NCBI GenBank assembly: GCA_965231095.1
Contig: OZ246416.1
Coordinates: 249,228-313,227 of the forward strand
Origin: an uncultured Gammaproteobacteria bacterium
Lineage (GTDB): Bacteria; Patescibacteriota; Patescibacteriia; XYB2-FULL-38-15
Length of the DNA: 64,000 nt
Direction of reading: 5' to 3'
The notes beneath the pieces were generated by a model. That model did not search any database. It saw only the letters and a program-made list of their open reading frames with translations, and was not told the origin of the DNA. Below are positions 1-64,000 of this stretch, piece by piece. The stretch's first letter is position 1. Each line of letters starts with the position of its first letter. Both the position numbers and the translations under genes were made by a program.

Positions 1-1
1 T

Positions 2-169
2 CTTGAAGCCGTAAAAGTGACGGTAACAACCGTACCTTCCACCTCAGAAGAACCCATGAGAGCAATAGTATTTGAGGGAAGTGGGAAAATATTTATTTTA
101 GACGATGGTGAGACGGCGGATACAGAATTCGAAGATTTTTATAAAAGTTTCAAACTTACGAACTAGATA
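2..169 (+). CDS. 3' end of an upstream gene (partial, enters from the window edge); hypothetical
   Basis: An open frame runs from the window start to TAG at 167-169 (…FEDFYKSFKLTN*). No recognisable domain. Confidence 0.3.
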
Positions 170-269
170 AAAGTAAATTTGTTTTAATCGGCATAAACCA
201 GGGATGGGAGTTTTGTAATTTGTTTTTGGCGGCTAACGATTTGATTAAAATTTTGATTATTTCAAATAG

Positions 270-1505
270 ATGAAAACCAAAAAAGCGCGGCGGCCGAAGA
301 AAAAAATCCGTAGCGCTAAAAAAATTAAAAAAGCGGGTGGAAAGAAAAAAACAACCAAGCGCGGCGGGAAAAAACTTAAAGCGAAAAAAATCGCCCGGAT
401 AGTTGCGCCAAAAATTCTTCCGCCATCCGATACGGCAATAAAAATCCTCTTGGACAAGGGTCGCATGAGAGGTTTTTTAACTGACTCGGAAATTCTTTTT
501 ACTTTTGCCGATTTGGAAAATTACATTAAAAAATACGAAGAATTTTTAGATAAGATAGATGAGGCTGGCATTTCCATGGTGGAAGTGAAAAGCGATATTT
601 TGGGACGAACCGAAGAAAGAAAAAAACTTTTGTCTGATATTGGCGTGAGTAAAGAAAAAAAACGGCTGGACTTGGGCGATATTTCCACGGATTCAATCCA
701 AATGTATCTTCGCGAAATCGGCAAGGTGCCGCTTTTGACGACTGAAGAGGAAATGGCTTTAGCCCGCCGCAAGGATCAGGGAGATCAGGAAGCGTCGCAA
801 AGATTGATGGTTGCTAATTTGCGTCTTGTTGTTTCTATTGCTAAAAAATTCGTGGGAAAAAATTTGTCTTTGGCTGACTTGATTCAGGAAGGGAATATCG
901 GTTTGATGCGCGCGGTGGAAAAATTTGACCCGAGTAAGGGATATAAATTTTCAACCTATGCTACTTGGTGGATTCGCCAAGCGGTGACACGCGCCCTTGC
1001 GGATCAATCGCGCACCATCAGAATTCCGGTGCATATGGTGGAGACAATTAATCGTTATCAGCAAGTCGCGCGGCAGTTGATTCAGGATTTGGGACGCGAA
1101 CCGTTGCCCGAGGAAATTGCTTCGGAAATGGGCGAGGACGTGGAAAAAATTAGAAATTTAATTCAGATTTCTCAAGATACGGTTTCGCTTGATACTTCTG
1201 TCGGCGACGAAGATGAGGACAGTGTGCTTGAAGATTTCATTGAAGACTTCAAAAATGTTTCTCCGGATCGCGCCGCGGCCTTGCAACTTTTGCGCGAATA
1301 TGTTAAAGAAGCAATTAAGGATCTCTTGCCCCGCGAACAGAAAATTTTGGAAATGCGCTTTGGTTTGTCTGATGGAGTTTCGCATACCTTAGAAGAGGTG
1401 GGCGAGGAATTTGGCGTGACCCGCGAACGCATTCGGCAAATTGAAGCAAAAGCCTTGGAAAAAGTGCAAGGGTTCAAAGGTATTGAAAAGCTGAGGGACT
1501 ACTAG
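270..1505 (+). CDS. rpoD: RNA polymerase sigma-70 factor RpoD/SigA with a Lys-rich N-terminal extension
   Basis: Region 2 signature [40 protein letters not shown], plus region 3/4 motifs ([33 protein letters not shown]). ATG at 270. Confidence 0.92.
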
Positions 1506-1562
1506 GCGGTCGGGCTTGACTTTTGTTTTTTGCGGTGGTAAGTTAGAAAAAATTTACAATAT

Positions 1563-1637
1563 TCGGGGGTAGCTCAGCGGTAGAGCAGCGCGCTGTTAAC
1601 GCGTTGGTCGTGGGTTCGAATCCCACCTCCCGAGCCA
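1563..1637 (+). tRNA. tRNA-Asn (anticodon GTT), CCA encoded
   Basis: Hand-folded cloverleaf: acceptor TCGGGGG/CTCCCGA, D-arm GCTC-AGCGGTA-GAGC, anticodon stem GCGCG/CGCGT with loop CTGTTAA, T-arm GTGGG-TTCGAAT-CCCAC, discriminator G, then CCA. Confidence 0.85.
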
Positions 1638-3236
1638 ATGTGCACGAACAGAGGTCAAAGCCTCTGTTTTTGCTTTGTTCATCGGCCTCTTCGCCGGTTC
1701 TAACCTCAAATATTCTTTTTCCAGGGCGGGATAGCCATTTTTGATAGGCACAAACCAATCGTTCGGTTCAATAATAAGTTTTTCGCCTCTAATTATTGGA
1801 GTTTTTCCAAGTGCTGCCAAAATTTCTTTCTTCAGTTCTAACCCTGCTTTACCCATTTTGTCGGCTCTCAAGAAGGCTACACGTGCGTAGGTCGCGAAAT
1901 TGAAAGTTTTTTCAGTAAGTTCCAACCACTTGTCGGCTCGTGTTTCGGTTTGCCGTAAATTTTCTTTCATTTGGTTAATCTTTCCCTGAAGAGTATTTTT
2001 TTCTCTAACAAAAGTTTCGTCGTCAATAAGTTGGCGGTATCTCATTTTTGTTAGTTCATCCAACTCTTTTTGGGTTTCGGTCAAATTTTTATGTTGCATC
2101 TCATAAACCTTTGTCCGATCTTCAATCTCGTTGTCATTCTTCTTATTTAGCCCTTCCAGCGCCCATTGCAGGAATTCTGGTAGGATAGTATATTTTTCAA
2201 TTTCTTTTTCAATCATAAGCTCCAAGTCGGCCAATGGGATATTTTTTTTCTGGTTACATTTTACTTTTGTCGTTTTCCTTGTGCAGTGATAATAGGTGTG
2301 TTCATGTATCTCGCCAGATTTGAGCAGTTTCTTTTTAGTCTCGGCGGTATAAAGACAGCCACACACACCGCATCGAATTAAACCAGTAAAAGCGAAGTCG
2401 TGAGTCTTCGGCCTCGGTTTGCCTTTTCTCCCAAGGAGCATTTGCACCCGGTCATATTCTTCAAGTGTAATCATCCGTTCGTGTTTGCCTTCGTATTGCG
2501 CGCCGTTGTAGTCTATTACGCCCGTATAGAAGAGATTTGTGAAAATCCGATAAATACCACTTCTCGATAATTCATCGCCGCCCTTCCGCTTAAATTTTCT
2601 TGTCCGAAAGCCCCATTCCTTATTTGCAATATCTAAAATTTTCGGGGGAGTATAATTGCCGGTGAGCATTAAATCCCACATTTTACGAATAATGCTAAAA
2701 CGTTCTGGATCCGTGATTATTATTTTATTTTCTTTGTCGTTAAGATAGCCGAGCGGGGCCACTCCCGTTTGCCAGCCTTTCTCTAATTTGGAAAGCATGC
2801 CGCGTTTCGTATTCTTGCTCAAATCTATGATGTATTGGTTGGCAACGCCGCTTTCAACGCTAAAAAGTAAGACGTTGTCCTCTGGGAGATATTGGCGATC
2901 CATTGTTTGAATTGATTTTAAAACGCCTCTTTGCAAGAGCCAACTTATTTTTCCGCTATCAATCGGATTACGGGAGAGGCGGTTTATTTGCCAGCATAAA
3001 ATTCCGCCTGCTTCGCCATTTTCAATTCGTTGCAGCATTTCGGAGAATAGGGGACGGTTGTCTGGTTTTTTGGCTGATTTAGCCTCGGTATAAACTTTTT
3101 TGATATTTAAATTAAGATCGGTAGCAAGTTTTTTAAGCCGATTGACCTGGTCATCAATAGACTGCACTTGCCGGTCTTCACTTTCCGACGATTTTCTGGC
3201 GTAGATAAAGTATTTAATTAGTTGGTTTGCGGCCAT
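1596..3236 (-). CDS. Large serine recombinase (integrase). The ORF track start at 3329 is TTG; ATG at 3236 (MAANQLIKYFIYARKSS…) is the more plausible start.
   Basis: N-terminal resolvase catalytic domain (YARKSSESEDRQVQSIDDQ; PLFSEMLQRIENGEAGGILCWQINRLSRN), a recombinase domain (GVAPLGYLND), a zinc ribbon (CGVCGCLY…YYHC) and a C-terminal coiled-coil. The 3' end overlaps the tRNA-Asn 3' end, as expected for an element-encoded integrase running through attL. Confidence 0.85.
   Translation of the reverse strand: MAANQLIKYFIYARKSSESEDRQVQSIDDQVNRLKKLATDLNLNIKKVYTEAKSAKKPDNRPLFSEMLQRIENGEAGGILCWQINRLSRNPIDSGKISWLLQRGVLKSIQTMDRQYLPEDNVLLFSVESGVANQYIIDLSKNTKRGMLSKLEKGWQTGVAPLGYLNDKENKIIITDPERFSIIRKMWDLMLTGNYTPPKILDIANKEWGFRTRKFKRKGGDELSRSGIYRIFTNLFYTGVIDYNGAQYEGKHERMITLEEYDRVQMLLGRKGKPRPKTHDFAFTGLIRCGVCGCLYTAETKKKLLKSGEIHEHTYYHCTRKTTKVKCNQKKNIPLADLELMIEKEIEKYTILPEFLQWALEGLNKKNDNEIEDRTKVYEMQHKNLTETQKELDELTKMRYRQLIDDETFVREKNTLQGKINQMKENLRQTETRADKWLELTEKTFNFATYARVAFLRADKMGKAGLELKKEILAALGKTPIIRGEKLIIEPNDWFVPIKNGYPALEKEYLRLEPAKRPMNKAKTEALTSVRAHWLGRWDSNPRPTR
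1615..1637 (+). repeat. attL core: 23-bp direct repeat equal to the tRNA-Asn 3' end (ttcgaatcccacctcccgagcca)
   Basis: Exact 23/23 match to 9908-9930. Confidence 0.65.
1649..1672 (+). terminator. Rho-independent terminator after tRNA-Asn (embedded in the recombinase 3' coding region on the opposite strand)
   Basis: cagagg-tcaaag-cctctg hairpin followed by tttttg. Confidence 0.5.
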
Positions 3237-3455
3237 ATTTTTGTTACAATTTAGCTGGGAGAAAGGAAAGGCAGAAGTTTCCCCCTCCGAAACTTTTGAC
3301 CTCAACCCTTTTCTCTTCTTTAAACTCAAAGGGACGGTCTGGTTGACCCAGTCGCTTCTCCGTGAGGATAGGCTTCTGGCAGACCGCCCCTTAAAGGGCA
3401 GAAACCTATAAAAAATCTCACGGATTTGTCTTATGCTGGGTCAACGTTTTTATTA

Positions 3456-3706
3456 TATCACGATTTTCCACCATTTTCCACCATTTTGATCATAACTGAC
3501 AACGATTTCCCACGATTTCCATACTTTTCCAATATTTTAATCGTAATTTTCCCTGATTTTCCACGATTTTTATTCTTCGACCACCAATCATTTTCAATCA
3601 TTTTCAATCATTTTTATTCTCCTCTTTCCCGGCATTTCCGCCATTTTCCGCCATTTTTCCAATATTTTACATTATTTTTCCGCAATTTTCCGCAATTTTT
3701 ATTCAT
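3456..3706 (+). repeat. Iteron-like array of tandem 10-11 bp direct repeats (ATTTTCCAC/ATTTTCCGC family) between the recombinase start and the SpoVG-like gene
   Basis: ttttccacca x2, cgatttcc x2, caatcatttt x3, ccattttccg x2-3, ccgcaatttt x2. There are about 14 TTTCC cores, all on one strand at helical-turn spacing. Confidence 0.55.
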
Positions 3707-3832
3707 TCATTTTGTAAATAGTTACTTCTACCTTATAGGAAATCTATTAAATAACTTTATAGAGTTAAATATAGAAAGTTATTATATATTGTTAACTATA
3801 TAGATACTTAAATAATTAACTATGAGAGATAG

Positions 3833-4174
3833 CTATTTAGAAAATATTTTTTCAATTTCTTCATCCTGGACTCCCATTCTTTTTTGATAATGGCTGTTAG
3901 TCTGCTTATAGTATTCATTCCAAATCTTTGCTTGCAGGGCTTCCCAGAGGCCTTTTTCGGGCATAAAGAATATCGGACGGTATTTTCCACCCGCCGAGGG
4001 ATAAGAAGGGGGAGTGAGCCATAATTTATCACCTTTTAAGTTTGGATATTGCGACTCCATCACTCTGAAACCCTTGACTATAAGATCTCCAAAATCTACG
4101 GAAATTATGGCTTTTAGTTTTTGCCCTTCAAGCACTTTTACTTTAATAGAGATTACGTCTAAATCTACGTTCAT
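3833..4174 (-). CDS. SpoVG family protein (113 aa)
   Basis: Collinear with SpoVG: LKAIISVDFGDLIVKGFRVMES resembles [24 protein letters not shown], and the C-terminal …IWNEYYK resembles …VLNEYHR. ATG at 4174. Confidence 0.55.
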   Translation of the reverse strand: MNVDLDVISIKVKVLEGQKLKAIISVDFGDLIVKGFRVMESQYPNLKGDKLWLTPPSYPSAGGKYRPIFFMPEKGLWEALQAKIWNEYYKQTNSHYQKRMGVQDEEIEKIFSK

Positions 4175-4198
4175 AAATTTGTTTAGTTAATTGTAATA

Positions 4199-4396
4199 TT
4201 ATGTTTTTAAGTCGCCGGTCTCTTTCCGGCGTTCTTGTAGTTTTTTGTATTCCGTCTCGGTCACTGGTTTATAAATCAACTCAACTAATCGGATGAGTTT
4301 TGCACCCTGCTCATACGCTTCCTCTCGGCTGATTTCTTTGCCGAAGTAGTTTTTATAAAGCGTTTGATAAGTTTTAATTTGCTCATCCGATAGCAT
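4199..4396 (-). CDS. Hypothetical small protein (65 aa)
   Basis: ATG ORF inside the island with coding-like composition; no motif recognised. Confidence 0.4.
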   Translation of the reverse strand: MLSDEQIKTYQTLYKNYFGKEISREEAYEQGAKLIRLVELIYKPVTETEYKKLQERRKETGDLKT

Positions 4397-4399
4397 AGT

Positions 4400-4696
4400 T
4401 TACTCCGAGTAAATTCGGTTTTTTAACATTTTGATATTATCAAAGAACGTCCTCGCCTTAACTTCTAGGCGGTCTGCCCAGTAATTATCAACGACCTTTT
4501 CAATGCCGATTTCTCGGCGAAAGATAAACTGGACTTTTTTGGGATTGGATTTGTCTAATGAGACAAGCTCAAAACCCGCCGTTGTCAATGAGGCGGCGGC
4601 TCCCAAATCAAAGGTATATAGGTGTTGTGAGTAGTCATCCGCGGGAGCGAATTTATTATCACTCCCCGGTTGACCACCTCTGAGTTTTTTGGTCAT
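4400..4696 (-). CDS. DUF5659-like protein (98 aa)
   Basis: TFDLGAAASLTTAGFELVSL…KKVQFIFRRE…VDNYW…KARTFFDNIKMLKNRIY resembles the DUF5659 pattern seen in CPR mobile elements. This is from memory and was not searched. Confidence 0.4.
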   Translation of the reverse strand: MTKKLRGGQPGSDNKFAPADDYSQHLYTFDLGAAASLTTAGFELVSLDKSNPKKVQFIFRREIGIEKVVDNYWADRLEVKARTFFDNIKMLKNRIYSE

Positions 4697-4801
4697 ATAA
4701 TTTTAGTTAGGGTTTTGGCAAATTAAAAAAGCCAAAGTTTTTTATGCTTTGACTTTACCAAAGTGTCAGGTGAGTCAATTACGGCTCAATTGCCTCAAAT
4801 A

Positions 4802-5482
4802 TCAATAATTCCGTTTTATGGTTTTTTCTTGCCAAGTAAATAAATCGTCATTGGTATTTGCTATTTCTTTTATTCGTTTATTAAGGGCGTCCACAGCGTC
4901 ATAAACTATTCGCCAATTCTCTCGGCTGTTTTGAGGTTTGCCATAGTATGCTTCATAATATCCAGTCATTTTTTGATAAATAGATGACCAATCGATTGGT
5001 TCACTTACTCCGTGCTCATACATAGCGCGGCAGAGGTAATGTTCGTTTTTGTATGGTGGGATTTGGCATTTTTGACTGCCAATTTCCAAAATTGCTTTTT
5101 CGTCGTTATATTTTACTCCCAAAGTTTTTAATTCAACCGGTTCGGGGGCTTGTTTGGTAATTTTATTTCTTCTTTCTTGAACGGTGTCTGTAAAAATATA
5201 ATGAAACTCATAAAGTTGATCAAACGCCGGCTGAATTATATCTATGTAAACGTCAGCTCTTAATAGGTCAATGCTATTGGGATCTGTTAGTTTGATAACC
5301 CCGTCTTTGGCTAATTTCCTCAATATACCAATTTCGTCATCGGAAGAGAGCGAATTGTCCCAAATATTGGAAGCGACAAAATAAGGGATATGATTTTCTA
5401 TATCAGCGTATAGTGATCTTTCTTTAATCTTTTTTAAGACGTGCCAAATACTCTCATTGAATTTTTCCTCCGGAAGTGTCAT
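4802..5482 (-). CDS. Hypothetical protein (226 aa), divergent from the RT gene
   Basis: ATG ORF with protein-like composition (W/Y-rich) and no recognisable motif. Confidence 0.5.
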   Translation of the reverse strand: MTLPEEKFNESIWHVLKKIKERSLYADIENHIPYFVASNIWDNSLSSDDEIGILRKLAKDGVIKLTDPNSIDLLRADVYIDIIQPAFDQLYEFHYIFTDTVQERRNKITKQAPEPVELKTLGVKYNDEKAILEIGSQKCQIPPYKNEHYLCRAMYEHGVSEPIDWSSIYQKMTGYYEAYYGKPQNSRENWRIVYDAVDALNKRIKEIANTNDDLFTWQEKTIKRNY

Positions 5483-5595
5483 AGTAATTTATATTATAAT
5501 ATTGCGAAATAACGCATTTCCGATGTAAGATAATATTATCAAACGTTAGGTGTTAAATCAATAACTAGGGGGTCCCTGGTTTGGAGAAAACATTT

Positions 5596-6921
5596 ATGGC
5601 ATTTTATGGAAAAATTATAAAACAAGTCGGGGGAAAATTCTGGCGGCATATTCATAAGGAGACACTTATTCCATATAAGGGCAATATGCCTAGCCGGGAG
5701 AAATTTTTGAAAGATCTTTCAGAGAAGATAGAAAAAATGCAGTATATCCCATCGCCACCTCGTGCTTATATCGTTTCGCATAAACAGAATCTGGTTGTTA
5801 GGTTTATACCTACAATGCAGAGGAGCGATTACTGCATTTATTTTTTTTGTGTTAAATCTCTTGAAAAAGAGATTGCAAAAAATCGTGTGCGGGGCACATA
5901 TGGCGGTTGGAAATTGGGAGGGAAAATTCGAAGAGCAGAGAATGGCGACGATGCACCGTCTACACCAGACGCCAGCTATAACAGATTCGAATGGATGCGC
6001 GCCTGGACAGATTATCAAAAGAGAGCATATGGATTTTATCTAAATGATAAGTTTAAGTATTTTATCGTCTTTGATATTGCAAATTTTTATGACTCGGTAA
6101 GACTTGGAAGGCTTGAAATATTGTTGCGCGAAGCAGCGCAAAAAAATAAAACTTCAGTCGTTAATCTTTTAATATATTTTTTATCGAATTGGGGTAAAAG
6201 GGATTTAAATTACGAAAGGCAAAGCACCGGGTTACCGCAAGACGAGGTCGGAGACTGTTCGAGGATCTTGGCGAATTTTTATTTGCAAGATTATGATAAA
6301 AAAATCTATAAGATTGTTTCGAGAAAAAAGGGTGGTTATCTGAGATATGCGGATGACCAAATTATAGCCGCGCCCAACGAAAAGACGGCAAAAAAAATTA
6401 TGTTTCTCGCTTCGCAAGAACTCGCCAAAATCGGTCTAAATCTAAACGCAAGTAAAGCTAAATTTTTTGAGAATCGAGATGAATTTAGTTATTTTTGGTC
6501 ATTCGATATTTTCAAATTACTCGGAAATAAAAATAACAAAAAAACGATTGAAAGCGCGTATAGTCTTTTTAAAGCAAGGAAGGCTAAGGATATACAATTT
6601 AAATCCGATGCAGTTCTCAAGAGACTTCTAAGTTGCAATCTTCGTTGCATCTCCCGAAATGTTCGCGAAGAGATCCTCGAGATGGTAAATAGAAAAGAAT
6701 TTTTGATTAATGTTAAAGACTATTATCTCAAAAGAATATACGAATTTATGCCCAGAAATAAAAAAAGTATTTTTTTGAAGTATCTAAATAATTTATCAGA
6801 CGAAATCCTTTTTAATGAGTTTCATCTAAGAGTAATGAAATTTTTCCGTGAAAAAAGAATCGACGGGATTTATTCGGATAAGCTACACTCAAATCTATTG
6901 AAACTGAATGATCTCGTGTAA
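5596..6921 (+). CDS. Reverse transcriptase of the retron/Abi/UG (defence-associated) type with an alpha-helical C-terminal extension. The ORF track start at 5581 is TTG; ATG at 5596 is preferred.
   Basis: RT motifs: motif 1/2 (IPSPPRAYIVSHKQNLVVRFIPTMQRSDYCIYF), motif A (FKYFIVFDIANFYDSV), motif B (GLPQDEVGDCSRILANFYL) and motif C (LRYADDQIIAAP), followed by about 200 aa of helical C-terminus. There is no maturase X or endonuclease domain. Confidence 0.85.
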   Translation: MAFYGKIIKQVGGKFWRHIHKETLIPYKGNMPSREKFLKDLSEKIEKMQYIPSPPRAYIVSHKQNLVVRFIPTMQRSDYCIYFFCVKSLEKEIAKNRVRGTYGGWKLGGKIRRAENGDDAPSTPDASYNRFEWMRAWTDYQKRAYGFYLNDKFKYFIVFDIANFYDSVRLGRLEILLREAAQKNKTSVVNLLIYFLSNWGKRDLNYERQSTGLPQDEVGDCSRILANFYLQDYDKKIYKIVSRKKGGYLRYADDQIIAAPNEKTAKKIMFLASQELAKIGLNLNASKAKFFENRDEFSYFWSFDIFKLLGNKNNKKTIESAYSLFKARKAKDIQFKSDAVLKRLLSCNLRCISRNVREEILEMVNRKEFLINVKDYYLKRIYEFMPRNKKSIFLKYLNNLSDEILFNEFHLRVMKFFREKRIDGIYSDKLHSNLLKLNDLV

Positions 6922-6981
6922 ACGTATCTCGCTGATTAAATAACTTTCCAAAATTAATTAAAAACGCTATTATATAAATAC

Positions 6982-7153
6982 ATCTGCCTAAACCTCGCTC
7001 CCTCCGCGAGGCATGGCAACTAAATCCTACGCGAATAAAGATGGTCTCCTGACCAGCACTTATTCGCGTAGGTCCACGTCCGAAAGGGCGTGGGGCGATT
7101 CCGAAAGGGGTCGTCGCTGTGTTGGGAGACCTTTTTTGTTTCCCTAGGCAGAT
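6982..7153 (+). ncRNA. Structured non-coding RNA immediately 3' of the RT (retron msr/msd-like or DRT-like ncRNA candidate)
   Basis: A 9-bp terminal inverted repeat (atctgccta at 6982-6990 and taggcagat at 7145-7153) closes the element. Inside are hairpin cctcgc/gcgagg, a perfect 13-bp stem cctacgcgaataa/ttattcgcgtagg (7026-7038/7060-7072) with a 21-nt loop, and two GAAA-tetraloop hairpins (7074-7093, 7095-7117). It ends with gggagacc + TTTTTT. The GNRA loops read GAAA only on the + strand. Confidence 0.5.
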
Positions 7154-7174
7154 AACAATTAAAACACACAAAAT

Positions 7175-7867
7175 ATGAAAAAAAATCTTCCAAATTGGCT
7201 TCTTTGGATCGCTGTATTCCCGGGAGCATTAATTTTTGGCTTGCTTATATTGTTTCCCCTGCATTGGATACTTTATATGGCTTTTTCTTACGACGGGACT
7301 TTTTTATTTTTTGAGTTACCCCCAGAAACAAATTTAATTGTCGAGAACGCAATTTATCCTGCTGTTTTTGCTATTGCCTTCATCTTTGCCGGTTATAAAA
7401 TTGCGCCAAAATATAAATTTAAAACAGCGATTGTCCTTTTTGGAATTTACTCTATCGCTTGGCTGACCATGATCGCTATAGTATTTTTTCAACCCGACAT
7501 TTACGGCGAGAATTTGTCTTTTCCATGGAGAGCGGCGCTGTCGTTGGTAGGCGCAATTATAGGCTTATATGTAACAAAACGTTACGGAATAAAGAAAATA
7601 GAAGAGAACCCAGCAGAGGACAAAGAATTGGACGAGATGGTGGAGGACTTCAACAGAGAAGCCGAAGCAGAGGGAAAATTAGCCCCACCGCAGGACGAGG
7701 AAACCACCCAAGTAATATTTCAACCAGGAAAATCGAAAGACCGTGGATTGGACGAAGTGATCGCGGACTTCAACAAGGATATGAAAAAATTGGGCGTAAA
7801 GGTAGTGCCGCCGAAAGACGACGGGGAGATACAAGTAGTATTTCGACAAAATTTCAAAAACAAATAA
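7175..7867 (+). CDS. Multi-pass membrane protein (about 4 TM) with an acidic C-terminal tandem repeat; candidate effector of the RT module
   Basis: Hydrophobic N-terminal half. The C-terminus contains two approximately 35-aa repeats (LDEMVEDFNREAEAEGKLAPPQDEETTQVIFQ / LDEVIADFNKDMKKLGVKVVPPKDDGEIQVVFRQ). It starts 22 nt after the ncRNA. Confidence 0.6.
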   Translation: MKKNLPNWLLWIAVFPGALIFGLLILFPLHWILYMAFSYDGTFLFFELPPETNLIVENAIYPAVFAIAFIFAGYKIAPKYKFKTAIVLFGIYSIAWLTMIAIVFFQPDIYGENLSFPWRAALSLVGAIIGLYVTKRYGIKKIEENPAEDKELDEMVEDFNREAEAEGKLAPPQDEETTQVIFQPGKSKDRGLDEVIADFNKDMKKLGVKVVPPKDDGEIQVVFRQNFKNK

Positions 7868-7923
7868 GCCAACCTCAAAATAATAAGTTAATAATATTTA
7901 TAATTTTAACTATAACCTAAACT

Positions 7924-8262
7924 ATGCCTAAAATCATCATCACGTTACTCCTCCCAATGTTACTTTTGGGTGCGGGTTGCGGAGCTGCGACATCTGGAGG
8001 CGGGGAAATTAAAATCACAAATACCGCCGAGAAGCCCGCTCCCGCGCAAAATCTTTATAACCTCGACACCGCCGATTCCGAGAATGTAGATGACTGCGTA
8101 ATCAAGGGTAACATCTCGTCGTCTGGAGAAAAAATATATCACTTGCCAGGATGCGGATCATATAGCCGAACCGTGATTGACGAAAGTGCCGGCGAGGAAT
8201 GGTTTTGTTCAGAAGATGATGCTGAGGCGGCAGGTTGGAGAAAGGCAAAAAATTGTCCTTAA
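7924..8262 (+). CDS. Lipoprotein with a C-terminal 4-Cys domain (112 aa)
   Basis: Lipobox LLLGAGC; C-terminus [43 protein letters not shown]. Confidence 0.5.
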
Positions 8263-8305
8263 TCTGGCGATCTAAGAAAATTTATTTTTAAAAACTAATT
8301 AATTT

Positions 8306-8599
8306 ATGAGTGAAATTACACAACAAAATCAAGGTCATCCAAACGCGAGTGGCTCTATATTTTTGTCAGTTGTAGCGGTAGTATTAATGTTTTTTGGTAT
8401 ACCAGCCATACTTTCGTTGATACTGGTAGCAATATCATCTCGACAAATTTTCAATGCGAAAAAAGCGGGGGAGAGTAAGAAATTTATTATCATCAGTTAT
8501 ATATTTTTGGCAGTCTCCTTGATTCTAGTTTTGATTTTGTCTTTTATAGAAGTTGTTCCTTTTGTAATCCACAGCCTGAAAGAAGCAGAAGCAATATAG
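8306..8599 (+). CDS. Small membrane protein (97 aa, 2-3 TM)
   Basis: Hydrophobic segments flanking a K-rich loop. Confidence 0.45.
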   Translation: MSEITQQNQGHPNASGSIFLSVVAVVLMFFGIPAILSLILVAISSRQIFNAKKAGESKKFIIISYIFLAVSLILVLILSFIEVVPFVIHSLKEAEAI

Positions 8600-8706
8600 G
8601 GGTAAATTTTATCCTCATTGACTATGAGCCCGGCGATAATACCGGGAAGTGTTTTGTTTTGGGAAATAGAGTATAATTAAAATGTTTTTAACTAACCCCA
8701 TAAAAT

Positions 8707-9687
8707 ATGCCTTCTGCGAAACTAGCTAAAGTAAATATAAAAATACCTGCATCATACGAACCATCTTTTGGCATAAGTAGGTGGAGTAAAAATGATTACG
8801 CGAAACCATTAATATTTAAAATCGATAATGCTGAAGCACGGATATTTTTAGAATATCCACCGACGGGGTTCTCGGTATTTCCTAAATTAAAAATATTCCC
8901 ATTTCCGAATCCATTTATAGTTTTACTGATTCGTAATCCAAGTGCTGAATTTATACAAGGATTGAAGGCGAAAAGTGGAGAAAATACTGTTAAAACGGCA
9001 GAACATATCTACAAAATATACGTAGAAGTAGTAAGTAAATTAGAAATTTTGCTTCGAACTGTAGGGGGAGTTAAAAATTTATATGAACTCAGAACTCCGC
9101 CAATAGAAGCGTTATTCAAAAAAAATATTTTAGATTATCCAGTTACCTTTCAAATAGATTCAGAAGATAAAAAACCCTTTAGTCCGAAATTTTCGACAAG
9201 GTCAAGGAGAAGGAACCCTCTTTTTAAAGCCGATCAGCTTGTAACGCCAGATAAGTGGGGGAAGATGCAAAGAGCCATTGATAATCGATATTACGCAAGC
9301 CAAGAAATTATTGAAATATTAAGAATACGAGCGAAGCTATTAGGAGAAAATAAAAAATTAGCAACTCTCGAATCTGCAATTCTTTTCGAAAGTCTGCTGA
9401 GAGACTATTCGCGTAAGACTCTTGAAGAGAGGGGAGTCAGCAATACAAAGGTGAAGGAAGTTAGTGATGAATTAAATTTCAATAATATCCTCAATCTGCT
9501 ACTTCCCCTCAGTTTAAAAAAGGCAGAGGTCCTTAAACTTCGCGAAAGTATAAATACGATTGATGCATTGAGAAAAATTAGAAACAAAGTCATTCATGGA
9601 GAATTGACAGAAGATAAGATTGATAAAAAAATAATTGAAAAGGGGATTGAGGGGGGACTGAAATTGATTAGATTTTTATTTAAATGA
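8707..9687 (+). CDS. Hypothetical protein with a C-terminal HEPN-like Rx4H motif (326 aa); possible Abi-type RNase
   Basis: The C-terminal helical region reads …IDALRKIRNKVIHGELTED… (R-N-x3-H-G, as in HEPN/Abi_2-type domains). The rest is unrecognised. Confidence 0.4.
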   Translation: MPSAKLAKVNIKIPASYEPSFGISRWSKNDYAKPLIFKIDNAEARIFLEYPPTGFSVFPKLKIFPFPNPFIVLLIRNPSAEFIQGLKAKSGENTVKTAEHIYKIYVEVVSKLEILLRTVGGVKNLYELRTPPIEALFKKNILDYPVTFQIDSEDKKPFSPKFSTRSRRRNPLFKADQLVTPDKWGKMQRAIDNRYYASQEIIEILRIRAKLLGENKKLATLESAILFESLLRDYSRKTLEERGVSNTKVKEVSDELNFNNILNLLLPLSLKKAEVLKLRESINTIDALRKIRNKVIHGELTEDKIDKKIIEKGIEGGLKLIRFLFK

Positions 9688-9907
9688 TAAGACTAGCCCC
9701 AGAATATAGGGGAACTTAAAATTAGTTAATACAAATGTTTAGATAGTTCCGGTATATAAACATACTCATTTTGTCGCTGAATTATAGTTCTAACGCTGTC
9801 CACAATTCGGAGCCAAAATAAAAATTCCGACTTTTTGTCGGGGTTTTTATTTTGTGTTTTGTGGTGACAGATTTGAACCCACCCACCGTTAAGCCATCGG
9901 GCGTAGC

Positions 9908-9930
9908 TTCGAATCCCACCTCCCGAGCCA
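9908..9930 (+). repeat. attR core: second copy of the 23-bp tRNA-Asn 3'-end repeat
   Basis: Exact copy of 1615-1637; followed by an AT-rich hairpin that is probably the original tRNA terminator. Confidence 0.65.
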
Positions 9931-9967
9931 AAATAAAATATCCAACGAAAGTTGGGTATTTTATTTT
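9931..9967 (+). terminator. AT-rich 17-bp hairpin with a GAAA loop right after attR (probably the ancestral tRNA-Asn terminator)
   Basis: aaaataaaatatccaac-gaaa-gttgggtattttatttt. Confidence 0.45.
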
Positions 9968-9998
9968 CATTTTAACGATTTTTTGCTAAGATAATACT

Positions 9999-10589
9999 AT
10001 GGATCTAAAAATATTTTTTACAATAATTGCCGCGGTAATTGGTGTCCTAGCTTTCATCCCATATTTAAGGGATATTTTTCTATTGAAAACAAAACCCCAC
10101 GCTTACACCTGGCTCATTTGGGTTATTACCCAAGGAACCGCGGTTTTGGGGATTTGGTATGGCGGTGGGAGATGGGGCGCGCTTAATTTAACGGTCGGAA
10201 TTGTCCTTGCTTTCGTTGTCTTTTTATTTTCTCTAAAATACGGAACAAAAAATATTACAAAGAGTGACACAGCTATTTTAATCGCCGCCCTTTTGGCGAT
10301 TTTAGTTTGGTGGCAATTGGATCAGCCGCTTATTTCCGTGATTATGGTTTCGGCGATTGACGTTATTGGATATTTCCCGAGTTTTAGAAAATCATATCAA
10401 GAACCGTGGAGCGAGACCCTTACTTCTTGGATTTTATTTTCCGTCTCAAATGTTTTTGCGATGCTGGCGTTATCCCAATATAATTTATTAACTTTAACTT
10501 ATTTAGTTTCAATTTCCTTCGCCAATCTTATGCTTTTCACGATTTGTTTAGCGCGAAGACCTCATGTTCCAAAACCAAAATTATTATAA
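9999..10589 (+). CDS. Integral membrane protein (about 6 TM), hypothetical
   Basis: Hydrophobic helices throughout; ATG at 9999. Confidence 0.55.
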   Translation: MDLKIFFTIIAAVIGVLAFIPYLRDIFLLKTKPHAYTWLIWVITQGTAVLGIWYGGGRWGALNLTVGIVLAFVVFLFSLKYGTKNITKSDTAILIAALLAILVWWQLDQPLISVIMVSAIDVIGYFPSFRKSYQEPWSETLTSWILFSVSNVFAMLALSQYNLLTLTYLVSISFANLMLFTICLARRPHVPKPKLL

Positions 10590-10599
10590 TTTCTAAAAT

Positions 10600-11079
10600 A
10601 TGACCTCAAAAAATTTCTTAAAACTAATTATCGCAATTCTGGTTTCCGAAGCCGCGGGGATTATTGGTTCGATTTTCACAACCCCATCAATCTCCGGCTG
10701 GTACGCGAATTTGGTTAAACCGGAATTTGCTCCACCAAATTGGATTTTCGCCCCGGTCTGGACAACACTTTTTGCCCTGATGGGTATTGCGGCATTTCTT
10801 GTGTGGAAGAGGGGATTGGACGACAAAAAAGTAAAAATCGCTCTCGGTATATTTATCGGTCAGTTGGCGCTGAACACTCTTTGGTCAATTATCTTTTTCG
10901 GTCTGCATTCTCCGGCCGGCGCGTTTTTAGAAATTATTTTTTTGTGGCTCGCCATCCTTGCCACAATCATTGCTTTCGCAAAAATTTCTCGCGCCGCAGC
11001 CTGGATTTTGGCGCCCTATATTCTTTGGGTGAGTTTCGCCGCTTATTTAAATTACGCAATTTGGACTCTTAATAAATAA
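10600..11079 (+). CDS. tspO: TspO/MBR family tryptophan-rich sensory protein
   Basis: SGWYANLVKPEFAPPNWIFAPVWTTLFALMGIAAFLVW and a W-rich 5-TM pattern typical of TspO. Confidence 0.8.
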   Translation: MTSKNFLKLIIAILVSEAAGIIGSIFTTPSISGWYANLVKPEFAPPNWIFAPVWTTLFALMGIAAFLVWKRGLDDKKVKIALGIFIGQLALNTLWSIIFFGLHSPAGAFLEIIFLWLAILATIIAFAKISRAAAWILAPYILWVSFAAYLNYAIWTLNK

Positions 11080-11114
11080 AGGTCGAATCTTAAATAAAAG
11101 AAGGAGAAAATTTT

Positions 11115-11324
11115 ATGAAAGTATTAAATTGGGTAGCCATAGTTTTGATCGTTGTTGGCGGTCTAAACTGGGGCCTGGTTGGATTTTTTAACTTTGACCT
11201 GGTCGCGACTATTTTCGGCGCAATGTCTCTTGTTTCAAGAGTGGTTTACGCCCTCGTCGGTTTGAGCGCGCTTTGGGTGCTTCTCTTTATGTTGCCGCAG
11301 ATGAACAAGAAGCCACAGATGTAA
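11115..11324 (+). CDS. DUF378 family small membrane protein
   Basis: VGGLNWGLVGFFNFDLV signature; SD aaggag upstream. Confidence 0.6.
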   Translation: MKVLNWVAIVLIVVGGLNWGLVGFFNFDLVATIFGAMSLVSRVVYALVGLSALWVLLFMLPQMNKKPQM

Positions 11325-11400
11325 TTTTGAAATTTCTCGGGCAGCCTGTCTGGAATGGGCTGCCTATAGAGATTTTCAATTTTATGCCCAAAAGAAAAAT

Positions 11401-11919
11401 ATGATAAATCTCCCAAACATTCTAAGTTTGACGCGGATTGTTTTGGCTTTTATTTTTGCTGCCCTCCTTTTTAATTATTATAAAATTCCCGCTGCGGGAG
11501 TTTTTTTGTTGGCGATTGTGACAGATGTTTTGGATGGGTATTTAGCCCGAAAATATAATCAAATTACTTTACTCGGTAAAATTTTAGATCCGGCGGCGGA
11601 CCGGCTTTTGGCGCTTCTGGCTTTTTTGATTTTATATTTAAACCACGGCCTGCCCGCCGGCCTCGCGATTTTTGCTATTTTTTATCATCTCTATATTATT
11701 TTGGGCTGGGTCCTGATTTTTCAAACAAAAAATATTACCCTTGAACATACCTTCTGGGGAAAGTTAAATTCTTTTATTCAAACAATAATGTTTTTCGCGG
11801 TGATTTTTGATTTTTATCCAAATATATTTTTTGCGGCAGTGACGATTTCGCTTACTGTGGCTTTCCTAAATTATACTTTTCGGGGACTGATTGCCCTAAA
11901 TATTTTTAAGACAAAATGA
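11401..11919 (+). CDS. CDP-alcohol phosphatidyltransferase family protein (PgsA-like)
   Basis: DVLDGYLARKYNQITLLGKILDPAADRLL, i.e. the D-G-x2-AR…G…D-x3-D motif. Confidence 0.7.
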   Translation: MINLPNILSLTRIVLAFIFAALLFNYYKIPAAGVFLLAIVTDVLDGYLARKYNQITLLGKILDPAADRLLALLAFLILYLNHGLPAGLAIFAIFYHLYIILGWVLIFQTKNITLEHTFWGKLNSFIQTIMFFAVIFDFYPNIFFAAVTISLTVAFLNYTFRGLIALNIFKTK

Positions 11920-12461
11920 TTATTCTTCAAAGTTTATATTTTATGTTGCCGGCCTACATCGCAAATATGGCGCCGGTTTTTGCACGAAAATTTGGCGTGT
12001 TTAAATTTTTAGCGCGGCCGGTTGACGGCGGACGGCAGTTTCGCGGCAAGAGAATTTTTGGCGATCATAAAACTTGGCGGGGATTTTTGGTTGGCATTGT
12101 GGCGGCAATCGCGATAGTGTGGCTTCAGTATTTTTTATATTCAATTCCGGTCTTTAAAAATTTAAGTTTATTAAATTATTCTGAAAAAAAATTGTGGATT
12201 TTAGGTTTTCTTTTCGGATTTGGCGCGCTCTTTGGCGATCTGGTAAAAAGTTTTTTCAAGCGGAGAAAAAATATTTTGCCCGGAGCGTCGTGGATTCCTT
12301 TTGATCAAATTGATTTTGTGATTGGAGCTTTGATTTTTATTATGCCGGTTTATTTTCCTTCGTGGCCAGCCGTGATTATAATTTTATTCTTTAGTCCAAT
12401 CCTCCATATTTTAACAAATCAAATTGGTTATCTTTTGAAAATAAAAAATACGCGTTGGTAG
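11916..12461 (+). CDS. CarS-like (DUF46, CDP-archaeol synthase family) membrane protein
   Basis: RGKRIFGDHKTWRGF signature and membrane topology; translationally coupled to the preceding phosphatidyltransferase (ATGA overlap). Confidence 0.45.
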   Translation: MIILQSLYFMLPAYIANMAPVFARKFGVFKFLARPVDGGRQFRGKRIFGDHKTWRGFLVGIVAAIAIVWLQYFLYSIPVFKNLSLLNYSEKKLWILGFLFGFGALFGDLVKSFFKRRKNILPGASWIPFDQIDFVIGALIFIMPVYFPSWPAVIIILFFSPILHILTNQIGYLLKIKNTRW

Positions 12462-12502
12462 AACCTCTTGAAATTTAAAGAAAAAATTGATAGACTGACC
12501 TC

Positions 12503-13177
12503 ATGGGAAAACTATATATTATTGCCACGCCAATCGGAAATTTGGAGGATATAACCTTGCGCGCTCTTAGAATTTTAAAAGAGGTTGATTTGGTTTTGTG
12601 CGAGGACACAAGGCAAACTAGAAAATTACTTGATAAATACGAAATAAAAACGCGAACCTTGAGTTATCACCAGCACAGTAAGTTGGCGCGGGTGGAAGAA
12701 ATTATTAATTTACTTCGCGAAGGAAAAAATCTGGCGTTGGTTTCCGACGCCGGCACGCCGGCCATTTCCGACCCGGGCGGAAAATTAGTTGAAGAAGTTT
12801 TGCGGGCGTTTGGTGATGAGACACAAATTATTCCTGTTCCGGGAGCATCGGCCGTTGCCGCCGCGGCGAGCATTTCCGGTTTTCCCACCGATAAATTTTT
12901 ATTTTTAGGTTTTCCGCCGCATAAACACGGCCGTGCCGCTTTTTTTAAAAAAATTTCCGACATGGAAGAAACCGTTATTTTTTACGAATCAACTCACAGA
13001 ATTTTAAAATCCTTGGAAGAACTGCGGGGAGTGGCGGGGGCGAGACAGATTGCCGTTTGCCGCGAATTAACAAAAATGTTTGAAACAATTTATCGGGGAA
13101 AAACATCCGAAGTTTTAGAAAAATTAAAAGCCGACACAACAAAAGGAGAATTTGTTGTTGTGGTAGAAAAAAAATAA
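12503..13177 (+). CDS. rsmI: 16S rRNA (cytidine1402-2'-O)-methyltransferase RsmI
   Basis: LYIIATPIGNLEDITLRALRILKEVDLVLCEDTR… tetrapyrrole-methylase fold. Confidence 0.85.
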   Translation: MGKLYIIATPIGNLEDITLRALRILKEVDLVLCEDTRQTRKLLDKYEIKTRTLSYHQHSKLARVEEIINLLREGKNLALVSDAGTPAISDPGGKLVEEVLRAFGDETQIIPVPGASAVAAAASISGFPTDKFLFLGFPPHKHGRAAFFKKISDMEETVIFYESTHRILKSLEELRGVAGARQIAVCRELTKMFETIYRGKTSEVLEKLKADTTKGEFVVVVEKK

Positions 13178-13178
13178 T

Positions 13179-14696
13179 ATGGCGAAAAATAAAAAATTTT
13201 ACATCACCACACCGATTTATTACGTGAATGCCAAGCCGCACATTGGCCATGCTTATACAACGATTACGGCCGATATTTTGGCACGATACCACCGAATGCG
13301 CGGCGATGAAGTTTTCTTTTTGACCGGGACCGACGAGCACGGCGCGAAAATCAAGCAAATTGCCGACAAGGCGGGAAAAAGTCCGAAAGAATTTGTTGAT
13401 GAAATCTCCGCTTCTTTTTCCGGGGCGTGGGATATTTTAAATATCTCAAATGATAATTTTATCAGAACAACCGACCCGGCGCATGTCGAGGCGGCGCAAG
13501 AAGTGACACAAAAACTTTTTGACAAAAAACTTATTTACAAAGGAAAATACGAAGCGCTCTATTGCGTCGGCTGCGAACAATATAAAACTAGGGCGGAGTT
13601 GGTTGATGGAAAATGTCCGGATCATAAAATTGAACCGGAAGTGCGCTCCGAAGAGGCCTACCTTTTTCGGATGTCGGAATTTCAGGAAGAATTATTGCGG
13701 CGCATAAAAAGTGATAAATTAAAAATCAGTCCGGAAACGCGCAAAAACGAGATGATTTCTTTTTATGAAAAAGAAGGCCTGAAAGACGTGGCGATTTCCC
13801 GGAAAAAAGAGAGCGTGCCCTGGGGGATTGAATTGCCGTTTGATCGCGACCATACGCTTTATGTTTGGATTGATGCGTTTTTAAATTATTTGACTGGCCT
13901 TGGTTGGCCAAAAGATAAAAAAAATTATAAAAAATTCTGGCCGGCTAGTTTACAATTAATGAGTAAAGATATTCTGCGCGTTCACGCCACGATTTGGCCG
14001 GCCGTACTTTTGGCCATGGGAGAAAAATTGCCAAAAGAACTTTTTATCCACGGATATTTTACGATTGACGGACAAAAGATGAGTAAGTCGCTTGGTAATG
14101 TTGTTGATCCCGTGGAGTTGGCGCAAAAATACGGCGTGGATGAAGTTCGCTATTTTCTTTCGCGGGAAATTTCTTTTGGCGAGGACGGGGATTTTAGTTT
14201 TAAACGTTTAGAGGAAAGGTACAACGCGGAATTAGCCAACGGTCTGGGAAATTTGGTGGCGCGGGTGCTCGCGATGGGTGAAAAATATTTTGATGGAAAA
14301 ATTCCGGAGAAAACTGGCGGCAGCGTGGAGAGGACTTGGCAGAGTTATAAAATAAATATGGAAAAATTGGCGCCGCACTTGGCTCTGAAAGACATTTGGG
14401 ATTTGATTTCTTTTTGTGACCAATTTATAAACACCGAAGCGCCCTGGCAACTCGCAAAAACCGATAAAAAAAGATTGTCGCGGGTGATTTATACCTTGCT
14501 TGAAACAATCCGCCACATTGCCTGGTTTATTTCGCCGTTTATGCCCATGACTTCGGATAAAATTTTTGAACAGCTTGGTTTGGAGCCGGAAAAAGAAAAG
14601 AAAAAAAGTTTAGAGAAAGCAAAAGTTTGGGGCGGACTTGCGCCGGGCGAAAAAATAAAAAAAGGCGCGGCCTTGTTCCCGAGATTAGAAAAATAA
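13179..14696 (+). CDS. metG: Methionyl-tRNA synthetase
   Basis: HIGH motif (PHIGHAYTT), KMSKS (KMSKSLGN) and the zinc knuckle CVGCEQY…CPDH. Confidence 0.92.
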   Translation: MAKNKKFYITTPIYYVNAKPHIGHAYTTITADILARYHRMRGDEVFFLTGTDEHGAKIKQIADKAGKSPKEFVDEISASFSGAWDILNISNDNFIRTTDPAHVEAAQEVTQKLFDKKLIYKGKYEALYCVGCEQYKTRAELVDGKCPDHKIEPEVRSEEAYLFRMSEFQEELLRRIKSDKLKISPETRKNEMISFYEKEGLKDVAISRKKESVPWGIELPFDRDHTLYVWIDAFLNYLTGLGWPKDKKNYKKFWPASLQLMSKDILRVHATIWPAVLLAMGEKLPKELFIHGYFTIDGQKMSKSLGNVVDPVELAQKYGVDEVRYFLSREISFGEDGDFSFKRLEERYNAELANGLGNLVARVLAMGEKYFDGKIPEKTGGSVERTWQSYKINMEKLAPHLALKDIWDLISFCDQFINTEAPWQLAKTDKKRLSRVIYTLLETIRHIAWFISPFMPMTSDKIFEQLGLEPEKEKKKSLEKAKVWGGLAPGEKIKKGAALFPRLEK

Positions 14697-14705
14697 TATA
14701 AATTT

Positions 14706-15218
14706 ATGATTCTCTTTGATCTAATTCTCATCTTAATTCTCGGCGGATTTGTACTTTATGGATTGTGGTTTGGTTTGATTAATACACTGGGCGTTTTGGT
14801 CGGGACGATTGCCGGCGCGTTTCTTGCCGCGCGGTGGTATGAACCGGTTGCCGACTGGGCGGGATTTCTTTTTAGCGGCCATGAAAATTTGGCAAAAGTT
14901 GTTTGTTTTCTGATTCTTTTTATTATCATCAACCGTCTCGTGGGTTTGGTCTTTTGGTTTATTGATAAAATTTTTTCATTTTTGAAAATCATTCCTTTTT
15001 TAGGAACAATCAATCGCTTGCTCGGCGCGGTGTTTGGATTTTTGGAGGGGAGCTTGGTTTTGGGGCTGACGCTTTTTGTCGCGGAAAAATATCCACTCGG
15101 AGATTGGTTTACAACATCTCTTGCCGATTCCAAAATCGCAGATTATTTTATAACGGTGGGAAAAATTTTAATGCCGCTTCTGCCGGAAGTTTTAAAACAA
15201 GTAAAAGAAATGATTTAA
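14706..15218 (+). CDS. CvpA family membrane protein
   Basis: N-terminus MILFDLILILILGGFVLYGLWFGLINTL, 4 TM. Confidence 0.6.
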   Translation: MILFDLILILILGGFVLYGLWFGLINTLGVLVGTIAGAFLAARWYEPVADWAGFLFSGHENLAKVVCFLILFIIINRLVGLVFWFIDKIFSFLKIIPFLGTINRLLGAVFGFLEGSLVLGLTLFVAEKYPLGDWFTTSLADSKIADYFITVGKILMPLLPEVLKQVKEMI

Positions 15219-15221
15219 TTT

Positions 15222-16058
15222 ATGTTGATTGACACGCATGCCCATTTGAATTTTGAAGCATTTCTAAACGATTGGCGGGAAACCGCGAAACGCGCACTTG
15301 ACGCGGGGATTAAAATTATAAATGTTGGTAGTAATTTAGAAACAAGTAAGCGCGCGGTAGAAATTGCCGAAGAATTTTCCGAGGGAGTTTATGCCACAGT
15401 TGGGCTCCACCCTATCCATGTTTTAGATGAAGAATTGGAAATTGAAGAATATAAAAAATTAACGGCGCATCCGAAAGTGGTAGCGCTTGGGGAAATTGGT
15501 TTGGATTATTTTAGAATGCCGACATCAATTCGGCCGGAAGAAGCCGGGGGAGTGGCGGAAGGGCGGCAGATAAAATCTCCCGAGGAAATAAAAAATTTAC
15601 AAAAAGAAGTTTTGTTGGAATTTTTAAAACTTGGCGCGGAAGAAAAATTGCCGGTGATTGTTCATTGCCGCGAGGCGCATTCCGATTTGATTCAGCTTTT
15701 GGAAAATTTTGATAAGCCGGCCGGACCGGACGCGCGCGGGGTGATGCATTGTTTTTCCGGAAGCTTCGAAGAGGCCCGGCGATATTTTAATTTGGGATTT
15801 TTAATTTCTTTTACTGGAATAATTACTTTTGCCCATTACGAGGGCGAGGTTTTGGCAAAAGCGCCGCTTGAAAAAATAATGGTGGAAACTGATTGCCCGT
15901 ATCTTACGCCCGAGCCGCACCGCGGAGGGCGAAACGAGCCGGCTTATGTGGAATTTGTGGCGCGCGAAGTTGCTCGGGTAAAAAATGAAACATATGAGGA
16001 GGTGGCGAAGAGTACAACGGAGAACGCCAAACGTCTTTTTTCAAAAATGGAGAAATGA
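15222..16058 (+). CDS. tatD: TatD family metal-dependent DNase/hydrolase
   Basis: MLIDTHAHLNF…; internal H and D motifs (VHCREAH, MVETDCPY). Confidence 0.85.
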   Translation: MLIDTHAHLNFEAFLNDWRETAKRALDAGIKIINVGSNLETSKRAVEIAEEFSEGVYATVGLHPIHVLDEELEIEEYKKLTAHPKVVALGEIGLDYFRMPTSIRPEEAGGVAEGRQIKSPEEIKNLQKEVLLEFLKLGAEEKLPVIVHCREAHSDLIQLLENFDKPAGPDARGVMHCFSGSFEEARRYFNLGFLISFTGIITFAHYEGEVLAKAPLEKIMVETDCPYLTPEPHRGGRNEPAYVEFVAREVARVKNETYEEVAKSTTENAKRLFSKMEK

Positions 16059-16068
16059 CACGATAAAA

Positions 16069-16095
16069 CCTCGGTTAGGCCGAGGTTTTTTAAAC
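16069..16095 (+). terminator. Rho-independent terminator after tatD
   Basis: aaaacctcgg-ttag-gccgaggtttttt. Confidence 0.5.
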
Positions 16096-16254
16096 TTGAC
16101 CCTGCGGTTGACTAATATAGAGGAAAGAGTAAGATTAAATAATTTCTTAATCTTTTCGTAATATATTTGTAATATAATATTTAAAGATATTTGGAATTTT
16201 CCTCTAAATTTAAATAAATTAAAGTGAATTTTATTTCACTAAAAGGAGAAAAAT

Positions 16255-16932
16255 ATGACAATTTTAGTAGTAGAAGATGAGCATAAAATAACTCGTTTTA
16301 TTCAGCGGGGACTGGAAATGGAGCATTACACGGTTGATGTGGCCTATGATGGCGAAGAGGCGTTAAATAAATTGGGAGTAAACGATTACGATTTAATTAT
16401 TCTTGATTTGATGTTGCCCAAAAAAGACGGGATTGAGGTTTGTAAAGAAATCAGGGATAGAAAAATTGAGGCGCCGATTATAATGCTCACGGCGCGCGAT
16501 ACAATTGAAGACCGCGTGAAAGGTTTGGATCAGGGCGCGGACGATTATGTCGTGAAGCCGTTTGCTTTTGGAGAATTGCTCGCAAGAATTCGGGCTCTTC
16601 TTCGCCGAGAAAAAACCGTTAAGCGATCTGTTTTACAAATTTCCGATTTAGTTTTAGATCCGGCGACTCATGAAGTGACGCGCGCCGGCTCGTCGGTTCC
16701 GCTTACCAGCAAAGAGTATCGCTTGCTTGATTATTTTATGCGCCGGCCGGGGCAGGTTTGCACGCGGACAATGATTGGCGAACATATTTGGGGATATAAT
16801 TTTATTGATAACAGCAACGTGATTGATGTGTCTGTCAGTAATTTGCGGAAAAAAGTTGATGGGGGAGCCGCGCTCCAATTGATTAAAACCGTTAGGAATG
16901 TCGGATATAAAATAATTCAGGATGTTAAATGA
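16255..16932 (+). CDS. OmpR/PhoB-family response regulator
   Basis: Receiver domain (LVVEDE…DLIILDLMLP…K) and a winged-helix C-terminus (…VRNVGYKI). Confidence 0.88.
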   Translation: MTILVVEDEHKITRFIQRGLEMEHYTVDVAYDGEEALNKLGVNDYDLIILDLMLPKKDGIEVCKEIRDRKIEAPIIMLTARDTIEDRVKGLDQGADDYVVKPFAFGELLARIRALLRREKTVKRSVLQISDLVLDPATHEVTRAGSSVPLTSKEYRLLDYFMRRPGQVCTRTMIGEHIWGYNFIDNSNVIDVSVSNLRKKVDGGAALQLIKTVRNVGYKIIQDVK

Positions 16933-16999
16933 AAAAATTTAATCATTTTTTCACATTCAACCTACTGGTCGGAAGCGGGCGGGTTCGTTGTATTTAGAT

Positions 17000-18985
17000 A
17001 TGGAAAAACCAAAATCAAAATTTGATTTAGTCGGACTGAAAGACGTTTACGAGAAAACAGGATTGCATTTTCGCGATTACTGGGTTTTTTATTTAATGAG
17101 CGGCATCGGCTGGGTGCTCGCCATTTTTTATTTTATTTATCAATATACCCAGCATCAGTTTACTTTTTGGGATGATATAAAATTATTTGGCGGGGCGATT
17201 TCTCTTTTTCAACTTATTAATTATTCTTGGGTGGCGATTGTCGTTTTGGCGCTGGTCATCGGATCGTTTTTATATTCAAACGGCCGCGTCGCTTTACGTA
17301 AAAAAAATATCTTGGAAAAAGAATTGCAAAGAAGAAAAGAGGAGTATAAAAAAATAGTGGAAAATGTTCCCGTGAGCATTTTAACTTTAGATAAAAATGG
17401 GGTAGTGGTGTCGGCTAATCCGTATTTTACGGAGCTCTCGGGAAAATTAGTGGCGGAAAAGATTGGAAAAAATATTTTTGATTTTGGTTTTGTTGAAGAA
17501 TCAGAGGATTTGCAGATGAGATATAAAAGTTTGCTTGGGAAGGGCGAGCCTTTCAATTTTTTCAATTATACGCGCGACTCTTGGTCTCCTAAAAAATTTC
17601 TTAATTTTTATGCCGTGCCGTTAAAAAATAAAAGAGGTGAAATAGAGGGGGCGATATCCGTGGCGCAAGACAATACTGAAACGTTTATTGCGCTCGAAGA
17701 GGCAAGAGCCAGAGCTAAACAATTATATTTAATAAGCCAAGTTTCACGGGCGATTAATTCAGTTCTTAATTTAAGAGAGGTGCTTTGGTTGATTCTTAGA
17801 AACGCCGTTAAGCTGTCTAATGCGGTTTCAGGAGCGATTTTATTACTTGAGAATGAGGATGATTTAGTTATTAGGGAGGCTTACAACATGCCGCCAACCG
17901 CCGCCAATCTTAAAATAAAAATCGGTCAGGGACTTTGCGGCCATGCCGCGTTTATCAAGCAGTCATATTTTAGTAATGATGTTGAGAAAGACCCTTATTA
18001 TATCAGCAGGGCGGAAGTGCCAAGCGTAAAATCGGAATTAGCTGTGCCGATTCTTTTAGAAAAAAAAGTTATTGGGGTAATTAAAATTGACAGTGATGAA
18101 GCGGGGAGATTTAAAGACGAGGATGTTGAGTTAATGACAACTCTTGCCAATAATGCGGCGATTGCTATTGCCAATAGCCAGATGTATGGAGAAATAAAAG
18201 ATTTAAATAAAAATTTGGAAGAAAAGGTATTGCAGAGAACGGAAGAATTAAAAATTGCCAATCAAAAATTGGAAAAATCAATTGAATTAAAATCTCAGTT
18301 TATCGCTGACGCGTCGCATGAACTCAGGACGCCCCTTACTATAATGAAGGGAAATTTAGATATTGCTCTTTTAGATGAAAAAGCTGCCGCGAAAGATTTG
18401 CGAGAGTCTTTAAAAATAATTGACGAAGAAGTTGGGCATATGTCCGGGATCCTGGCCGACCTGATGATTTTGACGCACGCCGGAGCGGGGAAATTGAGCC
18501 TCAAGAAGAATCTGGCGAGTATTGATAATCTTTTGAAAATTACCGCGCAGTCAATGGAAATATTGGCAAAAGAAAAAAATATCAAAATTGGAATTGACTC
18601 AGATGAAAAAGTTATGGCAATGGTTGATGAAGATAAATTTTTAAAATTACTTTTGAATTTGGTTTCCAACGCGATCAAGTATGGCAAGAAAAACGGTTGG
18701 GTTAAATTATCGGTAGCTGACACGGATAAGGGGGTGAAAGTTATTGTGGCTGATAGCGGGATAGGTATTCCGGGAAACGAACTGCCTTTTATTTTTGAAA
18801 GATTTTATCGCGTCGATAAAGTCCGCACCAGGGAAAAAATCGGCGGTAGCGGCCTGGGGCTTGCGATTTGTAAATCAATTGTTGAAGCGCACGGCGGCCA
18901 GATTGATGTTTCAAGTATTCTCGGAGAGGGGAGTAAATTTATAATTCATTTGCCGAAAAAAAGTTTAGACTTTGGAGAGGGTTGA
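17000..18985 (+). CDS. Sensor histidine kinase (2 TM, PAS, GAF, HisKA, HATPase_c). The track start at 16988 is TTG; ATG at 17000.
   Basis: H-box FIADASHELRTPLT; G-boxes DSGIGIP and GGSGLGLAICK; a GAF-like middle region; a PAS-like region VPVSILTLDKNGVVVSANPYF. Confidence 0.85.
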   Translation: MEKPKSKFDLVGLKDVYEKTGLHFRDYWVFYLMSGIGWVLAIFYFIYQYTQHQFTFWDDIKLFGGAISLFQLINYSWVAIVVLALVIGSFLYSNGRVALRKKNILEKELQRRKEEYKKIVENVPVSILTLDKNGVVVSANPYFTELSGKLVAEKIGKNIFDFGFVEESEDLQMRYKSLLGKGEPFNFFNYTRDSWSPKKFLNFYAVPLKNKRGEIEGAISVAQDNTETFIALEEARARAKQLYLISQVSRAINSVLNLREVLWLILRNAVKLSNAVSGAILLLENEDDLVIREAYNMPPTAANLKIKIGQGLCGHAAFIKQSYFSNDVEKDPYYISRAEVPSVKSELAVPILLEKKVIGVIKIDSDEAGRFKDEDVELMTTLANNAAIAIANSQMYGEIKDLNKNLEEKVLQRTEELKIANQKLEKSIELKSQFIADASHELRTPLTIMKGNLDIALLDEKAAAKDLRESLKIIDEEVGHMSGILADLMILTHAGAGKLSLKKNLASIDNLLKITAQSMEILAKEKNIKIGIDSDEKVMAMVDEDKFLKLLLNLVSNAIKYGKKNGWVKLSVADTDKGVKVIVADSGIGIPGNELPFIFERFYRVDKVRTREKIGGSGLGLAICKSIVEAHGGQIDVSSILGEGSKFIIHLPKKSLDFGEG

Positions 18986-19145
18986 CAGTAAATAATAATT
19001 AAGATAAAGTTGTTTTTCATAGTTCTTTTAGATAATTTGAGTGGCCTACCGAAGTTTACCCACGGGGGTGATTTTGGCGGGCCACTCAAGGTGTTAGTGG
19101 GAAATGGGGGGGCGGTGATAAACAGTGGCACCGTAAGGTGCAGTG

Positions 19146-20129
19146 ATGGATAAAGAGAAAGGGAAAGAAAGGTCAAGGATTCTTCTTGAGCTCGGGGGCC
19201 AAGAGATGAGGATCACAAAAAGGCGATCCTTAATCCAGGGCGTACGTCCGAGCGCGGAGGAACTGTGGGCAAATGTCGGGAATGGCGGTGCCGTGCCGAT
19301 CATCTATCGAGATCTTCCTTACAAGCGGGTTCAAGCTAACCTTCAGGTTCCCGTGTCTTGCGGATGTGAGTTGGCGGTTTGGGGCAGAGAAAGAGGCTGG
19401 AGGGGCGGCTGTTCGTTTTGCGATATTGGAAGGTTCGCTCGCCACCGCTACTTGAATGTTTCGGAGGTACTGAGCTTGGTCGGCCTGATCCTCGGAAAAT
19501 CATCCCTGGCGGATCGTTTCTGGGGGAGACAAGAGAAGTGTCTCGTGATCTCCTTTTCAGCCGCCGGGGAACCGCTTCTGAGATGGGGGATGGTAAAGGA
19601 GGCCATAATAGCTCTCTCTCGGATTTTCGGGGAAAACGGCGTTCGAGTGTTCTTCTCGATCTGCACCGTTGGGGTTGCGGACGGGATTCGCGAGCTCCTG
19701 CACGATATCAGGTTCTGCGACGAATATCGCCTTCAACTGCGTTTCTCTCTGCACTTCACGTCCGATGAAGACCGAGGGAAGTTCATTCCTGCCAATGATC
19801 CCATTCGACGAATCGTCGAACTCGGGACGACCTACGCCGAAACCGTCGGGGTAAGGTTGGTCCTCCACTACGCACTGATCCAGGGAGTCAATGACTCGCG
19901 CGAACATGCACGAGCTCTGATCAAACTGCTCTACGACCGGAGGGAACACATCCTCGTACGCGTCTCGCGGATCAATCCTGATTGCGGCGCGGGAAAAGTC
20001 GAGCTCGCTCCTTCATCCAAAAGCCGGCGGAGGAAGTTCGTTAGACTTTTGAAAGAAGGAGGACTGGAATGTTCGCCAGTCTGGGAGGGCTACGCAAGAT
20101 GGGCGTGTAACGCCGCCCATTTCCGCTAA
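19146..20129 (+). CDS. RlmN/Cfr-family radical SAM protein (rRNA adenine-C methyltransferase-like) in a GC-rich block, with an atypical Cys motif
   Basis: Collinear with RlmN: CSFCDIGRFARHRYLNVSEVLS resembles CSTGQQGFNRNLRVSEI, and LIQGVNDSREHARALIKLL…VRVSRINPDCGAG…SSKSRRRKFVRLLKEGGLECS…ARWACNAAHF matches the RlmN C-terminus including the second conserved Cys. The N-terminal cluster is SCGCELAVWGRERGWRGGCSFC rather than CX3CX2C. Confidence 0.55.
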   Translation: MDKEKGKERSRILLELGGQEMRITKRRSLIQGVRPSAEELWANVGNGGAVPIIYRDLPYKRVQANLQVPVSCGCELAVWGRERGWRGGCSFCDIGRFARHRYLNVSEVLSLVGLILGKSSLADRFWGRQEKCLVISFSAAGEPLLRWGMVKEAIIALSRIFGENGVRVFFSICTVGVADGIRELLHDIRFCDEYRLQLRFSLHFTSDEDRGKFIPANDPIRRIVELGTTYAETVGVRLVLHYALIQGVNDSREHARALIKLLYDRREHILVRVSRINPDCGAGKVELAPSSKSRRRKFVRLLKEGGLECSPVWEGYARWACNAAHFR

Positions 20130-20162
20130 CAGCTTTGGCTTGTGGGGGATAGAAAAGGAGGT

Positions 20163-20203
20163 AAGAGGCTTATCTAAGGAGGAGATAGGCCTCTCTTTTT
20201 TTG
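20163..20203 (+). terminator. Terminator after the RlmN/Cfr-like gene
   Basis: agaggcttatct…agataggcctct hairpin followed by a T7 run. Confidence 0.4.
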
Positions 20204-20220
20204 CTTATTTTTAAATGGTG

Positions 20221-20249
20221 TTGACCTTTTTAGAAGAATATCTTATAAT
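20221..20249 (+). promoter_or_regulatory. Consensus sigma70 promoter of the atp operon
   Basis: TTGACC-17 bp-TATAAT. Confidence 0.5.
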
Positions 20250-20290
20250 ACCTAAATTATCTAAATTAAGATTAGGGTAAAATTAAATCT

Positions 20291-20566
20291 GTGGATAACT
20301 CTCTAAAACCGCAAGAAATAAAAGAAAAAAACCAGACTTGGTCTGCCCTTTCTTTGGCCTGGCAACTTGGCTATTCCATTGCCATCCCGATTGTTGTTTT
20401 TGCGCTGGGCGGAAGATTGCTTGATAAAAAACTTGGCACGTCGCCGTGGCTTTTATTATCAGGAGTTATTTTATCGCTCTTTCTTTCAACTTTTTTAGTT
20501 TACGTTAAAACAATTAAAATCTTGTCTGAAACGGGACGCGAAAATAAGGAAAATAAAAAAGAATAG
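20291..20566 (+). CDS. AtpZ/AtpI-like small membrane protein (GTG start)
   Basis: Two TM helices; located upstream of atpB. Confidence 0.5.
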   Translation: MDNSLKPQEIKEKNQTWSALSLAWQLGYSIAIPIVVFALGGRLLDKKLGTSPWLLLSGVILSLFLSTFLVYVKTIKILSETGRENKENKKE

Positions 20567-20587
20567 TTTTGATTTCCTAATCGTTTT

Positions 20588-21397
20588 ATGAATATCTCAC
20601 TGGCCGCTGAACCAATCTTTCATCTCGGGAGTTTCCCGGTTACCAATACTTTGCTCGTCGCTTGGGTAATAATTTTATTTTTAGTTGTCGTGGCGCTTGT
20701 CGTAAGAAGAAAAATAAAAGAAATACCCGCCGGTTTGCAAAATTTTGTGGAAGCAATTTTTGAGGGCGCTCTGAATTTTATGGAATCAATCACCGGCGAC
20801 CGCAAGCAAGCCAGAAAATTTTTTCCAATAGTTTTCACGATTTTTATTTTTGTGATTTTATCCAATTGGATTGAGGTTATTCCCGGGCTTGGAACAATTG
20901 GAATTTGGGAAGAGCATGGTGGAAAAACAATTTTAGTTCCGTTTATCCGTTCGGCTTCAGCCGACCTAAATGTTACTCTGGCTATTGCTATCGTCTCCGT
21001 TATTTCCACACAAATTTTTGGCATTATGGCTATTGGTTTTGGAAAATACGGAAAGAAATTTTTACCGTTTGGGGGTTTGTTTAAAATCAAATACGGTTTT
21101 TTGCCCGTTCCGTCGTTTAACGGTTTTGTTATGTTTTTTGCCGGTTTTTTGGAATTAATCGCTGAGCTCGCTAAATTTATTTCATTTTCCTTCCGGCTTT
21201 TTGGCAATATTTTTGCTGGTGAAGTTTTATTGACCGTGGTTAGTTTTTTAGTTCCATACATCGTGCCCTTGCCGTTTTTATTTTTAGAATTTTTTGTTGG
21301 ATTTATCCAGGCTTTGGTTTTTTCGATGTTGACTTTGGTATTTTTAAAAATGGCGGTGACAGAACACGAGCACGAAGAACACAAGGAAGCGCATTAG
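20588..21397 (+). CDS. atpB: F0F1 ATP synthase subunit a
   Basis: RLFGNIFAGEVLL… and conserved Arg-containing helix 4. Confidence 0.88.
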   Translation: MNISLAAEPIFHLGSFPVTNTLLVAWVIILFLVVVALVVRRKIKEIPAGLQNFVEAIFEGALNFMESITGDRKQARKFFPIVFTIFIFVILSNWIEVIPGLGTIGIWEEHGGKTILVPFIRSASADLNVTLAIAIVSVISTQIFGIMAIGFGKYGKKFLPFGGLFKIKYGFLPVPSFNGFVMFFAGFLELIAELAKFISFSFRLFGNIFAGEVLLTVVSFLVPYIVPLPFLFLEFFVGFIQALVFSMLTLVFLKMAVTEHEHEEHKEAH

Positions 21398-21522
21398 ATT
21401 GGTTCACGGTTTACGGTCAGCAGTGGTCGGACTGTTAACCATGGACTGTTAACTAATAACTAAATAAGCGACAGTTTATCACGCGACGTTAAATAAAAAA
21501 AACATTTCCCGTCGAAAAGTGA

Positions 21523-21810
<288 letters not shown>

Positions 21811-21878
21811 TCCACGGTTATGAAGTCCACGGCGAGAAATTGCCGCGGACTTAAAACTTTGAATTAAACTTTATAAAT

Positions 21879-22379
21879 ATGGAATTATTGGATAAATTGG
21901 GAATTGATTGGCGGCTCTTAATTGCTCAGCTTGTTAATTTTTTGATTTTGATCTTGATTTTGTATAAATTTTTATACAAGCCGCTTTTGAAGATGCTTGA
22001 GGGCAGAAAAGAAAAAATTGAAAAAGGTTTGCGCGATGCCGAGCAGCTTGGAGTGGAATTGGAAAAAACTAAAGAGTTGCGGGCGGAAGAAATCAAGAAA
22101 GCAAAAATTGAAGCGCGAGAAATTATTGAAGAGGCGGGGAAAAGAGCTGAAGCGGCGGGGGCGGAAACGAAACAGAAAACAAAAGCGGAGGTGGAAAAAT
22201 TAATTACTGTGGCAAAAAATCAGATGATTGCAGAAAAAGAAAAAATGATGGCTGAAGTCAGAAAAGAGGCGGTGGAATTGGTTCTCGCCGTGGCGGAAAA
22301 AGTTATCGGTAAAACTATTGACGTGAAAGCGCAGAAAAATTTAATCGAAGATACGCTTAGGGAAAATGGCGGAAAATAA
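21879..22379 (+). CDS. atpF: ATP synthase subunit b
   Basis: Single N-terminal TM followed by a long charged coiled-coil. Confidence 0.8.
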   Translation: MELLDKLGIDWRLLIAQLVNFLILILILYKFLYKPLLKMLEGRKEKIEKGLRDAEQLGVELEKTKELRAEEIKKAKIEAREIIEEAGKRAEAAGAETKQKTKAEVEKLITVAKNQMIAEKEKMMAEVRKEAVELVLAVAEKVIGKTIDVKAQKNLIEDTLRENGGK

Positions 22380-22393
22380 ATTTTTAAGATGTT

Positions 22394-22807
22394 ATGAAAA
22401 TAAAGCCGAAACAATTTGCTGTTGCTTTGTATGAAGCAGTGAAAGACGTCCCCAAGGAAAAAGTGCGGGGGATTTTGGATAATTTTATAAAAACGCTCGC
22501 GAAAAATAACGCGTTCCGTTTTGCGCCACAGATTATTGATTATTTTGTGAAATATGCCAACCGGGCGGAGGGGATTGCTGACTTGAAGATAAAAAGCGCT
22601 TCGTCAATTAAAGACGATTTATTAGAAAAAATAAAAAAATCCGCGCCGGAAATTTTAGGAAGAGATTTTAAAAAAATAAATATCGAGCAGGAAGTTAAGG
22701 AAGATCTGATTGGCGGTTTTATTATTGAATGTGATGATATGATTTTTGATGCAAGCATTAAAAATAAACTTCAAATATTAACTAAAAATTTAAATATAAA
22801 ATCTTAA
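22394..22807 (+). CDS. atpH: ATP synthase subunit delta (short OSCP)
   Basis: Position between atpF and atpA; OSCP-like helical N-terminus. Confidence 0.65.
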
Positions 22808-22814
22808 ATCTAAT

Positions 22815-24335
22815 ATGTCAGACGTTAATTTCATTATTGAAAATCTTAAAAAACAAATTGCCGAAGCAAGGGTTTCGTCCGGGACGGAAAAAGTCGGCCA
22901 TGTCGCGGAAATCGGCGACGGCATCGCGAGAATTACCGGACTCTCGGATTGCATGGCCGGAGAAATGCTTGAATTTATAAGTAGCGAAAAATCCGGTGAA
23001 TCGGTTTTTGGCGTGGCCTTAAATCTTGAAGAAGATATTATCGGCGCCATGATTTTGGGCGAACATGTGCACATCAAAGAAGGGGATACGGTTAAAAGTA
23101 CCGGCAGAATTTTGTCCGTGCCGGTTGGGGAAAATCTTATTGGCCGAGTCGTAAATCCCCTGGGCCAGCCAAAGGACGGCAAGGGCGCCATCAAGGAAAA
23201 TAAATTTTATCCAATTGAAAAAATTGCCCCGGGCGTTATTACAAGACAAAGCGTGAAGACTCCGCTCCAAACCGGGATTAAAGCCATTGATTCAATGATT
23301 CCAATCGGCCGTGGACAGCGAGAATTAATTATTGGCGATCGCCAAACCGGAAAAACGGCACTCGCGATTGATACGATTATCAACCAAAAAGGAAAAAATT
23401 GCGTTTGTATTTATGTGGCAGTCGGGCAGAAAGAATCAAAGATCGCGAAAATGGTGGCACAATTGGAAGAGTTCGGAGCAATGGACCATACAATTGTCGT
23501 GGCCGCCGGCGCCTCGGATCCGGCTTCACTTTCTTTTATCGCGCCTTACGCCGGTTGCGCCATGGGTGAATTTTTTATGGATCAAGGAAAAGACGCGCTT
23601 GTAATTTATGACGATCTTTCAAAACATGCCGCCTCTTACCGCCAAATTTCTTTGCTCCTTCGCCGACCGCCGGGACGCGAAGCTTATCCGGGCGACATTT
23701 TCTATTTGCATTCTCGTTTGCTTGAACGCGCCGCAAAGATGAATCCTGATTTTGGCGGCGGATCTTTAACCGCGCTTCCGATTATTGAAACTCAAGCTGG
23801 CGATGTTTCCGCCTACATTCCGACCAATGTTATTTCCATTACCGACGGCCAGATTTATTTGGAATCAGATTTATTTTATAAAGGCGTTCGCCCGGCGTTG
23901 AACGTCGGCCTTTCTGTCTCCCGCGTCGGTTCAGCCGCGCAAACAAAAGCGATGAAAAAAGTTGCCGGCCGTCTGCGACTGGATTTGGCGCAATATCGCG
24001 AACTTGAGGCTTTCGCCCAGTTTGCTTCTGATCTTGATGAAACAACAAGAAAACAACTTGAGCGCGGAAAAAGATTAGCGGAAATTTTAAAACAAGGACA
24101 ATATGTGCCAATGACCATGGAAAATCAAGTAGCAATACTTTACGCGGGCACAAACGGTTATCTTGATGAAGTACCGGTGGAGAAATTAAAAGAGTGGGAA
24201 GATAAATTCCACGCGTATTTGAAATCAGATTCAACTGACGTTTTGGCGGATATTGCGAAGAAAAAAGAACTGACTCCGGAAATTGAGGAAAAGTTAAAAA
24301 CAGCGATTGGGGATTTTAAGTCGACGCTCGTGTAA
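22815..24335 (+). CDS. atpA: ATP synthase subunit alpha
   Basis: Walker A GDRQTGKT and the typical alpha C-terminus. Confidence 0.95.
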
Positions 24336-24353
24336 TAAACATAAATAACGTTC

Positions 24354-24374
24354 TTTTAACAAATACTTTTAAGA
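24354..24374 (+). repeat. Left arm of a 21-bp perfect inverted repeat flanking the GC-rich insert in the atp operon
   Basis: ttttaacaaatacttttaaga; its reverse complement occurs at 24725-24745. Confidence 0.6.
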
Positions 24375-24407
24375 GGTTCGTACATTTGAGATAGGGAGGA
24401 GAAGCAC

Positions 24408-24671
24408 ATGCTCGATTTCTCAAAACCGACGATTACCAGAGTTGACGAAGCGTTCGTCCATGACGGGAAAGGAGGCAGTAGATTGGTTCGTCCCGGTGAT
24501 CCGGTTGAACTCTTGGACCCCGGAAACGAGTTCATGCTGAAATGGCTCGGTCCCGGACCCTACATCATTTCGTGGATTGGCGAATGGCGGTGTGGTCGAA
24601 GATCTCTTTACTTGAAAACCGAGAAGGGCGGCGAACCGGGAGATCACGAAGGCAGATTCAAGTGTGTGTAA
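24408..24671 (+). CDS. Hypothetical protein (87 aa) in a GC-rich insert between atpA and atpG
   Basis: SD agggaggag 6 nt upstream of the ATG; about 52% GC against about 40% for flanking genes. Confidence 0.4.
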   Translation: MLDFSKPTITRVDEAFVHDGKGGSRLVRPGDPVELLDPGNEFMLKWLGPGPYIISWIGEWRCGRRSLYLKTEKGGEPGDHEGRFKCV

Positions 24672-24724
24672 CGAACGATGTTCTGTGCACCAGAACATGG
24701 GGAGGCGACCTACGTTTCCCCACT

Positions 24725-24745
24725 TCTTAAAAGTATTTGTTAAAA
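24725..24745 (+). repeat. Right arm of the 21-bp inverted repeat
   Basis: tcttaaaagtatttgttaaaa is the reverse complement of 24354-24374. Confidence 0.6.
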
Positions 24746-24774
24746 ACTAAATTCTTAATTCCTAAATTCCAGCA

Positions 24775-25680
24775 ATGGCAGTTTCTACTAAAATTTTACG
24801 CCGACGCATTAAATCCATCACTAACACCAAAAAAATTACCAAGGCGATGGAAATGGTGGCGGCTTCAAAAATGAGAAAAGCCCAACTGGCGACGCTCGCG
24901 ACTCGCGCTTACGCCAATCGGGCCTGGTCTTTGATTTCCGATTTGGCGGGAAAAACCGATTCCAAACTTCACTCATTTCTTACCAGGAAAGATAAAGTTA
25001 AAAAAGTTTGTGTGGTTTTGATTTCTTCCGACCGCGGACTTTGCGGCGGATTTAATGCGCAGATTATTAAAAAAATCGCGGAATTTTCTAAAAATTTGAT
25101 GGAGAAAAATATTGAAATGGAATTTATAACCGTGGGAAAAAAGAGCAAGGATTTTGCCGCCCGACATAAAATGAAAATAATTGCCGACTTTACGAATTTA
25201 GGCAGCGTGGTCCGGCTTGCGGAAATCAGGGCGGTCGGGAAAATAGTGATTGATGATTTTGCCGCGGGAAAATATGATGAAGTTTATCTTGCCTACACCG
25301 ATTTTATTTCCACCATATCTCAGCGCCCGAGAATTTTAAAACTTTTGCCCTTTTCTCGGGAGCGCGATTTGGATTTAGGGAAAGTTGGGAAAGAAAAAAT
25401 CGAAGAAGCGGAAGAAAAAGATCACGAATTTATTTTTGAACCGTCTCCCGATCAAGTTTTGGAATATATGCTGCCGAAAATGGCCGAGATGCAAATTTTT
25501 CAGGCAGTTTTGGAATCAAACGCTTCGGAACACTCCGCGAGAATGGTGGCGATGAAAAACGCGTCGGATTCCGCGGGGGATATGATCTTTGATTTAACTT
25601 TAATGTATAATCAAGTTCGCCAGTCGGCCATTACAAAAGAAATTATGGAAATTGTGAGCGGCAAGGCAGCGCTGGAATAA
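24775..25680 (+). CDS. atpG: ATP synthase subunit gamma
   Basis: IKSITNTKKITKAMEMVAASKMRKAQ… gamma N-terminus. Confidence 0.9.
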   Translation: MAVSTKILRRRIKSITNTKKITKAMEMVAASKMRKAQLATLATRAYANRAWSLISDLAGKTDSKLHSFLTRKDKVKKVCVVLISSDRGLCGGFNAQIIKKIAEFSKNLMEKNIEMEFITVGKKSKDFAARHKMKIIADFTNLGSVVRLAEIRAVGKIVIDDFAAGKYDEVYLAYTDFISTISQRPRILKLLPFSRERDLDLGKVGKEKIEEAEEKDHEFIFEPSPDQVLEYMLPKMAEMQIFQAVLESNASEHSARMVAMKNASDSAGDMIFDLTLMYNQVRQSAITKEIMEIVSGKAALE

Positions 25681-25688
25681 ATAATTAA

Positions 25689-27071
<1,383 letters not shown>

Positions 27072-27106
27072 AGATAACAATTAACAATTGACAGTTAACA
27101 ATCAAC

Positions 27107-27553
27107 ATGGCCGCAAAATTAAAATTTGAAATCATCACTCCCGAACGAGTTGTCCTGAAAGATGAAGTTGACCAAATAACCATTCCCACCGCGGAAGGGG
27201 AGATTACGGTTTTACCAAACCACATTCCCTTAATCGCCGTGCTTCGCCCCGGAGAAATTGTCGCTAAAAAGGGCGGCGAAGAAATTGCTATGTCCTGCTC
27301 CGGCGGATTTATTGAAGTGACAGGCGATAAAGTTTTGATTTTGGCCGACACCGCGGAAAAAGCGGAAGAACTCGTGGAAGCGGAAATTGAAAAAGCCAAA
27401 GAGCGAGCGCAAAAAATTATTGAAGAAAAACAAGTTGATACGGAAAAATATGCCGATGCCGCCGCTGGTCTTGAGCGCGAATTGGCAAGATTGAAAGTCG
27501 CGCGCAAACGCGGTCGAGCTCGCAGTGCGCCGAGCATTAGAGTTGAAGAATAA
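27107..27553 (+). CDS. atpC: ATP synthase subunit epsilon
   Basis: Beta-sandwich N-terminus (KFEIITPERVVL…) with a helical C-terminus. Confidence 0.85.
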   Translation: MAAKLKFEIITPERVVLKDEVDQITIPTAEGEITVLPNHIPLIAVLRPGEIVAKKGGEEIAMSCSGGFIEVTGDKVLILADTAEKAEELVEAEIEKAKERAQKIIEEKQVDTEKYADAAAGLERELARLKVARKRGRARSAPSIRVEE

Positions 27554-27651
27554 AATTATTTAAATATTAGAAACACCCTCTGACGCCTTCCCTGTTATTT
27601 TTTGGAAATTTCCAATAAATAATTGGGGAGGGGTTAGGAGGAGACGAAAAT

Positions 27652-28086
27652 ATGCAGCAGTACCCATTCAGAAATTTCCATCATGTTCCCGCCGTGGCCA
27701 TCTACTGTTTGGATCCGAGATTCCGAGAACAGCACGAACGGTTCATCGCTGGAGAGTTGGGCTTCGGGGAATTCGACCAGTATGTCTTTCCGGGCGGACC
27801 GAAAGTACTCGTGGACGAAGCCACACGAGCATTTTTTCTTGGCGCCATTGAGAAAGTCTCGATCGGACTTCACGGGGCCAAGGAAATAATCCTCATCGCT
27901 CATCGCGACTGCGGCGCCTATGGCGGATCCAAGAAATTCGGGAATCCGGCTGAAGAAAAAGCGACGCAGGTTGAAGACCTGAAGATCGCTCGTGGCGTTC
28001 TTGCCGAACGGTTTCCCGGGATCACCGTGACCATGTTCTACGCCGAGATCACTGGCGAATTCGTGGAGTTTTTCCCGGTAAACTAA
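27652..28086 (+). CDS. Beta-carbonic-anhydrase-like small protein (144 aa) in a GC-rich block
   Basis: Zinc-ligand motifs CLDPR (CxDxR) and HRDCGAYGG (HxxCG), spaced about 65 aa apart as in beta-CAs; SD gaggaggag. Confidence 0.4.
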   Translation: MQQYPFRNFHHVPAVAIYCLDPRFREQHERFIAGELGFGEFDQYVFPGGPKVLVDEATRAFFLGAIEKVSIGLHGAKEIILIAHRDCGAYGGSKKFGNPAEEKATQVEDLKIARGVLAERFPGITVTMFYAEITGEFVEFFPVN

Positions 28087-28187
28087 CCGCGAACGGTACA
28101 ACTGAATATTTTCCTACTCGATCCACTAAGGCCGTGCCTCGGTGGATTTTTTTGTAAAAAAAGACCGCACTCGTGGAGCGCAGTCAG

Positions 28188-28364
28188 CTAGTCCTCCTCA
28201 CCTTCGTGCATCGCGTGTTTACGCGATTGTGGCGTTCCGCCTCGTTCATCGGAGAGCGGGTCGTCTGGTTCGCCGAGATCGCCGCTGTGGCCTTCGTCCA
28301 AGACACAGGGTGGCTCATCCGGATTGTCGCTCGGAATTTCCTCCGGATCGGTTTTGCGGATCAT
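28188..28364 (-). CDS. Small acidic ORF (58 aa; MIRKTDPEEIPSDNPDEPP…)
   Basis: ATG preceded by agaggag; GC-rich block; overlaps the next small ORF. Coding status uncertain. Confidence 0.25.
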   Translation of the reverse strand: MIRKTDPEEIPSDNPDEPPCVLDEGHSGDLGEPDDPLSDERGGTPQSRKHAMHEGEED

Positions 28365-28467
28365 GCTTTTGACTCCTCTTATCTAGAGATAGGGAAATGA
28401 GAGCCGCAACCAAAGGAAGTGCCCATGCTATTGCCAGTGCCGCAGCCCACCAGATATTTTTTGACAT
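28315..28467 (-). CDS. Small membrane peptide (50 aa; MSKNIWWAAALAIAWALPLVAALISL…)
   Basis: ATG preceded by aaggag; one TM helix. Confidence 0.3.
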   Translation of the reverse strand: MSKNIWWAAALAIAWALPLVAALISLSLDKRSQKHDPQNRSGGNSERQSG

Positions 28468-28548
28468 CTTGTTCTCCTTGTGTTTAAAGTTAATCATTTT
28501 GCGATTTTCTTGTCAACTTGTTTTTTGGGAAGAAAATCGCTATAATAA

Positions 28549-29262
28549 ATGAAAATAATTATGCCAAGAATCAGTATAATAATTCCAACTTACCAGCATG
28601 GAGACATGATTGAAACGTGTCTTTTGTCGTTGTTCAACCAAACATTTAAAGATTTTGAGATTATAGTGGTAAACGACGGATCAACCGACAACACAGCCGA
28701 AATTTTAGAAAAATACAAAGACCGCGTGAAAATTATAAATCAAGAAAATCTTGGCGCGCCCTCGGCAAGAAACAGGGGATTTAGAGAATCAACCGGCGAG
28801 TTTTTAATATTCTCTGATGCTGACGTGGACGCGAAACCGGAAATGCTCGCCAAAATGTTAGAAACATTAGAAAATCATCCCGAAGCGTCATACGCATATT
28901 CATCTTTTATATGGGGAAGAAAAAAATTTAGTTTGCACGAATTTGATGGTGGGGCGTTGAAAAAAATGAATTATATTACTTCAACAACTTTAATTCGCCG
29001 CGAACATTTTCCCGGCTGGGATGAAAGTTTAAAAAAATTTCAGGATTGGGATTTATGGCTTCAGATGTTGGAGCAAGGTCACATCGGCGTTTGGGTGCCG
29101 GAATTTTTATTTACGGTTAAACCACGTCGGACGGGAATTTCCAGTTGGCTGCCGTCATTTATGTATAAAATTCCTTGGGAAAAAATCGGTTGGGCGTCGC
29201 CTAGTGCAATAAAAAAATATAATGAGGCATTAAAAATCATAAAAGCCAAACATCATTTATAA
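28549..29262 (+). CDS. Family 2 glycosyltransferase
   Basis: ISIIIPTYQ…VVNDGSTD…SDADV (DxD) motifs. Confidence 0.8.
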   Translation: MKIIMPRISIIIPTYQHGDMIETCLLSLFNQTFKDFEIIVVNDGSTDNTAEILEKYKDRVKIINQENLGAPSARNRGFRESTGEFLIFSDADVDAKPEMLAKMLETLENHPEASYAYSSFIWGRKKFSLHEFDGGALKKMNYITSTTLIRREHFPGWDESLKKFQDWDLWLQMLEQGHIGVWVPEFLFTVKPRRTGISSWLPSFMYKIPWEKIGWASPSAIKKYNEALKIIKAKHHL

Positions 29263-29266
29263 TAGT

Positions 29267-30115
29267 ATGGACCTCTCAATTATTATCGTAAATTGGAAAG
29301 TTAAAGATCTGCTGGAAAAATGCCTACGGTCTATTTTTGAACAAACTAAAAATATAAGTTTTGAGGTTTTTGTGGTTGATAATAATTCGGGCGACGGAAG
29401 CGCGGAGATGGTGCGGGAAAAATTTCCCCAAGTTGATCTGACGGCCAGCGCGGAAAACTTGGGTTTTGCAAAAGGAAATAATCTGGCGATAAAAAAATTT
29501 CGCGGCAGATATGTTTTACTTTTAAATCCCGACACGGAAATTTTAGATAATGCCTTGGGTAAAATGGTTAAATTTATGGACGCCCAAGAGGAGTGCGGCA
29601 TTGCCGGTTGCAAACTTTTAAACGCCGACTTGTCTCTTCAACCATCAGTTCGCGCTTTTCCGGATTTTGCCTCGCAGATTTTTATTTTGTTAAAAATTCA
29701 CCATTTGTTTCCGCACTCAAAAACCATGTACAAATATCTAGTTCAAGATTTTGATTATGGAAAAACACAAGAAACGGATCAGGTCATGGGTGCGTTTATG
29801 ATGATCCGACGAGAGGTGATAAATAGAATTGGAGTGCTTGATGAAAATTTTTGGATTTGGTTTGAAGAAGTTGATTTTTGCAAACGGGCAAAAGAGGCTG
29901 GTTTCAAAATTTTCTACACGCCGGAAGCAAAAATCATCCATCACTTTGGCCAAAGTTTTAAACAAGCCATGGGCGTAAAAAAACAAAAAGATTTTAACCG
30001 GAGTTTGTCGTATTATTTCAAAAAACATGGAACAAAAGGGGAGTGGATCGCAATACAGATTTTACGGCCATTAAGTTTGGCCTTGGCTTGGCTCGCGCAA
30101 AATTTTAAAAAATAA
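29267..30115 (+). CDS. Family 2 glycosyltransferase
   Basis: LSIIIVNW…VVDNNSGDGS…LLNPD motifs. Confidence 0.8.
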   Translation: MDLSIIIVNWKVKDLLEKCLRSIFEQTKNISFEVFVVDNNSGDGSAEMVREKFPQVDLTASAENLGFAKGNNLAIKKFRGRYVLLLNPDTEILDNALGKMVKFMDAQEECGIAGCKLLNADLSLQPSVRAFPDFASQIFILLKIHHLFPHSKTMYKYLVQDFDYGKTQETDQVMGAFMMIRREVINRIGVLDENFWIWFEEVDFCKRAKEAGFKIFYTPEAKIIHHFGQSFKQAMGVKKQKDFNRSLSYYFKKHGTKGEWIAIQILRPLSLALAWLAQNFKK

Positions 30116-30181
30116 AAAAAACCGACTTAATCAGCTTGCGCTTTTCAGTCGGCGTAGATTCGTTCCTCCGTCGATCGCGAT

Positions 30182-30661
30182 CTAGACCGCGATGGGCTGG
30201 TTCACGTAGAAGGCGGCGAGCGTGGCGATGATCTTCATCGCCTCAGCCTCGCCGATCTGGCGGAAGTCGCCGGCCGAAACCCGGCAGTCGGCCGCCAGAC
30301 TGCGGATGGTCTCGGTTCCGTCTCCCCCGATGCGGGTGGAGCCCTCCACTCCCCAGATATTGGCATCAGGGAAGTAGCTGACCAGGATCAGGCGTTCGCT
30401 TTCCTCTCCTCCGGTCAGAGCGACTTCGATCGAGGTGGGCTCCCACCTCTCTTGCTCTTCCTTGGGGGCGCTGGGGCTCACGCGCCCGAAGACGAGATCC
30501 CAGCCGAGGAGGAAGCCGCTGCGCGCCGACGTGTCGAAACCGGCGATGATGTCGTCGTAGTGGACGGCCTCATGCCCGTGGACGCGAAGCCTGGCAAAGA
30601 TCTCCTCGACTTTCTGGCACAACACGATCGTCTTCTTCAATCTTTCGAGCCGGGAATTCAT
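30182..30661 (-). CDS. Hypothetical protein, paralog A of a tandem 3-member family (GC-rich)
   Basis: Shares MxSRLxxLxxxIxLCxxVxxIF…GFxxxxxSGxLLGW…SIEVxL…AxxIIxTLxxFY with the neighbouring ORFs. It has its own TTGACA-17-TAGATT promoter and SD gaaggaggg. Confidence 0.5.
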   Translation of the reverse strand: MNSRLERLKKTIVLCQKVEEIFARLRVHGHEAVHYDDIIAGFDTSARSGFLLGWDLVFGRVSPSAPKEEQERWEPTSIEVALTGGEESERLILVSYFPDANIWGVEGSTRIGGDGTETIRSLAADCRVSAGDFRQIGEAEAMKIIATLAAFYVNQPIAV

Positions 30662-30805
30662 CCCTTACACCCTCCTTCTCGCCCAAACCCAATTGTTTAG
30701 GCTACACTATAATCTAACAACAAAATTATAAATTGTCAAGACTTCCTTATTCTTTTAAAATAAAAAAGCCGACCGAAGAGCAAGTGTTCCTGGTCGGCAG
30801 ACGGA

Positions 30806-31285
30806 CTATCCTCCCGCTGTGATCGCGGTCTTGACCGCGGAAAGGTTGGTATAAAAGTCGACGAGTGTTCGGATAATCGCAAAGGCTTGACCTCTACTGA
30901 TCACCCGAAAATCTCTGTTGGGCGCGAGATCCCAGGTGTCGGCCAGTTTTTGCAACGAAGCGTCTTTCGTCGCGAAACAATATTTGGCCTTCCAGATCAA
31001 GCCACCTTCACTGGGTAAAAGAATCTGGTCGCAGCGTACCTGGATGATTGGGTTGTGTCTGTCTCCCCAACTGATGAACACCTCGATGGAAATGTGTGTC
31101 TCTCTGATGTCGAGACACCAACCAAGAAGGTAGTCGCATCTTGAAGGGGCGGTGAATCCGGCGCAAAAAGGGTTGTACGGAGCAGGGATTGCTTCGCTTC
31201 CTGTGACGCTGCTTGATTCGAAGATCCCTTCAACTTCATTGCACAGTTTGATCACCCGCGTCAGTACCTGAAGTCTTGAATGCAC
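30806..31285 (-). CDS. Hypothetical protein, paralog B
   Basis: Homologous to A and C; SD aaagggagg; terminator hairpin gccgacc…ggtcggc+T6 downstream. Confidence 0.5.
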   Translation of the reverse strand: MHSRLQVLTRVIKLCNEVEGIFESSSVTGSEAIPAPYNPFCAGFTAPSRCDYLLGWCLDIRETHISIEVFISWGDRHNPIIQVRCDQILLPSEGGLIWKAKYCFATKDASLQKLADTWDLAPNRDFRVISRGQAFAIIRTLVDFYTNLSAVKTAITAGG

Positions 31286-31308
31286 TTTTGTCCTCCCTTT
31301 AGGTGCAA

Positions 31309-31764
31309 CTAGCCCACGGATAGCTTAGCGTAGAATTCGGCGAGCGACTCGATGAGTTCGAGCGCCTTGTGTTCGTCCACCAAGGTCGCACCGCGTATAA
31401 GCGACCACCTGAAGACGAGATCATGGACTGCTTGGAATCTGTCGATCTCGAAAGTTAGCACCACGCCCCACCCACAGCCGACAGTGTAAAGGAATTTGAT
31501 CAATTCTTCTGAATTGTCACCCCCGTCGTTCCAGAGACTCACCTCGAGCTGGCAAGGAAGAAGCTCGCCTACGCGACTCGCGTGGTTGTCGAGGTAATTT
31601 AACCGCCAGATGAGAACCAACCCACTCTTGGGTTCGGCGACGAAATCCACAATGGTGGCCGGGTGGTAGATCTGCCGGCCGACAACCCTTGCCTCTCGGA
31701 AGATGTTCATGATGCGATCGCAGAGCGCTAACATACCATGCAAGTCACCAAGCCTATTATCCAT
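31309..31764 (-). CDS. Hypothetical protein, paralog C
   Basis: Homologous to A and B; promoter TTGACA-16-TAAATT; SD aaaggaggg. Confidence 0.5.
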   Translation of the reverse strand: MDNRLGDLHGMLALCDRIMNIFREARVVGRQIYHPATIVDFVAEPKSGLVLIWRLNYLDNHASRVGELLPCQLEVSLWNDGGDNSEELIKFLYTVGCGWGVVLTFEIDRFQAVHDLVFRWSLIRGATLVDEHKALELIESLAEFYAKLSVG

Positions 31765-31842
31765 TTTGTCCCTCCTTTTTTTCGCCGAGTTTTACTCGGA
31801 CTTCATATCAATTTATCACCTGAATATTAATTGTCAACCGCC

Positions 31843-33273
31843 ATGGACCTTTTCGGAAAATATTTTAAAACCTCGCTGCTTTTTATTTCTCTCACGCTGA
31901 TTTTGTCGTTCTGCGCTTACTTTTTTCCGCTTTTTAATAAAGCAGCGTTTTTTGTAATTTTGGCGCTGACGCTTGTTTTAACTTTAGAAAAATTAGAGTA
32001 TGGACTTTATATCTTACTGGCAGAATTATTTATTGGTTCAAAAGGATATCTTTTTTTTCTAGACACTGGGGGAGTTTCGGTTTCCTTGCGCATAGGTTTA
32101 TTTTTAATTGTGATGGCAGTTTGGATTTATAACAGATTAAAGATTAAAGATTTAAGATTTAAATTGGATAAATGGTATTGGATTTTATTTGCCTTTATCG
32201 CCTGGGGTTTTGTTTGGGGATTAATTCGCGGAAACTCTTTCCAAAATTTATTTTTTGATTTTAACGGCTGGATTTATTTTGCCCTGGTTTTTCCGCTCGC
32301 TGACGTTATCAAATCGCGCGAGCAAATTGAAAATGTTTTACAAATTTTTACCGCCTCAATTACAATCATTATCGTAAAAACTTTTATTTTTCTTTATATT
32401 TTCTCCCACGGATTTGAAGTTGTCGTCTTGCCGATTTATCGCTGGCTCCGGCAATTTCTAATCGGAGAGGTTACGCTAATGCCGAGCGGTTTTTACCGGA
32501 TATTTTTTCAATCGCAGATTTATTTATTGATTGGATTTTTTATTTTTTCCGCATTTTTAATTTGGGAAAATAAAAAAGATAAAAGATGTTGGTTCTTGGC
32601 TGTTGGGTCGCTGACCTCGGTTTTGATTAGTTTTTCTCGAAGTTTTTGGGTGGGACTCGCGGCTGGAATTATCGCGTTTTTGGTAATTTTAATTATTCAA
32701 AAATTTTCTTTCGGAAAAATCGTGAGAATCGGCTTAGCCGGCCTCGCCATTTTAATAATTTCTTTGTCCGCGACTTTTGTCACGGCGCAATTTCCGTTCC
32801 CCGAACCGAGAAAAATTTCTTTTGCCTCAATGTTTAGTGACCGTCTGACTGATTTAGATGAAGCAGCGGTCCGAAGTCGCTGGGATTTACTCCCGCCGCT
32901 CGGCCGGGAAATTGTAAAACATCCGATTGTCGGTTCTGGTTTTGGGACAACTGTCACTTATAAAAGCAGTGACCCGCGAGCTGTGCAATTTAATCCCGGC
33001 GGGATATTCACAACCTATGCCTTTGAATGGGGATTTTTGGATATTATGTTGAAAATCGGTCTGGCTGGGTTGGTTGTTTATATACTTCTAATCGTTAAAA
33101 TTTGGCGTTTTGGGTGGTTTTTAGGGCGATCTAGGGACTTTATCTTCCCCGGACTTTTGCTTGGGTTAGCCGCTCTTTTGGCCACAAATTTTTTCAGCCC
33201 ATACTTAAACCATCCGTTGGGGATTGGTTATATAATGCTTTGCGATATAATCTTTCAAAAATTAAAAAGTTGA
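31843..33273 (+). CDS. O-antigen ligase/polymerase (Wzy_C) family membrane protein
   Basis: About 10-12 TM protein with a periplasmic loop (SRSFWVGLAAGIIAFL…). The track start at 31831 is TTG; ATG at 31843. Confidence 0.65.
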   Translation: MDLFGKYFKTSLLFISLTLILSFCAYFFPLFNKAAFFVILALTLVLTLEKLEYGLYILLAELFIGSKGYLFFLDTGGVSVSLRIGLFLIVMAVWIYNRLKIKDLRFKLDKWYWILFAFIAWGFVWGLIRGNSFQNLFFDFNGWIYFALVFPLADVIKSREQIENVLQIFTASITIIIVKTFIFLYIFSHGFEVVVLPIYRWLRQFLIGEVTLMPSGFYRIFFQSQIYLLIGFFIFSAFLIWENKKDKRCWFLAVGSLTSVLISFSRSFWVGLAAGIIAFLVILIIQKFSFGKIVRIGLAGLAILIISLSATFVTAQFPFPEPRKISFASMFSDRLTDLDEAAVRSRWDLLPPLGREIVKHPIVGSGFGTTVTYKSSDPRAVQFNPGGIFTTYAFEWGFLDIMLKIGLAGLVVYILLIVKIWRFGWFLGRSRDFIFPGLLLGLAALLATNFFSPYLNHPLGIGYIMLCDIIFQKLKS

Positions 33274-33378
33274 TTTTAAAAAGCTAAATTTTAAAATCCC
33301 CGCACTGGGCGGGGTTGACAAAAACATTATTTTATAGTATATTTTATAGTTGTCTTTGGATGGAAGGGAGGGTTGGGA

Positions 33379-33585
33379 ATGGTGAGAGATGACGACGTTT
33401 TTCTCTTCGAGGTCAAGTGTGAAACATGCGGGGAAAATTTCTACTACGACGCCCTGACCTTGACCTTGGCGCGGATTCGTGTTCGCTTCGGCGTACACGA
33501 GTTCTGCTGCCACTGGCGTAACGCTACCGCGGTTGGAGAAAAAAATCCCGCCGCGAGAAAAAAGGAGGAAAGAAGATGCCGTTGA
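33379..33585 (+). CDS. Small Cys-containing protein (68 aa) in a GC-rich cassette
   Basis: Promoter TTGACA-17-TATATT upstream, SD ggagggttg, and C…CxxC…CC content. Confidence 0.35.
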   Translation: MVRDDDVFLFEVKCETCGENFYYDALTLTLARIRVRFGVHEFCCHWRNATAVGEKNPAARKKEERRCR

Positions 33586-33641
33586 TCGAAGTTGCGGTCA
33601 AGCGGTTTGACCCGGCGAAGGACGCGTTCTCTTCGAGCTAG
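33576..33641 (+). CDS. Candidate 21-aa peptide (MPLIEVAVKRFDPAKDAFSSS) overlapping the previous ORF's stop
   Basis: Near-perfect SD aaaaggagga 5 nt upstream of the ATG. Coding status speculative. Confidence 0.2.
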   Translation: MPLIEVAVKRFDPAKDAFSSS

Positions 33642-33789
33642 TTCGGAGGTCTGCGGCTGTTAGCCGTTCGCGGTGTCACTTAACTCGTGGCGCCGCTTTT
33701 TTTATTTGACTTTTATCCCAATTTATATAAAATAGACTTATCAAGGTCGCTTTTCTAAACAGCGCGAGGCAAGGGAAAGGGAGGCGGAA

Positions 33790-34107
33790 ATGGTAACGAT
33801 TGAGGTTGGGAATACGGGAGTAGAAGAACGGAAGCGGCGATTCAAGGATATGCTGACAAAAGAGATCGTGAAGATCGGGGGCATCGGAGACAACGTGGAT
33901 GTGACGATCCGGTTCTGTGGCGCGACAGACCGGAGGCGAGGGCCGCTCAATCTCCACATTTTGGACGGCAGCGGTCTTCCGGGCCATCTTCACGGCAAGA
34001 TCGCCGAGGGTCTTTGCTCGGTAGCCAGGAGGTTCTACGAGGAAAACGGCCACGGTGTCCGACCGGTGGAAACTACGATCGGTTCCGTTTTGCGCAAAAT
34101 CGACTAG
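33790..34107 (+). CDS. Hypothetical protein (105 aa), GC-rich
   Basis: Own promoter TTGACT-16-TAAAAT, SD gggaggcgg, and terminator gcggcag…ctgccgc+T-run. Confidence 0.45.
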   Translation: MVTIEVGNTGVEERKRRFKDMLTKEIVKIGGIGDNVDVTIRFCGATDRRRGPLNLHILDGSGLPGHLHGKIAEGLCSVARRFYEENGHGVRPVETTIGSVLRKID

Positions 34108-34330
34108 GAGGCTTACTAATAAGCGAAAGCGGCAGGGGTAAAAATCTCTGCCGCTTCTTTTTTTCTCTGCGGGGGTTGACAAATTTTATAAATAGTGTAT
34201 AATAAAGGCATAATTCAATAAGCTCCGTTTTAAGCGGAGCAAGTAGAAGAGTAGGACAATTTTAACGATAGATCCTTAAGATAATATCAAAAGGTCATAA
34301 GTTAAAATGACCGAGACTTCCAAGTAACTT

Positions 34331-34516
34331 ATGGCCTTCAACAATCAAGGCTTTGGCCAGAGACCTCCGCGCCAGATGTTCAATGTCGCTGACATGAACC
34401 TCAAGTGCGCTGACTGTGGCACTCCGATCACCGAGCTTCCTTTTAAGCCAGCCGCTGATCGACCAGTTTATTGCTTTGAATGCAACAAAAAGCGTAGAGC
34501 TGATTTTGCAAGATAA
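34331..34516 (+). CDS. Zinc-ribbon protein with a CxxC-x17-CxxC domain (61 aa)
   Basis: CADCGTPITELPFKPAADRPVYCFEC. It is preceded by TTGACA-16-TATAAT and an approximately 120-nt structured leader, and followed by terminator ccacccccgat/atcgggggtgg. Confidence 0.55.
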   Translation: MAFNNQGFGQRPPRQMFNVADMNLKCADCGTPITELPFKPAADRPVYCFECNKKRRADFAR

Positions 34517-34577
34517 GAGATAAATAAAACCACCCCCGATGTATCGGGGGTGGTTTTGTGTTATATAAAATTTATTT

Positions 34578-35528
34578 TTAAAGTAGCGTAGCGCCTAAAA
34601 TTTTTTGATAACCTCGTAAAAATTCGCGGCCGGTTGTTTTATTTTTTCCTTCAAGTTGAAGCTCGCTTATTTTTAAATTTTCCCCGGCGGCGGAAAAGAG
34701 CATTTCGCCACTTTCCGTGACACCGACTTTTCCCGGCGTTCCCGCTTCTCCGGTTTCCAAAATCTCCGCTTTTATTATTTTTAATCTTACGGTTTTTTTG
34801 CCGTCCTTCCATTCAGACCAAGTCCCGGGCCATTCTTCAAAGGCCCTAATTTGTCGGTCAATTTCTTTCGCGGATTTTTGCCAATCAATTTTTCCGTCTT
34901 CACGAGTTAAAATTTTTGTATAAGTCGCTTTTGATTCGTCTTGCGGTATGGGCCCAATTTCACCGCTTAGCCATTTTGGCAGTGTTTCCAACAATAAATC
35001 TCCACCCATTTCTGCTAGTTTTTTTAGCAACTCGCCGTAACCAATTTTTAAATTTTCAATTTCAAATTTATGGCTCGCGATTATCGCCCCATGATCAACT
35101 TGCTCATCCATTAAAATTATTGTCACGCCGGTTTCTTTATCACCTTCTAAAATTGTGGATTGGATTGGCGTGGCTCCGCGATGGCGGGGGAGAAGGGAGG
35201 GATGAATATTTATCGCGCCAAATCTTGGAATATCTAAAATATTTTTAGGAATTATTTTTCCGTAATCAGCGACAACAAGCAAATCCGGCTCAAAAGATTT
35301 TATCATTTTTTCCGCTTCGTCGTTTTTTAAATTTTTCGGTTCAAGTATTTTAAAATCAAACTCCAGAGCAATTTTTTTAGCTCTGGACGGAGAGGGGATT
35401 TGTTTTCGGCCAACGGGTTTATTCGGTTGGGTAACCAGGGCTACCGGCTTAAATTCCGACTCAGTTAATTTTTCTAAAATCGCCGCGCCAAATTCTCCGC
35501 TGCCAGCGAATAGTATTTTATAATTCAT
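34578..35528 (-). CDS. fmt: Methionyl-tRNA formyltransferase
   Basis: N-terminal formyltransferase fold with HPSLLPRHRGATPIQ; C-terminal Fmt domain. Confidence 0.9.
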   Translation of the reverse strand: MNYKILFAGSGEFGAAILEKLTESEFKPVALVTQPNKPVGRKQIPSPSRAKKIALEFDFKILEPKNLKNDEAEKMIKSFEPDLLVVADYGKIIPKNILDIPRFGAINIHPSLLPRHRGATPIQSTILEGDKETGVTIILMDEQVDHGAIIASHKFEIENLKIGYGELLKKLAEMGGDLLLETLPKWLSGEIGPIPQDESKATYTKILTREDGKIDWQKSAKEIDRQIRAFEEWPGTWSEWKDGKKTVRLKIIKAEILETGEAGTPGKVGVTESGEMLFSAAGENLKISELQLEGKNKTTGREFLRGYQKILGATLL

Positions 35529-35537
35529 GGTTTTAGA

Positions 35538-36011
35538 TTAAATTTTTGGAACTTCTTCAAAAACTTTTTTGGCTCGATCAATAAAAAGCACGCCGTTTAA
35601 GTGGTCAACTTCGTGCTGGATAACGCGGGCGAAAAGATCCTTTGCCTTAAATTTTACAATCTCCCCGCTTTCATCAAGGGCTTTAACTTTAATAATTTTG
35701 GATCTTTTTACCACCCCCCATTTTTCGGGTACGGAAAGACAGCCCTCTTCAGTGGCTTCTTTTCTCCAGGAAAAATTAATAATCTCCGGATTAATCAAAG
35801 CCATTTTTTTATTTTGGACGGCGATAATAACTATTCTTACGGAAAATCCAACCTGCGGCGCGGCCAGGCCAATGCCGCCGGCAGGAAGAACGGTTTCTTT
35901 CATATCAGAAATTAGCTTTTGAATAACCGGAGTTTTTATATCTTCCAAGCTCAATTCTTTCGCGCGTTGCCGAAGAATGGGGTTTGGGATTGTGGTAATG
36001 GGTAAAATCAT
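35538..36011 (-). CDS. def: Peptide deformylase
   Basis: GIGLAAPQVG, EGCLSVP and HEVDHLNG motifs. Confidence 0.92.
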   Translation of the reverse strand: MILPITTIPNPILRQRAKELSLEDIKTPVIQKLISDMKETVLPAGGIGLAAPQVGFSVRIVIIAVQNKKMALINPEIINFSWRKEATEEGCLSVPEKWGVVKRSKIIKVKALDESGEIVKFKAKDLFARVIQHEVDHLNGVLFIDRAKKVFEEVPKI

Positions 36012-36036
36012 GGTGTGTTAAATTAGAGATGTTATA

Positions 36037-37983
36037 TTATATAATGTTTTCCGGGTCAATGTCAATAGTCCAGGAGTCGGACACGTTTTTTTTAAAAAAT
36101 TCTTTTATGGATGAAGTATCGGCTTCCAAAAATTTTATGATAATTTTTGAGAAGAATTTTTTTTGCTCTCTTCTTGGCTCTGGGTCAAAGAGAATGTCGG
36201 CTTTTTCTCGCAAATTATTTTCCAATAATTTTATAAGTTTTGACGCTTCCCCCGAGCATTCTTTTTGGAGAGGGCTGCTAAAGCCTAGTTTTATTAATTT
36301 GCCAAACGGGGGATAGTTTAAAATTTGGCGGTTATCAAGTTCTTCCAGATAAAAGTTTTCCGGTTTTTCCTCCGCGGCGGCGGAAATGATAAAATTGTTT
36401 GGGAAAAAAGTCTGGATTAAAATCGAACTTTTTATGCCGTGAGAAAAATTTATAATATTGGTAAGCCAGGAAAATATTTTTTCTCCGGAGCGGAAATCCG
36501 GACGGTAAATCAGGGTGTCTGCGGAAATTATCCCGACCAGTCCGATATTTTTTATTTTTATTAAATAATTTTTAATGAAAAATTGTGTACCAACAAAAAT
36601 ATCCGCGTCAGATATTTGCTTATGGATTTTTTCCGATGAGGCATCTTTGTCAATTCTTAAAACGCGCGCCCCAGGAAAGAGTTTTTTAATTTCTTTTTCT
36701 ACGGTTTGCGTGCCCACTCCAAGGTATTTAATATCTGCACCATGGCACTCTGGGCAAGAAATTTTTATTGATTCTTCTTTGCCGCAATTATGACAAATAA
36801 ATTTGGCGGGCAGGGCGCACTCTTCGTCATGGCAGGTGAGGGGAGTTTCGCAGTCGCGGCATCTGAAAACATGATCACAGTCACGGCATAAAATAACCGT
36901 TCCTGACCCGCGGCGATTTAGGAGTAAAATTATTTTTTGTTTTTTAGAAAGTGTTTCAAAAATTTTTTCCTTCATTTTTCCGCTTACGGCAGAAATGTTT
37001 TTATTTTTTATTTCGTTGTTCATGTCAACAAGTGCACCGGGTTGTGACGAAAAAATCGGAGGAGGAAGATAGTTAAAGTCAGGATTATTTTGCGCTTCAA
37101 AATAAATTTCTGGACGCGGCGCCTGGCTCGCGAAAAGCACCTTTGCCCCGGTTATCTTTCCAAGTTTTAGCGCGGCATCCCGCGCGTCATAGCGGGGATT
37201 TTGGTCTGATTGCTTAAAGTCAGACGCTTCTTCATTATCCACAATAATCAATCCAAGATTATTAAGGGGAGCAAAAAGCGCGGATCTTGTGCCGATCGCG
37301 ATTTTAGCCTCTCCCTTTTTTATCTTTGCCCACTCCTGCCAATATTCTGTTTTTGACAACTCTCCGTGGAGTAAGGCGACTTTTCCCGGAAATAATTTTA
37401 AAAAATATGAAGAAATTTCCAAAACATCGTCCACTTGCGGGAGAAGGACGAGCGCGCCCTTGCCCTCTGAAATTATTTTTTCCGCGCATTTTAGAAAAAC
37501 GGCTATCTTACTTTTACTATTTTTATAATGAAAAAGAAAGTTACGTTTTTTTGAAGAAATAATTTTTTTAATCGTATTTTGTATTTCTTCCAAATCGGTT
37601 TTTAGGACCCCAAGGGAAATTGGCCTTGGCTTTGGAAAAGTTTTAAAATTACTCACTTTTTGCGGAGGAGAGGGAAGAAAAGTTTTTAAAATTAATGTGG
37701 GGGAAGTAAGGTAATAATCCGCGAACCATCGTAAAAATTCCAAATGATTTTTATCTAAATTTTCCTCGAAATCAATTATTTTCAAAAACGGTTTAATTTT
37801 AACTTTAATTTCCGCCGGCTCTTTTTTTATGGCAACAATAATCCCGTCAATTTTCTTGCCGCGAAAAGGAATTTTTACAATTTGCCCAACCTTAACTTGT
37901 CCCAAAAAATTTTCCGGGACTTCATAATCAAAAGCTGATAGATTTTTAGGCAAGCGTGCCAGGGGAATAATTTCAACAAACAT
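36037..37983 (-). CDS. priA: Primosomal protein N' (PriA helicase)
   Basis: Helicase motifs (LLHGELS), the Cys-rich zinc domain CRDCDHVFRCRDCETPLTCH…CHNCG, and Walker-like GTRSALF. Confidence 0.85.
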   Translation of the reverse strand: MFVEIIPLARLPKNLSAFDYEVPENFLGQVKVGQIVKIPFRGKKIDGIIVAIKKEPAEIKVKIKPFLKIIDFEENLDKNHLEFLRWFADYYLTSPTLILKTFLPSPPQKVSNFKTFPKPRPISLGVLKTDLEEIQNTIKKIISSKKRNFLFHYKNSKSKIAVFLKCAEKIISEGKGALVLLPQVDDVLEISSYFLKLFPGKVALLHGELSKTEYWQEWAKIKKGEAKIAIGTRSALFAPLNNLGLIIVDNEEASDFKQSDQNPRYDARDAALKLGKITGAKVLFASQAPRPEIYFEAQNNPDFNYLPPPIFSSQPGALVDMNNEIKNKNISAVSGKMKEKIFETLSKKQKIILLLNRRGSGTVILCRDCDHVFRCRDCETPLTCHDEECALPAKFICHNCGKEESIKISCPECHGADIKYLGVGTQTVEKEIKKLFPGARVLRIDKDASSEKIHKQISDADIFVGTQFFIKNYLIKIKNIGLVGIISADTLIYRPDFRSGEKIFSWLTNIINFSHGIKSSILIQTFFPNNFIISAAAEEKPENFYLEELDNRQILNYPPFGKLIKLGFSSPLQKECSGEASKLIKLLENNLREKADILFDPEPRREQKKFFSKIIIKFLEADTSSIKEFFKKNVSDSWTIDIDPENII

Positions 37984-37985
37984 GT

Positions 37986-38501
37986 TTAGTTGTACTTTAT
38001 AGCGCCAAATTTTAAAATAGTAATTTTTTCTTTAGATAAATTTATACCGGCTTTATGGCAAACTGCCTTTATTTGTTCACCTCGCGTATTTATTCCCTTG
38101 AGGTCTGGTAGAAGCAACCCGGATTTTCCCGTTTCCGATCTCACTAAAATTCCATATTTTTTTGGATCAAGTTCGTCTATATTTTTTATTTCCCGCGGTT
38201 CATCCAAAACATAGACTGAGTAGGAAAGTTTTGGCAGTTCTTCTTTAGTGATTGGGTTGAAGCGATAATCTTCCGTTGCCGCAGAAATGGAATTTTGCAT
38301 AATTTCTTCCGCAAGAGTTGGTGCGGTCGGAAGGTAGGTACCAATACATCCGCGCAGATTTTTCCCATTATAAATACTTACAAAAACCCCCGCCCGAGAA
38401 GCCGTAAATTTTTTTGGCAAATCTTTGGGTGGGGGAGGAATTTTTCCTGTTTTAAAATAACCTTCGATTGCATCTTTAACCAGTTTTACGTGGGCGTTCA
38501 T
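37986..38501 (-). CDS. AMMECR1 domain protein (AmrA-like). ATG at 38501 is preferred over the longer track ORF, which would overlap Memo by 52 nt.
   Basis: LRGCIGTY motif. Confidence 0.7.
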   Translation of the reverse strand: MNAHVKLVKDAIEGYFKTGKIPPPPKDLPKKFTASRAGVFVSIYNGKNLRGCIGTYLPTAPTLAEEIMQNSISAATEDYRFNPITKEELPKLSYSVYVLDEPREIKNIDELDPKKYGILVRSETGKSGLLLPDLKGINTRGEQIKAVCHKAGINLSKEKITILKFGAIKYN

Positions 38502-38502
38502 T

Positions 38503-39294
38503 TTATTCGAGTTTAAAATTAGCAACAAGATATCCAACGCCGAACGGCCCCTCATACGACAAAATTTCCGGTACGTAGTTTATTCTTTCGAGCAGCCCGA
38601 GAAGAATTAAAATTGAGCGCAGGCCGCATTCACCGGCTTTCTCCACCAAATCAACATCCAATTTTAAAATTCCCGCGGTGTTTTTATTGGTAATTAATTC
38701 TGTTAATTTATCATCAAATTCTTTTCCTCGCGGCGAATATCCGGCCGGCGCGTCTTTTGTCAGGTGATGGGAAAGATCTCCGGAAGCGATTACCGCGATT
38801 CTTTTATCTTCGTTTAAAATTATTTCTTTTAAAATATCCCCGAAATTAAAATGGGTTTTAAAATCAAGTAAAGAATATCCGAGAGGCAGAATGGAAACAT
38901 GGGGAAGATTTTTCGTCAAAAAATAAAGAGGGACAACCGCGCCGTGATCCAAAAATTCATCACTCGTCAGAGTAAGAGGAATATTTTTATCTTCCATTAA
39001 TTCTTTAATGCGGAAAGCCAGGGCGGTATTCGTTTTAAATTTAATTTTTGTGGAAAAATCTCCAAACTCTTCCAAATTACTCGCGTACTCGGGATTTAAA
39101 TTAATAGAGAAAGCGTCGGGCAAAAGCGAGCCGTGCGGGGAAATTATAATTACGGTATCGGGCTTGGCCGCGACAATTTTTTTTTCCAATTCCAAAAGCG
39201 CCTCGGCGGTTTTTTTAATTCTCTTTGTATTTTCCCGGCCGATAGCCGGGATTAAAATCGGGGGATGAGGAGTAATTGCCGCAAAAGTTAGCAT
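38503..39294 (-). CDS. Memo-like / AmmeMemoRadiSam system protein B
   Basis: MLTFAAITPHPPILIPAIG…ISPHGS…ASGDLSHHL (extradiol dioxygenase class III-like Memo fold). Confidence 0.75.
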   Translation of the reverse strand: MLTFAAITPHPPILIPAIGRENTKRIKKTAEALLELEKKIVAAKPDTVIIISPHGSLLPDAFSINLNPEYASNLEEFGDFSTKIKFKTNTALAFRIKELMEDKNIPLTLTSDEFLDHGAVVPLYFLTKNLPHVSILPLGYSLLDFKTHFNFGDILKEIILNEDKRIAVIASGDLSHHLTKDAPAGYSPRGKEFDDKLTELITNKNTAGILKLDVDLVEKAGECGLRSILILLGLLERINYVPEILSYEGPFGVGYLVANFKLE

Positions 39295-39315
39295 ATTTTC
39301 GTTAATTGTTAGCTC

Positions 39316-40716
39316 TTAATTGTTAACCGTTGTCTCAACCGCGCCGCCAAGATAAATTGTTGAACCGACCGGATGCAAAGACAAAATTTTATCCGTGGTT
39401 TTTATAATGTTTGTCCATTTGAAACCAAGCCCGTTAAAAACCTGTTCAGTGGGAATGGGGCGGCGTTCGCCGTTGGAAATAAAATAAACCGTCGGCGAAG
39501 TTTCTCCCACTACCAATTCGCCATCTTTAAATTTTATTGGTTCGCCGGTGGAATATTTTTTTAATTCATCGGGAGAAACAACCGTGATTTTTTTATTCGC
39601 AAAATATAGAGTTAAAAATTGTTTCGCCCAAATTGGTTTTTTAATTCCATTTTCCACGTAATAAACTCCTCCGGAAGTTTTATCTTGCAAGAGCGCGCCG
39701 GTTGGATAAATGCTCTGCATAGTAATCGGATCGTTTTCAATGTAGAGATTTAAATCTTCCCAGGTCGCGTCCATAACTTCTTCCGGATTAAATCCGATCG
39801 TGCGAAAAACTTCGTTTGAAGAAAATCCTCGCCGCGTGTCGCCGACCAAAAGATAAACCGTGCCGGCGGGCGAGCGGAGGAGGGAATAATCGGCAAATTT
39901 TATGGGCGTGCCGGTTTCGTAATTTTCCAACTCGCTTTTTGAAACAGTAATTAATTTATCCGGAGAATACCGCGAGACAAAAGCGGAATAACTTGAAAAT
40001 TGGCGTTTAAGGCCGCGCTGAAGTAACCAAATATTTGATCCATCAGCTTCTTTTAAAACCGTTCCATCGGGAAAAAATTTTCCAAACCAATCCTGCCAGA
40101 GTTTCCAAAAATTATAATTGCCGTGGTAGTGCGGGGTGTAAGTATAAAAAGCCGCGGTAGCCAAATTGTTTGGAGTGATTTTGTAAGTATCAATCAAATA
40201 AGTGACGCCGGGTAATTTCACCCAAGAAAGAGTAAGGGCGTTATCCAAAAACCATCGTTTCCAGCCGGCGGCGTAATCAACTTGCGTGGCAAACCCTTTG
40301 TATTTTTGCAAAGTGGGATCAGACATTGAGCAAGAATCACAAATTCCATAACCGGTCGCCCAATCAAGTTGCTTTTGTGTCGGAAGAGCGGTCGTCACCA
40401 AACTTTGTTCCTTTTGTAAAGTTACAAGCAAAACTTTTGGGCTGATTTTATAACTTTGAGCCACACGCCAAATAATTTCCGACGCGGTTCGGCCAAGTCC
40501 ATCCGTATCAATCGTCGCGTAATAGGCGAGCGAGCTGCCTTTATCTTCCAAAAATTTTTGAATTTGCGCTAAAGACATTGAAGAATGATCTGTTAACTCT
40601 TGGTCGGAAATAATATAGTTAGGATTGAATTCAGCCAGGGCAAAATTAATAAACAAAAGCTGGCTTAATACAAATATAGCCAAAATACGCATAAGCTTTG
40701 GTAGTTTTAATTTCAT
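39316..40716 (-). CDS. Secreted hypothetical protein (about 466 aa) with a signal peptide
   Basis: MKLKLPKLMRILAIFVLSQLLFINFALA signal. The track start at 40758 is TTG; ATG at 40716. Confidence 0.5.
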   Translation of the reverse strand: MKLKLPKLMRILAIFVLSQLLFINFALAEFNPNYIISDQELTDHSSMSLAQIQKFLEDKGSSLAYYATIDTDGLGRTASEIIWRVAQSYKISPKVLLVTLQKEQSLVTTALPTQKQLDWATGYGICDSCSMSDPTLQKYKGFATQVDYAAGWKRWFLDNALTLSWVKLPGVTYLIDTYKITPNNLATAAFYTYTPHYHGNYNFWKLWQDWFGKFFPDGTVLKEADGSNIWLLQRGLKRQFSSYSAFVSRYSPDKLITVSKSELENYETGTPIKFADYSLLRSPAGTVYLLVGDTRRGFSSNEVFRTIGFNPEEVMDATWEDLNLYIENDPITMQSIYPTGALLQDKTSGGVYYVENGIKKPIWAKQFLTLYFANKKITVVSPDELKKYSTGEPIKFKDGELVVGETSPTVYFISNGERRPIPTEQVFNGLGFKWTNIIKTTDKILSLHPVGSTIYLGGAVETTVNN

Positions 40717-40849
40717 ATTTTCTATAAATAGTATAGCATATTTTCCCCTTGACAACAAATAAGTTATCTGTTATTATATAGCCATCTTGAAGTGGGGAAG
40801 TCCTTCACGGCGAAGGGCGACTTCTCCCTACGGAAGAAGGAGGAACAAG

Positions 40850-40933
40850 ATGACGAGAACCAGGTACGGGCCGTTCGCGCTGTCGTACAGCGCGGAAACA
40901 TTGGTCGCTTCCTCGTCGACTTCGGCGGCCTGA
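40850..40933 (+). CDS. Candidate 27-aa peptide (MTRTRYGPFALSYSAETLVASSSTSAA) at the start of a GC-rich island
   Basis: Promoter TTGACA-17-TATTAT at 40750-40778, a structured leader, and SD aaggagg 7 nt upstream of the ATG. Speculative. Confidence 0.25.
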   Translation: MTRTRYGPFALSYSAETLVASSSTSAA

Positions 40934-40947
40934 CCGGCGCCCCACCG

Positions 40948-41077
40948 GCGTCCTCCGTTCTCGGTGATCCATTCACACTAGGCATCGTCGTCCTGACAAT
41001 GCTACACCGAGGACAAAGTTCCTAACCCGTCTGCCGACCCAAGGTTCATCCAAGAATCTTTCTGGGTCGGCTTTTTT
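40948..41077 (+). repeat. Direct repeat copy 1 (about 130 bp, includes a terminator hairpin)
   Basis: About 98% identical to 41800-41929 apart from one divergent 14-bp patch; ends gccgaccca…tgggtcggc+T7. Confidence 0.75.
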
Positions 41078-41184
41078 TATTTCAAATAAAATTTGACAAA
41101 AAATATAGTAAATGTAAAATGCGGAACATATAGTTTGAAAGCGGAACATGGGGTTCTGCTACGTGAAAGGGAAGGGAAAAGAAG

Positions 41185-41775
41185 ATGACGAAGATTCTGT
41201 TTGCGTTCTTGTTCGGGTTGCTGATCGTCGGCGCGGCAAATGCGTCGACCACCACCATCTATGGAACCGCCTGGGATGACGACATCACCGTGATGCGGTA
41301 CCACTACAGCGGCTTCCTGGTTGAGGGGGCATGCGTCAACAATACGTGGCACTTGGGCGGAGACGCCACGTCGAGCGATCTCATCTACGTGTACGGAGGG
41401 ACCGGTGATGACCGCATCGACGTGATCACCACGGATGGTGATTTTTTCGTCTGTGGGGGTGAGGCGAAGCGCGTCTACAGCCTCGACTACAGCTACGCGT
41501 GCCCAGGAGTTTTGCTCTCCGGAGATGATGACGACGATGTTCTCGTCGGCGGAGAATGTGCCGAGGTGCTCTCGGGTGGCGACGACAACGACACCTTATT
41601 CGGAGGGGCAGGTTGCGACTACCTCTATGGGGGTTGTGGCTCGGACTGCCTGTCGGACAGCAACGTCTGCACAGTCGACTGCGGCGAGTGCGGAACCGAC
41701 AACGACTCAGAGGCAACGCCCCTGTCTCCCTCGAGCTGCGAGAACTCCGCGATGTTCTGCTTCATCTCGGGGTGA
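41185..41775 (+). CDS. Secreted RTX-like calcium-binding repeat protein (196 aa)
   Basis: Signal peptide MTKILFAFLFGLLIVGAANAS; GGxGxD-type repeats (YGGTGDDRIDV, LSGGDDNDTLFGGAGCDYLYGGCGSD); Asp/Cys-rich. Promoter TTGACA-16-TAAAAT upstream. Confidence 0.55.
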   Translation: MTKILFAFLFGLLIVGAANASTTTIYGTAWDDDITVMRYHYSGFLVEGACVNNTWHLGGDATSSDLIYVYGGTGDDRIDVITTDGDFFVCGGEAKRVYSLDYSYACPGVLLSGDDDDDVLVGGECAEVLSGGDDNDTLFGGAGCDYLYGGCGSDCLSDSNVCTVDCGECGTDNDSEATPLSPSSCENSAMFCFISG

Positions 41776-41799
41776 CGAGGTCTGGGCTAGCAGCCTTTC

Positions 41800-41929
41800 C
41801 GTCCTCCACTCTCGGTGATCTATCTATATATAGCATCGTCGTCCTGACAATGCCACACCGAGGACAAAGTTCCTAACCCGTCTGCCGACCCAAGGTTCAT
41901 CCAAGAATCTTTCTGGGTCGGCTTTTTTT
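41800..41929 (+). repeat. Direct repeat copy 2
   Basis: See copy 1; together they bracket the RTX-like gene. Confidence 0.75.
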
Positions 41930-42027
41930 ATCTCTTGACGGAAAATTAAATATAATTTAACCTAAGCAAAAGGTTAGAAACCTTGACGCGAGGCAGTTCG
42001 CCCGCGTGGAAAAGGGAGGGAAGTAAC

Positions 42028-42279
42028 GTGGAAACTACGCTGTTCGCGATCTGGATCGTCGGGGTCGTCTTGGTTCTGGCGGCTGGGGTATGTTGGGAGT
42101 GGTGGCTCGAAGTTGAGGAGAGGAATCACGGGGAGCCGTGGTTCGGCACCGTCGTCTTCGTGGCTCTCATCTGGCCCGCACTTCTGTGCTTCTTTGTCTT
42201 GCCCATGGGGATCATGCGGGTTTGGGGCAAGGTAGAGGAGGTGATGGCGAGAAGGAGATTCGCGAGAGGAGAGTGGTAA
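42028..42279 (+). CDS. Small 2-TM membrane protein (83 aa, GTG start)
   Basis: SD aagggaggg 8 nt upstream of the GTG; W-rich TM helices. Confidence 0.4.
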   Translation: METTLFAIWIVGVVLVLAAGVCWEWWLEVEERNHGEPWFGTVVFVALIWPALLCFFVLPMGIMRVWGKVEEVMARRRFARGEW

Positions 42280-42476
42280 TGATAGACATCCTTGGTCCGT
42301 TGATCGGCGTTGCGTTCGCCGCGGCGTTTGCTCTGGATCTTTGGTGCGAGCCGCTCCTGTTCGACACCTTCGGCACCTCTGGTGCGACCGGGTTCTGGGA
42401 GAACGGTGCCCAGACCCGTTGCACATTCGTCGAGACCGCTCCTGTTCGGATCGCTGGAGAGTGCTCGCTCGCTTGA
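42279..42476 (+). CDS. Small protein (65 aa) coupled to the previous ORF (TAATG overlap)
   Basis: MIDILGPLIGVAFAAAFALDLW… hydrophobic N-terminus. Confidence 0.35.
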   Translation: MIDILGPLIGVAFAAAFALDLWCEPLLFDTFGTSGATGFWENGAQTRCTFVETAPVRIAGECSLA

Positions 42477-42581
42477 TCGGCCCGGACAACGTAACCGTCG
42501 CGTTGGACACCCGGGCAAAATGAGGAATGGCGGCTTACCTGCGGCACGACGCCCCATCCGAGGGAAGGAAGGAACCCCGGC

Positions 42582-42857
42582 ATGATAAGTGCTGGAATCG
42601 TGCCTGCCCTCGTGCAGATCTGCGTCGGTGGTAACTGGGACGTCTGCTCTTACACTTCGCCGTTGTTTACGTCCGTCCATCACGACGGTCGTACGAACGA
42701 CCTCGACGGACGAGACGGTGTCTTCGAATGCTCGGAGGACGCTCCGCGCGTTCGCGACGAGGTGACGAGCGCCCGGCCAAGCGGAAGCCCGCTCCTGGCC
42801 GTTCGTACCAGTACACCGTGCAGTTCATGCGCGAGACAGGCACGCGCGCCGCCCTGA
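42582..42857 (+). CDS. Hypothetical Cys-containing protein (91 aa)
   Basis: SD ggaagga; followed by terminator cccggct…agccggg+T6 (about 42864-42912). Confidence 0.35.
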   Translation: MISAGIVPALVQICVGGNWDVCSYTSPLFTSVHHDGRTNDLDGRDGVFECSEDAPRVRDEVTSARPSGSPLLAVRTSTPCSSCARQARAPP

Positions 42858-43018
42858 CGTAACCCCGGCTTGTGAAGAGACCGAAATATCTTCCGAGCCG
42901 GGTCTTTTTTATGTCGCAAAAATTCAAAAATCCTAACCAATATGCTGGATAGGATTTTATGTTGGAGTCCCGATTTTAGTCGGGCAAAATTGCCCACTCT
43001 AAAGAGTGGATTCCGTTT

Positions 43019-45652
43019 TTATTTCACCGCGAAGGTGATTTTTTTATCTTTATCCAATCCGATGGCAACCTTATCTCCATCTTTTATTTTTCCTTCAATA
43101 ATCTGCATGGCTAATTCATCCAGAATCATATTTTGAATTACGCGTTTCAGCGGCCGGGCGCCAAAGAGCGGATCAAAACCCTTTTCCGCAAGCATTTTTT
43201 CTACCGCGTCAGAAATATCCAGTTTTATTTTTTTGGCATCAAGCCGTTTTTGCACTTCAGCCAATTGCAATTCAATAATTTTCCCAATTTCCGATTTCCC
43301 CAAACTTTTGAAAATCACAATCTCGTCAATGCGATTTAAAAATTCCAATTTAAACGTCTCGCGCAAAATTTCCATAATCTTGTCGCGCATTTCATTGTCG
43401 CGGCTTGCTTCCTGATTTTCTCCGTCACGAAATCCGATAGAGTAATCTCGTATAACTTGATTTCCTAAATTTGAGGTCATGATAATGATCGTGTTTTTGA
43501 AGTTCACGGTACGGCCGCGGCCATCGGTCAGGCGTCCGTCGTCTAAAATCTGGAGTAAAATATTAAAAACTTCCGGATGGGCTTTTTCAATTTCATCAAA
43601 AAGTACGACAGAATACGGCCGGCGGCGAATTGCTTCGGTTAATTGTCCGCCCTCGTCATAGCCAACATATCCGGGGGGAGAGCCGACAAGCCGCGCCACA
43701 GAATGCTTTTCCATATACTCTGACATATCAACTCGAACAAGCGCGTTTTCATCGTTAAACATAAATTCGGCCAGAGCTTTTGAAAGTTCGGTTTTTCCAA
43801 CTCCAGTCGGCCCGACAAAAATGAAGGAGCCGATTGGTTTCTTTTCTTCGGAAATTCCGGCGCGAGAACGGCGGAGGGCATTGGCAATGGTTTTGATTGC
43901 GTCTTTTTGGCCAATAACCCGACGCCGAAGTTCGTCTTCGGCGTGCGCCAATTTTTCCACTTCACCTTGGAGCATTTTCGAAACCGGAACGCCGGTCCAG
44001 CGGGAAACAACCTTGGCAATATCTTCATCAGTGACTTCTTCGCGCAAAATTCTTTTTTCCCGCGGCGTCTTTTTAAGTTTCTTTTCAAGTGCGATAATTT
44101 CTTTTTCCAATTCGGGAATTTTTCCATAGCGAATCTCGGCGACTTTTTCCAATTCACTTTTCCGCTCGGCAATATCGGCCTGCTGTTTGGCCGCGTCAAT
44201 TTGTTTTTGAGCTTTTCTGATTTGACTGATTAAGTCCTTTTCATAACGCCAGCCGATTTCCAATTCTTTTGATTTTTCCTGCAATTCAGCCAATTCTTTA
44301 TTTAATTTTTTTAACTCATCTTTAACGTCTTCATTCTTTTCTTTCAAAAGAGCCTGGCGTTCAATCTCCGACTTCATCATTTTTCGTTTCAGTTGATCAA
44401 GCTCGGTGGGCATAGAATCAATTTCCATCCGGAGAGCGGAAGTCGCTTCGTCAATTAAATCAACCGCTTTGTCCGGCAAAAAACGGTCGGAAATATAGCG
44501 ATGCGAAAGAGTCGCCGCCGCGATAATCGCCGCGTCGGTAATTTTTACGCCATGATGAACTTCATATTTTTCTTTAATGCCGCGCAAAATCGCAATCGTA
44601 TCTTCGACTGACGGCTCTCCAACGTAAACCGGTTGAAAACGTCGTTCTAGAGCCGCATCTTTTTCAACGTACTTGTGATATTCTTTTAAAGTTGTCGCCC
44701 CGATTGTATGGAGTTCGCCGCGAGCGAGGGCCGGTTTTAACATATTTGAAGCATCCATCGCCCCCTCAATCGCTCCGGCGCCAACAATCGTGTGCAGCTC
44801 GTCAATAAATAAAACAATTTTTCCGGCGGCTTGTTTTACTTCTTTAATTACAGCTTTCAGGCGGTCTTCAAACTCGCCGCGAAATTTTGTTCCGGCCAGC
44901 AATGATCCCAAATCCAGGGAAATTAATTCTTTATCTTTCAAACTTTCTGGCACGTCACCGGCGACAATTCTTTGCGCCAAACCTTCAACAATCGCGGTTT
45001 TCCCCGTGCCCGCCTCACCAATCAAAACCGGATTATTTTTTGTCCGGCGGGAAAGAACTTGCATCACACGGCGGATTTCTTCGTCACGGCCAATGACCGG
45101 ATCCAATTTTTTCCCTCGAGCCAGTTCGGTAAGATTAATTGTATATTTTTCCAAAACTTGATATTTCGCTTCCGGTTCCGGAGAGTCAACTTTTTGCGTG
45201 CCACGAACTTCAACTAAAACTTTAAGCGCACCATCATAAGTAACGCCTGCGTTAAATAAAATTTCCCCAGCCCGACTTTTTACGCCAACTAATCCTAAAA
45301 GTAGATGCTCAGTACTGATATATTCATCTTTCATTTTTTTGGTTTCTTTTTCCACGGCGTAAAAAACCTGAACCATTTCCTGGCCAACATTCATCTGCGC
45401 CATACCACCCTGGCGCCGGCCGGAATGTTTTGGCAATTTTTGAAATTCTTCGGAAATTTTTTGTTTCAAATCTCCGACGTTAATTCCTAATTTTTGAAGT
45501 AGAGAGCCGACAATTCCGCCCTCCTGATCCAAAAGCGCGGAAAGGACATGGAGCGGATCTAAATACTGATGATTATATTCAAAAACCAACCCCTGGGCCG
45601 CCTGAAGAGCTTCTTGGGATTTGGTGGTAAAATTTTGCGGAAGCATTGGCAT
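43019..45652 (-). CDS. clpB: ATP-dependent chaperone ClpB
   Basis: Two AAA+ modules ([15 protein letters not shown]; [15 protein letters not shown]) separated by a long coiled-coil middle domain; N-terminal Clp_N repeats. Confidence 0.95.
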
Positions 45653-45661
45653 ATTTATAAA

Positions 45662-45720
45662 TTAGCAGTCATTGATTTAGAGTGCTAACTATATTTTACA
45701 ACTTCTAAAAATACTGTCAA
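45662..45720 (-). promoter_or_regulatory. clpB promoter (TTGACA-16-TAAAAT on the minus strand) with a CIRCE/HrcA operator
   Basis: ttagcagtc-N9-gagtgctaa (45662-45688) matches the CIRCE consensus TTAGCACTC-N9-GAGTGCTAA at 8/9 + 9/9, directly downstream of the -10. Confidence 0.7.
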
Positions 45721-45782
45721 GACCAAAAAGAAAGAGCCCAATTCTGTCATTTTACGATAATGTTATTATAAATATATTAAAC

Positions 45783-45815
45783 AAAAACCCGCGCCACCTG
45801 ACGCGGGCAGGGGAG
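45783..45815. terminator. Bidirectional terminator hairpin
   Basis: cccgcg-ccacctga-cgcggg with A-tracts on one side and T-tracts on the other. Confidence 0.5.
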
Positions 45816-45824
45816 AAATTATTT

Positions 45825-46166
45825 TTATTTATCTGTTTTTCCGGAATTTTTTTGTCTCTCTTCTAGTTTTTTAAGAACTTCCAAGGCGATTCGCGTTACG
45901 TCCTTCAAAACCATGTCTAAGCTCTGGATTGAAGTCCAAAGAATCCTTCTCGCACCCACGTAACTTTCAACGTCCGCTCGGCTTCCTAAATCCGGATACT
46001 CGCCATTGTTATTTTTCGCATATTCTTCAAAGCTCATCCCAAAAGCCGCTTCTAAACCCGCAAGTTGTCTTTCTCTTTTTGCTTTCAATTCCCCAGAAAC
46101 CGTCGGCCTTTCCTCAACTTTCGGCCCGTCTTGTCTCATCGCCGACCTTCCTTTTTCCATGGTCAT
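45825..46166 (-). CDS. Hypothetical protein (113 aa)
   Basis: ATG ORF with charged, helical-looking sequence. Confidence 0.45.
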   Translation of the reverse strand: MTMEKGRSAMRQDGPKVEERPTVSGELKAKRERQLAGLEAAFGMSFEEYAKNNNGEYPDLGSRADVESYVGARRILWTSIQSLDMVLKDVTRIALEVLKKLEERQKNSGKTDK

Positions 46167-46185
46167 ATTTTTTAAAAATTAATAT

Positions 46186-47208
46186 TTATTTTAAAATTAA
46201 ATTTAAATCTTCTCCGCATTTGGCGCATTTACCATTTTTATCATGACGCACAATTTCATATCCATGACGTTCAACCATTTTTACTCCGCACTTTGGGCAA
46301 AATGTTGTTTCGTATTCTGGCAGCGCCACATTGTCTAAGTAAACGTATTTTAGTCCGGATCTCTTTCCGACTTCCCGAGCTTCAATGAGTGACGACGGGG
46401 GAGTGGGCGGCAAATCTCGCAGTCTGTAGGTTGGAAAAAATTTGGAAATATGCCAGGGAGTTTCCCTTCCCAATTCTTTGGCGATAAAATTGGCAATGCC
46501 TTCAAAATGTTCTGCCGTATCATTTCCTCCGGGTACAACAAGAGTTGTAACTTCCACCCAAACTCCGCCTTGTTTTATGATTTTTAAAGTTTGCAAAACC
46601 GGCTTTAATTTCGCTCCGCAGACCGTGTAATAAAATTTTTCAGTAAAACCTTTAAGATCAATATTTACCGCGTCAAGATAGGGGATTGCTTCGGTTAAAA
46701 CTTCGCGGCTCGTGTAGCCATTTGACACCCAAACATTTTTTAAATTATTTTTTCGCGCGAGTTTCATTGTCTCCAGGGCAAACTCAATAAAAATTGTCGG
46801 CTCGGAATAAGTGTAAGAAATTGACGGCGCTCCGGAAAGCAAGGCCTCGCTCACAACTTCTTCCGGCGTCATATCTTGGCCCGGGACATTTTCTTCCCTT
46901 AAGTCGCTCTCTTTGGGCATTTGGGCAATGTCCGCGTTTTGGCAATAAAGGCATCTAAAATTACATCCAACCGTGGCGATGGATAAACTTTTCGTCCCGG
47001 GCAAAAAATGGAAAAGAGGTTTTTTCTCAATCGGGTCAATATTTTTGGCAATTACTTTTCCATAAACTAATGAATAAAGCGTGCCGTCAATATTTCGCCG
47101 CACAGAACAAATTCCGCGCCGCCCGGGAGAAATTTGGCAATAATGATTACAGGCCTGGCATTGAACCTTTTGTTCCTCTAATTTTTTATAAAATTGTGCC
47201 TCTTTCAT
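46186..47208 (-). CDS. Radical SAM enzyme, AmmeMemoRadiSam (AmrS)/PFL-activase-like. The track start at 47226 is TTG; ATG at 47208.
   Basis: CNFRCLYCQN (CX3CX2C) with an N-terminal CxxC…C zinc knuckle and a C-terminal CPKCG…CAKCG. Confidence 0.75.
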   Translation of the reverse strand: MKEAQFYKKLEEQKVQCQACNHYCQISPGRRGICSVRRNIDGTLYSLVYGKVIAKNIDPIEKKPLFHFLPGTKSLSIATVGCNFRCLYCQNADIAQMPKESDLREENVPGQDMTPEEVVSEALLSGAPSISYTYSEPTIFIEFALETMKLARKNNLKNVWVSNGYTSREVLTEAIPYLDAVNIDLKGFTEKFYYTVCGAKLKPVLQTLKIIKQGGVWVEVTTLVVPGGNDTAEHFEGIANFIAKELGRETPWHISKFFPTYRLRDLPPTPPSSLIEAREVGKRSGLKYVYLDNVALPEYETTFCPKCGVKMVERHGYEIVRHDKNGKCAKCGEDLNLILK

Positions 47209-47286
47209 ACTATACGATTGTACCAAAAATTTGTAAAAAAATAAACCGACGCTTCCTCCCTTGCGTCGGTAATGTTCTTTCGCAGA

Positions 47287-47475
47287 TCACTTCTTCTCTT
47301 CCCATCCGCGCGCGATCAGTTCGGCATCATGCATGGTGAGTTTCCGCGAGTTGAAGCGCAACCCCCGAAAAACGTCGGGCGGCAACTTCTCGCGCAGGTA
47401 GCGCAAAGCGGCTTCCGTCTCACCGTGCCGATCGCCTTGCGTCACACCCTTCTGTCCACCTTGTTGCTTTGTCAT
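47287..47475 (-). CDS. Hypothetical small protein (62 aa), last gene of the GC-rich minus-strand operon
   Basis: Follows the Zn-ribbon gene; terminator hairpin ccgacgc…gcgtcgg+T-run at 47236-47262 (minus sense). Confidence 0.35.
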   Translation of the reverse strand: MTKQQGGQKGVTQGDRHGETEAALRYLREKLPPDVFRGLRFNSRKLTMHDAELIARGWEEKK

Positions 47476-47489
47476 TTTTTCCTCCGATT

Positions 47490-47957
47490 CTACGCCGCCT
47501 CACCCCGTGGAACTACGCCGCAGTCCGGACACTGGATGATCCGCTCGAACGACTTTGTGTACGTCCCGAAGGCGTGCTTGTTTCCGCAGCGGGGACAGGC
47601 GAGATCGTACTTGATCCAGTGAACGTGCTTCTCCCAGTCGCAAATCAAACATCGCAGAACAAAATACGGCGGCTTCATCTCCCTGGTCTGCATGCCGTTG
47701 TGTCCGCACCTTTGGCAAAAAAAGCCCGTGTCGCAGTGAACGCAGTGACCCTTGCCATCTGCCGGAATGGCGCAAACATGAGGATGGTGTTGCGGCGAAA
47801 TTTGCAGCCGCGCCCTTGTCAGGCGACTTTCGGCAGCCGCGCCTATCCCGACACGAACCACGCAAGCGTGACACTGCGAGCAAAGCCCTCCTTGCTTCCG
47901 CGGATGCCCGCAATTCGGGCAAGGATCTCCGTCGTATTTACCCCAAGAGTCTTCCAT
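47490..47957 (-). CDS. Multi-zinc-ribbon protein (155 aa from ATG 47957; the track's GTG start is at 48023)
   Basis: Seven CxxC pairs (CPNCG, CSQCH, CVHCD, CQRCG, CLICD, CPRCG, CPDCG); SD ggagag. Confidence 0.45.
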   Translation of the reverse strand: MEDSWGKYDGDPCPNCGHPRKQGGLCSQCHACVVRVGIGAAAESRLTRARLQISPQHHPHVCAIPADGKGHCVHCDTGFFCQRCGHNGMQTREMKPPYFVLRCLICDWEKHVHWIKYDLACPRCGNKHAFGTYTKSFERIIQCPDCGVVPRGEAA

Positions 47958-47967
47958 TTTTTCTCTC

Positions 47968-48147
47968 CTATCCGGAAACGTTCGGTCCGTAGATGGTCCG
48001 ATACGCCTCTTCAAAACGCGCACCTTCGCGTACTTTTACGGCGCGGAGTGCCGCAGTCCAAAACACAACAGACGCGCGCTCCTCAAACGACAAATTTCTC
48101 CACCACCTGAGAACTTCGCGTTGTTTTTGAGTTTCCTTCCTAGCCAT
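47968..48147 (-). CDS. Small protein (59 aa; MARKETQKQREVLRWWRNLSFEERASVVFW…), first gene of the GC-rich operon
   Basis: Not in the ORF track (below 60 aa). Strong SD aaaaggagga before the ATG; promoter TTGACT-17-TAGATT upstream (about 48185-48215, minus sense). Confidence 0.3.
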   Translation of the reverse strand: MARKETQKQREVLRWWRNLSFEERASVVFWTAALRAVKVREGARFEEAYRTIYGPNVSG

Positions 48148-48265
48148 TTTTCCTCCTTTTCTACCATAAATCTATCAAAAAACCTAAATTTAGTCAATCC
48201 CCAAAAGTTTGCCTAAAATTATAAAAAATGCTACAATTTTATACTAAATACTTTATGACATATTA

Positions 48266-48814
48266 ATGATAAAACGCGTTTTTCTTGCTATAAATATTCC
48301 TGACGAGGTCAAGCAAAAGCTTGGTCCCATTATTGAAGAATTAAAAAAATCAAATCCGGATTACGGAATAAAATGGGTTGCGGCGGAAAATTTGCATTTG
48401 ACTCTGCACTTTTTTGGCGACTTGAATGAAAAGCAAATTGCGGCGGTGGAAGAGGGGATTTGGAAGATCACAGAGCGCACGGAATCTTTTGAAATGAAAA
48501 CAGGAAATTTCGGATGTTTTCCAAACGAACAATCGCCGCATGTATTTTTTGCTTCAGTCGGAAATTCTGACGCCATTCATACTTTTATCGGAGAACTTGA
48601 AGTGTTGCTCCAAAACTTAGGGTTTGAAGTTGATCCGCGGCCATGGCGGGGTCATCTTACTTTGGGAAGAATTAAAAATTGGTCAAATTGTAAAATTACC
48701 GGCGCGCAAATTCCTGAACTCTCTTTCGCTATTAAAAGTATTGAGTTGATGGAAAGTGAATTAACACCCGATGGATCAGTGTATTCAATAATTAAGTCAT
48801 TCCCACTGAAATGA
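48266..48814 (+). CDS. thpR: RNA 2',3'-cyclic phosphodiesterase (2H family, ThpR/LigT)
   Basis: Two HxT/S motifs (HLTLHFFG; HLTLGR). Confidence 0.8.
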   Translation: MIKRVFLAINIPDEVKQKLGPIIEELKKSNPDYGIKWVAAENLHLTLHFFGDLNEKQIAAVEEGIWKITERTESFEMKTGNFGCFPNEQSPHVFFASVGNSDAIHTFIGELEVLLQNLGFEVDPRPWRGHLTLGRIKNWSNCKITGAQIPELSFAIKSIELMESELTPDGSVYSIIKSFPLK

Positions 48815-49551
48815 AAGTTAACATCCTCGGAGTATTGATTGATAATTTAAAAAAATCCGAAGTCCTTGAGGCGGTGGAGCAATTTTTATCCGACGGACGA
48901 CAGCATTATATTGTTACGCCAAATCCGGAAATAGCGGTGGCGATGCAAAAAGATAAAGAGTTTTTAGAAATTTTAAACAAAGCCGGTCTTTCCGTACCCG
49001 ACGGCTTTGGATTAATTTTAGCTTCAAAATATTTAAGCCGTCCGCTAAAAGAGAAAATTCATGGCGTTGATTTGATGGTAGACATCTGCCGCCTCGCTGA
49101 ACAAAAAAATTATTCAGTATATCTTTTGGGCGGAGAAGAGGGGATAGCAAAGAAAGCCACGGAAAATATTTTGAAAAAATTCCCCGGGCTTAGGGTGGTC
49201 GGCGCGGAGAGCGGAGGCAAAATTACCAATTTTCAATTTTCAATTTTCAATTTTCAAAAAATTAATAATGCCAAACCCAACATTTTATTTGTGGCGCTCG
49301 GGGCGGGAAAGCAAGAAAAGTTTATCTCCCAAAATTTGGCTAAAATGCCATCGGTAAAAATTGCCATGGGGGTAGGAGGGGCGTTTGATTTTATCGCCGA
49401 AAAAGTAAAACGCGCTCCGGCTTGGATGAGAAAAATCGGATTGGAATGGCTCTGGCGGCTTTTTATACAGCCGTGGCGCTGGAGAAGAATTCTAACCGCC
49501 ACAATAAAATTTAGTTGGTTAGTCATAACAAAAGGTAAAAAATATGTTTAA
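48811..49551 (+). CDS. WecB/TagA/CpsF family glycosyltransferase
   Basis: …YLLGGEEG…LFVALGAGKQE…WLWRL signature; contains an in-frame caattttcaa x3 microsatellite. Confidence 0.8.
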   Translation: MKVNILGVLIDNLKKSEVLEAVEQFLSDGRQHYIVTPNPEIAVAMQKDKEFLEILNKAGLSVPDGFGLILASKYLSRPLKEKIHGVDLMVDICRLAEQKNYSVYLLGGEEGIAKKATENILKKFPGLRVVGAESGGKITNFQFSIFNFQKINNAKPNILFVALGAGKQEKFISQNLAKMPSVKIAMGVGGAFDFIAEKVKRAPAWMRKIGLEWLWRLFIQPWRWRRILTATIKFSWLVITKGKKYV

Positions 49552-51049
49552 AAAAGAAAAAATCAGAGTCCGTATCGCGCCGTCACCAACCGGATATTTA
49601 CATATTGGAACGGCAAGAACCGCGCTTTTTAATTTTTTATTTGCCAAAAACCAGGGCGGAAAATTTATTTTACGCATTGAGGATACCGACATTGAACGAT
49701 CTGACGAAAAATTTACTAAAGAAATTATTGAAAGTTTAAAATGGCTGGGGATTGATTATGACGAGGGGCCGGACGTCGGTGGAGATTTTGGACCCTATCG
49801 ACAAAGAGAAAGATTGGAAACTTACAAAAAATATTTGCAACAATTACTGAAAGAAAATAAGGCTTATTATTGTTTTTGTTCTGAAGAAGAATTAGAGGCC
49901 GAACGCCAGGCGCAAATGAAAAGGGGAGAGGCGCCGGTTTATTCAGGACGTTGCGCAAATTTAAGCGAGGCGGAAATAAAAAAATTTATTGACGAAGGCA
50001 GGAAACCGATTATCAGATTTCGCATGTCAGATATAAAAATAATTTTTGAAGATATGATCAAGGGCGTTTTGGAATTTGAAACAAAGTTGATCGGAGATAT
50101 TGCTATCGCAAAAAATCTTGACGCCCCGCTTTATAATTTTGCCGTGGTGGTTGACGACGAAACGATGGAGATCAGCCATGTTATTCGCGGCGAAGATCAT
50201 ATTTCCAATACTCCAAAGCAAATCGCCATGATTGAAGCGCTAGGGTTTAAAAAACCAAAATATGCGCACATTCCTCTCACTCTTGCGCCGGACCGAACAA
50301 AATTATCAAAACGCCATGGAGCTACGGCAATTGCCGATTATCGCGCCATGGGCTATCTTCCCGAAGCAATGATAAATTTTATGGCCTTTATGGGCTGGAA
50401 TCCCAAAACTGACCAAGAATTTTTTACCAAGGAAGAACTGATCAAGAATTTTTCCATAGATAATATGAATAAGGCCGCGGCGATTTTCAATATTGAAAAA
50501 TTAAATTGGTTAAATGGCCATTATCTCCGCCAAATGGATTTATCCGCGCTTACCGAAAAATGCATTCCATATTTGGAAAACACAAATCTGATTGGCGGAA
50601 TAGGAAACGGTGAATGGAAAATTACAGACGGTGGGGAAACTATTATTTTTGACCAACTCAAAAAAATTATTTTCTTGGGGCAAGAAAGATTGGTAAAATT
50701 AAGCGATCTCCCGGAGCTTGTTTCTTTTTTCTTTAAAAAGGAATTGTCCTACGATAAGCAATTATTGGTTTGGAAGAAAATGACGGCGGAGGAAACCATT
50801 GGACACTTATCGGAAGTGGAAAAACTACTAACCGACATAGACGAAAAAGAATTTACAAAAGAAAATTTAGAAAAAGAAATAAAAAATTTAATAGAAAAAA
50901 ATGAACTCGGAGTGGGGGAGACACTCTGGCCGTTTAGGGTGGCCCTGACCGGGCTTAAAGCTTCGCCCCCGCCCTTTCTCGTGGCCGAGATTTTGGGAAA
51001 AGACAAAACCTTGCGAAGAATCGCTGCGGCTAAAAATTTACTGGCGTAA
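49544..51049 (+). CDS. gltX: Glutamyl-tRNA synthetase
   Basis: RIAPSPTGYLHIGTARTALFN (HIGH) and KLSKR. Confidence 0.9.
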   Translation: MFKKEKIRVRIAPSPTGYLHIGTARTALFNFLFAKNQGGKFILRIEDTDIERSDEKFTKEIIESLKWLGIDYDEGPDVGGDFGPYRQRERLETYKKYLQQLLKENKAYYCFCSEEELEAERQAQMKRGEAPVYSGRCANLSEAEIKKFIDEGRKPIIRFRMSDIKIIFEDMIKGVLEFETKLIGDIAIAKNLDAPLYNFAVVVDDETMEISHVIRGEDHISNTPKQIAMIEALGFKKPKYAHIPLTLAPDRTKLSKRHGATAIADYRAMGYLPEAMINFMAFMGWNPKTDQEFFTKEELIKNFSIDNMNKAAAIFNIEKLNWLNGHYLRQMDLSALTEKCIPYLENTNLIGGIGNGEWKITDGGETIIFDQLKKIIFLGQERLVKLSDLPELVSFFFKKELSYDKQLLVWKKMTAEETIGHLSEVEKLLTDIDEKEFTKENLEKEIKNLIEKNELGVGETLWPFRVALTGLKASPPPFLVAEILGKDKTLRRIAAAKNLLA

Positions 51050-51071
51050 AAAAATGTGCTATAATTAAATT

Positions 51072-52328
51072 ATGGTACAGAGGGTTAGGAAAATAGTGGT
51101 TATTTTAATGGCAATCTCGCTGATTGTTCCTTTTAATTTTTCTTTAATAAATACCGCCCGAGCGGAAGATGTCCCCGCCAATGAGCTTGTGCAGGAAATT
51201 TCTAATTTGGACAAAGAGCTTGACGCAAAAAGGAAAGAAATTGAAGCTCTGCAGAAAAAATCTGAAAGTTATAAGAAACAAATTGAATCAGCCCAGCGAA
51301 AATCGGCCAGCCTCGCGACGGAGTTGGCCATCTTGTCAAATAAAATCGCTAAAATAAAAATTGATATTGAGACTACGGAAAAAAAGATAGAAGCCATAAC
51401 CCTGGAAATACAAAATTTGGAGACGCAGATCCAAGGGAAAGAAACGGAAATAAATACAAATAAAAACAGAATTTCCGAATTTCTCCGCTTAATTTACAAA
51501 AATGACCAGAAAGGATATCTGGAAGTTATCGCGACCAACCAATCTTTTTCCGAAGTTTTTGGCCAGATGAAATATGTTGAAAATTTAGAAGCTGATTTAC
51601 AATCTTCATTAAACGAAATCCAGAAATTAAAGATGGCGCTTGAAGAACAAAAAAAACAGAGAGAAGGTAAAAGGGCGGAAGCAGAAGATTCAAAATTGGA
51701 GATGGCCAAAATGCAAAACTCTCTAGAGGAACAGATCGCGGGAAAAGAAATATTGCTTGATAAGACTGCTGCTTCGGAAAAACAATTTCAAAACTGGCTG
51801 CTGCAATCAAAATACGAAGAAGATCAAATAAATTCAGAAATTACTTCACTCGAGCGCACTATCAGGCAGCGGCTGGAAGAAAGTGATGAAGCTTTTTCTG
51901 ACGGGCAATCCGGGCCGGTCGCGCTTTCCTGGCCAGTTGACCCAAGTAGGGGAATCACGGCCACTTTTCACGATCCAGACTATCCTTACCGCTATATTTT
52001 TGAACATCCGGCAATTGATATTCGCGCTTATCAAGGAACGCAAATCAGAGCCCCGGCTCCCGGCTATGTTGCTAAAATTAAAAATGGGGGACAAAAAGGA
52101 TACAGTTATATAATGTTAATCCATGCCAATGGTATTTCCACTGTTTACGGTCATGTTTCAAAAATTAATGTTCAGGAAGACACTTATGTCATCAGGGGGC
52201 AGGTGATTGGCCTTTCCGGAGGCATGCCGGGCACTCCAGGAGCTGGCGGACTTACAACCGGGCCGCATTTACACTTTGAAGTTCGGCTTGACGGCATTCC
52301 GGTTAATCCGCTAGATTATTTGCCATAA
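51072..52328 (+). CDS. M23 family metallopeptidase with an N-terminal coiled-coil (EnvC-like)
   Basis: Signal/TM segment, a long coiled-coil, and a C-terminal M23 domain (HxxxD…HLHFEV). Confidence 0.8.
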   Translation: MVQRVRKIVVILMAISLIVPFNFSLINTARAEDVPANELVQEISNLDKELDAKRKEIEALQKKSESYKKQIESAQRKSASLATELAILSNKIAKIKIDIETTEKKIEAITLEIQNLETQIQGKETEINTNKNRISEFLRLIYKNDQKGYLEVIATNQSFSEVFGQMKYVENLEADLQSSLNEIQKLKMALEEQKKQREGKRAEAEDSKLEMAKMQNSLEEQIAGKEILLDKTAASEKQFQNWLLQSKYEEDQINSEITSLERTIRQRLEESDEAFSDGQSGPVALSWPVDPSRGITATFHDPDYPYRYIFEHPAIDIRAYQGTQIRAPAPGYVAKIKNGGQKGYSYIMLIHANGISTVYGHVSKINVQEDTYVIRGQVIGLSGGMPGTPGAGGLTTGPHLHFEVRLDGIPVNPLDYLP

Positions 52329-52345
52329 AAAATATCTAATTTTAA

Positions 52346-52373
52346 AACCACGTTTAATCGACGTGGTTTTTTG
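52346..52373 (+). terminator. Terminator after the M23 peptidase gene
   Basis: aaaaccacg-tttaatcga-cgtggtttttt. Confidence 0.45.
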
Positions 52374-52477
52374 ATATTAAAAATAAGTGGGGAAGTAGCG
52401 AGTTTTCTATACGCCTTGCGTCGCACAATGTATCTTATACGACGCTCTATTATATTTATTCTTGATCCTCCTTCTAA

Positions 52478-53347
52478 TTACTTATAATAAACCCTGTCCT
52501 CAAACCTCAAATCAACATATTCCAACCCCTTCCTTGCTTCCAAATTATTTTCTCCCATGAAAGCGTTCAATTTCACAATCTGCGCATTTAAATCGTTTAT
52601 AAGCGAAAAGTACGCTGCCCAACCCTCGCCAGTCACGCATTTTATAGCCGAATCGTCCTTATCGGTCATCATAAAATTAGAAATACTAAGCCCGGTGGCG
52701 CGCGGGAAATTGTTTTGCAGGTCATTTATATCGTAAATTTCTTCCGCGGCTAAAATATTTTCCTTAATTTCCACAGTTGAATTGCTCTCATCAAAAACCG
52801 TGGCCATTTTCGCCCCAGGATTATTTACAGGGTACTCCAATACCTCTGTTTTCGGAATTTCGCGAATTATTGCGCCGTCCCAATCAACCAGATAAAGTTT
52901 CTCCGCCGATTTCCAAATTATCGCGGGCTTCTTCTCCTCCAGGGAAATTTTAATATTCCCGGGCAAACTTTTATCAATTTGTAGAAATTCCAATGAATAT
53001 TTTTCATTTAATTTTTCCGCGATACCTTTTTCATCAAAAATAAAAATATTACTCTGGCTAAAAACAAAAAATCTCCTGCTCTTCGTCTGTGCGTCAACTG
53101 CGGCGCGCATTTCGTCGTAATTTATTTTTTCCAATCCGGAAATTTCAATATTTTTTATGCCAAAATAGGGCGAGAAAAAAATAAAATAAAGCAAGCCGAG
53201 TGTAAAGATAAAAAATAATAGCGCAAGCAATTTCCCGCGCCAACTTCTTTTTTTGCCAAAATATTTGCGCAAACCCACTCCCCTTTTGCCGCCGCCAAAA
53301 AACGGGTTTGTATAGCTTTTTCTATGATAATCTTTTATCCTCCCCAT
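52478..53347 (-). CDS. Cell division protein FtsQ/DivIB-like (POTRA)
   Basis: A single TM after a basic N-terminus, then a POTRA-like IKNIEISGLEKINYDEMRAAVD. Confidence 0.65.
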   Translation of the reverse strand: MGRIKDYHRKSYTNPFFGGGKRGVGLRKYFGKKRSWRGKLLALLFFIFTLGLLYFIFFSPYFGIKNIEISGLEKINYDEMRAAVDAQTKSRRFFVFSQSNIFIFDEKGIAEKLNEKYSLEFLQIDKSLPGNIKISLEEKKPAIIWKSAEKLYLVDWDGAIIREIPKTEVLEYPVNNPGAKMATVFDESNSTVEIKENILAAEEIYDINDLQNNFPRATGLSISNFMMTDKDDSAIKCVTGEGWAAYFSLINDLNAQIVKLNAFMGENNLEARKGLEYVDLRFEDRVYYK

Positions 53348-53451
53348 GCGCGCTTCATTATGTGTCGTAAAATACTAATACTCTTTTGTCTTTATATTTT
53401 TATTTTACAGACTAAAGTCTGCCTGCTGATCTCCACTTTGGAGTCCACCCT

Positions 53452-54582
53452 TTAGGGTGTAATCCTCTGAATCAACGGGTTAATTCTTGTCACCACTTCG
53501 TAATTTATCGTTCCGATTTTTCCCGCTAAATCTTCCGCGGTTATTTCTTCTTTTCCTTGCCGGCCGAGGAGTACGACTTCGTCCTCAAGTTCTATTTTTT
53601 CCACGTCAGTGACGTCAATAATAATCATATTCATGCAAACGCGGCCTAAAACTTTACATCTTTTTCCGCGAATTAAAACGTTTCCAACATTTGAAAGTTT
53701 ACGGTCATAGCCGTCGTAATAGCCAATCGGTAAAATGGCGATTTTTGAATCGCGACTCGTGCGTTCACTTAAACCATAACCAATCGGTGTACCGGACGGA
53801 ATATTTTTAATCTGCGCAACGATCGTTTTCCATGTCAACGCTGGCTTTAATTCTAATTCCAGATTTTTATTTTTTGCCACAGCTTTTGTTTCTTTCGAAG
53901 ACCAAAGTCCATACATACTAATCCCAAGCCGCACCATTTCAAAACGCGTTTCAGGAAATAAAATTGTGGCCGCGGAACAGGCCGTGTGCCGAAGCGGAAT
54001 TTCCGCACCAACTTTATTTAAAATTTCCGCGGCGCGGGAAAACGCCGAAAGTTGCTCCATGGCAAAACTTGAATCGGTTGTGTCTTCAATGTTGGCGTAG
54101 TGAGTAGAAATCCCCTGAATCTCAATTGAGGGAAATTGTTTTATAAATTTTACAAAATCGGCCAGATCTTTTTCCAAAACTCCTTGCCGCGCCGTGCCGG
54201 TCTCAATTTTAATATGAACTTTTGGATTTAAATTTGGATTGTGAATGGGAATTTTTCCAAGTTTTTCGATCGTTTCCTTGTTATAAACTGTCAAACTGAT
54301 ATTATTTTTTACCGCCTCTTTTAAATCTTTTAATTCCGTGTAACCCAAAATTAAAATCGGTTTTTTGATAGCGACTTGCCGCAATTTCATGGCTTCAGCA
54401 AACGAGTCCACGCCAAGCCAATCAACTTTATCAGAAATAACGCCGGCCACTTCAATTAAGCCATGACCATAAGCGTTGGCTTTCACCACGCCCATTATTT
54501 TAATTTGTTCACCAATTAATTTTTTAAACTGCTCCAGATTATGGAGCAAGTTATTTTTATTTATTTCAATCCAAGTTTTCAT
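53452..54582 (-). CDS. alr: Alanine racemase (the track ORF starts at TTG 54624; ATG at 54582)
   Basis: PLP site VVKANAYGHG; C-terminal beta domain. Confidence 0.85.
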   Translation of the reverse strand: MKTWIEINKNNLLHNLEQFKKLIGEQIKIMGVVKANAYGHGLIEVAGVISDKVDWLGVDSFAEAMKLRQVAIKKPILILGYTELKDLKEAVKNNISLTVYNKETIEKLGKIPIHNPNLNPKVHIKIETGTARQGVLEKDLADFVKFIKQFPSIEIQGISTHYANIEDTTDSSFAMEQLSAFSRAAEILNKVGAEIPLRHTACSAATILFPETRFEMVRLGISMYGLWSSKETKAVAKNKNLELELKPALTWKTIVAQIKNIPSGTPIGYGLSERTSRDSKIAILPIGYYDGYDRKLSNVGNVLIRGKRCKVLGRVCMNMIIIDVTDVEKIELEDEVVLLGRQGKEEITAEDLAGKIGTINYEVVTRINPLIQRITP

Positions 54583-54590
54583 TATCAAAT

Positions 54591-55883
54591 TTATTTTTTC
54601 GCCCTTATCACTTTCACCCCGCAATATTTTTGTAAAACTTTTGGAATTTTTACGCTGCCATCTTTTTGCTGATAATTTTCCAAAATGGCAATCAGGATTC
54701 TCGGCGTTGCAATGACCGTATTATTCAACGTATAAACCAATTCCGTTTTTCCATCTTTATTTTTATATTTAATATTCAGTCGGCGCGCCTGCCAGTCGGT
54801 CAAATTGGAATCGGAATGCGTTTCGCCATAAAAATTCCGCGCTGCCATGGACGGCATATATGTCTCTATATCATACATTTTATATTTTCCCGTTCCCATG
54901 TCGCCGGTTGATAATTGCACCACGCGGTATGGAAGCCCAAGGTCAGAGAGCATTTCCTCGGCAATTCCGCGCATTTTTTCCAGCCACTCCAATGATTCTT
55001 CCAAATTATTTTTGCAAAGCACAACTTGCTCAACTTTCATAAACTCATGAATCCGATAGAGTCCCTTTGTATCTTTTCCATAGCTTCCGATTTCCGAGCG
55101 ATAACACGGAGAAAAGCCGCAAACTTTTATTGGCAAATCTTTTTCTTCCAAAGTTTTGTCGGAAAAATAGGCGAGGAGCGACGGCTCAGAAGTACCGGCC
55201 AAAAAAGTTTCTTCTTTTGTACTTCCGTCGGAGAGTCGTCCGGGATTTCCGATCTGGTAAATTTCATCTTTTCCTTCAGGGAAATGCCCGCTGCCCAAAA
55301 GCGCAAATTCACGAAGCAAGGTCGGCGTCGTCATTAAGTCAAATCCGTGTTTTTTCATTTTGTTAATCGCGAGCCAAAGCAGGGCAAAATGCAAAAGAAC
55401 AGCTTCATTTTTTAAATAATAGCCGCGATAGCCGGAAGTTTTTGCCCCGGCCTCGAGATCTAGTAAATCTAATTCTTTCCCGAGGGTAATATGGTCTTTT
55501 GGTTCAAAATTAAATTTTGGCAACTTCCCGTGGCGAGAAATTTCTTTGTTCGCACTATCGTCGGGTCCGACTGGCGTGTCGGCCGAATAAATATTTGGAA
55601 CTAAAAGCATTAGATCATAATATTCTTTTTCTACTTCAGCGAGCCTCGCGTCCATCTCTTTAATTTTTCCGCTCAACTCTTTCAAGGCCGCTATCTCTTC
55701 CGGTCCGGGTTTTGTTTTTGACCGCTTATTCAAATCAGCTTTAAATTTTTCTACTTCAGAAATTAAATTCCGCCGCGCCTCATCGGCTGCGAGCAATTTA
55801 TCAATATCAACCTTGCTGTTTTTATTTTTTGCCACCTCTTTTATCAACTCCGAATTTTCTCTGATAAATTTTATGTCCATCAT
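54591..55883 (-). CDS. serS: Seryl-tRNA synthetase
   Basis: N-terminal coiled-coil arm; class II motifs (…FRSE…; GSGLA-like). Confidence 0.9.
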   Translation of the reverse strand: MMDIKFIRENSELIKEVAKNKNSKVDIDKLLAADEARRNLISEVEKFKADLNKRSKTKPGPEEIAALKELSGKIKEMDARLAEVEKEYYDLMLLVPNIYSADTPVGPDDSANKEISRHGKLPKFNFEPKDHITLGKELDLLDLEAGAKTSGYRGYYLKNEAVLLHFALLWLAINKMKKHGFDLMTTPTLLREFALLGSGHFPEGKDEIYQIGNPGRLSDGSTKEETFLAGTSEPSLLAYFSDKTLEEKDLPIKVCGFSPCYRSEIGSYGKDTKGLYRIHEFMKVEQVVLCKNNLEESLEWLEKMRGIAEEMLSDLGLPYRVVQLSTGDMGTGKYKMYDIETYMPSMAARNFYGETHSDSNLTDWQARRLNIKYKNKDGKTELVYTLNNTVIATPRILIAILENYQQKDGSVKIPKVLQKYCGVKVIRAKK

Positions 55884-55887
55884 AAAT

Positions 55888-56301
55888 TTATTTATTCAAA
55901 ATTTTAGACGATTTATATTTTTTTGGCTTGTAAGATTTTAATCTGAAAATTTTTGCTTCCACTCCCCTTCTCTGCAATTCTGCCGAAAAATTTTTCGGCG
56001 CGCCTTGATCATAACCCAAGCAAATCACTCCTGGTTTATATTTTAAAATAATTTTATACCAATCAAATTTATCGCCCAAAACCGCTTCATCCACAAGTTT
56101 TATCGCGCCAACCATTTCCCGCCGCGCCCGTTCATCAAGTTTTGGAAAAAATCCTTTTATTTTTTTAACCGTCTCGTCGCGTGCAATTACCACAACCAAA
56201 TAGCGCCCTAGTTTTTTTGCCTGCCGAAAAAAAGAAAGGTGGCCGGGATGCAAAATCGCAAAAGTGCCGAAAACCATTACTTTCTTTCCGGTCTTGGACA
56301 T
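55888..56301 (-). CDS. Cytidylyltransferase/adenylyltransferase-like nucleotidyltransferase (137 aa)
   Basis: (H/T)xGH motif: GTFAILHPGHLSF. Confidence 0.6.
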   Translation of the reverse strand: MSKTGKKVMVFGTFAILHPGHLSFFRQAKKLGRYLVVVIARDETVKKIKGFFPKLDERARREMVGAIKLVDEAVLGDKFDWYKIILKYKPGVICLGYDQGAPKNFSAELQRRGVEAKIFRLKSYKPKKYKSSKILNK

Positions 56302-56302
56302 A

Positions 56303-57778
56303 TTATTTATTTTCCGGTTTTAGGGTTGGAAATAAAATTACTTCTTTAATATTGTGCGAATTTGTAAGAAGCGCGGTCAACCGGTCAATTCCCATTCCGA
56401 GTCCGGCGGTCGGCGGCATGCCGTGTTCCAGGGCGGCAATGAAATCTTCATCTATTCTCATTGCTTCCTCGTCTCCGGCGGTGCGCATTTTCTGTTGAGA
56501 CTCAAATCTTTCCCGCTGATCAATTGGATCGTTTAATTCGGAAAAGGCATTCATTAATTCCGTGCCGGCCACGAGTAACTGAAATCTTTCCACATACCGC
56601 GGATCGCCTGAAACTTTTTTGGCAAGCGGTGAAAGTTCAATCGGATGGTTAATGACAAAAATCGGATTAACAATTTTTGGCCGGACAACTTTTTTAAAAA
56701 TCTCATCCATTATTTTTCCTCGGTCGTCGGAGGGCAAAATTTCCAAACCTAACTCCCGAGCTTTTTTAGCCATGTTTTCGCGATCGGGATATTGCTCAAT
56801 GTCGCAGCCGCCAAACTTTATTAAAATATCCCGGAAAGTAATTCGCTCATAAGGCGGCGTAAAATCAATCGTGTCTTTTTCATAAACTGTTTTCATTTCT
56901 CCGCCATTTGTTTTTTTCATTAAATAAACAAAAAACTTTTCCATCATTTTCATCAAATCCTGGTAATCGGCGTAGGCGCGATAAAGTTCAACTTGGGTAA
57001 ATTCCGGATTATGCGACCAATCAATTCCTTCATTTCTAAAACATCTGGCAATCTCAAAAACTTTTTCAAATCCTCCGACCACGAGTTTTTTTAAATAAAG
57101 TTCCGGGGCAACGCGAAGATAAAAATCGGTATCAAGAGCGTTGTGGTGCGTGATAAATGGTCTGGCCGTCGCTCCTCCGGGAATAGGCTGGAGAATCGGA
57201 GTTTCCACTTCCATAAATCCATCGCGCTCCAAAAAATCTTTAATGGTTTTTATAATTAAACTCCTTTTCTTAAAAATTTCCCGAACGCTCGGGTTCGCGA
57301 TCAAATCCAAATATCTCTGGCGATAACGAATTTCCACGTCAGAGAGCCCATGCCACTTTTCCGGTAGCGGCGCTAAAGTTTTAGTTAAAAGTTTCAACGC
57401 TTCCACTTCCAAGGTTTTCTCGCCGGTTTTTGTCGTGAAAAGCGTTCCTTTTACCCGGACGAAATCACCGATGTCAACTAATTCTTTAAAAAATTTATAT
57501 GGTTTCGCGCCAAAATGATCTTCGCGAAAAAACAATTGGATTATTCCGGTTTCGTCTTCCAAATTGGCAAAAGCCGAGCCGCCGTGAAGCCGGACACTTT
57601 TCAGCCGCCCAACCAAAGAAATCATCTTTTTCCCGGCGCTGAATTTATCAAAATTATCCAAAACTTGGCTTACCAAATGGCTTCGTTTGGCAGTCGAAGG
57701 ATATGGATTAACTTTTTGTTGCCTAATTTCCTTTAATTTTTCCAATCTGGCTAGCCGTTCGTCGGTTGATTTTTCCAT
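56303..57778 (-). CDS. lysS: Lysyl-tRNA synthetase (class II)
   Basis: OB-fold N-terminus and class II core (…FRNEG…; GLGMGIDRL). Confidence 0.9.
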   Translation of the reverse strand: MEKSTDERLARLEKLKEIRQQKVNPYPSTAKRSHLVSQVLDNFDKFSAGKKMISLVGRLKSVRLHGGSAFANLEDETGIIQLFFREDHFGAKPYKFFKELVDIGDFVRVKGTLFTTKTGEKTLEVEALKLLTKTLAPLPEKWHGLSDVEIRYRQRYLDLIANPSVREIFKKRSLIIKTIKDFLERDGFMEVETPILQPIPGGATARPFITHHNALDTDFYLRVAPELYLKKLVVGGFEKVFEIARCFRNEGIDWSHNPEFTQVELYRAYADYQDLMKMMEKFFVYLMKKTNGGEMKTVYEKDTIDFTPPYERITFRDILIKFGGCDIEQYPDRENMAKKARELGLEILPSDDRGKIMDEIFKKVVRPKIVNPIFVINHPIELSPLAKKVSGDPRYVERFQLLVAGTELMNAFSELNDPIDQRERFESQQKMRTAGDEEAMRIDEDFIAALEHGMPPTAGLGMGIDRLTALLTNSHNIKEVILFPTLKPENK

Positions 57779-57902
57779 ATTTTTAAGGTTGTTTTAAACA
57801 ATTTATTGCTTTAATTTTATCTTAATTTAAGAATAATGTCAAAATTTTAATTTGCGAAAAATATCCTATTTGGTAAGATAAAAATTAAGGAGGGAGTAAA
57901 CA

Positions 57903-58070
57903 ATGACAAAAGGCAAAAAATCGCCAAGGATAGCACGGCGATGGGCAAAGGCCTTGAAGACATACGGCGCGAGAAGCTGGAGGGAGCTCACCCCAGAGGA
58001 ACGGTTCGCGGCCTACGAGAGAGGGCTTCACTACTGGCAAAATCAGGAGGGCACACTTCCTCTGAGCTGA
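57903..58070 (+). CDS. Small basic protein (55 aa; MTKGKKSPRIARRWAKALKTYGARSW…) in a GC-rich block
   Basis: Not in the track. SD aaggaggg 8 nt upstream; promoter TTGCGA-16-TAAGAT; terminator ccggcg…cgccgg+T-run downstream. Confidence 0.25.
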   Translation: MTKGKKSPRIARRWAKALKTYGARSWRELTPEERFAAYERGLHYWQNQEGTLPLS

Positions 58071-58181
58071 CGGAGACAAAAACCGGCGAATCCAAAAATG
58101 GAAACGCCGGAATTTTTTATATAAAAAAGAGCACCGATTTGTAGTCGATGCTCGGATTCGGGAAAGCGGCGCGCGGGCCGC

Positions 58182-58529
58182 CTACTTCGCCAGGTGCAAA
58201 TCGATCCGGCAGAAGCCCATCTCCTCGCGCTCCTCGGGCGTATTGGGCGTCGTCGCCACCTCGATCTTCTCGCCCTCGAGCTGCATGGCCGCGATGATCT
58301 CGCAGATCTTGACCAAAAGCGGCTCATCGCCACTCTCAGAATTGTCATCGAATTTCCGATGGGTCCACCCACCCCCCTGTCCCCCACCCACGATGAGGAT
58401 CTGGCTGCGGCCGAAGAGACGGACGGCGTTCAGAGCGTTCGTCACTACTTCCGGCTCGATCGTGCCGCGAATGCCGAACGCCGCCGGTTTCTGGCGCAAG
58501 GCCAACTGAAGTACGAGTTTCTGACCCAT
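58182..58529 (-). CDS. Hypothetical protein (115 aa), GC-rich
   Basis: SD aaggagg before the ATG; Gly-rich ILIVGGGQGGGW segment; terminator hairpin downstream. Confidence 0.4.
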   Translation of the reverse strand: MGQKLVLQLALRQKPAAFGIRGTIEPEVVTNALNAVRLFGRSQILIVGGGQGGGWTHRKFDDNSESGDEPLLVKICEIIAAMQLEGEKIEVATTPNTPEEREEMGFCRIDLHLAK

Positions 58530-58655
58530 TCCCCTTCCTCCTTCTTTTCCTCAAAGTTGAGGATTTTATAGCTTAAAATATTTACACCCTTTTGTCAAGA
58601 GATAACAAAAGCCAGGTCAAATGACCTGGCCAATCTTTTAATTACCCACTACTCA

Positions 58656-59120
58656 TTACTTTATTTCAAGAATCGTGTAGTCAACCATTCCCTTTGGCAC
58701 CTGGATTTGAACCTTATCTCCTCTTTTCTTTCCCAAAAACGCCCGGCCGAGTGGAGATTCATTGGAAATTTTCCCAGCGAGCGGTTCTGCTTCGGCCACG
58801 CCGACGATCTCATATTCCGCCTCTGCCCCATCACTTTTTACTTTTACTTTTGACCCAACGCGGACAATATCAATTCTTCCATCGCCGTTTATAATTTCCG
58901 CGCGGGCAATCATATCTTGCAATTCAATAATTCTGCCTTCTGTGAATGCCTGTTCGTCTTTGGCCGCGGCGTACTCGGCATTTTCGGATAAGTCGCCGAG
59001 TTCTTTGGCGCGTTCAATGCGCTCAATAATTTCTTTTCTTTTTACATTTACCAAATCTTCCAGCTCTTGCTTAAATTTTTCCAAACCTTCGCGCGACACG
59101 TACATTTTTTGATCCGACAT
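58656..59120 (-). CDS. greA: Transcription elongation factor GreA
   Basis: N-terminal coiled-coil (…LEKFKQELEDL…) and an FKBP-like C-terminus. Confidence 0.9.
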   Translation of the reverse strand: MSDQKMYVSREGLEKFKQELEDLVNVKRKEIIERIERAKELGDLSENAEYAAAKDEQAFTEGRIIELQDMIARAEIINGDGRIDIVRVGSKVKVKSDGAEAEYEIVGVAEAEPLAGKISNESPLGRAFLGKKRGDKVQIQVPKGMVDYTILEIK

Positions 59121-59199
59121 AGATAATTTTTAAAAGTTATACACAATATGTTGTTAAGTATAATGGAGATTAATAATGTTGGCAATAGGCTACGGCAAA

Positions 59200-61182
59200 T
59201 TATCTGGAAAAATACCACATCATAAATTCCCGCGCGATATCAAGGGCGATTCTACTCCCCTCTTCCCCTTCCTCAACAAGAATGGTCACCGTAATTTCCG
59301 GATTTTCGTATGGGGCAAAAGCCGTAAACCAAGCGTGCGGAGATTTCGTCGTACTCCATTGAGCCGTACCGGTTTTCGCGGCTGAAGTTACAGGTAAATC
59401 AAGCATCCGCTCGGCGCTGCCGGAAGTGACGGTTTGTCTCATTCCCGCCCTAACAATATCAATATTTTCTTTGCTGATAAAATTTTCTCTAACTAAATAA
59501 TTTTCCGCGGTAAATTTTTCCGTTTCAATCGCTTCCAAAAAATGCGGGCGGTAGAGCGCGCCGCCATTCGCGAAAACCGTTGTGGAAACGGCAATCTGGA
59601 GCGGCGTCACTAAAAGATCTCCCTGGCCGATGGCTAAATGATACGTGTCGCCAATATACCACTGCTCACCCTTGGTTTCTTCTTTCCATTCCTCGCTTGG
59701 CAAAAATCCCTCCGCTTCGTTTGGCAAATCAACTCCCAATTTTTCTCCAAAACCAAAAAGTTTTGCATATTTCACAATTCGTTCCACGCCCAACCCCTCA
59801 AATTCTTCATATCCTCCGCCGATGATGTAGAAAAAAGTGTTAACCGAATCGGCAATCGCTTTGGTGACGTTTGTCAGGCCATGTCCGCCCGCGAGCCAAT
59901 CAGGGAAAAACCAACTGCTTATCCGCAAACCGCCAACGCTTAAAAATGACGTATTTCTATTTATAATTTTCTCTTCTAACGCCGCCGACGCGATCACCGG
60001 CTTGATCGTTGAACCGGAAGGATATTCACCCATAACCGCGCGATTGAAAAGCGGATTGTTCGGATTATTGATAAGCAGCTCGTAATCTTTTTGGGAAATT
60101 CCCTTGGCAAAAAGATTATTATCAAACGCGGGCCAACTTACCATAGTTAATATTTCTCCGTTTTTTGAATCAAGTACAATCGCCGCGGCTCGGGATTTTT
60201 TCGCGGCGGCAAGATGTTTTTTTACGATTTCCTCCATCTTTTTTTGGGCCAGAATATCAAGCGACAAAGTAATATTTTTCCCGCGGATTGGATCTTCTTT
60301 GGCAATCACACTTTTTTCTTTTCCCAGCGCGTCAACTTCAACTTGTCTTTTGCCGTTTTGCCCGCGAAGCAATTCTTCATAAAATAATTCCAAACCGGTT
60401 TTACCAAGATAATCAGTTGAATTATAATTTTTATTTTCCGCCAAATCTTTTTCATTAACTTTCCCAACATAACCCAAAATATGCGATAAACTTTCCGCCA
60501 CCTCCCCGTTCTCATCCAAATATTCACGCCGGCTTTCCAGCTTCAAATCAATGCCGGAAAAATATGTGCTCTCTATTTTAAGGCGCATGGCTTCCTCGTA
60601 GGAAACATTCTCCCGAAGCATAATCGGCGCAAAGGAGTAAGGCGAAGTGGCGCCTAACTTTTCTTCAATTTCTTTCGGGGGAATTTTTATCACTTCCGCC
60701 AAATTTTCTATCGCGCCAATTTTCTCCTTATCATCTTTTGGAAAATCGGTCGGAATTAAATAGAGAGAAAAAGTCGGCACATTTTTCACAAGCACTTTCA
60801 AATTTCTATCATAGATAATACCTCTCTCGGCGGCGGCGTAAATTGTTCTGATACGATTACCCTCCGCCATTTCCCTAAAATGCGCTCCTCGAATAATTTG
60901 CAAATAAGCGGTTTTCCCAAATAAAATCGCAAGAACTCCAAAAATAAAAATTAAAAAAATAGTCAGCCTTTTTTGATTCAAGGCCAACCCCAAAAACTCT
61001 TTTCTTTTTCCCCAATCGTTCTCGCCCCCATTCCCCCCGGCGTCGACCGAATTTCCGACTTCAAAACTTTCCTCAACCCAGTCCAAGTTTCTGTCCGAAT
61101 TCAAGCGAAAATTTCTTTCTCTAATTTCCCGAACGGCGAAGGGATCGCGCGATCTAATTTTATTTTTTCCAAAAATATTCAT
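59200..61182 (-). CDS. mrdA: Penicillin-binding protein 2 (peptidoglycan D,D-transpeptidase) with an N-terminal cytoplasmic extension
   Basis: SxxK (STIK), SxN and KTG (KTGTA) motifs; located upstream of mreD/mreC/mreB. Confidence 0.85.
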   Translation of the reverse strand: MNIFGKNKIRSRDPFAVREIRERNFRLNSDRNLDWVEESFEVGNSVDAGGNGGENDWGKRKEFLGLALNQKRLTIFLIFIFGVLAILFGKTAYLQIIRGAHFREMAEGNRIRTIYAAAERGIIYDRNLKVLVKNVPTFSLYLIPTDFPKDDKEKIGAIENLAEVIKIPPKEIEEKLGATSPYSFAPIMLRENVSYEEAMRLKIESTYFSGIDLKLESRREYLDENGEVAESLSHILGYVGKVNEKDLAENKNYNSTDYLGKTGLELFYEELLRGQNGKRQVEVDALGKEKSVIAKEDPIRGKNITLSLDILAQKKMEEIVKKHLAAAKKSRAAAIVLDSKNGEILTMVSWPAFDNNLFAKGISQKDYELLINNPNNPLFNRAVMGEYPSGSTIKPVIASAALEEKIINRNTSFLSVGGLRISSWFFPDWLAGGHGLTNVTKAIADSVNTFFYIIGGGYEEFEGLGVERIVKYAKLFGFGEKLGVDLPNEAEGFLPSEEWKEETKGEQWYIGDTYHLAIGQGDLLVTPLQIAVSTTVFANGGALYRPHFLEAIETEKFTAENYLVRENFISKENIDIVRAGMRQTVTSGSAERMLDLPVTSAAKTGTAQWSTTKSPHAWFTAFAPYENPEITVTILVEEGEEGSRIALDIAREFMMWYFSR

Positions 61183-61187
61183 TATTT

Positions 61188-61745
61188 TTACTTTATATCA
61201 AGAAAAACCGATTTTAATTTTTTACTTACAAAATTAAACACTAAAAACATTACCGCCAAAAATGAAACACTAAAAATTATTTGCCAGAGGAGGCCGAAAA
61301 TATTGGCGCGGCTTAAAAATTTATCAAGATTATCCGGCGCGCCAAAAATAAAAAATAAAAAATTAAAAATCAGCAAAAATAAAATATACGCCGCGTTACC
61401 CAGAAAACCAAGAATAACTAAGGAGTACAAAGAGCGATTGGTAAAAAAATTTTTAAAAAGAAAATTTAAAATTACCGCAACGAGGAGGAGCACGACCGCC
61501 ATTGTTCCAAAGCCAGAAAAAGAAAACATATCAAGAATTAAGCCGGAAAAAAGCGCGAACCATAACGCTTGGCGGAAATTCAAAAGAACAGTTATAAAAA
61601 TTAAAATGGACAAAACTAAATTAAAATAATTAAACGGCCGGGGCAACGTGGCAATAAATCCGGTCTGAAATAAAACCAACAAAATCATTGCCGCCGCCTT
61701 GCCTAGAATTTTAAAAAAATATCCGACGCGTTCAAATTTTTTCAT
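61188..61745 (-). CDS. mreD: Rod shape-determining protein MreD
   Basis: Polytopic small membrane protein between mreC and PBP2. Confidence 0.6.
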   Translation of the reverse strand: MKKFERVGYFFKILGKAAAMILLVLFQTGFIATLPRPFNYFNLVLSILIFITVLLNFRQALWFALFSGLILDMFSFSGFGTMAVVLLLVAVILNFLFKNFFTNRSLYSLVILGFLGNAAYILFLLIFNFLFFIFGAPDNLDKFLSRANIFGLLWQIIFSVSFLAVMFLVFNFVSKKLKSVFLDIK

Positions 61746-61748
61746 AAT

Positions 61749-62546
61749 TTACTCGTTGGAGGGAAGGAGAATCATTACCGTGTTTAGATTTTCATAAACC
61801 GCGAGCGGGCTGATTATCGCTTCACTAAAAATGTCCCTTGACTCTTTTTTAACTTCCGCCACTTTTCCTATCACCAACCCTTTTGGCATATTAAGCTCCA
61901 GCCCGGAGGTCACAACAACATCATCGCGAGAAATTTCTTTTTCTTGAGGAATAAATTCCATTTTAATTCCCAACCCCTTTTCTCCTCGAACCAAACCGCT
62001 TGTCCTGCCCTCCTCTTCACCCAAAATCGCGGCGGCGGTCTGAAAATTGGAATCAGTCGGAATAATCATTACTGAAAGATTGTCCTCCGCTTTTAAAATT
62101 TTCCCAACCAATATCCCTTCGGGGGAAACTACGGGTAAATTATTTTGAATGCCGCCTTTTTTCCCCTTATTCAAAATAAAATAATTGGAAAAATTTGGAT
62201 CACGGCCGACCACGCTCGCCATCAAAAAATCGTACGCTTTTTCTTTTTGAAAATTCAAGGCCTTCCTTAATTCCGCATTTTCTCGTTCGAAAGATTGCAA
62301 CCTGGCATTCTCCGCGATCAACCAATTTTTTTCCGACTCCAACTTTTCGTAGTCAGAGCGGGTTATGTCTTCCCGCCAAATTGATTGTATTTTCTGGCTG
62401 AAATTATAAAATCCGGAACCAACCGGACTTAAAATTCCAATCACCGAATTTTCTATCGGAGAAATAACTCCGCTGTAATGTAGGGCCACCAACACCAAAA
62501 AAATCACAATTATTGTCAGGATTGATTTTGACGGGATAAAACGCAT
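61749..62546 (-). CDS. mreC: Rod shape-determining protein MreC
   Basis: N-terminal TM, a coiled-coil, and C-terminal beta domains. Confidence 0.8.
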   Translation of the reverse strand: MRFIPSKSILTIIVIFLVLVALHYSGVISPIENSVIGILSPVGSGFYNFSQKIQSIWREDITRSDYEKLESEKNWLIAENARLQSFERENAELRKALNFQKEKAYDFLMASVVGRDPNFSNYFILNKGKKGGIQNNLPVVSPEGILVGKILKAEDNLSVMIIPTDSNFQTAAAILGEEEGRTSGLVRGEKGLGIKMEFIPQEKEISRDDVVVTSGLELNMPKGLVIGKVAEVKKESRDIFSEAIISPLAVYENLNTVMILLPSNE

Positions 62547-62667
62547 AATTAAAATTTCTAATTACTAATTCCTAATTTCTAATAAAAATCCAATCGCCAA
62601 TGACCAATTTAAAGATTAAATTTGGGAATTCATTGGAAATTGGAAATTAGAAATTGGAAATTATATT

Positions 62668-63723
62668 TTATCTTCTCTTCTCTTCTTCTTGAGTTGAGGG
62701 AATAGCAATTTCTTTGAGCAACGGAATATTTTCCAAAAGTAATCCGGTTCCTCGAACCGTTGAAGTCAGAGGATCATCGGCAACCCGGACGGGAATGTCC
62801 GTAGCTCGAGTTATTGCCTGATCAAGGCCGCGAAGCAGGGCTCCGCCGCCGGTCAAAATCATTCCGCGCTCAAAAATATCAGCCAAAAGTTCCGGTGGAG
62901 TTACCTCAAGTGTCGCCTTGACTCCTTCAATGATTTGTTTGACGGAACGGCTTAGCGCTTCGCGAATCTGCGTGTCGTTAACCGTAACCGACTTTGGCAA
63001 TCCGGTCAGAAGATCCCTGCCGCGCATTTCCATGGAAAGCGATTCTTTAAGTTCAGCCGCTGAACCGATTTTTATTTTTATATCTTCCGCAATTTTTTCT
63101 CCCAAAAGCAGATTAAAAACATCGCGGGCGTATTGAATAATATTTTTACTCATCTCTTCTCCGGCAACGCGTAAAGTTTTCCAAGTAACAACTCCCGAAA
63201 GAGCAATGACGGCGATCTCCGTCGTCCCCTCTCCCACGTCAATAATAATATTTCCCACCGCGTCGGAGATCGGCAATCTCGCGCCGAGCGCCGCGGCCAT
63301 AGTTTTTTCAATTAAAAAAACTTCTCTAGCCCCGGCTCCGAGCGCCGCGTCTTCCACGGCTTTTCTTTCAACTTCGGTGATATCAAGCGGAATGCCAATC
63401 ACCACCCGAGGTCTTGGCAAAATTGTAAAACCTTCCTGGTGAACTTTATCAATAAAATATTTCAACATTTTTTCCGTCACTTCAAAATCTGAAATAATCC
63501 CATCAACAATCGGGCGCGAAGCGACAATATGCGGCGGAGTTTTTCCGAGCATTTTTTTAGCGTCTTCTCCAATCGCCAAAATCTGTCCGGTTCTCGTGTT
63601 TATAGCCACAACCGAAGGCTCGTTCGTCACAATCCCTTTATCTTTTACAAATACTTTTGTATTGGCCGTACCAAGATCAATCCCAATATCTCTTGAAAAC
63701 CGGCCAAGTAAATTATTAAACAT
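62668..63723 (-). CDS. mreB: Rod shape-determining protein MreB
   Basis: Actin-fold motifs (DLGTANT; GGGALL). Confidence 0.95.
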   Translation of the reverse strand: MFNNLLGRFSRDIGIDLGTANTKVFVKDKGIVTNEPSVVAINTRTGQILAIGEDAKKMLGKTPPHIVASRPIVDGIISDFEVTEKMLKYFIDKVHQEGFTILPRPRVVIGIPLDITEVERKAVEDAALGAGAREVFLIEKTMAAALGARLPISDAVGNIIIDVGEGTTEIAVIALSGVVTWKTLRVAGEEMSKNIIQYARDVFNLLLGEKIAEDIKIKIGSAAELKESLSMEMRGRDLLTGLPKSVTVNDTQIREALSRSVKQIIEGVKATLEVTPPELLADIFERGMILTGGGALLRGLDQAITRATDIPVRVADDPLTSTVRGTGLLLENIPLLKEIAIPSTQEEEKRR

Positions 63724-63766
63724 AATAAAATAAACTCAAAGTTCAAACGCCGAAAACCAAAACTAA

Positions 63767-64000
63767 TTATTTGAGATGTTTTGTTAATTGATTTATTTTT
63801 ACCAATTCAACTTCCGCCGCGCTCCTCTTTTTAACCTCCCCACTATTTTTTTCCAAAGTTTTTTCACTGATTACAAGTCGCAAAGGAATCCCAAACAAAT
63901 CACTCTCCGCCAATTTTACGCCGGAACTGGCCTCTTCTCGGTCATCATATAATACTTCAAATCCAGCTTTTTGTAAAGAGTCCAAAAGCCCTTCCGCCTC
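63767..64000 (-). CDS. C-terminal anticodon-binding domain of a class II aminoacyl-tRNA synthetase (probably ProS); partial, continues beyond the window
   Basis: …VLYDDREEASSGVKLAESDLFGIPLRLVISEKTLEKNSGEVKKR… is typical of a ProRS/ThrRS/GlyRS C-terminus. Confidence 0.4.
   Translation of the reverse strand, partial: EAEGLLDSLQKAGFEVLYDDREEASSGVKLAESDLFGIPLRLVISEKTLEKNSGEVKKRSAAEVELVKINQLTKHLK

Follow-up and report, generated by a model that had tools for sequence, protein, structure and literature searches.

Boundaries of the element

The locus described here raises a simple question: where does the integrative element beside a tRNA-Asn gene begin and end, and what does integration do to the recombinase gene that runs into this tRNA? 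The window, that is the whole stretch of DNA analysed, comprises 64,000 nt (GenBank assembly GCA_965231095.1, contig OZ246416.1, positions 249,228-313,227 of the forward strand), and all positions below refer to it. The host tRNA-Asn(GTT), with an encoded CCA, lies at 1563-1637 on the plus strand (ARAGORN; Rfam tRNA, 71 bits) and is itself unaltered by the insertion. Next to it, at 3236-1596 on the minus strand, lies the gene of a large serine recombinase (LSR); in this integrated state it is a hybrid and encodes 546 aa from the ATG. Its product contains the Pfam domains Resolvase, Recombinase and Zn_ribbon_recom, matches a PHROG integrase at 2.8e-71, and is 86% identical to homologues. The claim of a preliminary description that an integrative element with an LSR resides at this tRNA-Asn is borne out.

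Two direct repeats could mark the ends of this element. The longer one, TTCGAATCCCACCTCCCGAGCCAA, is exact over 24 bp at 1615-1638 and 9908-9931 (one more than the 23 bp first reported); no shuffle gave two matches to it, and it belongs to an indel-free match of 44 nt (1595-1638 versus 9888-9931, 84%). The preliminary description took it for the boundaries, so that an element of 1615-9931 would have crossed over inside the 24-bp identity and carried its own tRNA 3' half. The length of the repeat and the integrase adjoining the tRNA are in keeping with this, but we regard it as very improbable. Relatives without the LSR element already have the repeat and its hairpin, 116-126 nt downstream of tRNA-Asn, and the displaced LSR exon with its P-arm motif (9726-9815, see below) lies upstream of the repeat. 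Moreover, the attP sites of the family have only 5-7 nt in common with the tRNA, all at the CCA end, and long att identity is not needed by serine integrases and is typically absent (PMC5704250).

The shorter repeat is the 7-bp GAGCCAA, found by direct reading at 1632-1638 (attL) and again at 9810-9816 (attR), and it is the sole block common to attL and attR. Because the real right junction is GAGCCAA at 9810-9816, the element measures 8,178 bp (core to core, 1632-9816) with a 7-bp core, and the junctions place it at the CCA end of tRNA-Asn. The core spans 5-7 nt in nine further elements of the family with delimited ends. Judging from these shared blocks, crossover must occur within GAGCCAA and, family-wide, within the final 5 nt of the tRNA.

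Element-free relatives support this right end. Where RpoD is 96% identical and the LSR is lacking, tRNA-Asn is followed by a homologue of the sequence from 9816 onward, the same tRNA fragment and a second hairpin, instead of by the sequence from 9931 as had been predicted for the empty site. The tRNA CCA passes directly into a homologue of AAATAAAAATT, and the spacer in one relative (L092) matches that of the window except at about 2 positions. The order tRNA-Asn, hairpin, tRNA 3' fragment, second hairpin is found in L087-L089 and L092-L094. In the window, the first of these hairpins, with its T-run, is at 9814-9854 on the plus strand (terminator scan; relatives). It is preceded by GAGCCAAAATAAAA, marks the real junction that had been overlooked, and represents the former tRNA-Asn terminator and the B' side of attB, now 8.2 kb from the tRNA. 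The host flank beyond (9862-9967, plus strand) has the same layout in those LSR-free loci: an inverted T-arm-like stretch (9862-9887), the 44-nt tRNA-Asn 3' fragment with the exact repeat (9888-9931, plus strand), and the second hairpin (9930-9967), whose 17-bp AT-rich arms are at 9930-9946 and 9951-9967. The latter had been proposed as the original tRNA terminator; the hairpin exists, but that role falls to 9814-9854. This comparison indicates that the 24-bp repeat, 92-115 bp to the right of attR, is an older hot-spot feature and not a boundary of the element.

One may ask whether such downstream 23/24-bp fragments are spare attB half-sites of the LSR family rather than scars of other elements. 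This would account for the perfect T-loop-to-CCA block: the block (offsets 0-22) is coextensive with the inferred B half-site, with 35% divergence over the upstream 20 nt. Four fragment copies are present in L092, one of which follows a 9.5-kb island that has no integrase. We still find this explanation unlikely: no LSR P or P' arm adjoins any fragment, and we know of no mechanism by which an LSR duplicates a B arm. Tyrosine-integrase islands, too, are classically recognised by an identity block from T-loop to 3' end (PMC4383910).

Taken as a whole, the locus is best explained, with high probability in our judgement, by an 8,178-bp LSR element inserted at the CCA end, with its attP within the LSR gene. 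A second assembly, the only other one for the strain (Logan SRR8863431; L001, L086), likewise contains the element, and no recombination, excision or circular form of the window copy was seen.

A recombinase gene split by integration

The reading frame confirms that the integrase gene continues through attL and ends inside the tRNA, as previously noted. The LSR codons from Trp534 to the stop (1596-1598) are antisense tRNA-Asn; the TGG of Trp534 is the antisense of the CCA (1635-1637), and the protein ends with 13 residues, WLGRWDSNPRPTR, translated from the strand opposite the tRNA 3' end. The native 3' end is found elsewhere. On the minus strand, 9726-9815 encodes the native last 29 LSR residues, WLRIVDSVRTIIQRQNEYVYIPELSKHLY, followed by a stop, including a zinc-ribbon-type motif, GTTCTAAC, at 9787-9794; this translated segment is the attP P arm, which now forms part of attR. 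When the native tails of five uninterrupted homologues were compared with the 64-kb window, 9726-9815 was the sole significant match (E 6e-12 to 9e-6), and the last 60 residues of the uninterrupted homologues map to two pieces, 1724-1632 plus 9815-9744. The attP lies within the LSR coding sequence, and integration therefore splits the gene. LSR residues 1-535 remain beside the tRNA and continue for 11 codons through its antisense strand, and the native last 27 codons past Trp-Leu, with the stop, are carried to the opposite side of the element (9726-9815).

The same arrangement recurs among relatives. Among 75 related loci, 60 have an antisense-tRNA 3' end that coincides exactly with the conserved Trp codon of the LSR (TGG versus CCA), and the tRNA targets in these loci span ten amino-acid specificities; among the other targets, two are tRNAs interrupted by a group I intron. 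At eight other loci (tRNA-Asn, Gln, His, Lys and Trp), the exon is likewise displaced by 8.2-11.1 kb on the LSR strand, and the core spans 5-7 nt. Uninterrupted attP sites (L083, L085) are collinear with the left part of the window attR joined to the right part of attL. A degenerate attP pattern search yielded 6 metagenome contigs, including a circular one of 10.4 kb (L098; 88-nt terminal overlap), on which the LSR frame closes over the contig junction to give 563 aa and no tRNA is found. Three homologues with an intact native tail, which do not fit readily into this scheme, lie on long chromosomal contigs (L037, L054, L066).

Does the split inactivate the recombinase, leaving a fixed copy that will decay in the 'suicidal' manner of SSV-type integrases? 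The conserved native 27-residue tail is lost, no recombination directionality factor (RDF) was recognised among the element genes, and relics exist, namely a second, orphan exon in L052 and a divergent LSR at the same site in L090. There is also the precedent of the SSV type (PMC7253208). We nevertheless consider such a dead end possible but doubtful. The hybrid ORF is full length with intact catalytic and DNA-binding domains and, as noted above, close to its homologues; neither att junction is interrupted, nor is the displaced exon, integrated copies retain intact LSR ORFs at 60 loci, and a relative has a circular form. Residues 11-450, the canonical domains, are homologous to and align with the SPbeta and A118 integrases, and the swap therefore touches only a family-specific C-terminal extension. 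Speculatively, the exchange of the native VRTIIQQQNEYIYIPDL for an arbitrary tRNA-antisense tail may act as a directionality or stability switch between the free and the integrated state. An AlphaFold model of the LSR tail has pLDDT <50.

Proposed recognition of the T-loop

The T-loop sequence of tRNAs is near-universal, and serine integrases need asymmetry between attB and attP. In the window, tRNA-Asn forms the B arm of attB and attL, with its T-loop motif, GTTCGAAT, at 1614-1621 on the plus strand (B-arm profile of 61 tRNA targets), and in the attP arm TTAGAAC is placed outward of the T-loop TTCGAAC by exactly 5 bp. Both placements are constant: TTAGAA occupies offset 22-27 in 21/21 P arms and TCGAAC offset 18-23 in 61/61 B arms. 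The full TTCRAAY (offset 17-23) is found in 21 of the 61 B arms, offset 17 being variable. Neither the P arms (n=21) nor the B arms (n=61) have the motif at the other's offset, and the P' arm has no convincing mirror of TTAGAAC. The LSR zinc-ribbon domain would, from the motif pattern, read the T-loop (antisense TTCGAAC) in attB and the TTAGAAC copy in attP, and this difference in placement would provide the required asymmetry. Recognition of the T-loop would also account for the spread of the family across at least ten tRNA specificities. The 5-bp offset matches the rule published for the LI/A118 integrase, in which the same zinc-ribbon motif is shifted by 5 bp between attP and attB (PMC3783163).

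A probable terminator within the recombinase codons

Integration would take away the tRNA's own terminator. A terminator within the recombinase coding region had already been noted, and this observation holds: a hairpin at 1646-1669 with a T-run (1646-1680, plus strand; terminator scan) is encoded antisense within the LSR codons NKAKTEALTSV, and it probably serves as an intrinsic terminator for tRNA-Asn after integration. The LSR-antisense hairpin and its U-run would substitute for the one that is lost. Across 69 distinct homologous sequences, the hairpin covaries strongly and in a strand-specific way: pairing is kept in 82.3% of cells versus 38-55% in slid controls, and double-change cells number 94 versus 35.8±5 (0/500 shuffles). 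Alternatively, the hairpin could belong to attP recognition as the P' arm or be a structure of the LSR mRNA; its 5' arm is no more than about 25 bp from the crossover, in the expected P' half-site, and it is also found in un-integrated forms. This appears improbable given that the compensatory changes point to base pairing rather than protein read-out, that G-U pairs (140 in the tRNA sense versus 29 in the LSR sense) favour the tRNA-sense strand, that 77% of sequences have a T-run after the hairpin, and only on this strand, and that the native tRNA terminator is lost upon integration.

Backbone and cargo genes

Between the LSR start and a SpoVG-like gene, clusters of 10-bp-periodic direct repeats (3459-3700; repeat search, TRF) contain no credible ORF; a regulatory or iteron-like role is possible. 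The SpoVG-like small protein (3833-4174, minus strand; Pfam SpoVG 1.4e-7) occupies a variable backbone slot and has homologues in L028, L017 and L095. Two genes on the same strand are conserved: a 65-aa protein (4199-4396), detected by tblastn in 65 related loci at 70-89% identity, which we speculate could be an RDF or a regulator, and a DUF5659 protein (4400-4696; Pfam 7.8e-11), present in 50 related loci and in un-integrated forms. A 226-aa protein (4802-5482, minus strand) has homologues in 5 loci and no family match in Pfam, PADLOC or PHROG.

The plus-strand genes that follow were described as largely defence-like, which is only partly the case. One match is strong, a UG13b reverse transcriptase at 5581-6921 (PADLOC RT_UG13b 5.1e-143; Pfam RVT_1), a candidate defence-associated enzyme. 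A 326-aa protein (8707-9687) with an RNKVIH (Rx4H) motif shows a weak C-terminal HEPN-like match (Pfam HEPN_RiboL-PSP, 1.1e-4, 22.5 bits, under the 28.4 cut-off). The rest are three small membrane or lipoprotein ORFs (7175-7867, 7924-8262 and 8306-8599) with weak family matches only. A LOOT RNA motif (Rfam RF03000) is located at 6985-7115 on the plus strand (cmscan 77 bits versus a gathering threshold of 46.4). It is also found in L004, L013, L025 and L027, and by nhmmer in 21 related loci, which marks it as a recurring component of the element family. Relatives carry type III restriction-modification, CBASS, SocA/Panacea, Schlafen-like and toxin-antitoxin genes; by these annotations, the variable cargo slot carries defence-type genes, with the LOOT RNA alongside.

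Comparison with known systems

Phage-type LSRs (A118/LI, SPbeta SprA, phiC31, Bxb1) share with this family the order resolvase, recombinase, zinc-ribbon/coiled-coil, a very short attP/attB identity and a motif whose distance from the centre is 5 bp greater in attP than in attB (PMC3783163). In contrast, the present family targets the tRNA CCA end, has its attP inside the integrase ORF and extends about 110 aa at the C-terminus past the homology to solved structures; its hosts are Patescibacteria/CPR (Candidate Phyla Radiation), and PHROG finds no phage structural genes in the element. An attP within the integrase ORF and a tRNA-gene target are known from IntP of Myxococcus phage Mx8, where integration alters the integrase (PMC4383910), and from SSV-type archaeal integrases, where it partitions the integrase (PMC7253208). 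However, these enzymes are tyrosine recombinases and their tRNA identity blocks are long, whereas here a serine recombinase uses a 5-7 nt core and only the last 27 residues are exchanged, the canonical domains remaining whole. No description of tRNA-targeting LSRs was found in the searchable literature, and these elements, with the attachment site inside their own serine-recombinase gene, apparently form a large, undescribed family.

Islander-type islands resemble the element in their tRNA gene site, the functional tRNA that is kept, the accessory or defence cargo and the hot spot with accreted tRNA fragments. Unlike them, it has no tyrosine integrase and does not bring a tRNA fragment some tens of nucleotides long; nor is the displaced tRNA fragment nearby its end. 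Tycheposons and PICI-like islands are likewise small (8-11 kb here), site-specific at tRNA genes and modular in cargo. Passages of the tycheposon preprint (10.1101/2020.12.28.424599) report that a minority use a large serine recombinase, and those retrieved mention neither a split-integrase architecture nor CCA-end targeting. Some relatives of the window element, like these islands, encode primase/AAA_25 and a small terminase, but neither replication nor packaging genes occur in the window copy. The present family further differs from them in host phylum and in its backbone of DUF5659, the 65-aa protein and the LOOT RNA.

Results and discussion

Boundaries of the element and the split recombinase gene

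The only tRNA gene detected in the window by ARAGORN is tRNA-Asn(GTT) at 1563-1637 (+), which encodes its CCA end and scores 71 bits with the Rfam tRNA model. The preliminary description reported a tRNA-derived repeat here, and an exact copy of TTCGAATCCCACCTCCCGAGCCAA is indeed found at 1615-1638 and 9908-9931, while none of the window shuffles gave two matches. In the repeat search of the window, the similarity widens without gaps to 44 nt (84%). [quoted passage not shown] The finding is therefore real; the limits assigned to the element are misplaced.

The displaced 3′ end of the recombinase gene locates the right junction. With native tails (30 residues each) from five uninterrupted homologues as queries, the sole significant match in the 64-kb window was the region 9726-9815 (E 6e-12 to 9e-6; next best >0.05), which on the (-) strand translates to WLRIVDSVRTIIQRQNEYVYIPELSKHLY followed by a stop codon. 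The last 60 residues of the homologues split cleanly into 1724-1632 and 9815-9744. At the DNA level, the uninterrupted attP, ...GTTCTAAC-N13-TTCGGAGCCA followed directly by NNGTGCACGAAC..., is collinear with window positions 9787-9815 and then 1638-1650. Since the only block common to attL and attR is GAGCCAA (1632-1638 and 9810-9816), the element is 8,178 bp long. With the junctions mapped in this way, attP lies within the recombinase gene, and the last 27 codons, those after Trp-Leu, have been shifted to the far end of the element. Eight other loci carry such a displaced exon, on the recombinase strand, 8.2-11.1 kb away and with a 5-7 nt core starting at TGG; their targets are tRNA-Asn, Gln, His, Lys and Trp. 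The attP/attB core is 7 nt in the window and 5-7 nt in nine other elements, and the 2-bp crossover would lie within this block. We regard both the element boundaries and the split of the recombinase gene as well supported. Excision at the 7-bp core would give rise to two junctions, CCCGAGCCAAAATAAAAATTCCGAC at attB and CACAATTCGGAGCCAATGTGCACGAAC at attP; with the repeats as limits, the predicted junction would instead be ...GGGTTCGAATCCCACCTCCCGAGCCAAAATAAAATATCC.

Two side observations concern other loci. In L037, L054 and L066 (LSR at about 10001-11680, contigs of 64-636 kb), the native tail and attP are uninterrupted and the gene ends without a tRNA; these may, among other readings, be mis-binned or chimeric contigs or tandem copies. 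In L052, two displaced recombinase 3′ exons (at 511 and 3103) lie upstream of a single recombinase gene, which suggests a relic of another, tandem element.

The empty site and the rpoD-tRNA-Asn locus

Empty sites were reached via homologues of the neighboring RpoD. The closest relatives (L087-L089, RpoD 96% identical) and also L092-L094 share the order rpoD, tRNA-Asn, hairpin, a second exact 23-nt tRNA end 116-126 nt downstream, and a homologue of the hairpin at window 9932-9967, with no recombinase element in between. In silico removal of 1639-9816 makes the window collinear with these element-less relatives, and the spacer plus fragment of L092 differs from window 9862-9931 at about two positions only. 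The repeat, being present in relatives that lack the element, is older than the element and part of the host flank, not a boundary. Nor does the element supply the 3′ part of the tRNA, as had been proposed: only GAGCCAA is common to element and tRNA, and the fragment at 9888-9931 is present in element-less relatives. The empty site had been expected to be the tRNA followed directly by 9931 onward; in L092, however, AAATAAAAATT comes right after the CCA, matching window 9816-9826. Likewise, the original tRNA terminator does not lie beyond the repeat. The tRNA's own hairpin is at 9814-9854, and integration parted the tRNA from it. Neither the exact empty-site string nor that of the repeat had a match in a metagenome scan.

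The rpoD-tRNA-Asn locus is an integration hot spot. L092 contains four tRNA fragments, one of them past a 9.5-kb restriction/toxin-antitoxin island. The exact 23-nt tRNA 3′-end copies, each followed by a hairpin, stand in tandem (L092: 11328, 11444, 11570 and 21047; L087: 11328 and 11454), and the locus also harbors different defence islands without a called integrase, with type I restriction-modification, Bro-N and SocA genes in L092 and EcoRI-methylase and GmrSD genes in L087. The tRNA fragments may be scars left by tyrosine-integrase islands that cross over in the T-loop, or they may be spare half-sites for the recombinase family of the window. Directly before the 44-nt tRNA-Asn 3′ fragment (window 9862-9931; L092 at about 11400-11470) there is an inverted stretch resembling a T-arm and variable arm, GGTGACAGATTTGAACCCACCCACC; together the stretch and the fragment form a palindrome centered on the anticodon-loop GTTAA, and it is kept in one relative. 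The host RpoD (270-1505, +), which was used to find near relatives, has a lysine-rich N-terminal extension and 8,000 matches at E<=1e-60. The genes on either side of the element (TspO, CDP-alcohol phosphatidyltransferase and an aminoacyl-tRNA synthetase) seem to be ordinary core genes of Patescibacteria.

The recombinase family and its tRNA targets

The ORF encodes 546 aa from its ATG, with Resolvase, Recombinase and Zn_ribbon_recom domains. The catalytic domain (PF00239, 4.2e-18) spans residues 10-154, and its serine nucleophile motif YARKSSESEDRQ is invariant in 25 homologues; PF07508 and PF13408 match the Recombinase and zinc-ribbon parts. Residues 11-450 align with the serine integrases of SPbeta and A118, and residues 211-450 with the A118 C-terminal domain; the protein also matches a PHROG integrase family. 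The AlphaFold2 model of a full-length homologue, which is of low confidence (mean pLDDT 50.8, tail under 50), has long helices at 353-462, as for an inserted coiled coil.

The family is large and highly conserved: more than 4,700 proteins match at E<=1e-20, the best 120 of these being 78-86% identical, and the sources are metagenome-assembled genomes of Patescibacteria/CPR (Candidate Phyla Radiation). The C-termini are conserved as far as ...SVRAHW and diverge beyond. Many tails are of the x4-DSN type, DSN being the antisense of the tRNA T-loop; others differ from this type but are conserved, for example WLRIVDNVRTIIERQNEYIYIPDLRGFANL. In 60 of the 75 loci with a mappable end, the antisense 3′ end of the tRNA is exactly the Trp codon (TGG = CCA). 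The target is tRNA-His in 19 cases, Gln in 12, Asn in 10, Trp in 10 and Ser in 4, with Lys, Met, Asp, Glu and Ile represented once each; two more targets are tRNA genes split by a group I intron. The overlap between the recombinase end and tRNA CCA ends is thus well supported as a family-wide feature.

Target tRNA genes contain such an intron in L003 (11630-11931) and L010 (11633-11874), and there the recombinase ORF runs past the tRNA 3′ half into the intron, giving the recurrent tail ...DSNRRPIGYTYPLIS. At locus L090, whose host RpoD is 92% identical, a recombinase (11321-12898, -) only 40% identical to that of the window also ends inside the same tRNA-Asn, so the architecture reaches distant members of the clade. 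"Short" homologues ending in WLRG and a stop, on contigs of 13-14 kb, were considered as free forms and rejected: each is an integrated copy that is stopped early by a codon in its antisense tRNA.

Organization of the attachment sites

Offsets were counted from the T of TGG in 21 P arms, taken either from the left arm of attP or from a displaced exon, and in 61 tRNA B arms (the tRNA half of attB). All 21 P arms have TTAGAA at offsets 22-27. At 18-23, all 61 B arms have TCGAAC, which is the T-loop in antisense; as offset 17 is variable, only 21 of the 61 show the full TTCRAAY (17-23). Neither set has the motif at the position used by the other. According to a published rule, the DNA motif of the zinc-ribbon domain sits 5 bp nearer the center in attB than in attP (PMC3783163). 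The arms described here agree with this shift, and the 5-bp motif offset between them is well supported; we infer that the zinc-ribbon domain binds this motif and would thereby read the tRNA T-loop. The crossover is probably within the last five nucleotides of the tRNA, since only this block is always common. A mirror-image TTAGAAC was sought in the P′ arm, on the other side of attP, and nothing convincing was found. One candidate, GTTCGTGC at -12 to -5, was rejected as it implies a center outside the common core.

A hairpin within recombinase codons

Right after the CCA, the tRNA strand of the integrated element has a hairpin (1646-1669) followed by a T-run, inside the recombinase codons for NKAKTEALTSV. 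Covariation was assessed in 69 distinct family sequences, with controls in which the partner was slid by 1-3 columns and with 500 shuffles. Pairing is found in 82.3% of cells, compared with 38-55% with a slid partner, and the covariation score is 0.370 versus at most 0.156 in the slid controls. Cells changed on both sides number 94 versus 35.8±5.0 in the shuffles, none of the 500 reaching this value. Read in the tRNA sense, the hairpins have 140 G-U pairs, compared with 29 for the recombinase sense, and 77% of the sequences have at least five T in the 8 nt spanning the 3′ stem arm and the bases after it. The compensatory changes alter amino acids (TEA...SV, NRA...AV, NEQ...SL), so nucleic-acid structure appears to be the stronger constraint there. 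The covarying hairpin is well supported, in agreement with the earlier proposal of a terminator hairpin inside recombinase codons; from its form and T-run, it probably acts as a terminator for the tRNA. About 60 bp would then hold three overlapping codes, for protein, a recombination half-site and an antisense terminator, and the measurable covariation makes the hairpin region a clean case of dual coding.

A free circular form of a relative

With a degenerate attP pattern, six metagenome contigs were recovered. The two ends of contig L098 (10,471 bp), which is among the six, overlap exactly over 88 nt, so that it circularizes to 10,383 bp. The recombinase ORF closes over the junction, giving 563 aa with the native tail, and the circle contains no tRNA. 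Its cargo is type III restriction-modification-like; its backbone genes, DUF5659 and a 376-aa protein that is absent from the window copy, also occur in other family members. The evidence for circularity comes from L098 only. Contig L083, with DUF5659 and a small gene at both ends, was also considered and rejected: the two copies differ, one being 75% and the other 29% identical to the window protein, and the contig ends do not overlap.

Relation to known systems

Islander-type tRNA islands use a tyrosine-family integrase, and their end is a displaced tRNA fragment with an island-supplied 3′ part. In contrast, the only recombinase of the window element is of the serine family, and neither of these tRNA features is found. 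Two kinds of tyrosine recombinase, the integrases of Mx8 and SSV, have genes that reach across attP (PMC4383910); as in the Mx8 IntP/SSV type, attP lies within the window LSR's ORF and the product is altered by integration, whereas the window LSR has serine recombinase domains only. Serine-recombinase elements have been reviewed among integrative mobilizable elements as inserting inside genes with very short repeats (PMC5704250). Phage satellites such as PICI have a replication module and a packaging-hijack gene (for example, terS), neither of which was found in the window copy, and an inovirus or prophage identity (compare PMC6813254) was rejected as there is no morphogenesis or structural gene. 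In viral contigs, searches with the single LSR protein and with the attP pattern gave no match and a search with the LSR alignment gave one, 40% identical, which indicates that elements of this family are not catalogued as viruses. We did not find tRNA-targeting serine integrases of Patescibacteria, or the split-gene layout, described in the full texts searched, and a prior account elsewhere is possible. These elements are a widespread and apparently undescribed type of serine-integrase element.

They contradict the working rule of island-finding software that tRNA genes are targeted by tyrosine integrases only, and elements of this kind would be missed or, as in the preliminary description, mis-delimited. 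They also offer a natural series of serine integrases, 60-86% identical, whose targets comprise at least ten tRNAs and whose sites follow a legible pattern: the CCA is fixed, the acceptor-stem segment varies, and the T-loop motif is again fixed, offset by 5 bp between attP and attB. Such a series is material for learning to reprogram serine-integrase specificity.

A more speculative model may be outlined. A very large clade of Patescibacteria serine integrases may have adopted the universal tRNA 3′ end as landing site, with the zinc ribbon reading the T-loop, the crossover in the CCA region and attP inside the integrase's own reading frame. Every integration would swap the conserved C-terminal peptide of the LSR for junk, and the swap could be a built-in sensor of the integrated versus the free state that sets directionality or stability. 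Given modular site recognition, retargeting to any tRNA would need changed acceptor-stem-proximal contacts only. Taken jointly, that the clade reads T-loops, crosses over at CCA, senses its state by the tail swap and is retargetable to any tRNA is a tentative and rather doubtful proposition; if true, the clade would be a natural template for serine integrases that can be retargeted. That the tail swap has a regulatory role is speculative, as is any mode of cell-to-cell transfer.

Backbone, cargo and LOOT RNA

The backbone consists of the recombinase, a 65-aa protein (65 related loci), DUF5659 (50 related loci) and variable small genes, represented in the window copy by a SpoVG-like gene. No recombination directionality factor was recognized by homology; the 65-aa protein, DUF5659 and the HTH_17 genes of relatives are candidates only. 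The cargo includes a reverse transcriptase (PADLOC RT_UG13b, 5.1e-143, covering 12-431 of 446 aa), which by its sequence belongs to the defence-associated UG13b group, three membrane/lipoprotein genes and a HEPN-like protein with a weak, sub-threshold match. The cargo slot of ten delimited relatives is occupied by genes of other kinds (type III restriction-modification, SocA/Panacea, Cap15/CD-NTase, Schlafen-AlbA, Mrr and nuclease), and some relatives add primase/AAA_25 or a small terminase (Terminase_2). Judged against this, the earlier characterization of the cargo as defence-like fits the family better than the window copy.

A LOOT RNA (RF03000) is present at 6985-7115 (+), a full-length model match with 77 bits versus a gathering threshold of 46.4. 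It recurs in at least 21 related loci (nhmmer, 5-sequence profile), always on the strand opposite to the recombinase, for example at 4232-4353 in L004, 2550-2664 in L013, 5035-5162 in L025 and 4548-4668 in L027. The LSR elements are a common vehicle for defence genes and this orphan RNA in the poorly understood Patescibacteria. In the window, the LOOT RNA lies between the reverse transcriptase gene and the membrane-protein genes. Finally, a non-coding gap of 600 bp lies upstream of the recombinase gene and contains, at 3459-3700, several 10-bp-periodic clusters of direct repeats (CACCATTTTC three times, CAATCATTTT three times and TTTCCGCAAT six times); these may represent iterons, an array for a regulator or bent DNA.

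Follow-up and report, generated by a model that had tools for sequence, protein, structure and literature searches.

A helically phased array of 10-bp repeats in an integrated Patescibacteria element: a possible origin-like cis site of its replication module

Mobile elements of the CPR are almost uncharacterised, and the locus described here raises the question of what a dense array of short, same-strand repeats beside a recombinase gene is for. A first reading, made from the letters of the DNA alone and hereafter called the sequence-only reading, saw iterons or a cooperative binding-site array, and proposed a replication origin, a partition site, or recombination-directionality or regulatory sites. 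We follow up these proposals in the window, that is, the whole 64,000-nucleotide stretch of DNA that was analysed, and in two sets of relatives: 61 loci with related recombinases from genome contigs, mostly Patescibacteria MAGs, and 39 loci with related SpoVG-like proteins from metagenome contigs.

The array, about 250 bp long, occupies window positions 3456–3712; it begins where it was first placed and runs on past the proposed end at 3706 to about 3712. It consists of 10-bp units, each opening with a T-tract on the + strand. All 22 T-tracts, found between 3464 and 3710, are carried by that strand, with the A-tracts on the minus (sense) strand. Their spacing is mainly 10 bp, with single steps of 9, 11, 12, 14, 22, and 24 bp, and this combination of local 10-bp spacing and single longer steps results in a global period of 10.65 bp, near the helical repeat. 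The corresponding periodogram peak has a power of 4.66 versus 0.65 ± 0.22 in 500 shuffles (maximum 1.54), approximately 18 standard deviations above them. The lag-10 autocorrelation excess of 0.32 is the strongest in the 64 kb, where the mean is 0.004 (SD 0.033) and no other place exceeds 0.10. Tandem Repeats Finder reports CACCATTTTC in 2.9 copies (3459–3487), ACGATTTCCC in 1.9 (3502–3520), ATTTTCCACG in 2.5 (3546–3570), CAATCATTTT in 3.0 (3585–3614), and a degenerate period-10/21 block (3635–3700), matching the repeats listed in the sequence-only reading and confirming its description of a non-random, one-strand, helically phased array of short duplications.

In minus-strand orientation, the units run (AAAATTGCGG)2, (AAAATGGCGG)2, (AAAATGATTG)3, AAAATCGTGG, AAAATCAGGG, approximately two copies of AAATCGTGGG, and (AAAATGGTGG)2.9, amounting to at least eight distinct sequences that have in common only an A-tract or a GGAAAAT core. 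An ATTTTCC(A/G)C core had been ascribed to every unit; some indeed carry it, but the three copies of CAATCATTTT and several single units have the T-tract only. The exact core ATTTTCCRC matches 14 times in the window versus 4.7 ± 2.1 expected, with five of the 14 matches in the array and the rest scattered, a clustering and enrichment that, as far as 64 kb allows, sets the motif apart from a genome-wide low-complexity feature. The + strand of the array is poor in G (16 per 260 bases). Its sequence is base-for-base identical in samples L110 and L111, two independent assemblies, which rules out an assembly artefact, and copy number does not vary among three samples. Folding of the array as RNA is weak (z = −2.3), and it matches no Rfam family. 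The 125-aa open reading frame across it (3426–3803, +) has no Pfam family, although a public gene caller did call it in sample L110; as first suspected, it is probably spurious, since it is antisense to the operon and crosses conserved noncoding DNA.

Helix-phased A-tracts are joined here by strong predicted curvature, so that by both measures the array has the makings of intrinsically curved DNA. In a dinucleotide wedge model (Bolshoy–Trifonov parameters), its predicted ratio of end-to-end to contour length is 0.50 versus 0.91 ± 0.06, the lowest among 1,275 windows of the 64 kb, with two other places near its score. Among the related loci described below, predicted curvature in L002 and in L080 is highest at their arrays, the in-gene repeat sites of L014, L016, L108, and L109 rank second or third, and the sites of L068, L001, and L006 are unremarkable.

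That the array belongs to a mobile element, as first proposed, is borne out by its surroundings. It lies inside an element of about 8.3 kb that is integrated at a tRNA-Asn gene (1563–1637) and bounded by 24-bp direct repeats: the left copy (1615–1638, +) is the 3′ end of the tRNA-Asn, whose final 24 bases recur exactly in the right copy (9908–9931, +). The large serine recombinase gene (1596–3329, −), with Resolvase, Recombinase, and Zn_ribbon_recom domains, overlaps the tRNA-Asn gene at its 3′ end; its reading frame stops inside the tRNA (1596–1638), and hence its last codons and stop codon are supplied by the attachment-site sequence. The start is ambiguous, being either a TTG at 3329 directly after the leader RNA, the position of the relatives' ATG, or the first ATG at 3236, about 90 nt on; the former would extend the protein by 31 aa at its N terminus, and the latter would lengthen the untranslated spacer. 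Attachment sites of serine recombinases lie at the element boundary, span about 40–50 bp, and have imperfect dyad symmetry. The array was rejected as such a site, because it is internal and made of direct repeats, the boundaries being the 24-bp repeats; likewise, recombination-directionality sites are not expected with a large serine recombinase.

Along the minus strand, the order is a 226-aa gene, a DUF5659 gene (4400–4696), a 65-aa gene (4199–4396), a 113-aa SpoVG-like gene (3833–4174; Pfam SpoVG, E = 1.4e-7), an AT-rich segment, the array, a promoter-like site, a leader RNA, and the recombinase gene. PHROGs and PADLOC return no match for the SpoVG-like and 226-aa proteins, nor does PHROGs for the 65-aa and DUF5659 proteins, and sequence searches of the PDB give no useful match for the SpoVG-like and DUF5659 proteins; a single-sequence AlphaFold model of the latter is unusable (pLDDT 45). 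Pfam searches of the reading frames, together with synteny, find no Rep, primase, or helicase gene between the att repeats, and no TerS-like or DUF5681 gene was found in the window.

The other half of the element, on the + strand, carries cargo in the form of a reverse transcriptase, a LOOT RNA, membrane proteins, and a HEPN-like protein. The reverse transcriptase (5581–6921, +) is of class UG13b (PADLOC, E = 5e-143) and is followed after 64 nt by the LOOT RNA (6985–7115, +; Rfam RF03000, 77 bits); the two may constitute an RT–ncRNA defence pair. A 326-aa cargo protein (8707–9687, +) has a weak RiboL-PSP HEPN match (E = 1e-4), under the curated cut-off. Literature searches on this element family, on SpoVG in mobile elements, and on LOOT RNA returned nothing of relevance. 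In the wider window, neither rRNA nor an additional tRNA was found; 1-kb blocks with 52–59% G+C stand out from a background of about 40% (19001–20000, 30001–31000, 41001–43000, 47001–48000, and 58001–59000), and the cumulative GC skew climbs to about 43 kb and then declines, with its maximum near 42–43 kb.

The array is flanked on both sides by conserved noncoding features. On the recombinase side, a consensus scan identifies a promoter-like site, TGGAAA-17-TATAAT with TG in front (3452–3480, −), whose −35 hexamer falls within the last array unit and whose −10 lies 7 nt ahead of the first base of the leader RNA, the transcription start being putative. A TATAAT-like hexamer stands at an equal distance from helix P1 in the relatives. 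The leader itself (3325–3445, −), defined by covariance model R1, is about 120 nt long and comprises three stacked helices and a pseudoknot of the apical loop (AAGGGGCGGUCUG) with the 3′ tail (CAGACCGUCCCUU). The model has 28 matches, every one of them directly 5′ of a recombinase gene: beside the window, these are in L001, L002, L003, L006, L011, L013, L014, L016, L019, L021, L023, L025, L038, L050, L054, L067, L068, L072, L074, L080, L082, L084, L086, L088, L090, L096, and L108. With the pseudoknot included, 95.4% of the alignment cells are paired and 35 of the 41 pairs show compensatory change, a level of pairing reached by none of 500 shuffles, while slid controls are 36–48% paired. In most loci the leader begins 7 nt past the TATAAT box and stops 4–10 nt short of the start codon. 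It matches no Rfam family and is a candidate new cis-regulatory RNA motif.

Abutting the array on the other side, directly after the stop codon of the SpoVG-like gene, is a conserved AT-rich noncoding segment of about 110–120 nt (3713–3832, −). It holds four TAGTTAAC-type repeats (GTTAAC palindromes) and, by promoter scan, a promoter-like TTAACA-16-TATATT. The segment can be aligned in about 30 loci (e.g., L025 5008–5100 and L080 2523–2620) whose SpoVG-like proteins are only 46–66% identical to that of the window; it is more conserved than the neighbouring protein. The constant partner of the SpoVG-like gene is this segment, not the array, and it could serve the SpoVG-type module as an operator, a promoter, or an origin core.

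Comparison by tblastn shows that the related elements have a common backbone composed of the DUF5659 gene, the 65-aa gene, a variable module, optional 178-aa and 197-aa genes, and the recombinase gene. The variable module is a 726-aa Toprim primase–helicase in L001, L006, L007, L014, L016, L023, and L034, the helicase part alone in L026–L033, a 476-aa P-loop protein in L002 (Walker A-like by eye, matching no Pfam family), and a SpoVG-like gene in the window, L013, L025, L036, and L062–L100; by synteny, the SpoVG-like gene fills the slot of the relatives' primase–helicase. It is in this same slot that further arrays occur, in L080 (2890–3250, with doubled AAAAGTTGAT, AAAACCTGAT, AGGTTAATAT, AAAA[AT]CGTGG, and AAAATGGTGG), L068 (4020–4330), L073 (1535–1640), and, weakly, L013 (1100–1330), and another lies right behind the P-loop gene of L002 (5021–5141). 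The units AAAATGGTGG and AAAATCGTGG are common to the window, L080, and L073, even though the L080 recombinase is only 37% identical, and the same units are retained across elements with 37–69% identical recombinases. Such recurrence in one slot fits a cis-acting and probably protein-binding site, in keeping with the binding-site array first envisaged.

The recurrence has its limits. The 900 bp preceding each of 57 related recombinase genes show no conserved G[CT]GGAAA[AT], and the sequence as such is therefore no family feature; a search for the motif in related elements, which the sequence-only reading had suggested, thus recovers like arrays in the slot but neither the exact motif nor a strict link to SpoVG. 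Elements with the 197-aa gene have one or two doublets at most, and large arrays are seen only where the 178-aa and 197-aa genes are absent from between module and recombinase. The helicase-only subfamily (L026–L033) is devoid of both array and leader, and most SpoVG-type relatives, including most that carry the 197-aa gene, have no large array. With so many relatives lacking it, the array is not essential to the family. A Terminase_2-like small reading frame directly precedes the array of L080 and a DUF5681 gene directly follows that of L073, with DUF5681 genes also present in L072, L005, L107, and L048. In L073, two SpoVG-family genes, one canonical and one of an element-specific type, are arranged in tandem (780–1139 and 1048–1383) with an overlap of about 90 nt. 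Outside the family, an unrelated high-GC phage contig (L106, IMGVR_UViG_3300028832_000212) contains an AT-rich island (3900–3975) that reads GGAAAATCGTGGAAAATCGTGGAAAAACGCAGTAATTTGCGGCAATTTGCGGCAATTTGC and has the two unit types of the window array, doubled. A family-A DNA polymerase gene lies on one side of the island and a small gene, whose product shows no similarity to DUF5659, on the other.

A second line of evidence is found within genes. Across 829 kb of loci, exact tandem duplications number 1015 at period 6, 220 at period 7, 74 at period 8, 46 at period 9, 46 at period 10, 6 at period 11, and 2 at period 12. Counts drop 3- to 5-fold per added base from period 6 to 8, and by extrapolation the 46 period-10 doublets represent roughly a 10-fold excess. 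Most of these doublets fall in the module slot, several of them within the first 800 nt of the primase gene, and there the A-tract is always on the sense strand; their unit consensus, AAAAT-NNN-GG, is the reverse complement of the ATTTTCC core. In the primase genes, exactly doubled or tripled 10-mers occupy homologous positions in L014 (2598–3137), L001, L006, L016, L023, L107, L108, and L109, as seen in codon alignments that include the fetched DNA of three more homologues (L107, L108, and L109), whose DNA repeats had been predicted from their peptides and were then confirmed. At one indel-free codon site, the doublet differs by homologue, reading (GTTAGCAAAT)2, (GTTAGTAAAT)2, (GTTAGGAAAG)2, (GGTAGGAAAA)2, or (AAAAGGTAGA)2.4; at a second, also free of indels, it reads (AAAATGGTGG)2, (AAAATGTTGG)2, or (AAAAATGTTG)2. 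In the Zn-finger/Toprim linker, L014 has two units in two copies each within 45 nt, and the same 45 nt of L109, whose protein P0003 is 90% identical to that of L014, contain the first unit once and the second 3.3 times.

Both copies of a doublet thus change in concert between homologues, at the cost of amino-acid changes. From this concerted change it follows that whole units turn over under selection that preserves reading frame, A-tract, strand, and 10-bp step. Unit turnover also explains the identical neighbouring units of the window array, the identity of which need not itself be functional. The in-gene doublets are a DNA-level signal laid over the reading frame. Primase–helicase homologues are often called at about 540 aa with unrelated C-terminal tails, followed by a separate 149–189-aa reading frame (L107 3501–5692 and L108 1851–3996; proteins P0001, P0010, P0012, P0020, and P0021), and L014 has a single 726-aa frame; the shorter calls may reflect a frameshift, a split gene, or an assembly artefact. 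The array as a remnant of a lost gene was rejected on tblastn, in which the window shows no similarity to the primase–helicase, the 178-aa protein, or the 197-aa protein; what it has in common with the primase gene is the repeat units only.

Taken together, these observations point to the array as a helically phased, bent, origin-like cis site of the replication module, a reading to which we assign a probability of roughly 40%. Some 22 A-tracts on one strand, one per helical turn, would impart an intrinsic bend and offer one face of the DNA across 250 bp. Placed in what would be the replication-module slot, between the 65-aa/DUF5659 backbone genes and the recombinase, the array could act as an origin-like or architectural platform for cooperative protein binding or DNA wrapping beside the AT-rich segment. 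Its binder might be an element protein, the primase–helicase of a helper element, or the host initiator, and the heterogeneity of the units implies no single sequence-specific one. The array would grow and renew itself through gain and loss of single 10-bp units, hence the identical neighbours, with selection preserving A-tract, strand, and helical phase. An origin-like role fits best, and is the best supported by context of the roles first proposed, because the slot is the replication slot, because doublets lie in or next to the relatives' candidate initiator genes, once in a linker-coding stretch, because the conserved AT-rich segment is adjacent, and because the phage contig L106 has the same unit types beside a DNA polymerase gene. 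Against it stand the absence of a recognisable initiator, the SpoVG-like, 65-aa, DUF5659, and 226-aa proteins having no assigned function, the heterogeneity of the units, the many relatives without an array, the chance origin open to AAAATGGTGG through peptide coding, as in phage TerS genes, and the failure to find any circular or episomal contig, terminal overlaps being present in none of 29 full-length contigs.

Known origins offer partial precedents. Iterons of plasmid and phage origins are direct repeats of one consensus, usually 17–22 bp long, with an adjacent initiator gene and an AT-rich unwinding region. Measured against these, the array is not canonically iteronic, given its heterogeneous 10-bp units with only an A-tract or GGAAAAT core in common and no recognisable initiator gene. 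The lambda origin lies inside gene O, in its linker-coding part, and consists of four iterons of about 19 bp and one consensus, bound by the O protein and bent by phased A-tracts. It resembles the present case in combining short direct repeats and bending in or next to an initiator gene with an adjacent AT-rich stretch, and the relatives' in-gene copies similarly lie in a linker-coding stretch tolerant of sequence change; it differs in that the units here are heterogeneous 10-mers, up to 22 in number and on a single strand, in an element without an initiator gene. SaPI/PICI origins have short iterons of 6–8 bp and one sequence that flank an AT-rich region just 3′ of pri-rep. They too belong to small integrative elements with an integrase at one end, a primase–helicase module occurs in the present family, the L002 array lies just downstream of a replication gene and beside an AT-rich segment, and some relatives have small-terminase-like genes. 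In contrast, the element described here has a large serine recombinase, a SpoVG-like module, A-tract-phased 10-mers, and no known helper phage.

Bent repeats can serve other ends, and the closest to hand is transcription. The array could serve the recombinase promoter as curved upstream DNA or as a platform for a regulator, its A-tracts wrapping or contacting RNA polymerase or a repressor and so setting the level of transcription. Curved DNA of 3–6 tracts lies upstream of promoters in Bacillus phage SP82 and of plc in Clostridium perfringens, and there, as here, A-tracts at about 10.5 bp are found immediately upstream of the −35 with predicted curvature. The TGGAAA-17-TATAAT site 7 nt before the leader takes its −35 hexamer from the last array unit, predicted curvature is strongest there, and additional −35/−10-like pairs occur within the array. 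Yet 22 tracts over 250 bp go far beyond known upstream activating tracts, the arrays of L080 and L068 stop about 70–120 bp upstream of the −10, the doublets of primase-type elements lie about 3 kb off and inside a gene, and most relatives keep promoter and leader without any array. With related arrays promoter-distant or in-gene, a promoter platform is unlikely. The units also bear some likeness to DnaA boxes, and a weak same-orientation cluster might recruit or titrate the host initiator. Five 9-mers within 231 bp (TTTTCCACC twice, TTTTCCACG, and TTTTCCGCA twice) are one mismatch from TTWTCCACA, a consensus that may not be the host's, and they lie on one strand in the sole such cluster of the 64 kb, much as E. 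coli oriC has same-orientation, low-affinity arrays of near-box 9-mers one helical turn apart. Still, none of the five matches perfectly, only five of about 22 units are box-like, and the period is 10 bp instead of 11. Box-likeness is not conserved in related arrays, most units of which (AAAAGTTGAT, AAAACCTGAT, and AAAACAACGA) are as little box-like as the three copies of CAATCATTTT; we find a DnaA-box cluster improbable.

The TerS-like and DUF5681 genes beside two related arrays suggest packaging, in which the site would be the pac site of a phage-satellite-like element, its phased repeats bound and wrapped by a ring of small terminase subunits. Pac sites, that of SPP1 among them, typically have bent, phased DNA, and TerS-like (L080) or DUF5681 (L073) genes flank arrays, with DUF5681 in other relatives as well. 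The window element nevertheless lacks either gene, and only a minority of relatives possess one. In primase-type elements, the in-gene doublets do not adjoin such genes, and viral contigs yielded no relative for either the recombinase or the SpoVG-like protein; we consider packaging very doubtful. The occurrence of (AAAATGGTGG)2 in phage TerS genes was discarded as pac evidence, since a sequence encoding the peptide KMVENGG can contain this unit by coincidence. Alternatively, the array might have no function at all, being a spacer left after gene loss and inflated by replication slippage of 10-bp units, as could be suspected from its slippage-like identical neighbours, from array content that varies widely among relatives, and from the confinement of large arrays to elements without the 178-aa and 197-aa genes. 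Mere filler would hardly keep the same units in elements with 37–69% identical recombinases, hold helix phase over 250 bp via compensating 11–24-bp steps, or persist as doublets in a coding gene despite the amino-acid cost, and slippage is not evident as copy-number variation among the three samples; we consider this explanation very unlikely. A partition site, as first proposed, is unlikely. In plasmid R1, the parC site flanks the par promoter with two sets of five 11-bp repeats, to which ParR binds, and is comparable in its contiguous, same-orientation, one-turn repeats overlapping a promoter. The array was nonetheless rejected as a ParR-type centromere, for Pfam finds no partition NTPase or adaptor families among the element's reading frames, and no ParA, ParM, ParR-like, or parB gene; moreover, the repeats have no single consensus and the element is chromosomally integrated.

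Returning to the origin-like reading, one extension of it would account for the distribution of arrays across the family. Doubled, A-tract-phased 10-mers could be an undescribed origin signal of Patescibacteria elements, encoded within the primase gene in autonomous members and subject to whole-unit turnover, and SpoVG-type members, having lost the primase–helicase, would keep an expanded array and hitch-hike non-autonomously, their replication depending on a protein supplied by a sibling element or phage. We regard this proposal as speculative and rather improbable as a whole.

The array would join the known repeat-bearing or bent-DNA cis sites of mobile elements, in an uncharacterised family of CPR elements, and its in-gene counterparts provide a clear example of a DNA signal overlaid on a coding frame. 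The family defined by this locus combines a large serine recombinase with a covarying leader RNA, and has a replication module that can be swapped as well as a distinctive repeat signal. Were the array an origin or a helper-recognition site, it would furnish a sequence handle for finding such elements, and would make it possible to ask whether excised elements replicate and whether members without a primase parasitise those that bear one.

Follow-up and report, generated by a model that had tools for sequence, protein, structure and literature searches.

A UG13b reverse transcriptase (RT) gene and a LOOT RNA, one of an RT family and the other of an RNA motif already described, were found next to each other in the window, that is, in the whole stretch of 64,000 nucleotides which was analysed. 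It is very probable that they stand side by side by chance and that no new retron-like system is present. The sequence-only reading had described an RT, a 3' ncRNA and a transmembrane (TM) ORF as one retron/DRT-like module; the three components lie where it had placed them, but their union in one module does not hold, because LOOT is not conserved at RT homologues. The ncRNA is not kept beside UG13b RTs and is preceded by a predicted promoter of its own. The region would be a mosaic of independent parts in an 8.3-kb serine-recombinase integrative element, inserted at tRNA-Asn in a Patescibacteria (CPR) genome.

The integrative element and its reverse transcriptase

An island of about 8.3 kb, bounded by a direct repeat and with tRNA-Asn as its target, was observed in the window (Table 1). 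The repeats at 1595-1638 and 9888-9931 share 84% identity overall, with an exact core of 24 nt that corresponds to the 3' end of tRNA-Asn, and the 3' end of the serine recombinase gene overlaps the tRNA gene. The repeat pair and the recombinase bear out the earlier view of an integrated island. The iteron-like array is possibly the origin of the element or a protein-binding region, judging from its repeats. Between the divergent control region of the element and the predicted LOOT promoter sits the RT gene, at a position which holds no RT in a sister element.

Table 1. Coordinates of the features of the integrative element, in window positions
Feature	Position	Strand	Source and remarks
tRNA-Asn(GTT), integration target	1563..1637	+	ARAGORN; Rfam tRNA 71.2 bits; 3' end is the attL repeat copy
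Left att direct repeat	1595..1638	.	Repeat search; 24-nt exact core TTCGAATCCCACCTCCCGAGCCAA
Large serine recombinase (integrase)	1596..3329	-	Pfam Resolvase, Recombinase, Zn_ribbon_recom; PHROG integrase E 5e-72
Iteron-like array, six ~31-nt repeats (ATTTTCC...)	3463..3705	.	Repeat search
Leftward backbone genes	3833..5482	-	SpoVG-like 3833-4174, orf65 4199-4396, DUF5659 4400-4696, orf226 4802-5482; Pfam
UG13b reverse transcriptase, 441 aa	5596..6921	+	ORF; PADLOC RT_UG13b E 4.9e-143, residues 7-426
Predicted LOOT sigma-70-like promoter (TTTCCA-17-TATTAT)	6945..6973	+	Consensus scan; predicted start ~6980-6982
Outer duplex, perfect 9 bp	6982-6990 ATCTGCCTA / 7145-7153 TAGGCAGAT	+	MFE fold
LOOT RNA	6984..7148	+	Rfam RF03000 core 6985-7115 and 3' extension; P1 6985-6988/7015-7018, P2 6993-7011
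LOOT helices	P3 7026-7038/7060-7072 (perfect 13 bp), P4 7074-7093, P5 7094-7115	+	
Long-range helix, 5' strand, P3 apical loop	7043..7050	+	GGTCTCCT; pairs with 7124-7131
Long-range helix, 3' strand, then T6 (7132-7137)	7124..7137	+	GGGAGACC
Four-TM membrane protein, duplicated C-terminal module	7175..7867	+	ORF; first gene after LOOT
Rightward cargo	7924..9687	+	Lipoprotein-like 112 aa 7924-8262, TM 97 aa 8306-8599, HEPN-like 326 aa 8707-9687
Right att direct repeat (displaced tRNA-Asn 3' end)	9888..9931	.	Repeat search

The RT matched the PADLOC profile RT_UG13b with 475 bits, the runner-up being UG13a with 111 bits, and any other group reached 1e-32 at best; Pfam RVT_1 was matched with an E-value of 5e-13. 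The motifs GLPQDEVGDCSRILANFYL and YLRYADDQ were read in the ORF, the catalytic residues D160, D253 and D254 were invariant among 18 homologues with YADD present, and a domain search of the RT found no maturase or endonuclease domain. In an AlphaFold model of the protein (pLDDT 85.8), residues 294-441 were entirely helical. The motifs and the lack of these two domains were thus read correctly at the outset, whereas the helical tail is about 150 aa long and not about 200 aa. The best full-length matches of the model in Foldseek were UG15/DRT4, DRT6, Abi-P2, AbiK and AbiA (TMq 0.45-0.60). These Class 1 UG/Abi enzymes, which work without an RNA, share a helical C-terminal domain and a single-protein make-up with the window RT; the sequence identity to their solved structures is 13-17%. 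On its HMM affinities and the TM-score of 0.55-0.60 of the predicted model, the window RT appears to be an enzyme of the Class 1 UG/Abi type. The proposal of a defence-associated RT of the Abi/UG type was confirmed by the UG13b profile and the Class 1 fold matches.

Classification by HMM, which had been suggested along with that proposal, placed the RT in UG13b and not among group II, DGR or retron RTs. Against the NCBIfam retron models it scored 45.4 bits for St85 (cut-off 235) and 21 for Ec67 (cut-off 450), and against the group II intron model TIGR04416 65.9 bits (cut-off 300); no intron RNA was found by Rfam in 1-14000. A DGR RT was rejected on the presence of GLPQDEVGDCS in place of IGxxxSQ, and a repeat search of 1400-10200 found no long imperfect repeat of the TR/VR type. 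For the RTs of the ncRNA-dependent systems DRT2, DRT3, DRT9 and DRT10, which belong to UG2, UG3/UG8, UG28 and UG17, the best E-values were 8e-13 (Drt2) and 7e-17 (UG17), as against 5e-143 for UG13b, and the NCBIfam models Drt2/3/4 all scored far under their cut-offs on the window RT. The likeness to retrons is superficial: both have, close to an RT, a structured element whose two ends pair in a duplex. Retrons have an msr/msd with conserved a1/a2, whereas the terminal duplex in the window is private to this locus and the RNA mostly occurs without an RT.

The window RT resembles the UG13b group (PMC9226505) in its size of about 440 aa, its RT domain followed by a helical C-terminal domain and its location on mobile or defence DNA. 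We noticed no material difference; it is a Patescibacteria member on a tRNA-integrated serine-recombinase element. In the available part of Mestre et al. 2022 (PMC9226505) a defence role is predicted for UG13b, and its class is not named explicitly. No ncRNA is known to have been described for UG13b, and the present data support none. Protein-primed, template-independent DNA synthesis together with activity against phages has been shown only for AbiK, Abi-P2, AbiA, DRT4 and DRT7, according to the available parts of sources which include PMC12632851. By analogy to these five enzymes, the RT would be a stand-alone UG13b defence gene, carried as cargo of the element, which on phage infection would most likely make protein-primed untemplated single-stranded DNA and would need no RNA partner.

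Structure and transcription of the LOOT RNA

The element 3' of the RT begins 60 nt past the stop codon of the gene. It matched Rfam RF03000 with 77 bits over model positions 1-121/121 (gathering score 46.4, E 2e-13), and our own covariance model R1 gave 78.6 bits for the same RNA; all 20 of the 20 shortlisted loci were confirmed as LOOT by Rfam. LOOT reportedly comes from the 2017 motif set of Weinberg et al. To our knowledge, it has been known only from metagenomes of unknown origin, its organisms and context not being known. The minimum free energy of the fold of 6975-7160 was -94.8 kcal/mol (z-score -10.55), and none of 200 shuffles was equally stable, which puts the fold well outside chance expectation. 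Folding and alignment of the element had been proposed by the sequence-only reading, and the LOOT helices were observed to covary in both alignments that were made. When 28 sequences were aligned with MAFFT, 94.1% of the cells were paired, with double-sided changes at 25 of the 30 pairs and no equal among 500 shuffles, and in an alignment of 41 sequences the share of paired cells was 97.6%.

The 9-bp duplex, the 13-bp stem and the two GAAA-tetraloop hairpins (P4, 7074-7093, and P5, 7094-7115) are present as described before, but the outer duplex encloses the U-tract, which had been described as the element's end. That this duplex is a trait of the LOOT family was not supported (self 3.14 against 2.9 cross-locus, p 0.23). 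A long-range helix between the P3 apical loop and the 3' tail showed double-sided changes at all of its 8 pairs (8/8) across the family, with 98.5% of the cells paired, and the U-run after its 3' strand is kept in 27 of the 28 aligned LOOTs. The Rfam model of RF03000 shares the P1-P5 architecture and the GNRA-type tetraloops with the window copy, but is without the long-range helix and U-run, the 5' promoter and the ACAAYTNAAT motif that we observed in the family. Most loci have a -10 box ahead of LOOT, the ACAAYTNAAT motif also being found upstream, and the sequence upstream of LOOT in an element that carries no RT (L181) matches 6945-6975 of the window. LOOT would be transcribed from its own promoter just 3' of the RT stop codon and would fold as P1-P5 plus a pseudoknot of the P3 loop with the 3' tail, followed by the U-run. 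Its transcript likely ends at an intrinsic terminator predicted at 7124-7137. Given this fold and the U-run, LOOT would end as an RNA of about 150 nt or, by read-through, would lead the rightward cargo genes.

It is hardly credible that the element is a mere intrinsic terminator or 3' UTR of the RT gene. A U-run does follow a GC-rich helix, and RT transcripts would probably stop there, as no other terminator intervenes. Five helices with a pseudoknot in 150 nt, a promoter that precedes the element, and conservation with covariation over 41 loci, mostly without an RT, speak against it, and the covariation counts together with the RT-less loci rule this reading out. In the window, the RT stop codon and LOOT are not separated by a terminator. 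From this arrangement the RT transcripts probably run into LOOT, which makes a physical encounter of RT and LOOT conceivable.

Association of LOOT with reverse transcriptases and cargo genes

A covariance-model scan for LOOT covered 748 kb in 87 sources, namely the window, 6 contigs and 80 genome loci. There LOOT was confined to the window, L008 and L324/L325; a further copy was found at L379. Of about 85 UG13b loci, 5 therefore carry LOOT, 4 of them being distinct, and its place relative to the RT was different each time: +63 nt, -1.7 kb, 7 kb away on the opposite strand, and +1.27 kb. With four relative positions in so few loci, a structured ncRNA conserved beside the UG13b RT was rejected. 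LOOT is absent at the closest UG13b homologue, which is 79% identical, and no UG13b RT was present among about 37 LOOT loci that had been found by pattern, independently of the RT. The closest CPR relatives of the window RT (>60% identity) had LOOT on the same element in 3 of the roughly 10 loci with DNA. LOOT and UG13b therefore occur together more often than a random gene would, and we infer that this reflects shared carriage on one family of mobile elements. An RT gene ending directly before LOOT was found in two loci, the window (UG13b) and L238, where a DGR RT ends 136 nt before it.

The neighbours of UG13b RTs differ completely, even between the window RT and its relatives at 79% and 66% identity. 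Type I R-M operons enclose 11 of 76 UG13b loci. In many loci gaps of less than 10 nt flank the RT on both sides, and there is therefore no room for an RNA gene. The UG13b RT of Bacteroidota forms a cassette of one gene within an attC-like array; the hairpins at its 3' side are attC-like cassette sites, which are common to non-RT genes.

The start codon of the TM protein gene (ATG 7175) lies 21 nt past the outer duplex, and the gene contains an internal repeat (7627-7655 / 7747-7775). Besides a weak UPF0154 match, the protein had no match in Pfam at E-values up to 0.1, and none in PADLOC; a SLATT effector was rejected since no SLATT profile of either collection matched. Its homologues are TM proteins of about 140 aa with neither an RT nor LOOT in their neighbourhoods. 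The HEPN_RiboL-PSP match of the ORF at 8707-9687 (E 1e-4) was weaker than the Pfam cut-off, and no homologues of the 7924-9687 cargo (lipoprotein-like, 97-aa TM and HEPN-like proteins) were found in 80 UG13b loci. In L181, the RT-less element mentioned above, the same backbone was observed (orf65, DUF5659, an orf226-like gene, LOOT, a TM gene and a lipoprotein gene), with the homologues of orf65, DUF5659 and orf226 in the same order beside LOOT and that of the 112-aa lipoprotein in the equivalent relative place; DUF5659 also adjoins LOOT in L008 and L358. Two accessory components had been put forward, the HEPN-like protein and the 226-aa ORF. Like the TM protein, neither is a conserved partner of the RT, and orf226 is kept in LOOT elements without an RT. 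The genes from that of the TM protein onward would be variable cargo, and orf226 would belong to a leftward backbone module.

These observations bear on the proposal that RT, LOOT and TM protein form one DRT-like system in which LOOT binds the RT and/or templates cDNA and the membrane protein is the effector, which we consider very unlikely. Their tight adjacency on one strand in the window, the lack of a terminator between RT and LOOT, the presence of LOOT and UG13b on one element in four distinct loci, the second RT-then-LOOT adjacency in L238, and the precedents of DRT3 (a downstream ncRNA) and DRT10 (a tripartite system) would favour it. Against it stand the variable position and strand of LOOT, the lack of LOOT in some 80 further UG13b loci, among them that of the 79%-identical homologue, the independently found LOOT loci without a UG13b RT, and the promoter predicted for LOOT itself; in L379 another gene stands between RT and LOOT, followed by a terminator and a promoter, and that terminator parts LOOT from the RT operon. 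Furthermore, the RT-less sister L181 retains LOOT, the RT of L238 is of another class (DGR), the TM protein carries no SLATT or defence signature and has homologues away from RT and LOOT, and many UG13b genes are without flanking non-coding space. The 3' element is thus not conserved in RT homologues and the module fails, although the element is far more than a terminator.

As far as the available part of PMC12632851 describes it, DRT10 (a UG17 RT, an ncRNA and a SLATT protein) is the nearest known likeness to a set of RT, ncRNA and membrane protein. The DRT10 RT belongs to Class 2 UG17, which the window RT matched with only 7e-17, and in the same account the ncRNA and SLATT gene of DRT10 co-evolve tightly with the RT, whereas the RNA and the TM gene of the window are not conserved with theirs. 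DRT3 consists of UG3, UG8 and a downstream ncRNA, while in DRT2/DRT9 the ncRNA lies upstream, going by the available part of PMC9226505. The claim that known ncRNAs always lie upstream of the RT was therefore wrong, the ncRNA of DRT3 being downstream of its UG8 RT (PMC9226505). DRT3 and DRT2/DRT9 are UG RTs that need an adjacent structured ncRNA whose position is conserved, which that of LOOT is not, and their RT groups are other than UG13b.

A related idea, that on Patescibacteria mobile elements the Class 1-type UG13b RT has enlisted the LOOT of its element to serve it as scaffold, sensor or template, with the window as the most compact defence unit of RT, LOOT and membrane protein, is in our view distinctly improbable. 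If true, it would be the first ncRNA-dependent untemplated Abi-like RT and would give the orphan LOOT a function. Still less likely is that LOOT acts as an accessory RNA for retroelements in general (DGR and UG13b) on CPR mobile elements. Two RT classes do occur on LOOT contigs, UG13b in the window, L008, L324 and L379, and DGR RTs in L238, L171/L344/L347 and L342 (L238, L171 and L342 being true DGRs). But the fetched DNA of about 30 of the 37 unbiased LOOT loci contains no RT, distances and orientations vary, and the mechanisms of DGR and UG13b are unrelated; DGRs are moreover said to be common in CPR genomes (a finding ascribed to Paul et al. in 2017), so that co-carriage would be expected.

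LOOT as an element-borne RNA

Of 41 LOOT loci, 13 (7 of 28 metagenome and 6 of 13 viral) have a serine recombinase close by, often divergent and adjacent, and LOOT would be a backbone feature of serine-recombinase mobile elements and CPR phages. A same-strand ORF follows LOOT in 22 of 25 cases, starting about 120-260 nt (mostly 140-200) past the LOOT start, and these ORFs mostly encode small TM or secreted proteins that are mutually non-homologous. At least 8 loci carry, just before the start codon of the next ORF, a copy of the P3 5' strand, and the copies covary with that strand locus by locus (permutation p 1e-4). An interaction of LOOT with the adjoining message, to which these copies point, could also take place in trans, between two tandem transcripts. 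From its position and its structure, we infer that LOOT may be a cis-acting leader or attenuator, or a tandem small RNA, which gates the next gene.

It is possible, though rather doubtful, that LOOT is a trans-acting small RNA, for example an immunity or regulatory RNA, with targets on the element or in the host and that its upstream position is incidental. The Rfam type 'Gene; sRNA', the RNA's own promoter and terminator-like 3' end, its compact and highly structured fold with tetraloops, and the occurrence of two copies on one viral contig (L353, L376) are consistent with this. On the other hand, a same-strand ORF comes immediately after 22 of 25 copies, and the P3-strand copies at the next start codon in at least 8 loci suggest that LOOT interacts with the neighbouring message.

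The finding as originally submitted is mainly corrected, and the apparent new retron-like architecture is not worth pursuing as a new system. UG13b acts as a self-contained mobile defence gene, and its occurrence within type I R-M operons and in attC-type cassettes supports the defence role predicted for it in the literature. The orphan LOOT gains a context, that of Patescibacteria serine-recombinase elements and phages, where it lies upstream of variable cargo genes which often encode membrane proteins. The promoter, the pseudoknot helix and the stem-strand copies at start codons make the cis-regulatory hypothesis for LOOT testable.

The window reverse transcriptase and its relatives

The RT of the window was matched over its full length by the PADLOC defence profile RT_UG13b (475 bits, E 4.9e-143); UG13a, UG21, UG19, Drt8 and UG9 came next, all at 1e-32 or worse. 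Its scores fell far short of the NCBIfam cut-offs for RTs of the group II, retron and Drt2/3/4 types. These HMM scores, together with its motifs, speak against a DGR, group II or retron enzyme, and the profiles place it in a known UG/Abi group. An AlphaFold model built with 18 homologues (pLDDT 85.8, pTM 0.84) predicts an RT core and, behind it, a C-terminal domain made up wholly of helices. The helical tail that the sequence-only reading had described is present, at about 150 aa, a size different from that first given. The best full-length matches of the model among solved structures were UG15/DRT4, DRT6, Abi-P2, AbiK and AbiA (TMq 0.45-0.60), so that its nearest full-length folds are Class 1-type UG/Abi proteins, i.e. 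stand-alone defence RTs. UG13b was defined by Mestre et al. 2022 (PMC9226505), who predicted a defence role from individual defence-island loci and report no ncRNA for the group. Characterised relatives are reported to work as single proteins that carry out protein-primed synthesis of untemplated DNA (PMC12632851). By analogy with these relatives, it is likely that the window RT would also carry out protein-primed, untemplated DNA synthesis as a single protein.

Gaps of <10 nt were observed on both sides of many UG13b genes. At 11 of 76 loci the RT was found inside a type I R-M operon, HsdR, HsdS and HsdM being confirmed by Pfam, and the gaps around these embedded genes were often a few nucleotides. 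In Bacteroidota, an imperfect palindrome of 60-205 nt, closed by ACAAC...GTTGT (z to -4.2), comes directly after several UG13b genes. Since these strong hairpins lie directly past the RT stop, a 3' ncRNA was suspected; one specific to UG13b was ruled out because the palindrome is repeated after unrelated neighbour genes, six times in L021 and twice in L015 (both UG13b loci). We take this to be an integron-type layout of attC-like cassette arrays in which the RT is a one-gene cassette, which is a further argument for its autonomy.

The window element and its cargo

The RT motifs, 3' structured element, TM ORF and island of the sequence-only reading were all found in the window (see the table). 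The fold of 6975-7160 had an MFE of -94.8 kcal/mol (z = -10.55 relative to dinucleotide-shuffled sequences), and Rfam identified 6985-7115 as a complete match to RF03000, 'LOOT RNA' (77 bits against a gathering score of 46.4, E 2e-13). LOOT originates from the survey of Weinberg et al. 2017, which names its RT-associated motifs separately, as RT-1 to RT-19; LOOT is not among them.

Positions of features in the window and in comparison loci (UG13b RT loci or LOOT-bearing loci)
Feature	Locus	Position	Remarks
RT ORF	window	5596-6921 (+)	441 aa; RT motifs present; Pfam RVT_1 E 5e-13
Structured element, start	window	60 nt 3' of RT stop codon	
Closing duplex	window	6982-6990 with 7145-7153	perfect, 9 bp
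Stem	window	7026-7038 with 7060-7072	perfect, 13 bp
GAAA-tetraloop hairpins (n=2)	window	7074-7093; 7094-7115	
T6 run	window	7132-7137	
Multi-TM protein ORF	window	start 7175	
Island direct repeat	window	1595-1638 / 9888-9931	24-nt exact core = tRNA-Asn 3' end
tRNA-Asn	window	1563-1637	3' end = repeat core
Large serine recombinase gene	window	left end of island	
LOOT relative to RT	window	+63 nt	
LOOT relative to RT	L379	+1.27 kb	after 346-aa gene, terminator hairpin and LOOT's own -10 box
LOOT relative to RT	L008	1.7 kb 5' of RT	
LOOT relative to RT	L324	7 kb off, opposite strand	divergent from serine recombinase
DGR	L238	5791-10762	
DGR	L171 (= L344, L347)	4975-7912	
DGR	L342	8093-9166	
Long-range LOOT helix	LOOT alignment A3	columns 71-78/153-160	
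Long-range LOOT helix	LOOT alignment A5	columns 80-87/188-195	
Start-codon repeat	L084, L116, L140, L143, L147, L238, L376, L378		
RT-embedding R-M operon	L001, L004, L005, L006, L037, L040-L044, L063, L070, L072		
Palindrome copies	L021	3193-3351, 5256-5412, 6081-6238, 6791-, 8492-, 9138-	
Palindrome copies	L015	5293, 6496	
Palindrome copies	L007	5297-5435, 6074-6262	

At the left end of the island, the serine recombinase ORF extends into the 3' half of the tRNA-Asn (1596-1637), and LOOT locus L183 shows a like overlap (tRNA at 44-126; the match to the recombinase stops at 82). Six copies of an iteron-like repeat of about 31 nt (ATTTTCCAC...; 3463-3705) lie between the recombinase and a SpoVG-like gene; they may serve the element as an origin or as a binding array for a regulator.

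The 230-aa TM protein could be assigned to no family of Pfam, NCBIfam or PADLOC, SLATT included. Its homologues are membrane proteins of about 140 aa from Patescibacteria; an RT was present in none of three homologue contexts, and LOOT in neither of the two contexts with DNA. These homologues consist of the TM part of about 140 aa only. In the window protein, the C-terminal soluble part is internally duplicated in tandem (LDE[MV]..DFN...PP.D...Q V.F; repeat 7627-7655 / 7747-7775), and public gene calls begin the gene at an internal Met, giving 196 aa. The 326-aa protein at 8707-9687 has a weak HEPN_RiboL-PSP match (E 1e-4, under the Pfam cut-off) and could represent a separate toxin or defence gene carried as cargo. 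An R-x4-H motif (RNKVIH) lies near its C-terminus.

Occurrence of LOOT and UG13b RTs

The RT, the 3' RNA and the TM protein had been proposed to form a retron/DRT-like module. We looked for such pairing from the RT side in 80 UG13b loci of named genomes, with further contigs for the closest homologues, and from the RNA side in LOOT loci, and neither scan revealed consistent pairing of RT and LOOT. At the gathering threshold, Rfam found LOOT in L008 alone out of 36 UG13b loci. Our own CM, made from 28 LOOTs with the 3' extension included, was run on 87 sources (the window, 80 genome loci and 6 contigs; 748 kb) and its only LOOT hits were those of the window, L008 and L324/L325; a later scan added one further LOOT, in L379. 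At L321 the RT lies between Schlafen/AlbA_2 and Exo_endo_phos genes, and LOOT is absent. Homologues of the window TM protein, of orf226 (a leftward backbone gene) and of the HEPN-like protein were found in none of the 80 UG13b loci, and the sequence common to the RT 3' flanks of 67 loci came down to near-identical loci and terminators. A 31-nt piece 3' of the RT is common to the two closest RT homologues (L321 9547-9577, L380 2962-2992). It consists of a small hairpin with a T-run and then TTGGTAGAATA, is not LOOT and looks like a terminator plus promoter.

For the RNA side, metagenome and viral sequences were scanned with a first LOOT pattern, GCCTAAACN{10,25}GGCATGG, which was too loose and gave mostly chance matches; true LOOTs were separated from these by folding energy, Rfam and our own CM. 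Among the matches listed from the metagenome and IMG/VR patterns, about 37 were LOOT loci picked without reference to an RT, and none of them carried a UG13b RT. Three types of LOOT-bearing element, from viral and metagenome contigs, were observed to carry DGRs whose RT is of the IGNLTSQ type. Two of them, L238 and L171, also have an Avd-like four-helix ORF; in L238 an asparagine-rich TR and two VR-bearing targets are visible, and LOOT begins 136 nt past the DGR RT stop. Among the matches listed, a large serine recombinase lies near LOOT at 7 of 28 metagenome loci and at 6 of 13 viral ones, in many cases right beside it and divergent, and DUF5659 is a recurrent neighbour. The LOOT locus L181 has a backbone like that of the window, with orf65, DUF5659 and an orf226-like gene; LOOT follows at a distance of 108 nt, and after it come a TM gene and, farther on, a homologue of the 112-aa lipoprotein of the window; despite this backbone, the RT is absent. 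Since the 40 nt 5' of the L181 LOOT align with window 6945-6975, the RT gene of the window lies upstream of what appears to be a pre-existing LOOT promoter.

Some LOOT contigs hold more than one copy. In L171 a partial second LOOT-like copy (7902-8018(-); P1, P2 and the P3 5' strand; 36.9 bits) is located where the DGR RT gene ends, on the other strand, and one viral contig has two full LOOTs (L353, L376). Homologous ORFs starting M[AS]IIIS[KQ]NGKNAV follow three different LOOTs, in L238 (4403-5461(-)), L353 and L342; that of L238 encodes about 350 aa and is nuclease-like by eye.

It would not be unreasonable to read some tie into the fact that LOOT and this RT clade share like mobile elements in three of about ten close loci, and into the window itself, where RT transcripts probably read into LOOT. 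However, LOOT is missing from most UG13b loci, even beside the 79%-identical RT of L321, its position relative to the RT varies, and it occurs without a UG13b RT throughout the RNA-side loci listed and in L181, which makes a tripartite retron/DRT-like module of RT, LOOT and TM protein very improbable. The window, whose assignment to Patescibacteria follows from the closest homologues, holds a new UG13b RT of that group, a copy of the known LOOT RNA and unrelated cargo genes, within one integrative element of 8.3 kb.

Predicted promoter, structure and 3' end of LOOT

In most LOOT copies a -10-like box precedes a conserved ACAAYTNAAT motif that lies 5-25 nt 5' of the Rfam start, the zone of box and motif spanning 5-45 nt 5' of LOOT at most loci; in the window, the consensus scan gave TTTCCA-17-TATTAT at 6945-6973. 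LOOT would thus be transcribed from a promoter of its own, with the transcript starting 5' of the Rfam model. A same-strand ORF follows in 22 of 25 evaluable copies, starting about 120-260 nt (mostly 140-200) past the LOOT start. These ORFs are mutually non-homologous, and their products are mostly small TM or secreted proteins.

The 3' tail after P5 was found to pair with the apical loop of P3 (window 7043-7050 with 7124-7131). In a plain MAFFT alignment, all eight pairs of this long-range helix are changed on both sides, with 98.6% of cells paired, and the LOOT structure as a whole scored above 500/500 shuffles and every slid control; the 41-sequence CM alignment gave compensatory changes at 8/8 pairs with about 98.5% of cells paired. 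The Rfam RF03000 model ends earlier and is without the 3' strand of this helix. A conserved U-run lies 3' of the helix, and because of this order the 3' end resembles an intrinsic terminator whose upstream strand sits in a pseudoknot. In some members the helix competes with an apical mini-hairpin of P3. The U-run that had been read as the end of the window element is present, inside the outer duplex. As for that 9-bp duplex, likened earlier to retron a1/a2, its pairing is perfect, and when examined as a family trait it proved specific to the window copy.

In at least eight LOOT loci the P3 5' strand is copied directly before the ATG of the next ORF, and this repeat fits the P3 of its own locus over those of others (permutation p 1e-4). 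These two features suggest that, in repeat-bearing loci, pairing is possible between the P3 3' strand and the region where translation starts. The repeat sometimes extends to the P1 3' strand and linker. It is absent from the window (score 5.5, rank 24/27). The chief gain from the analysis is a new context and an extended structure for LOOT.
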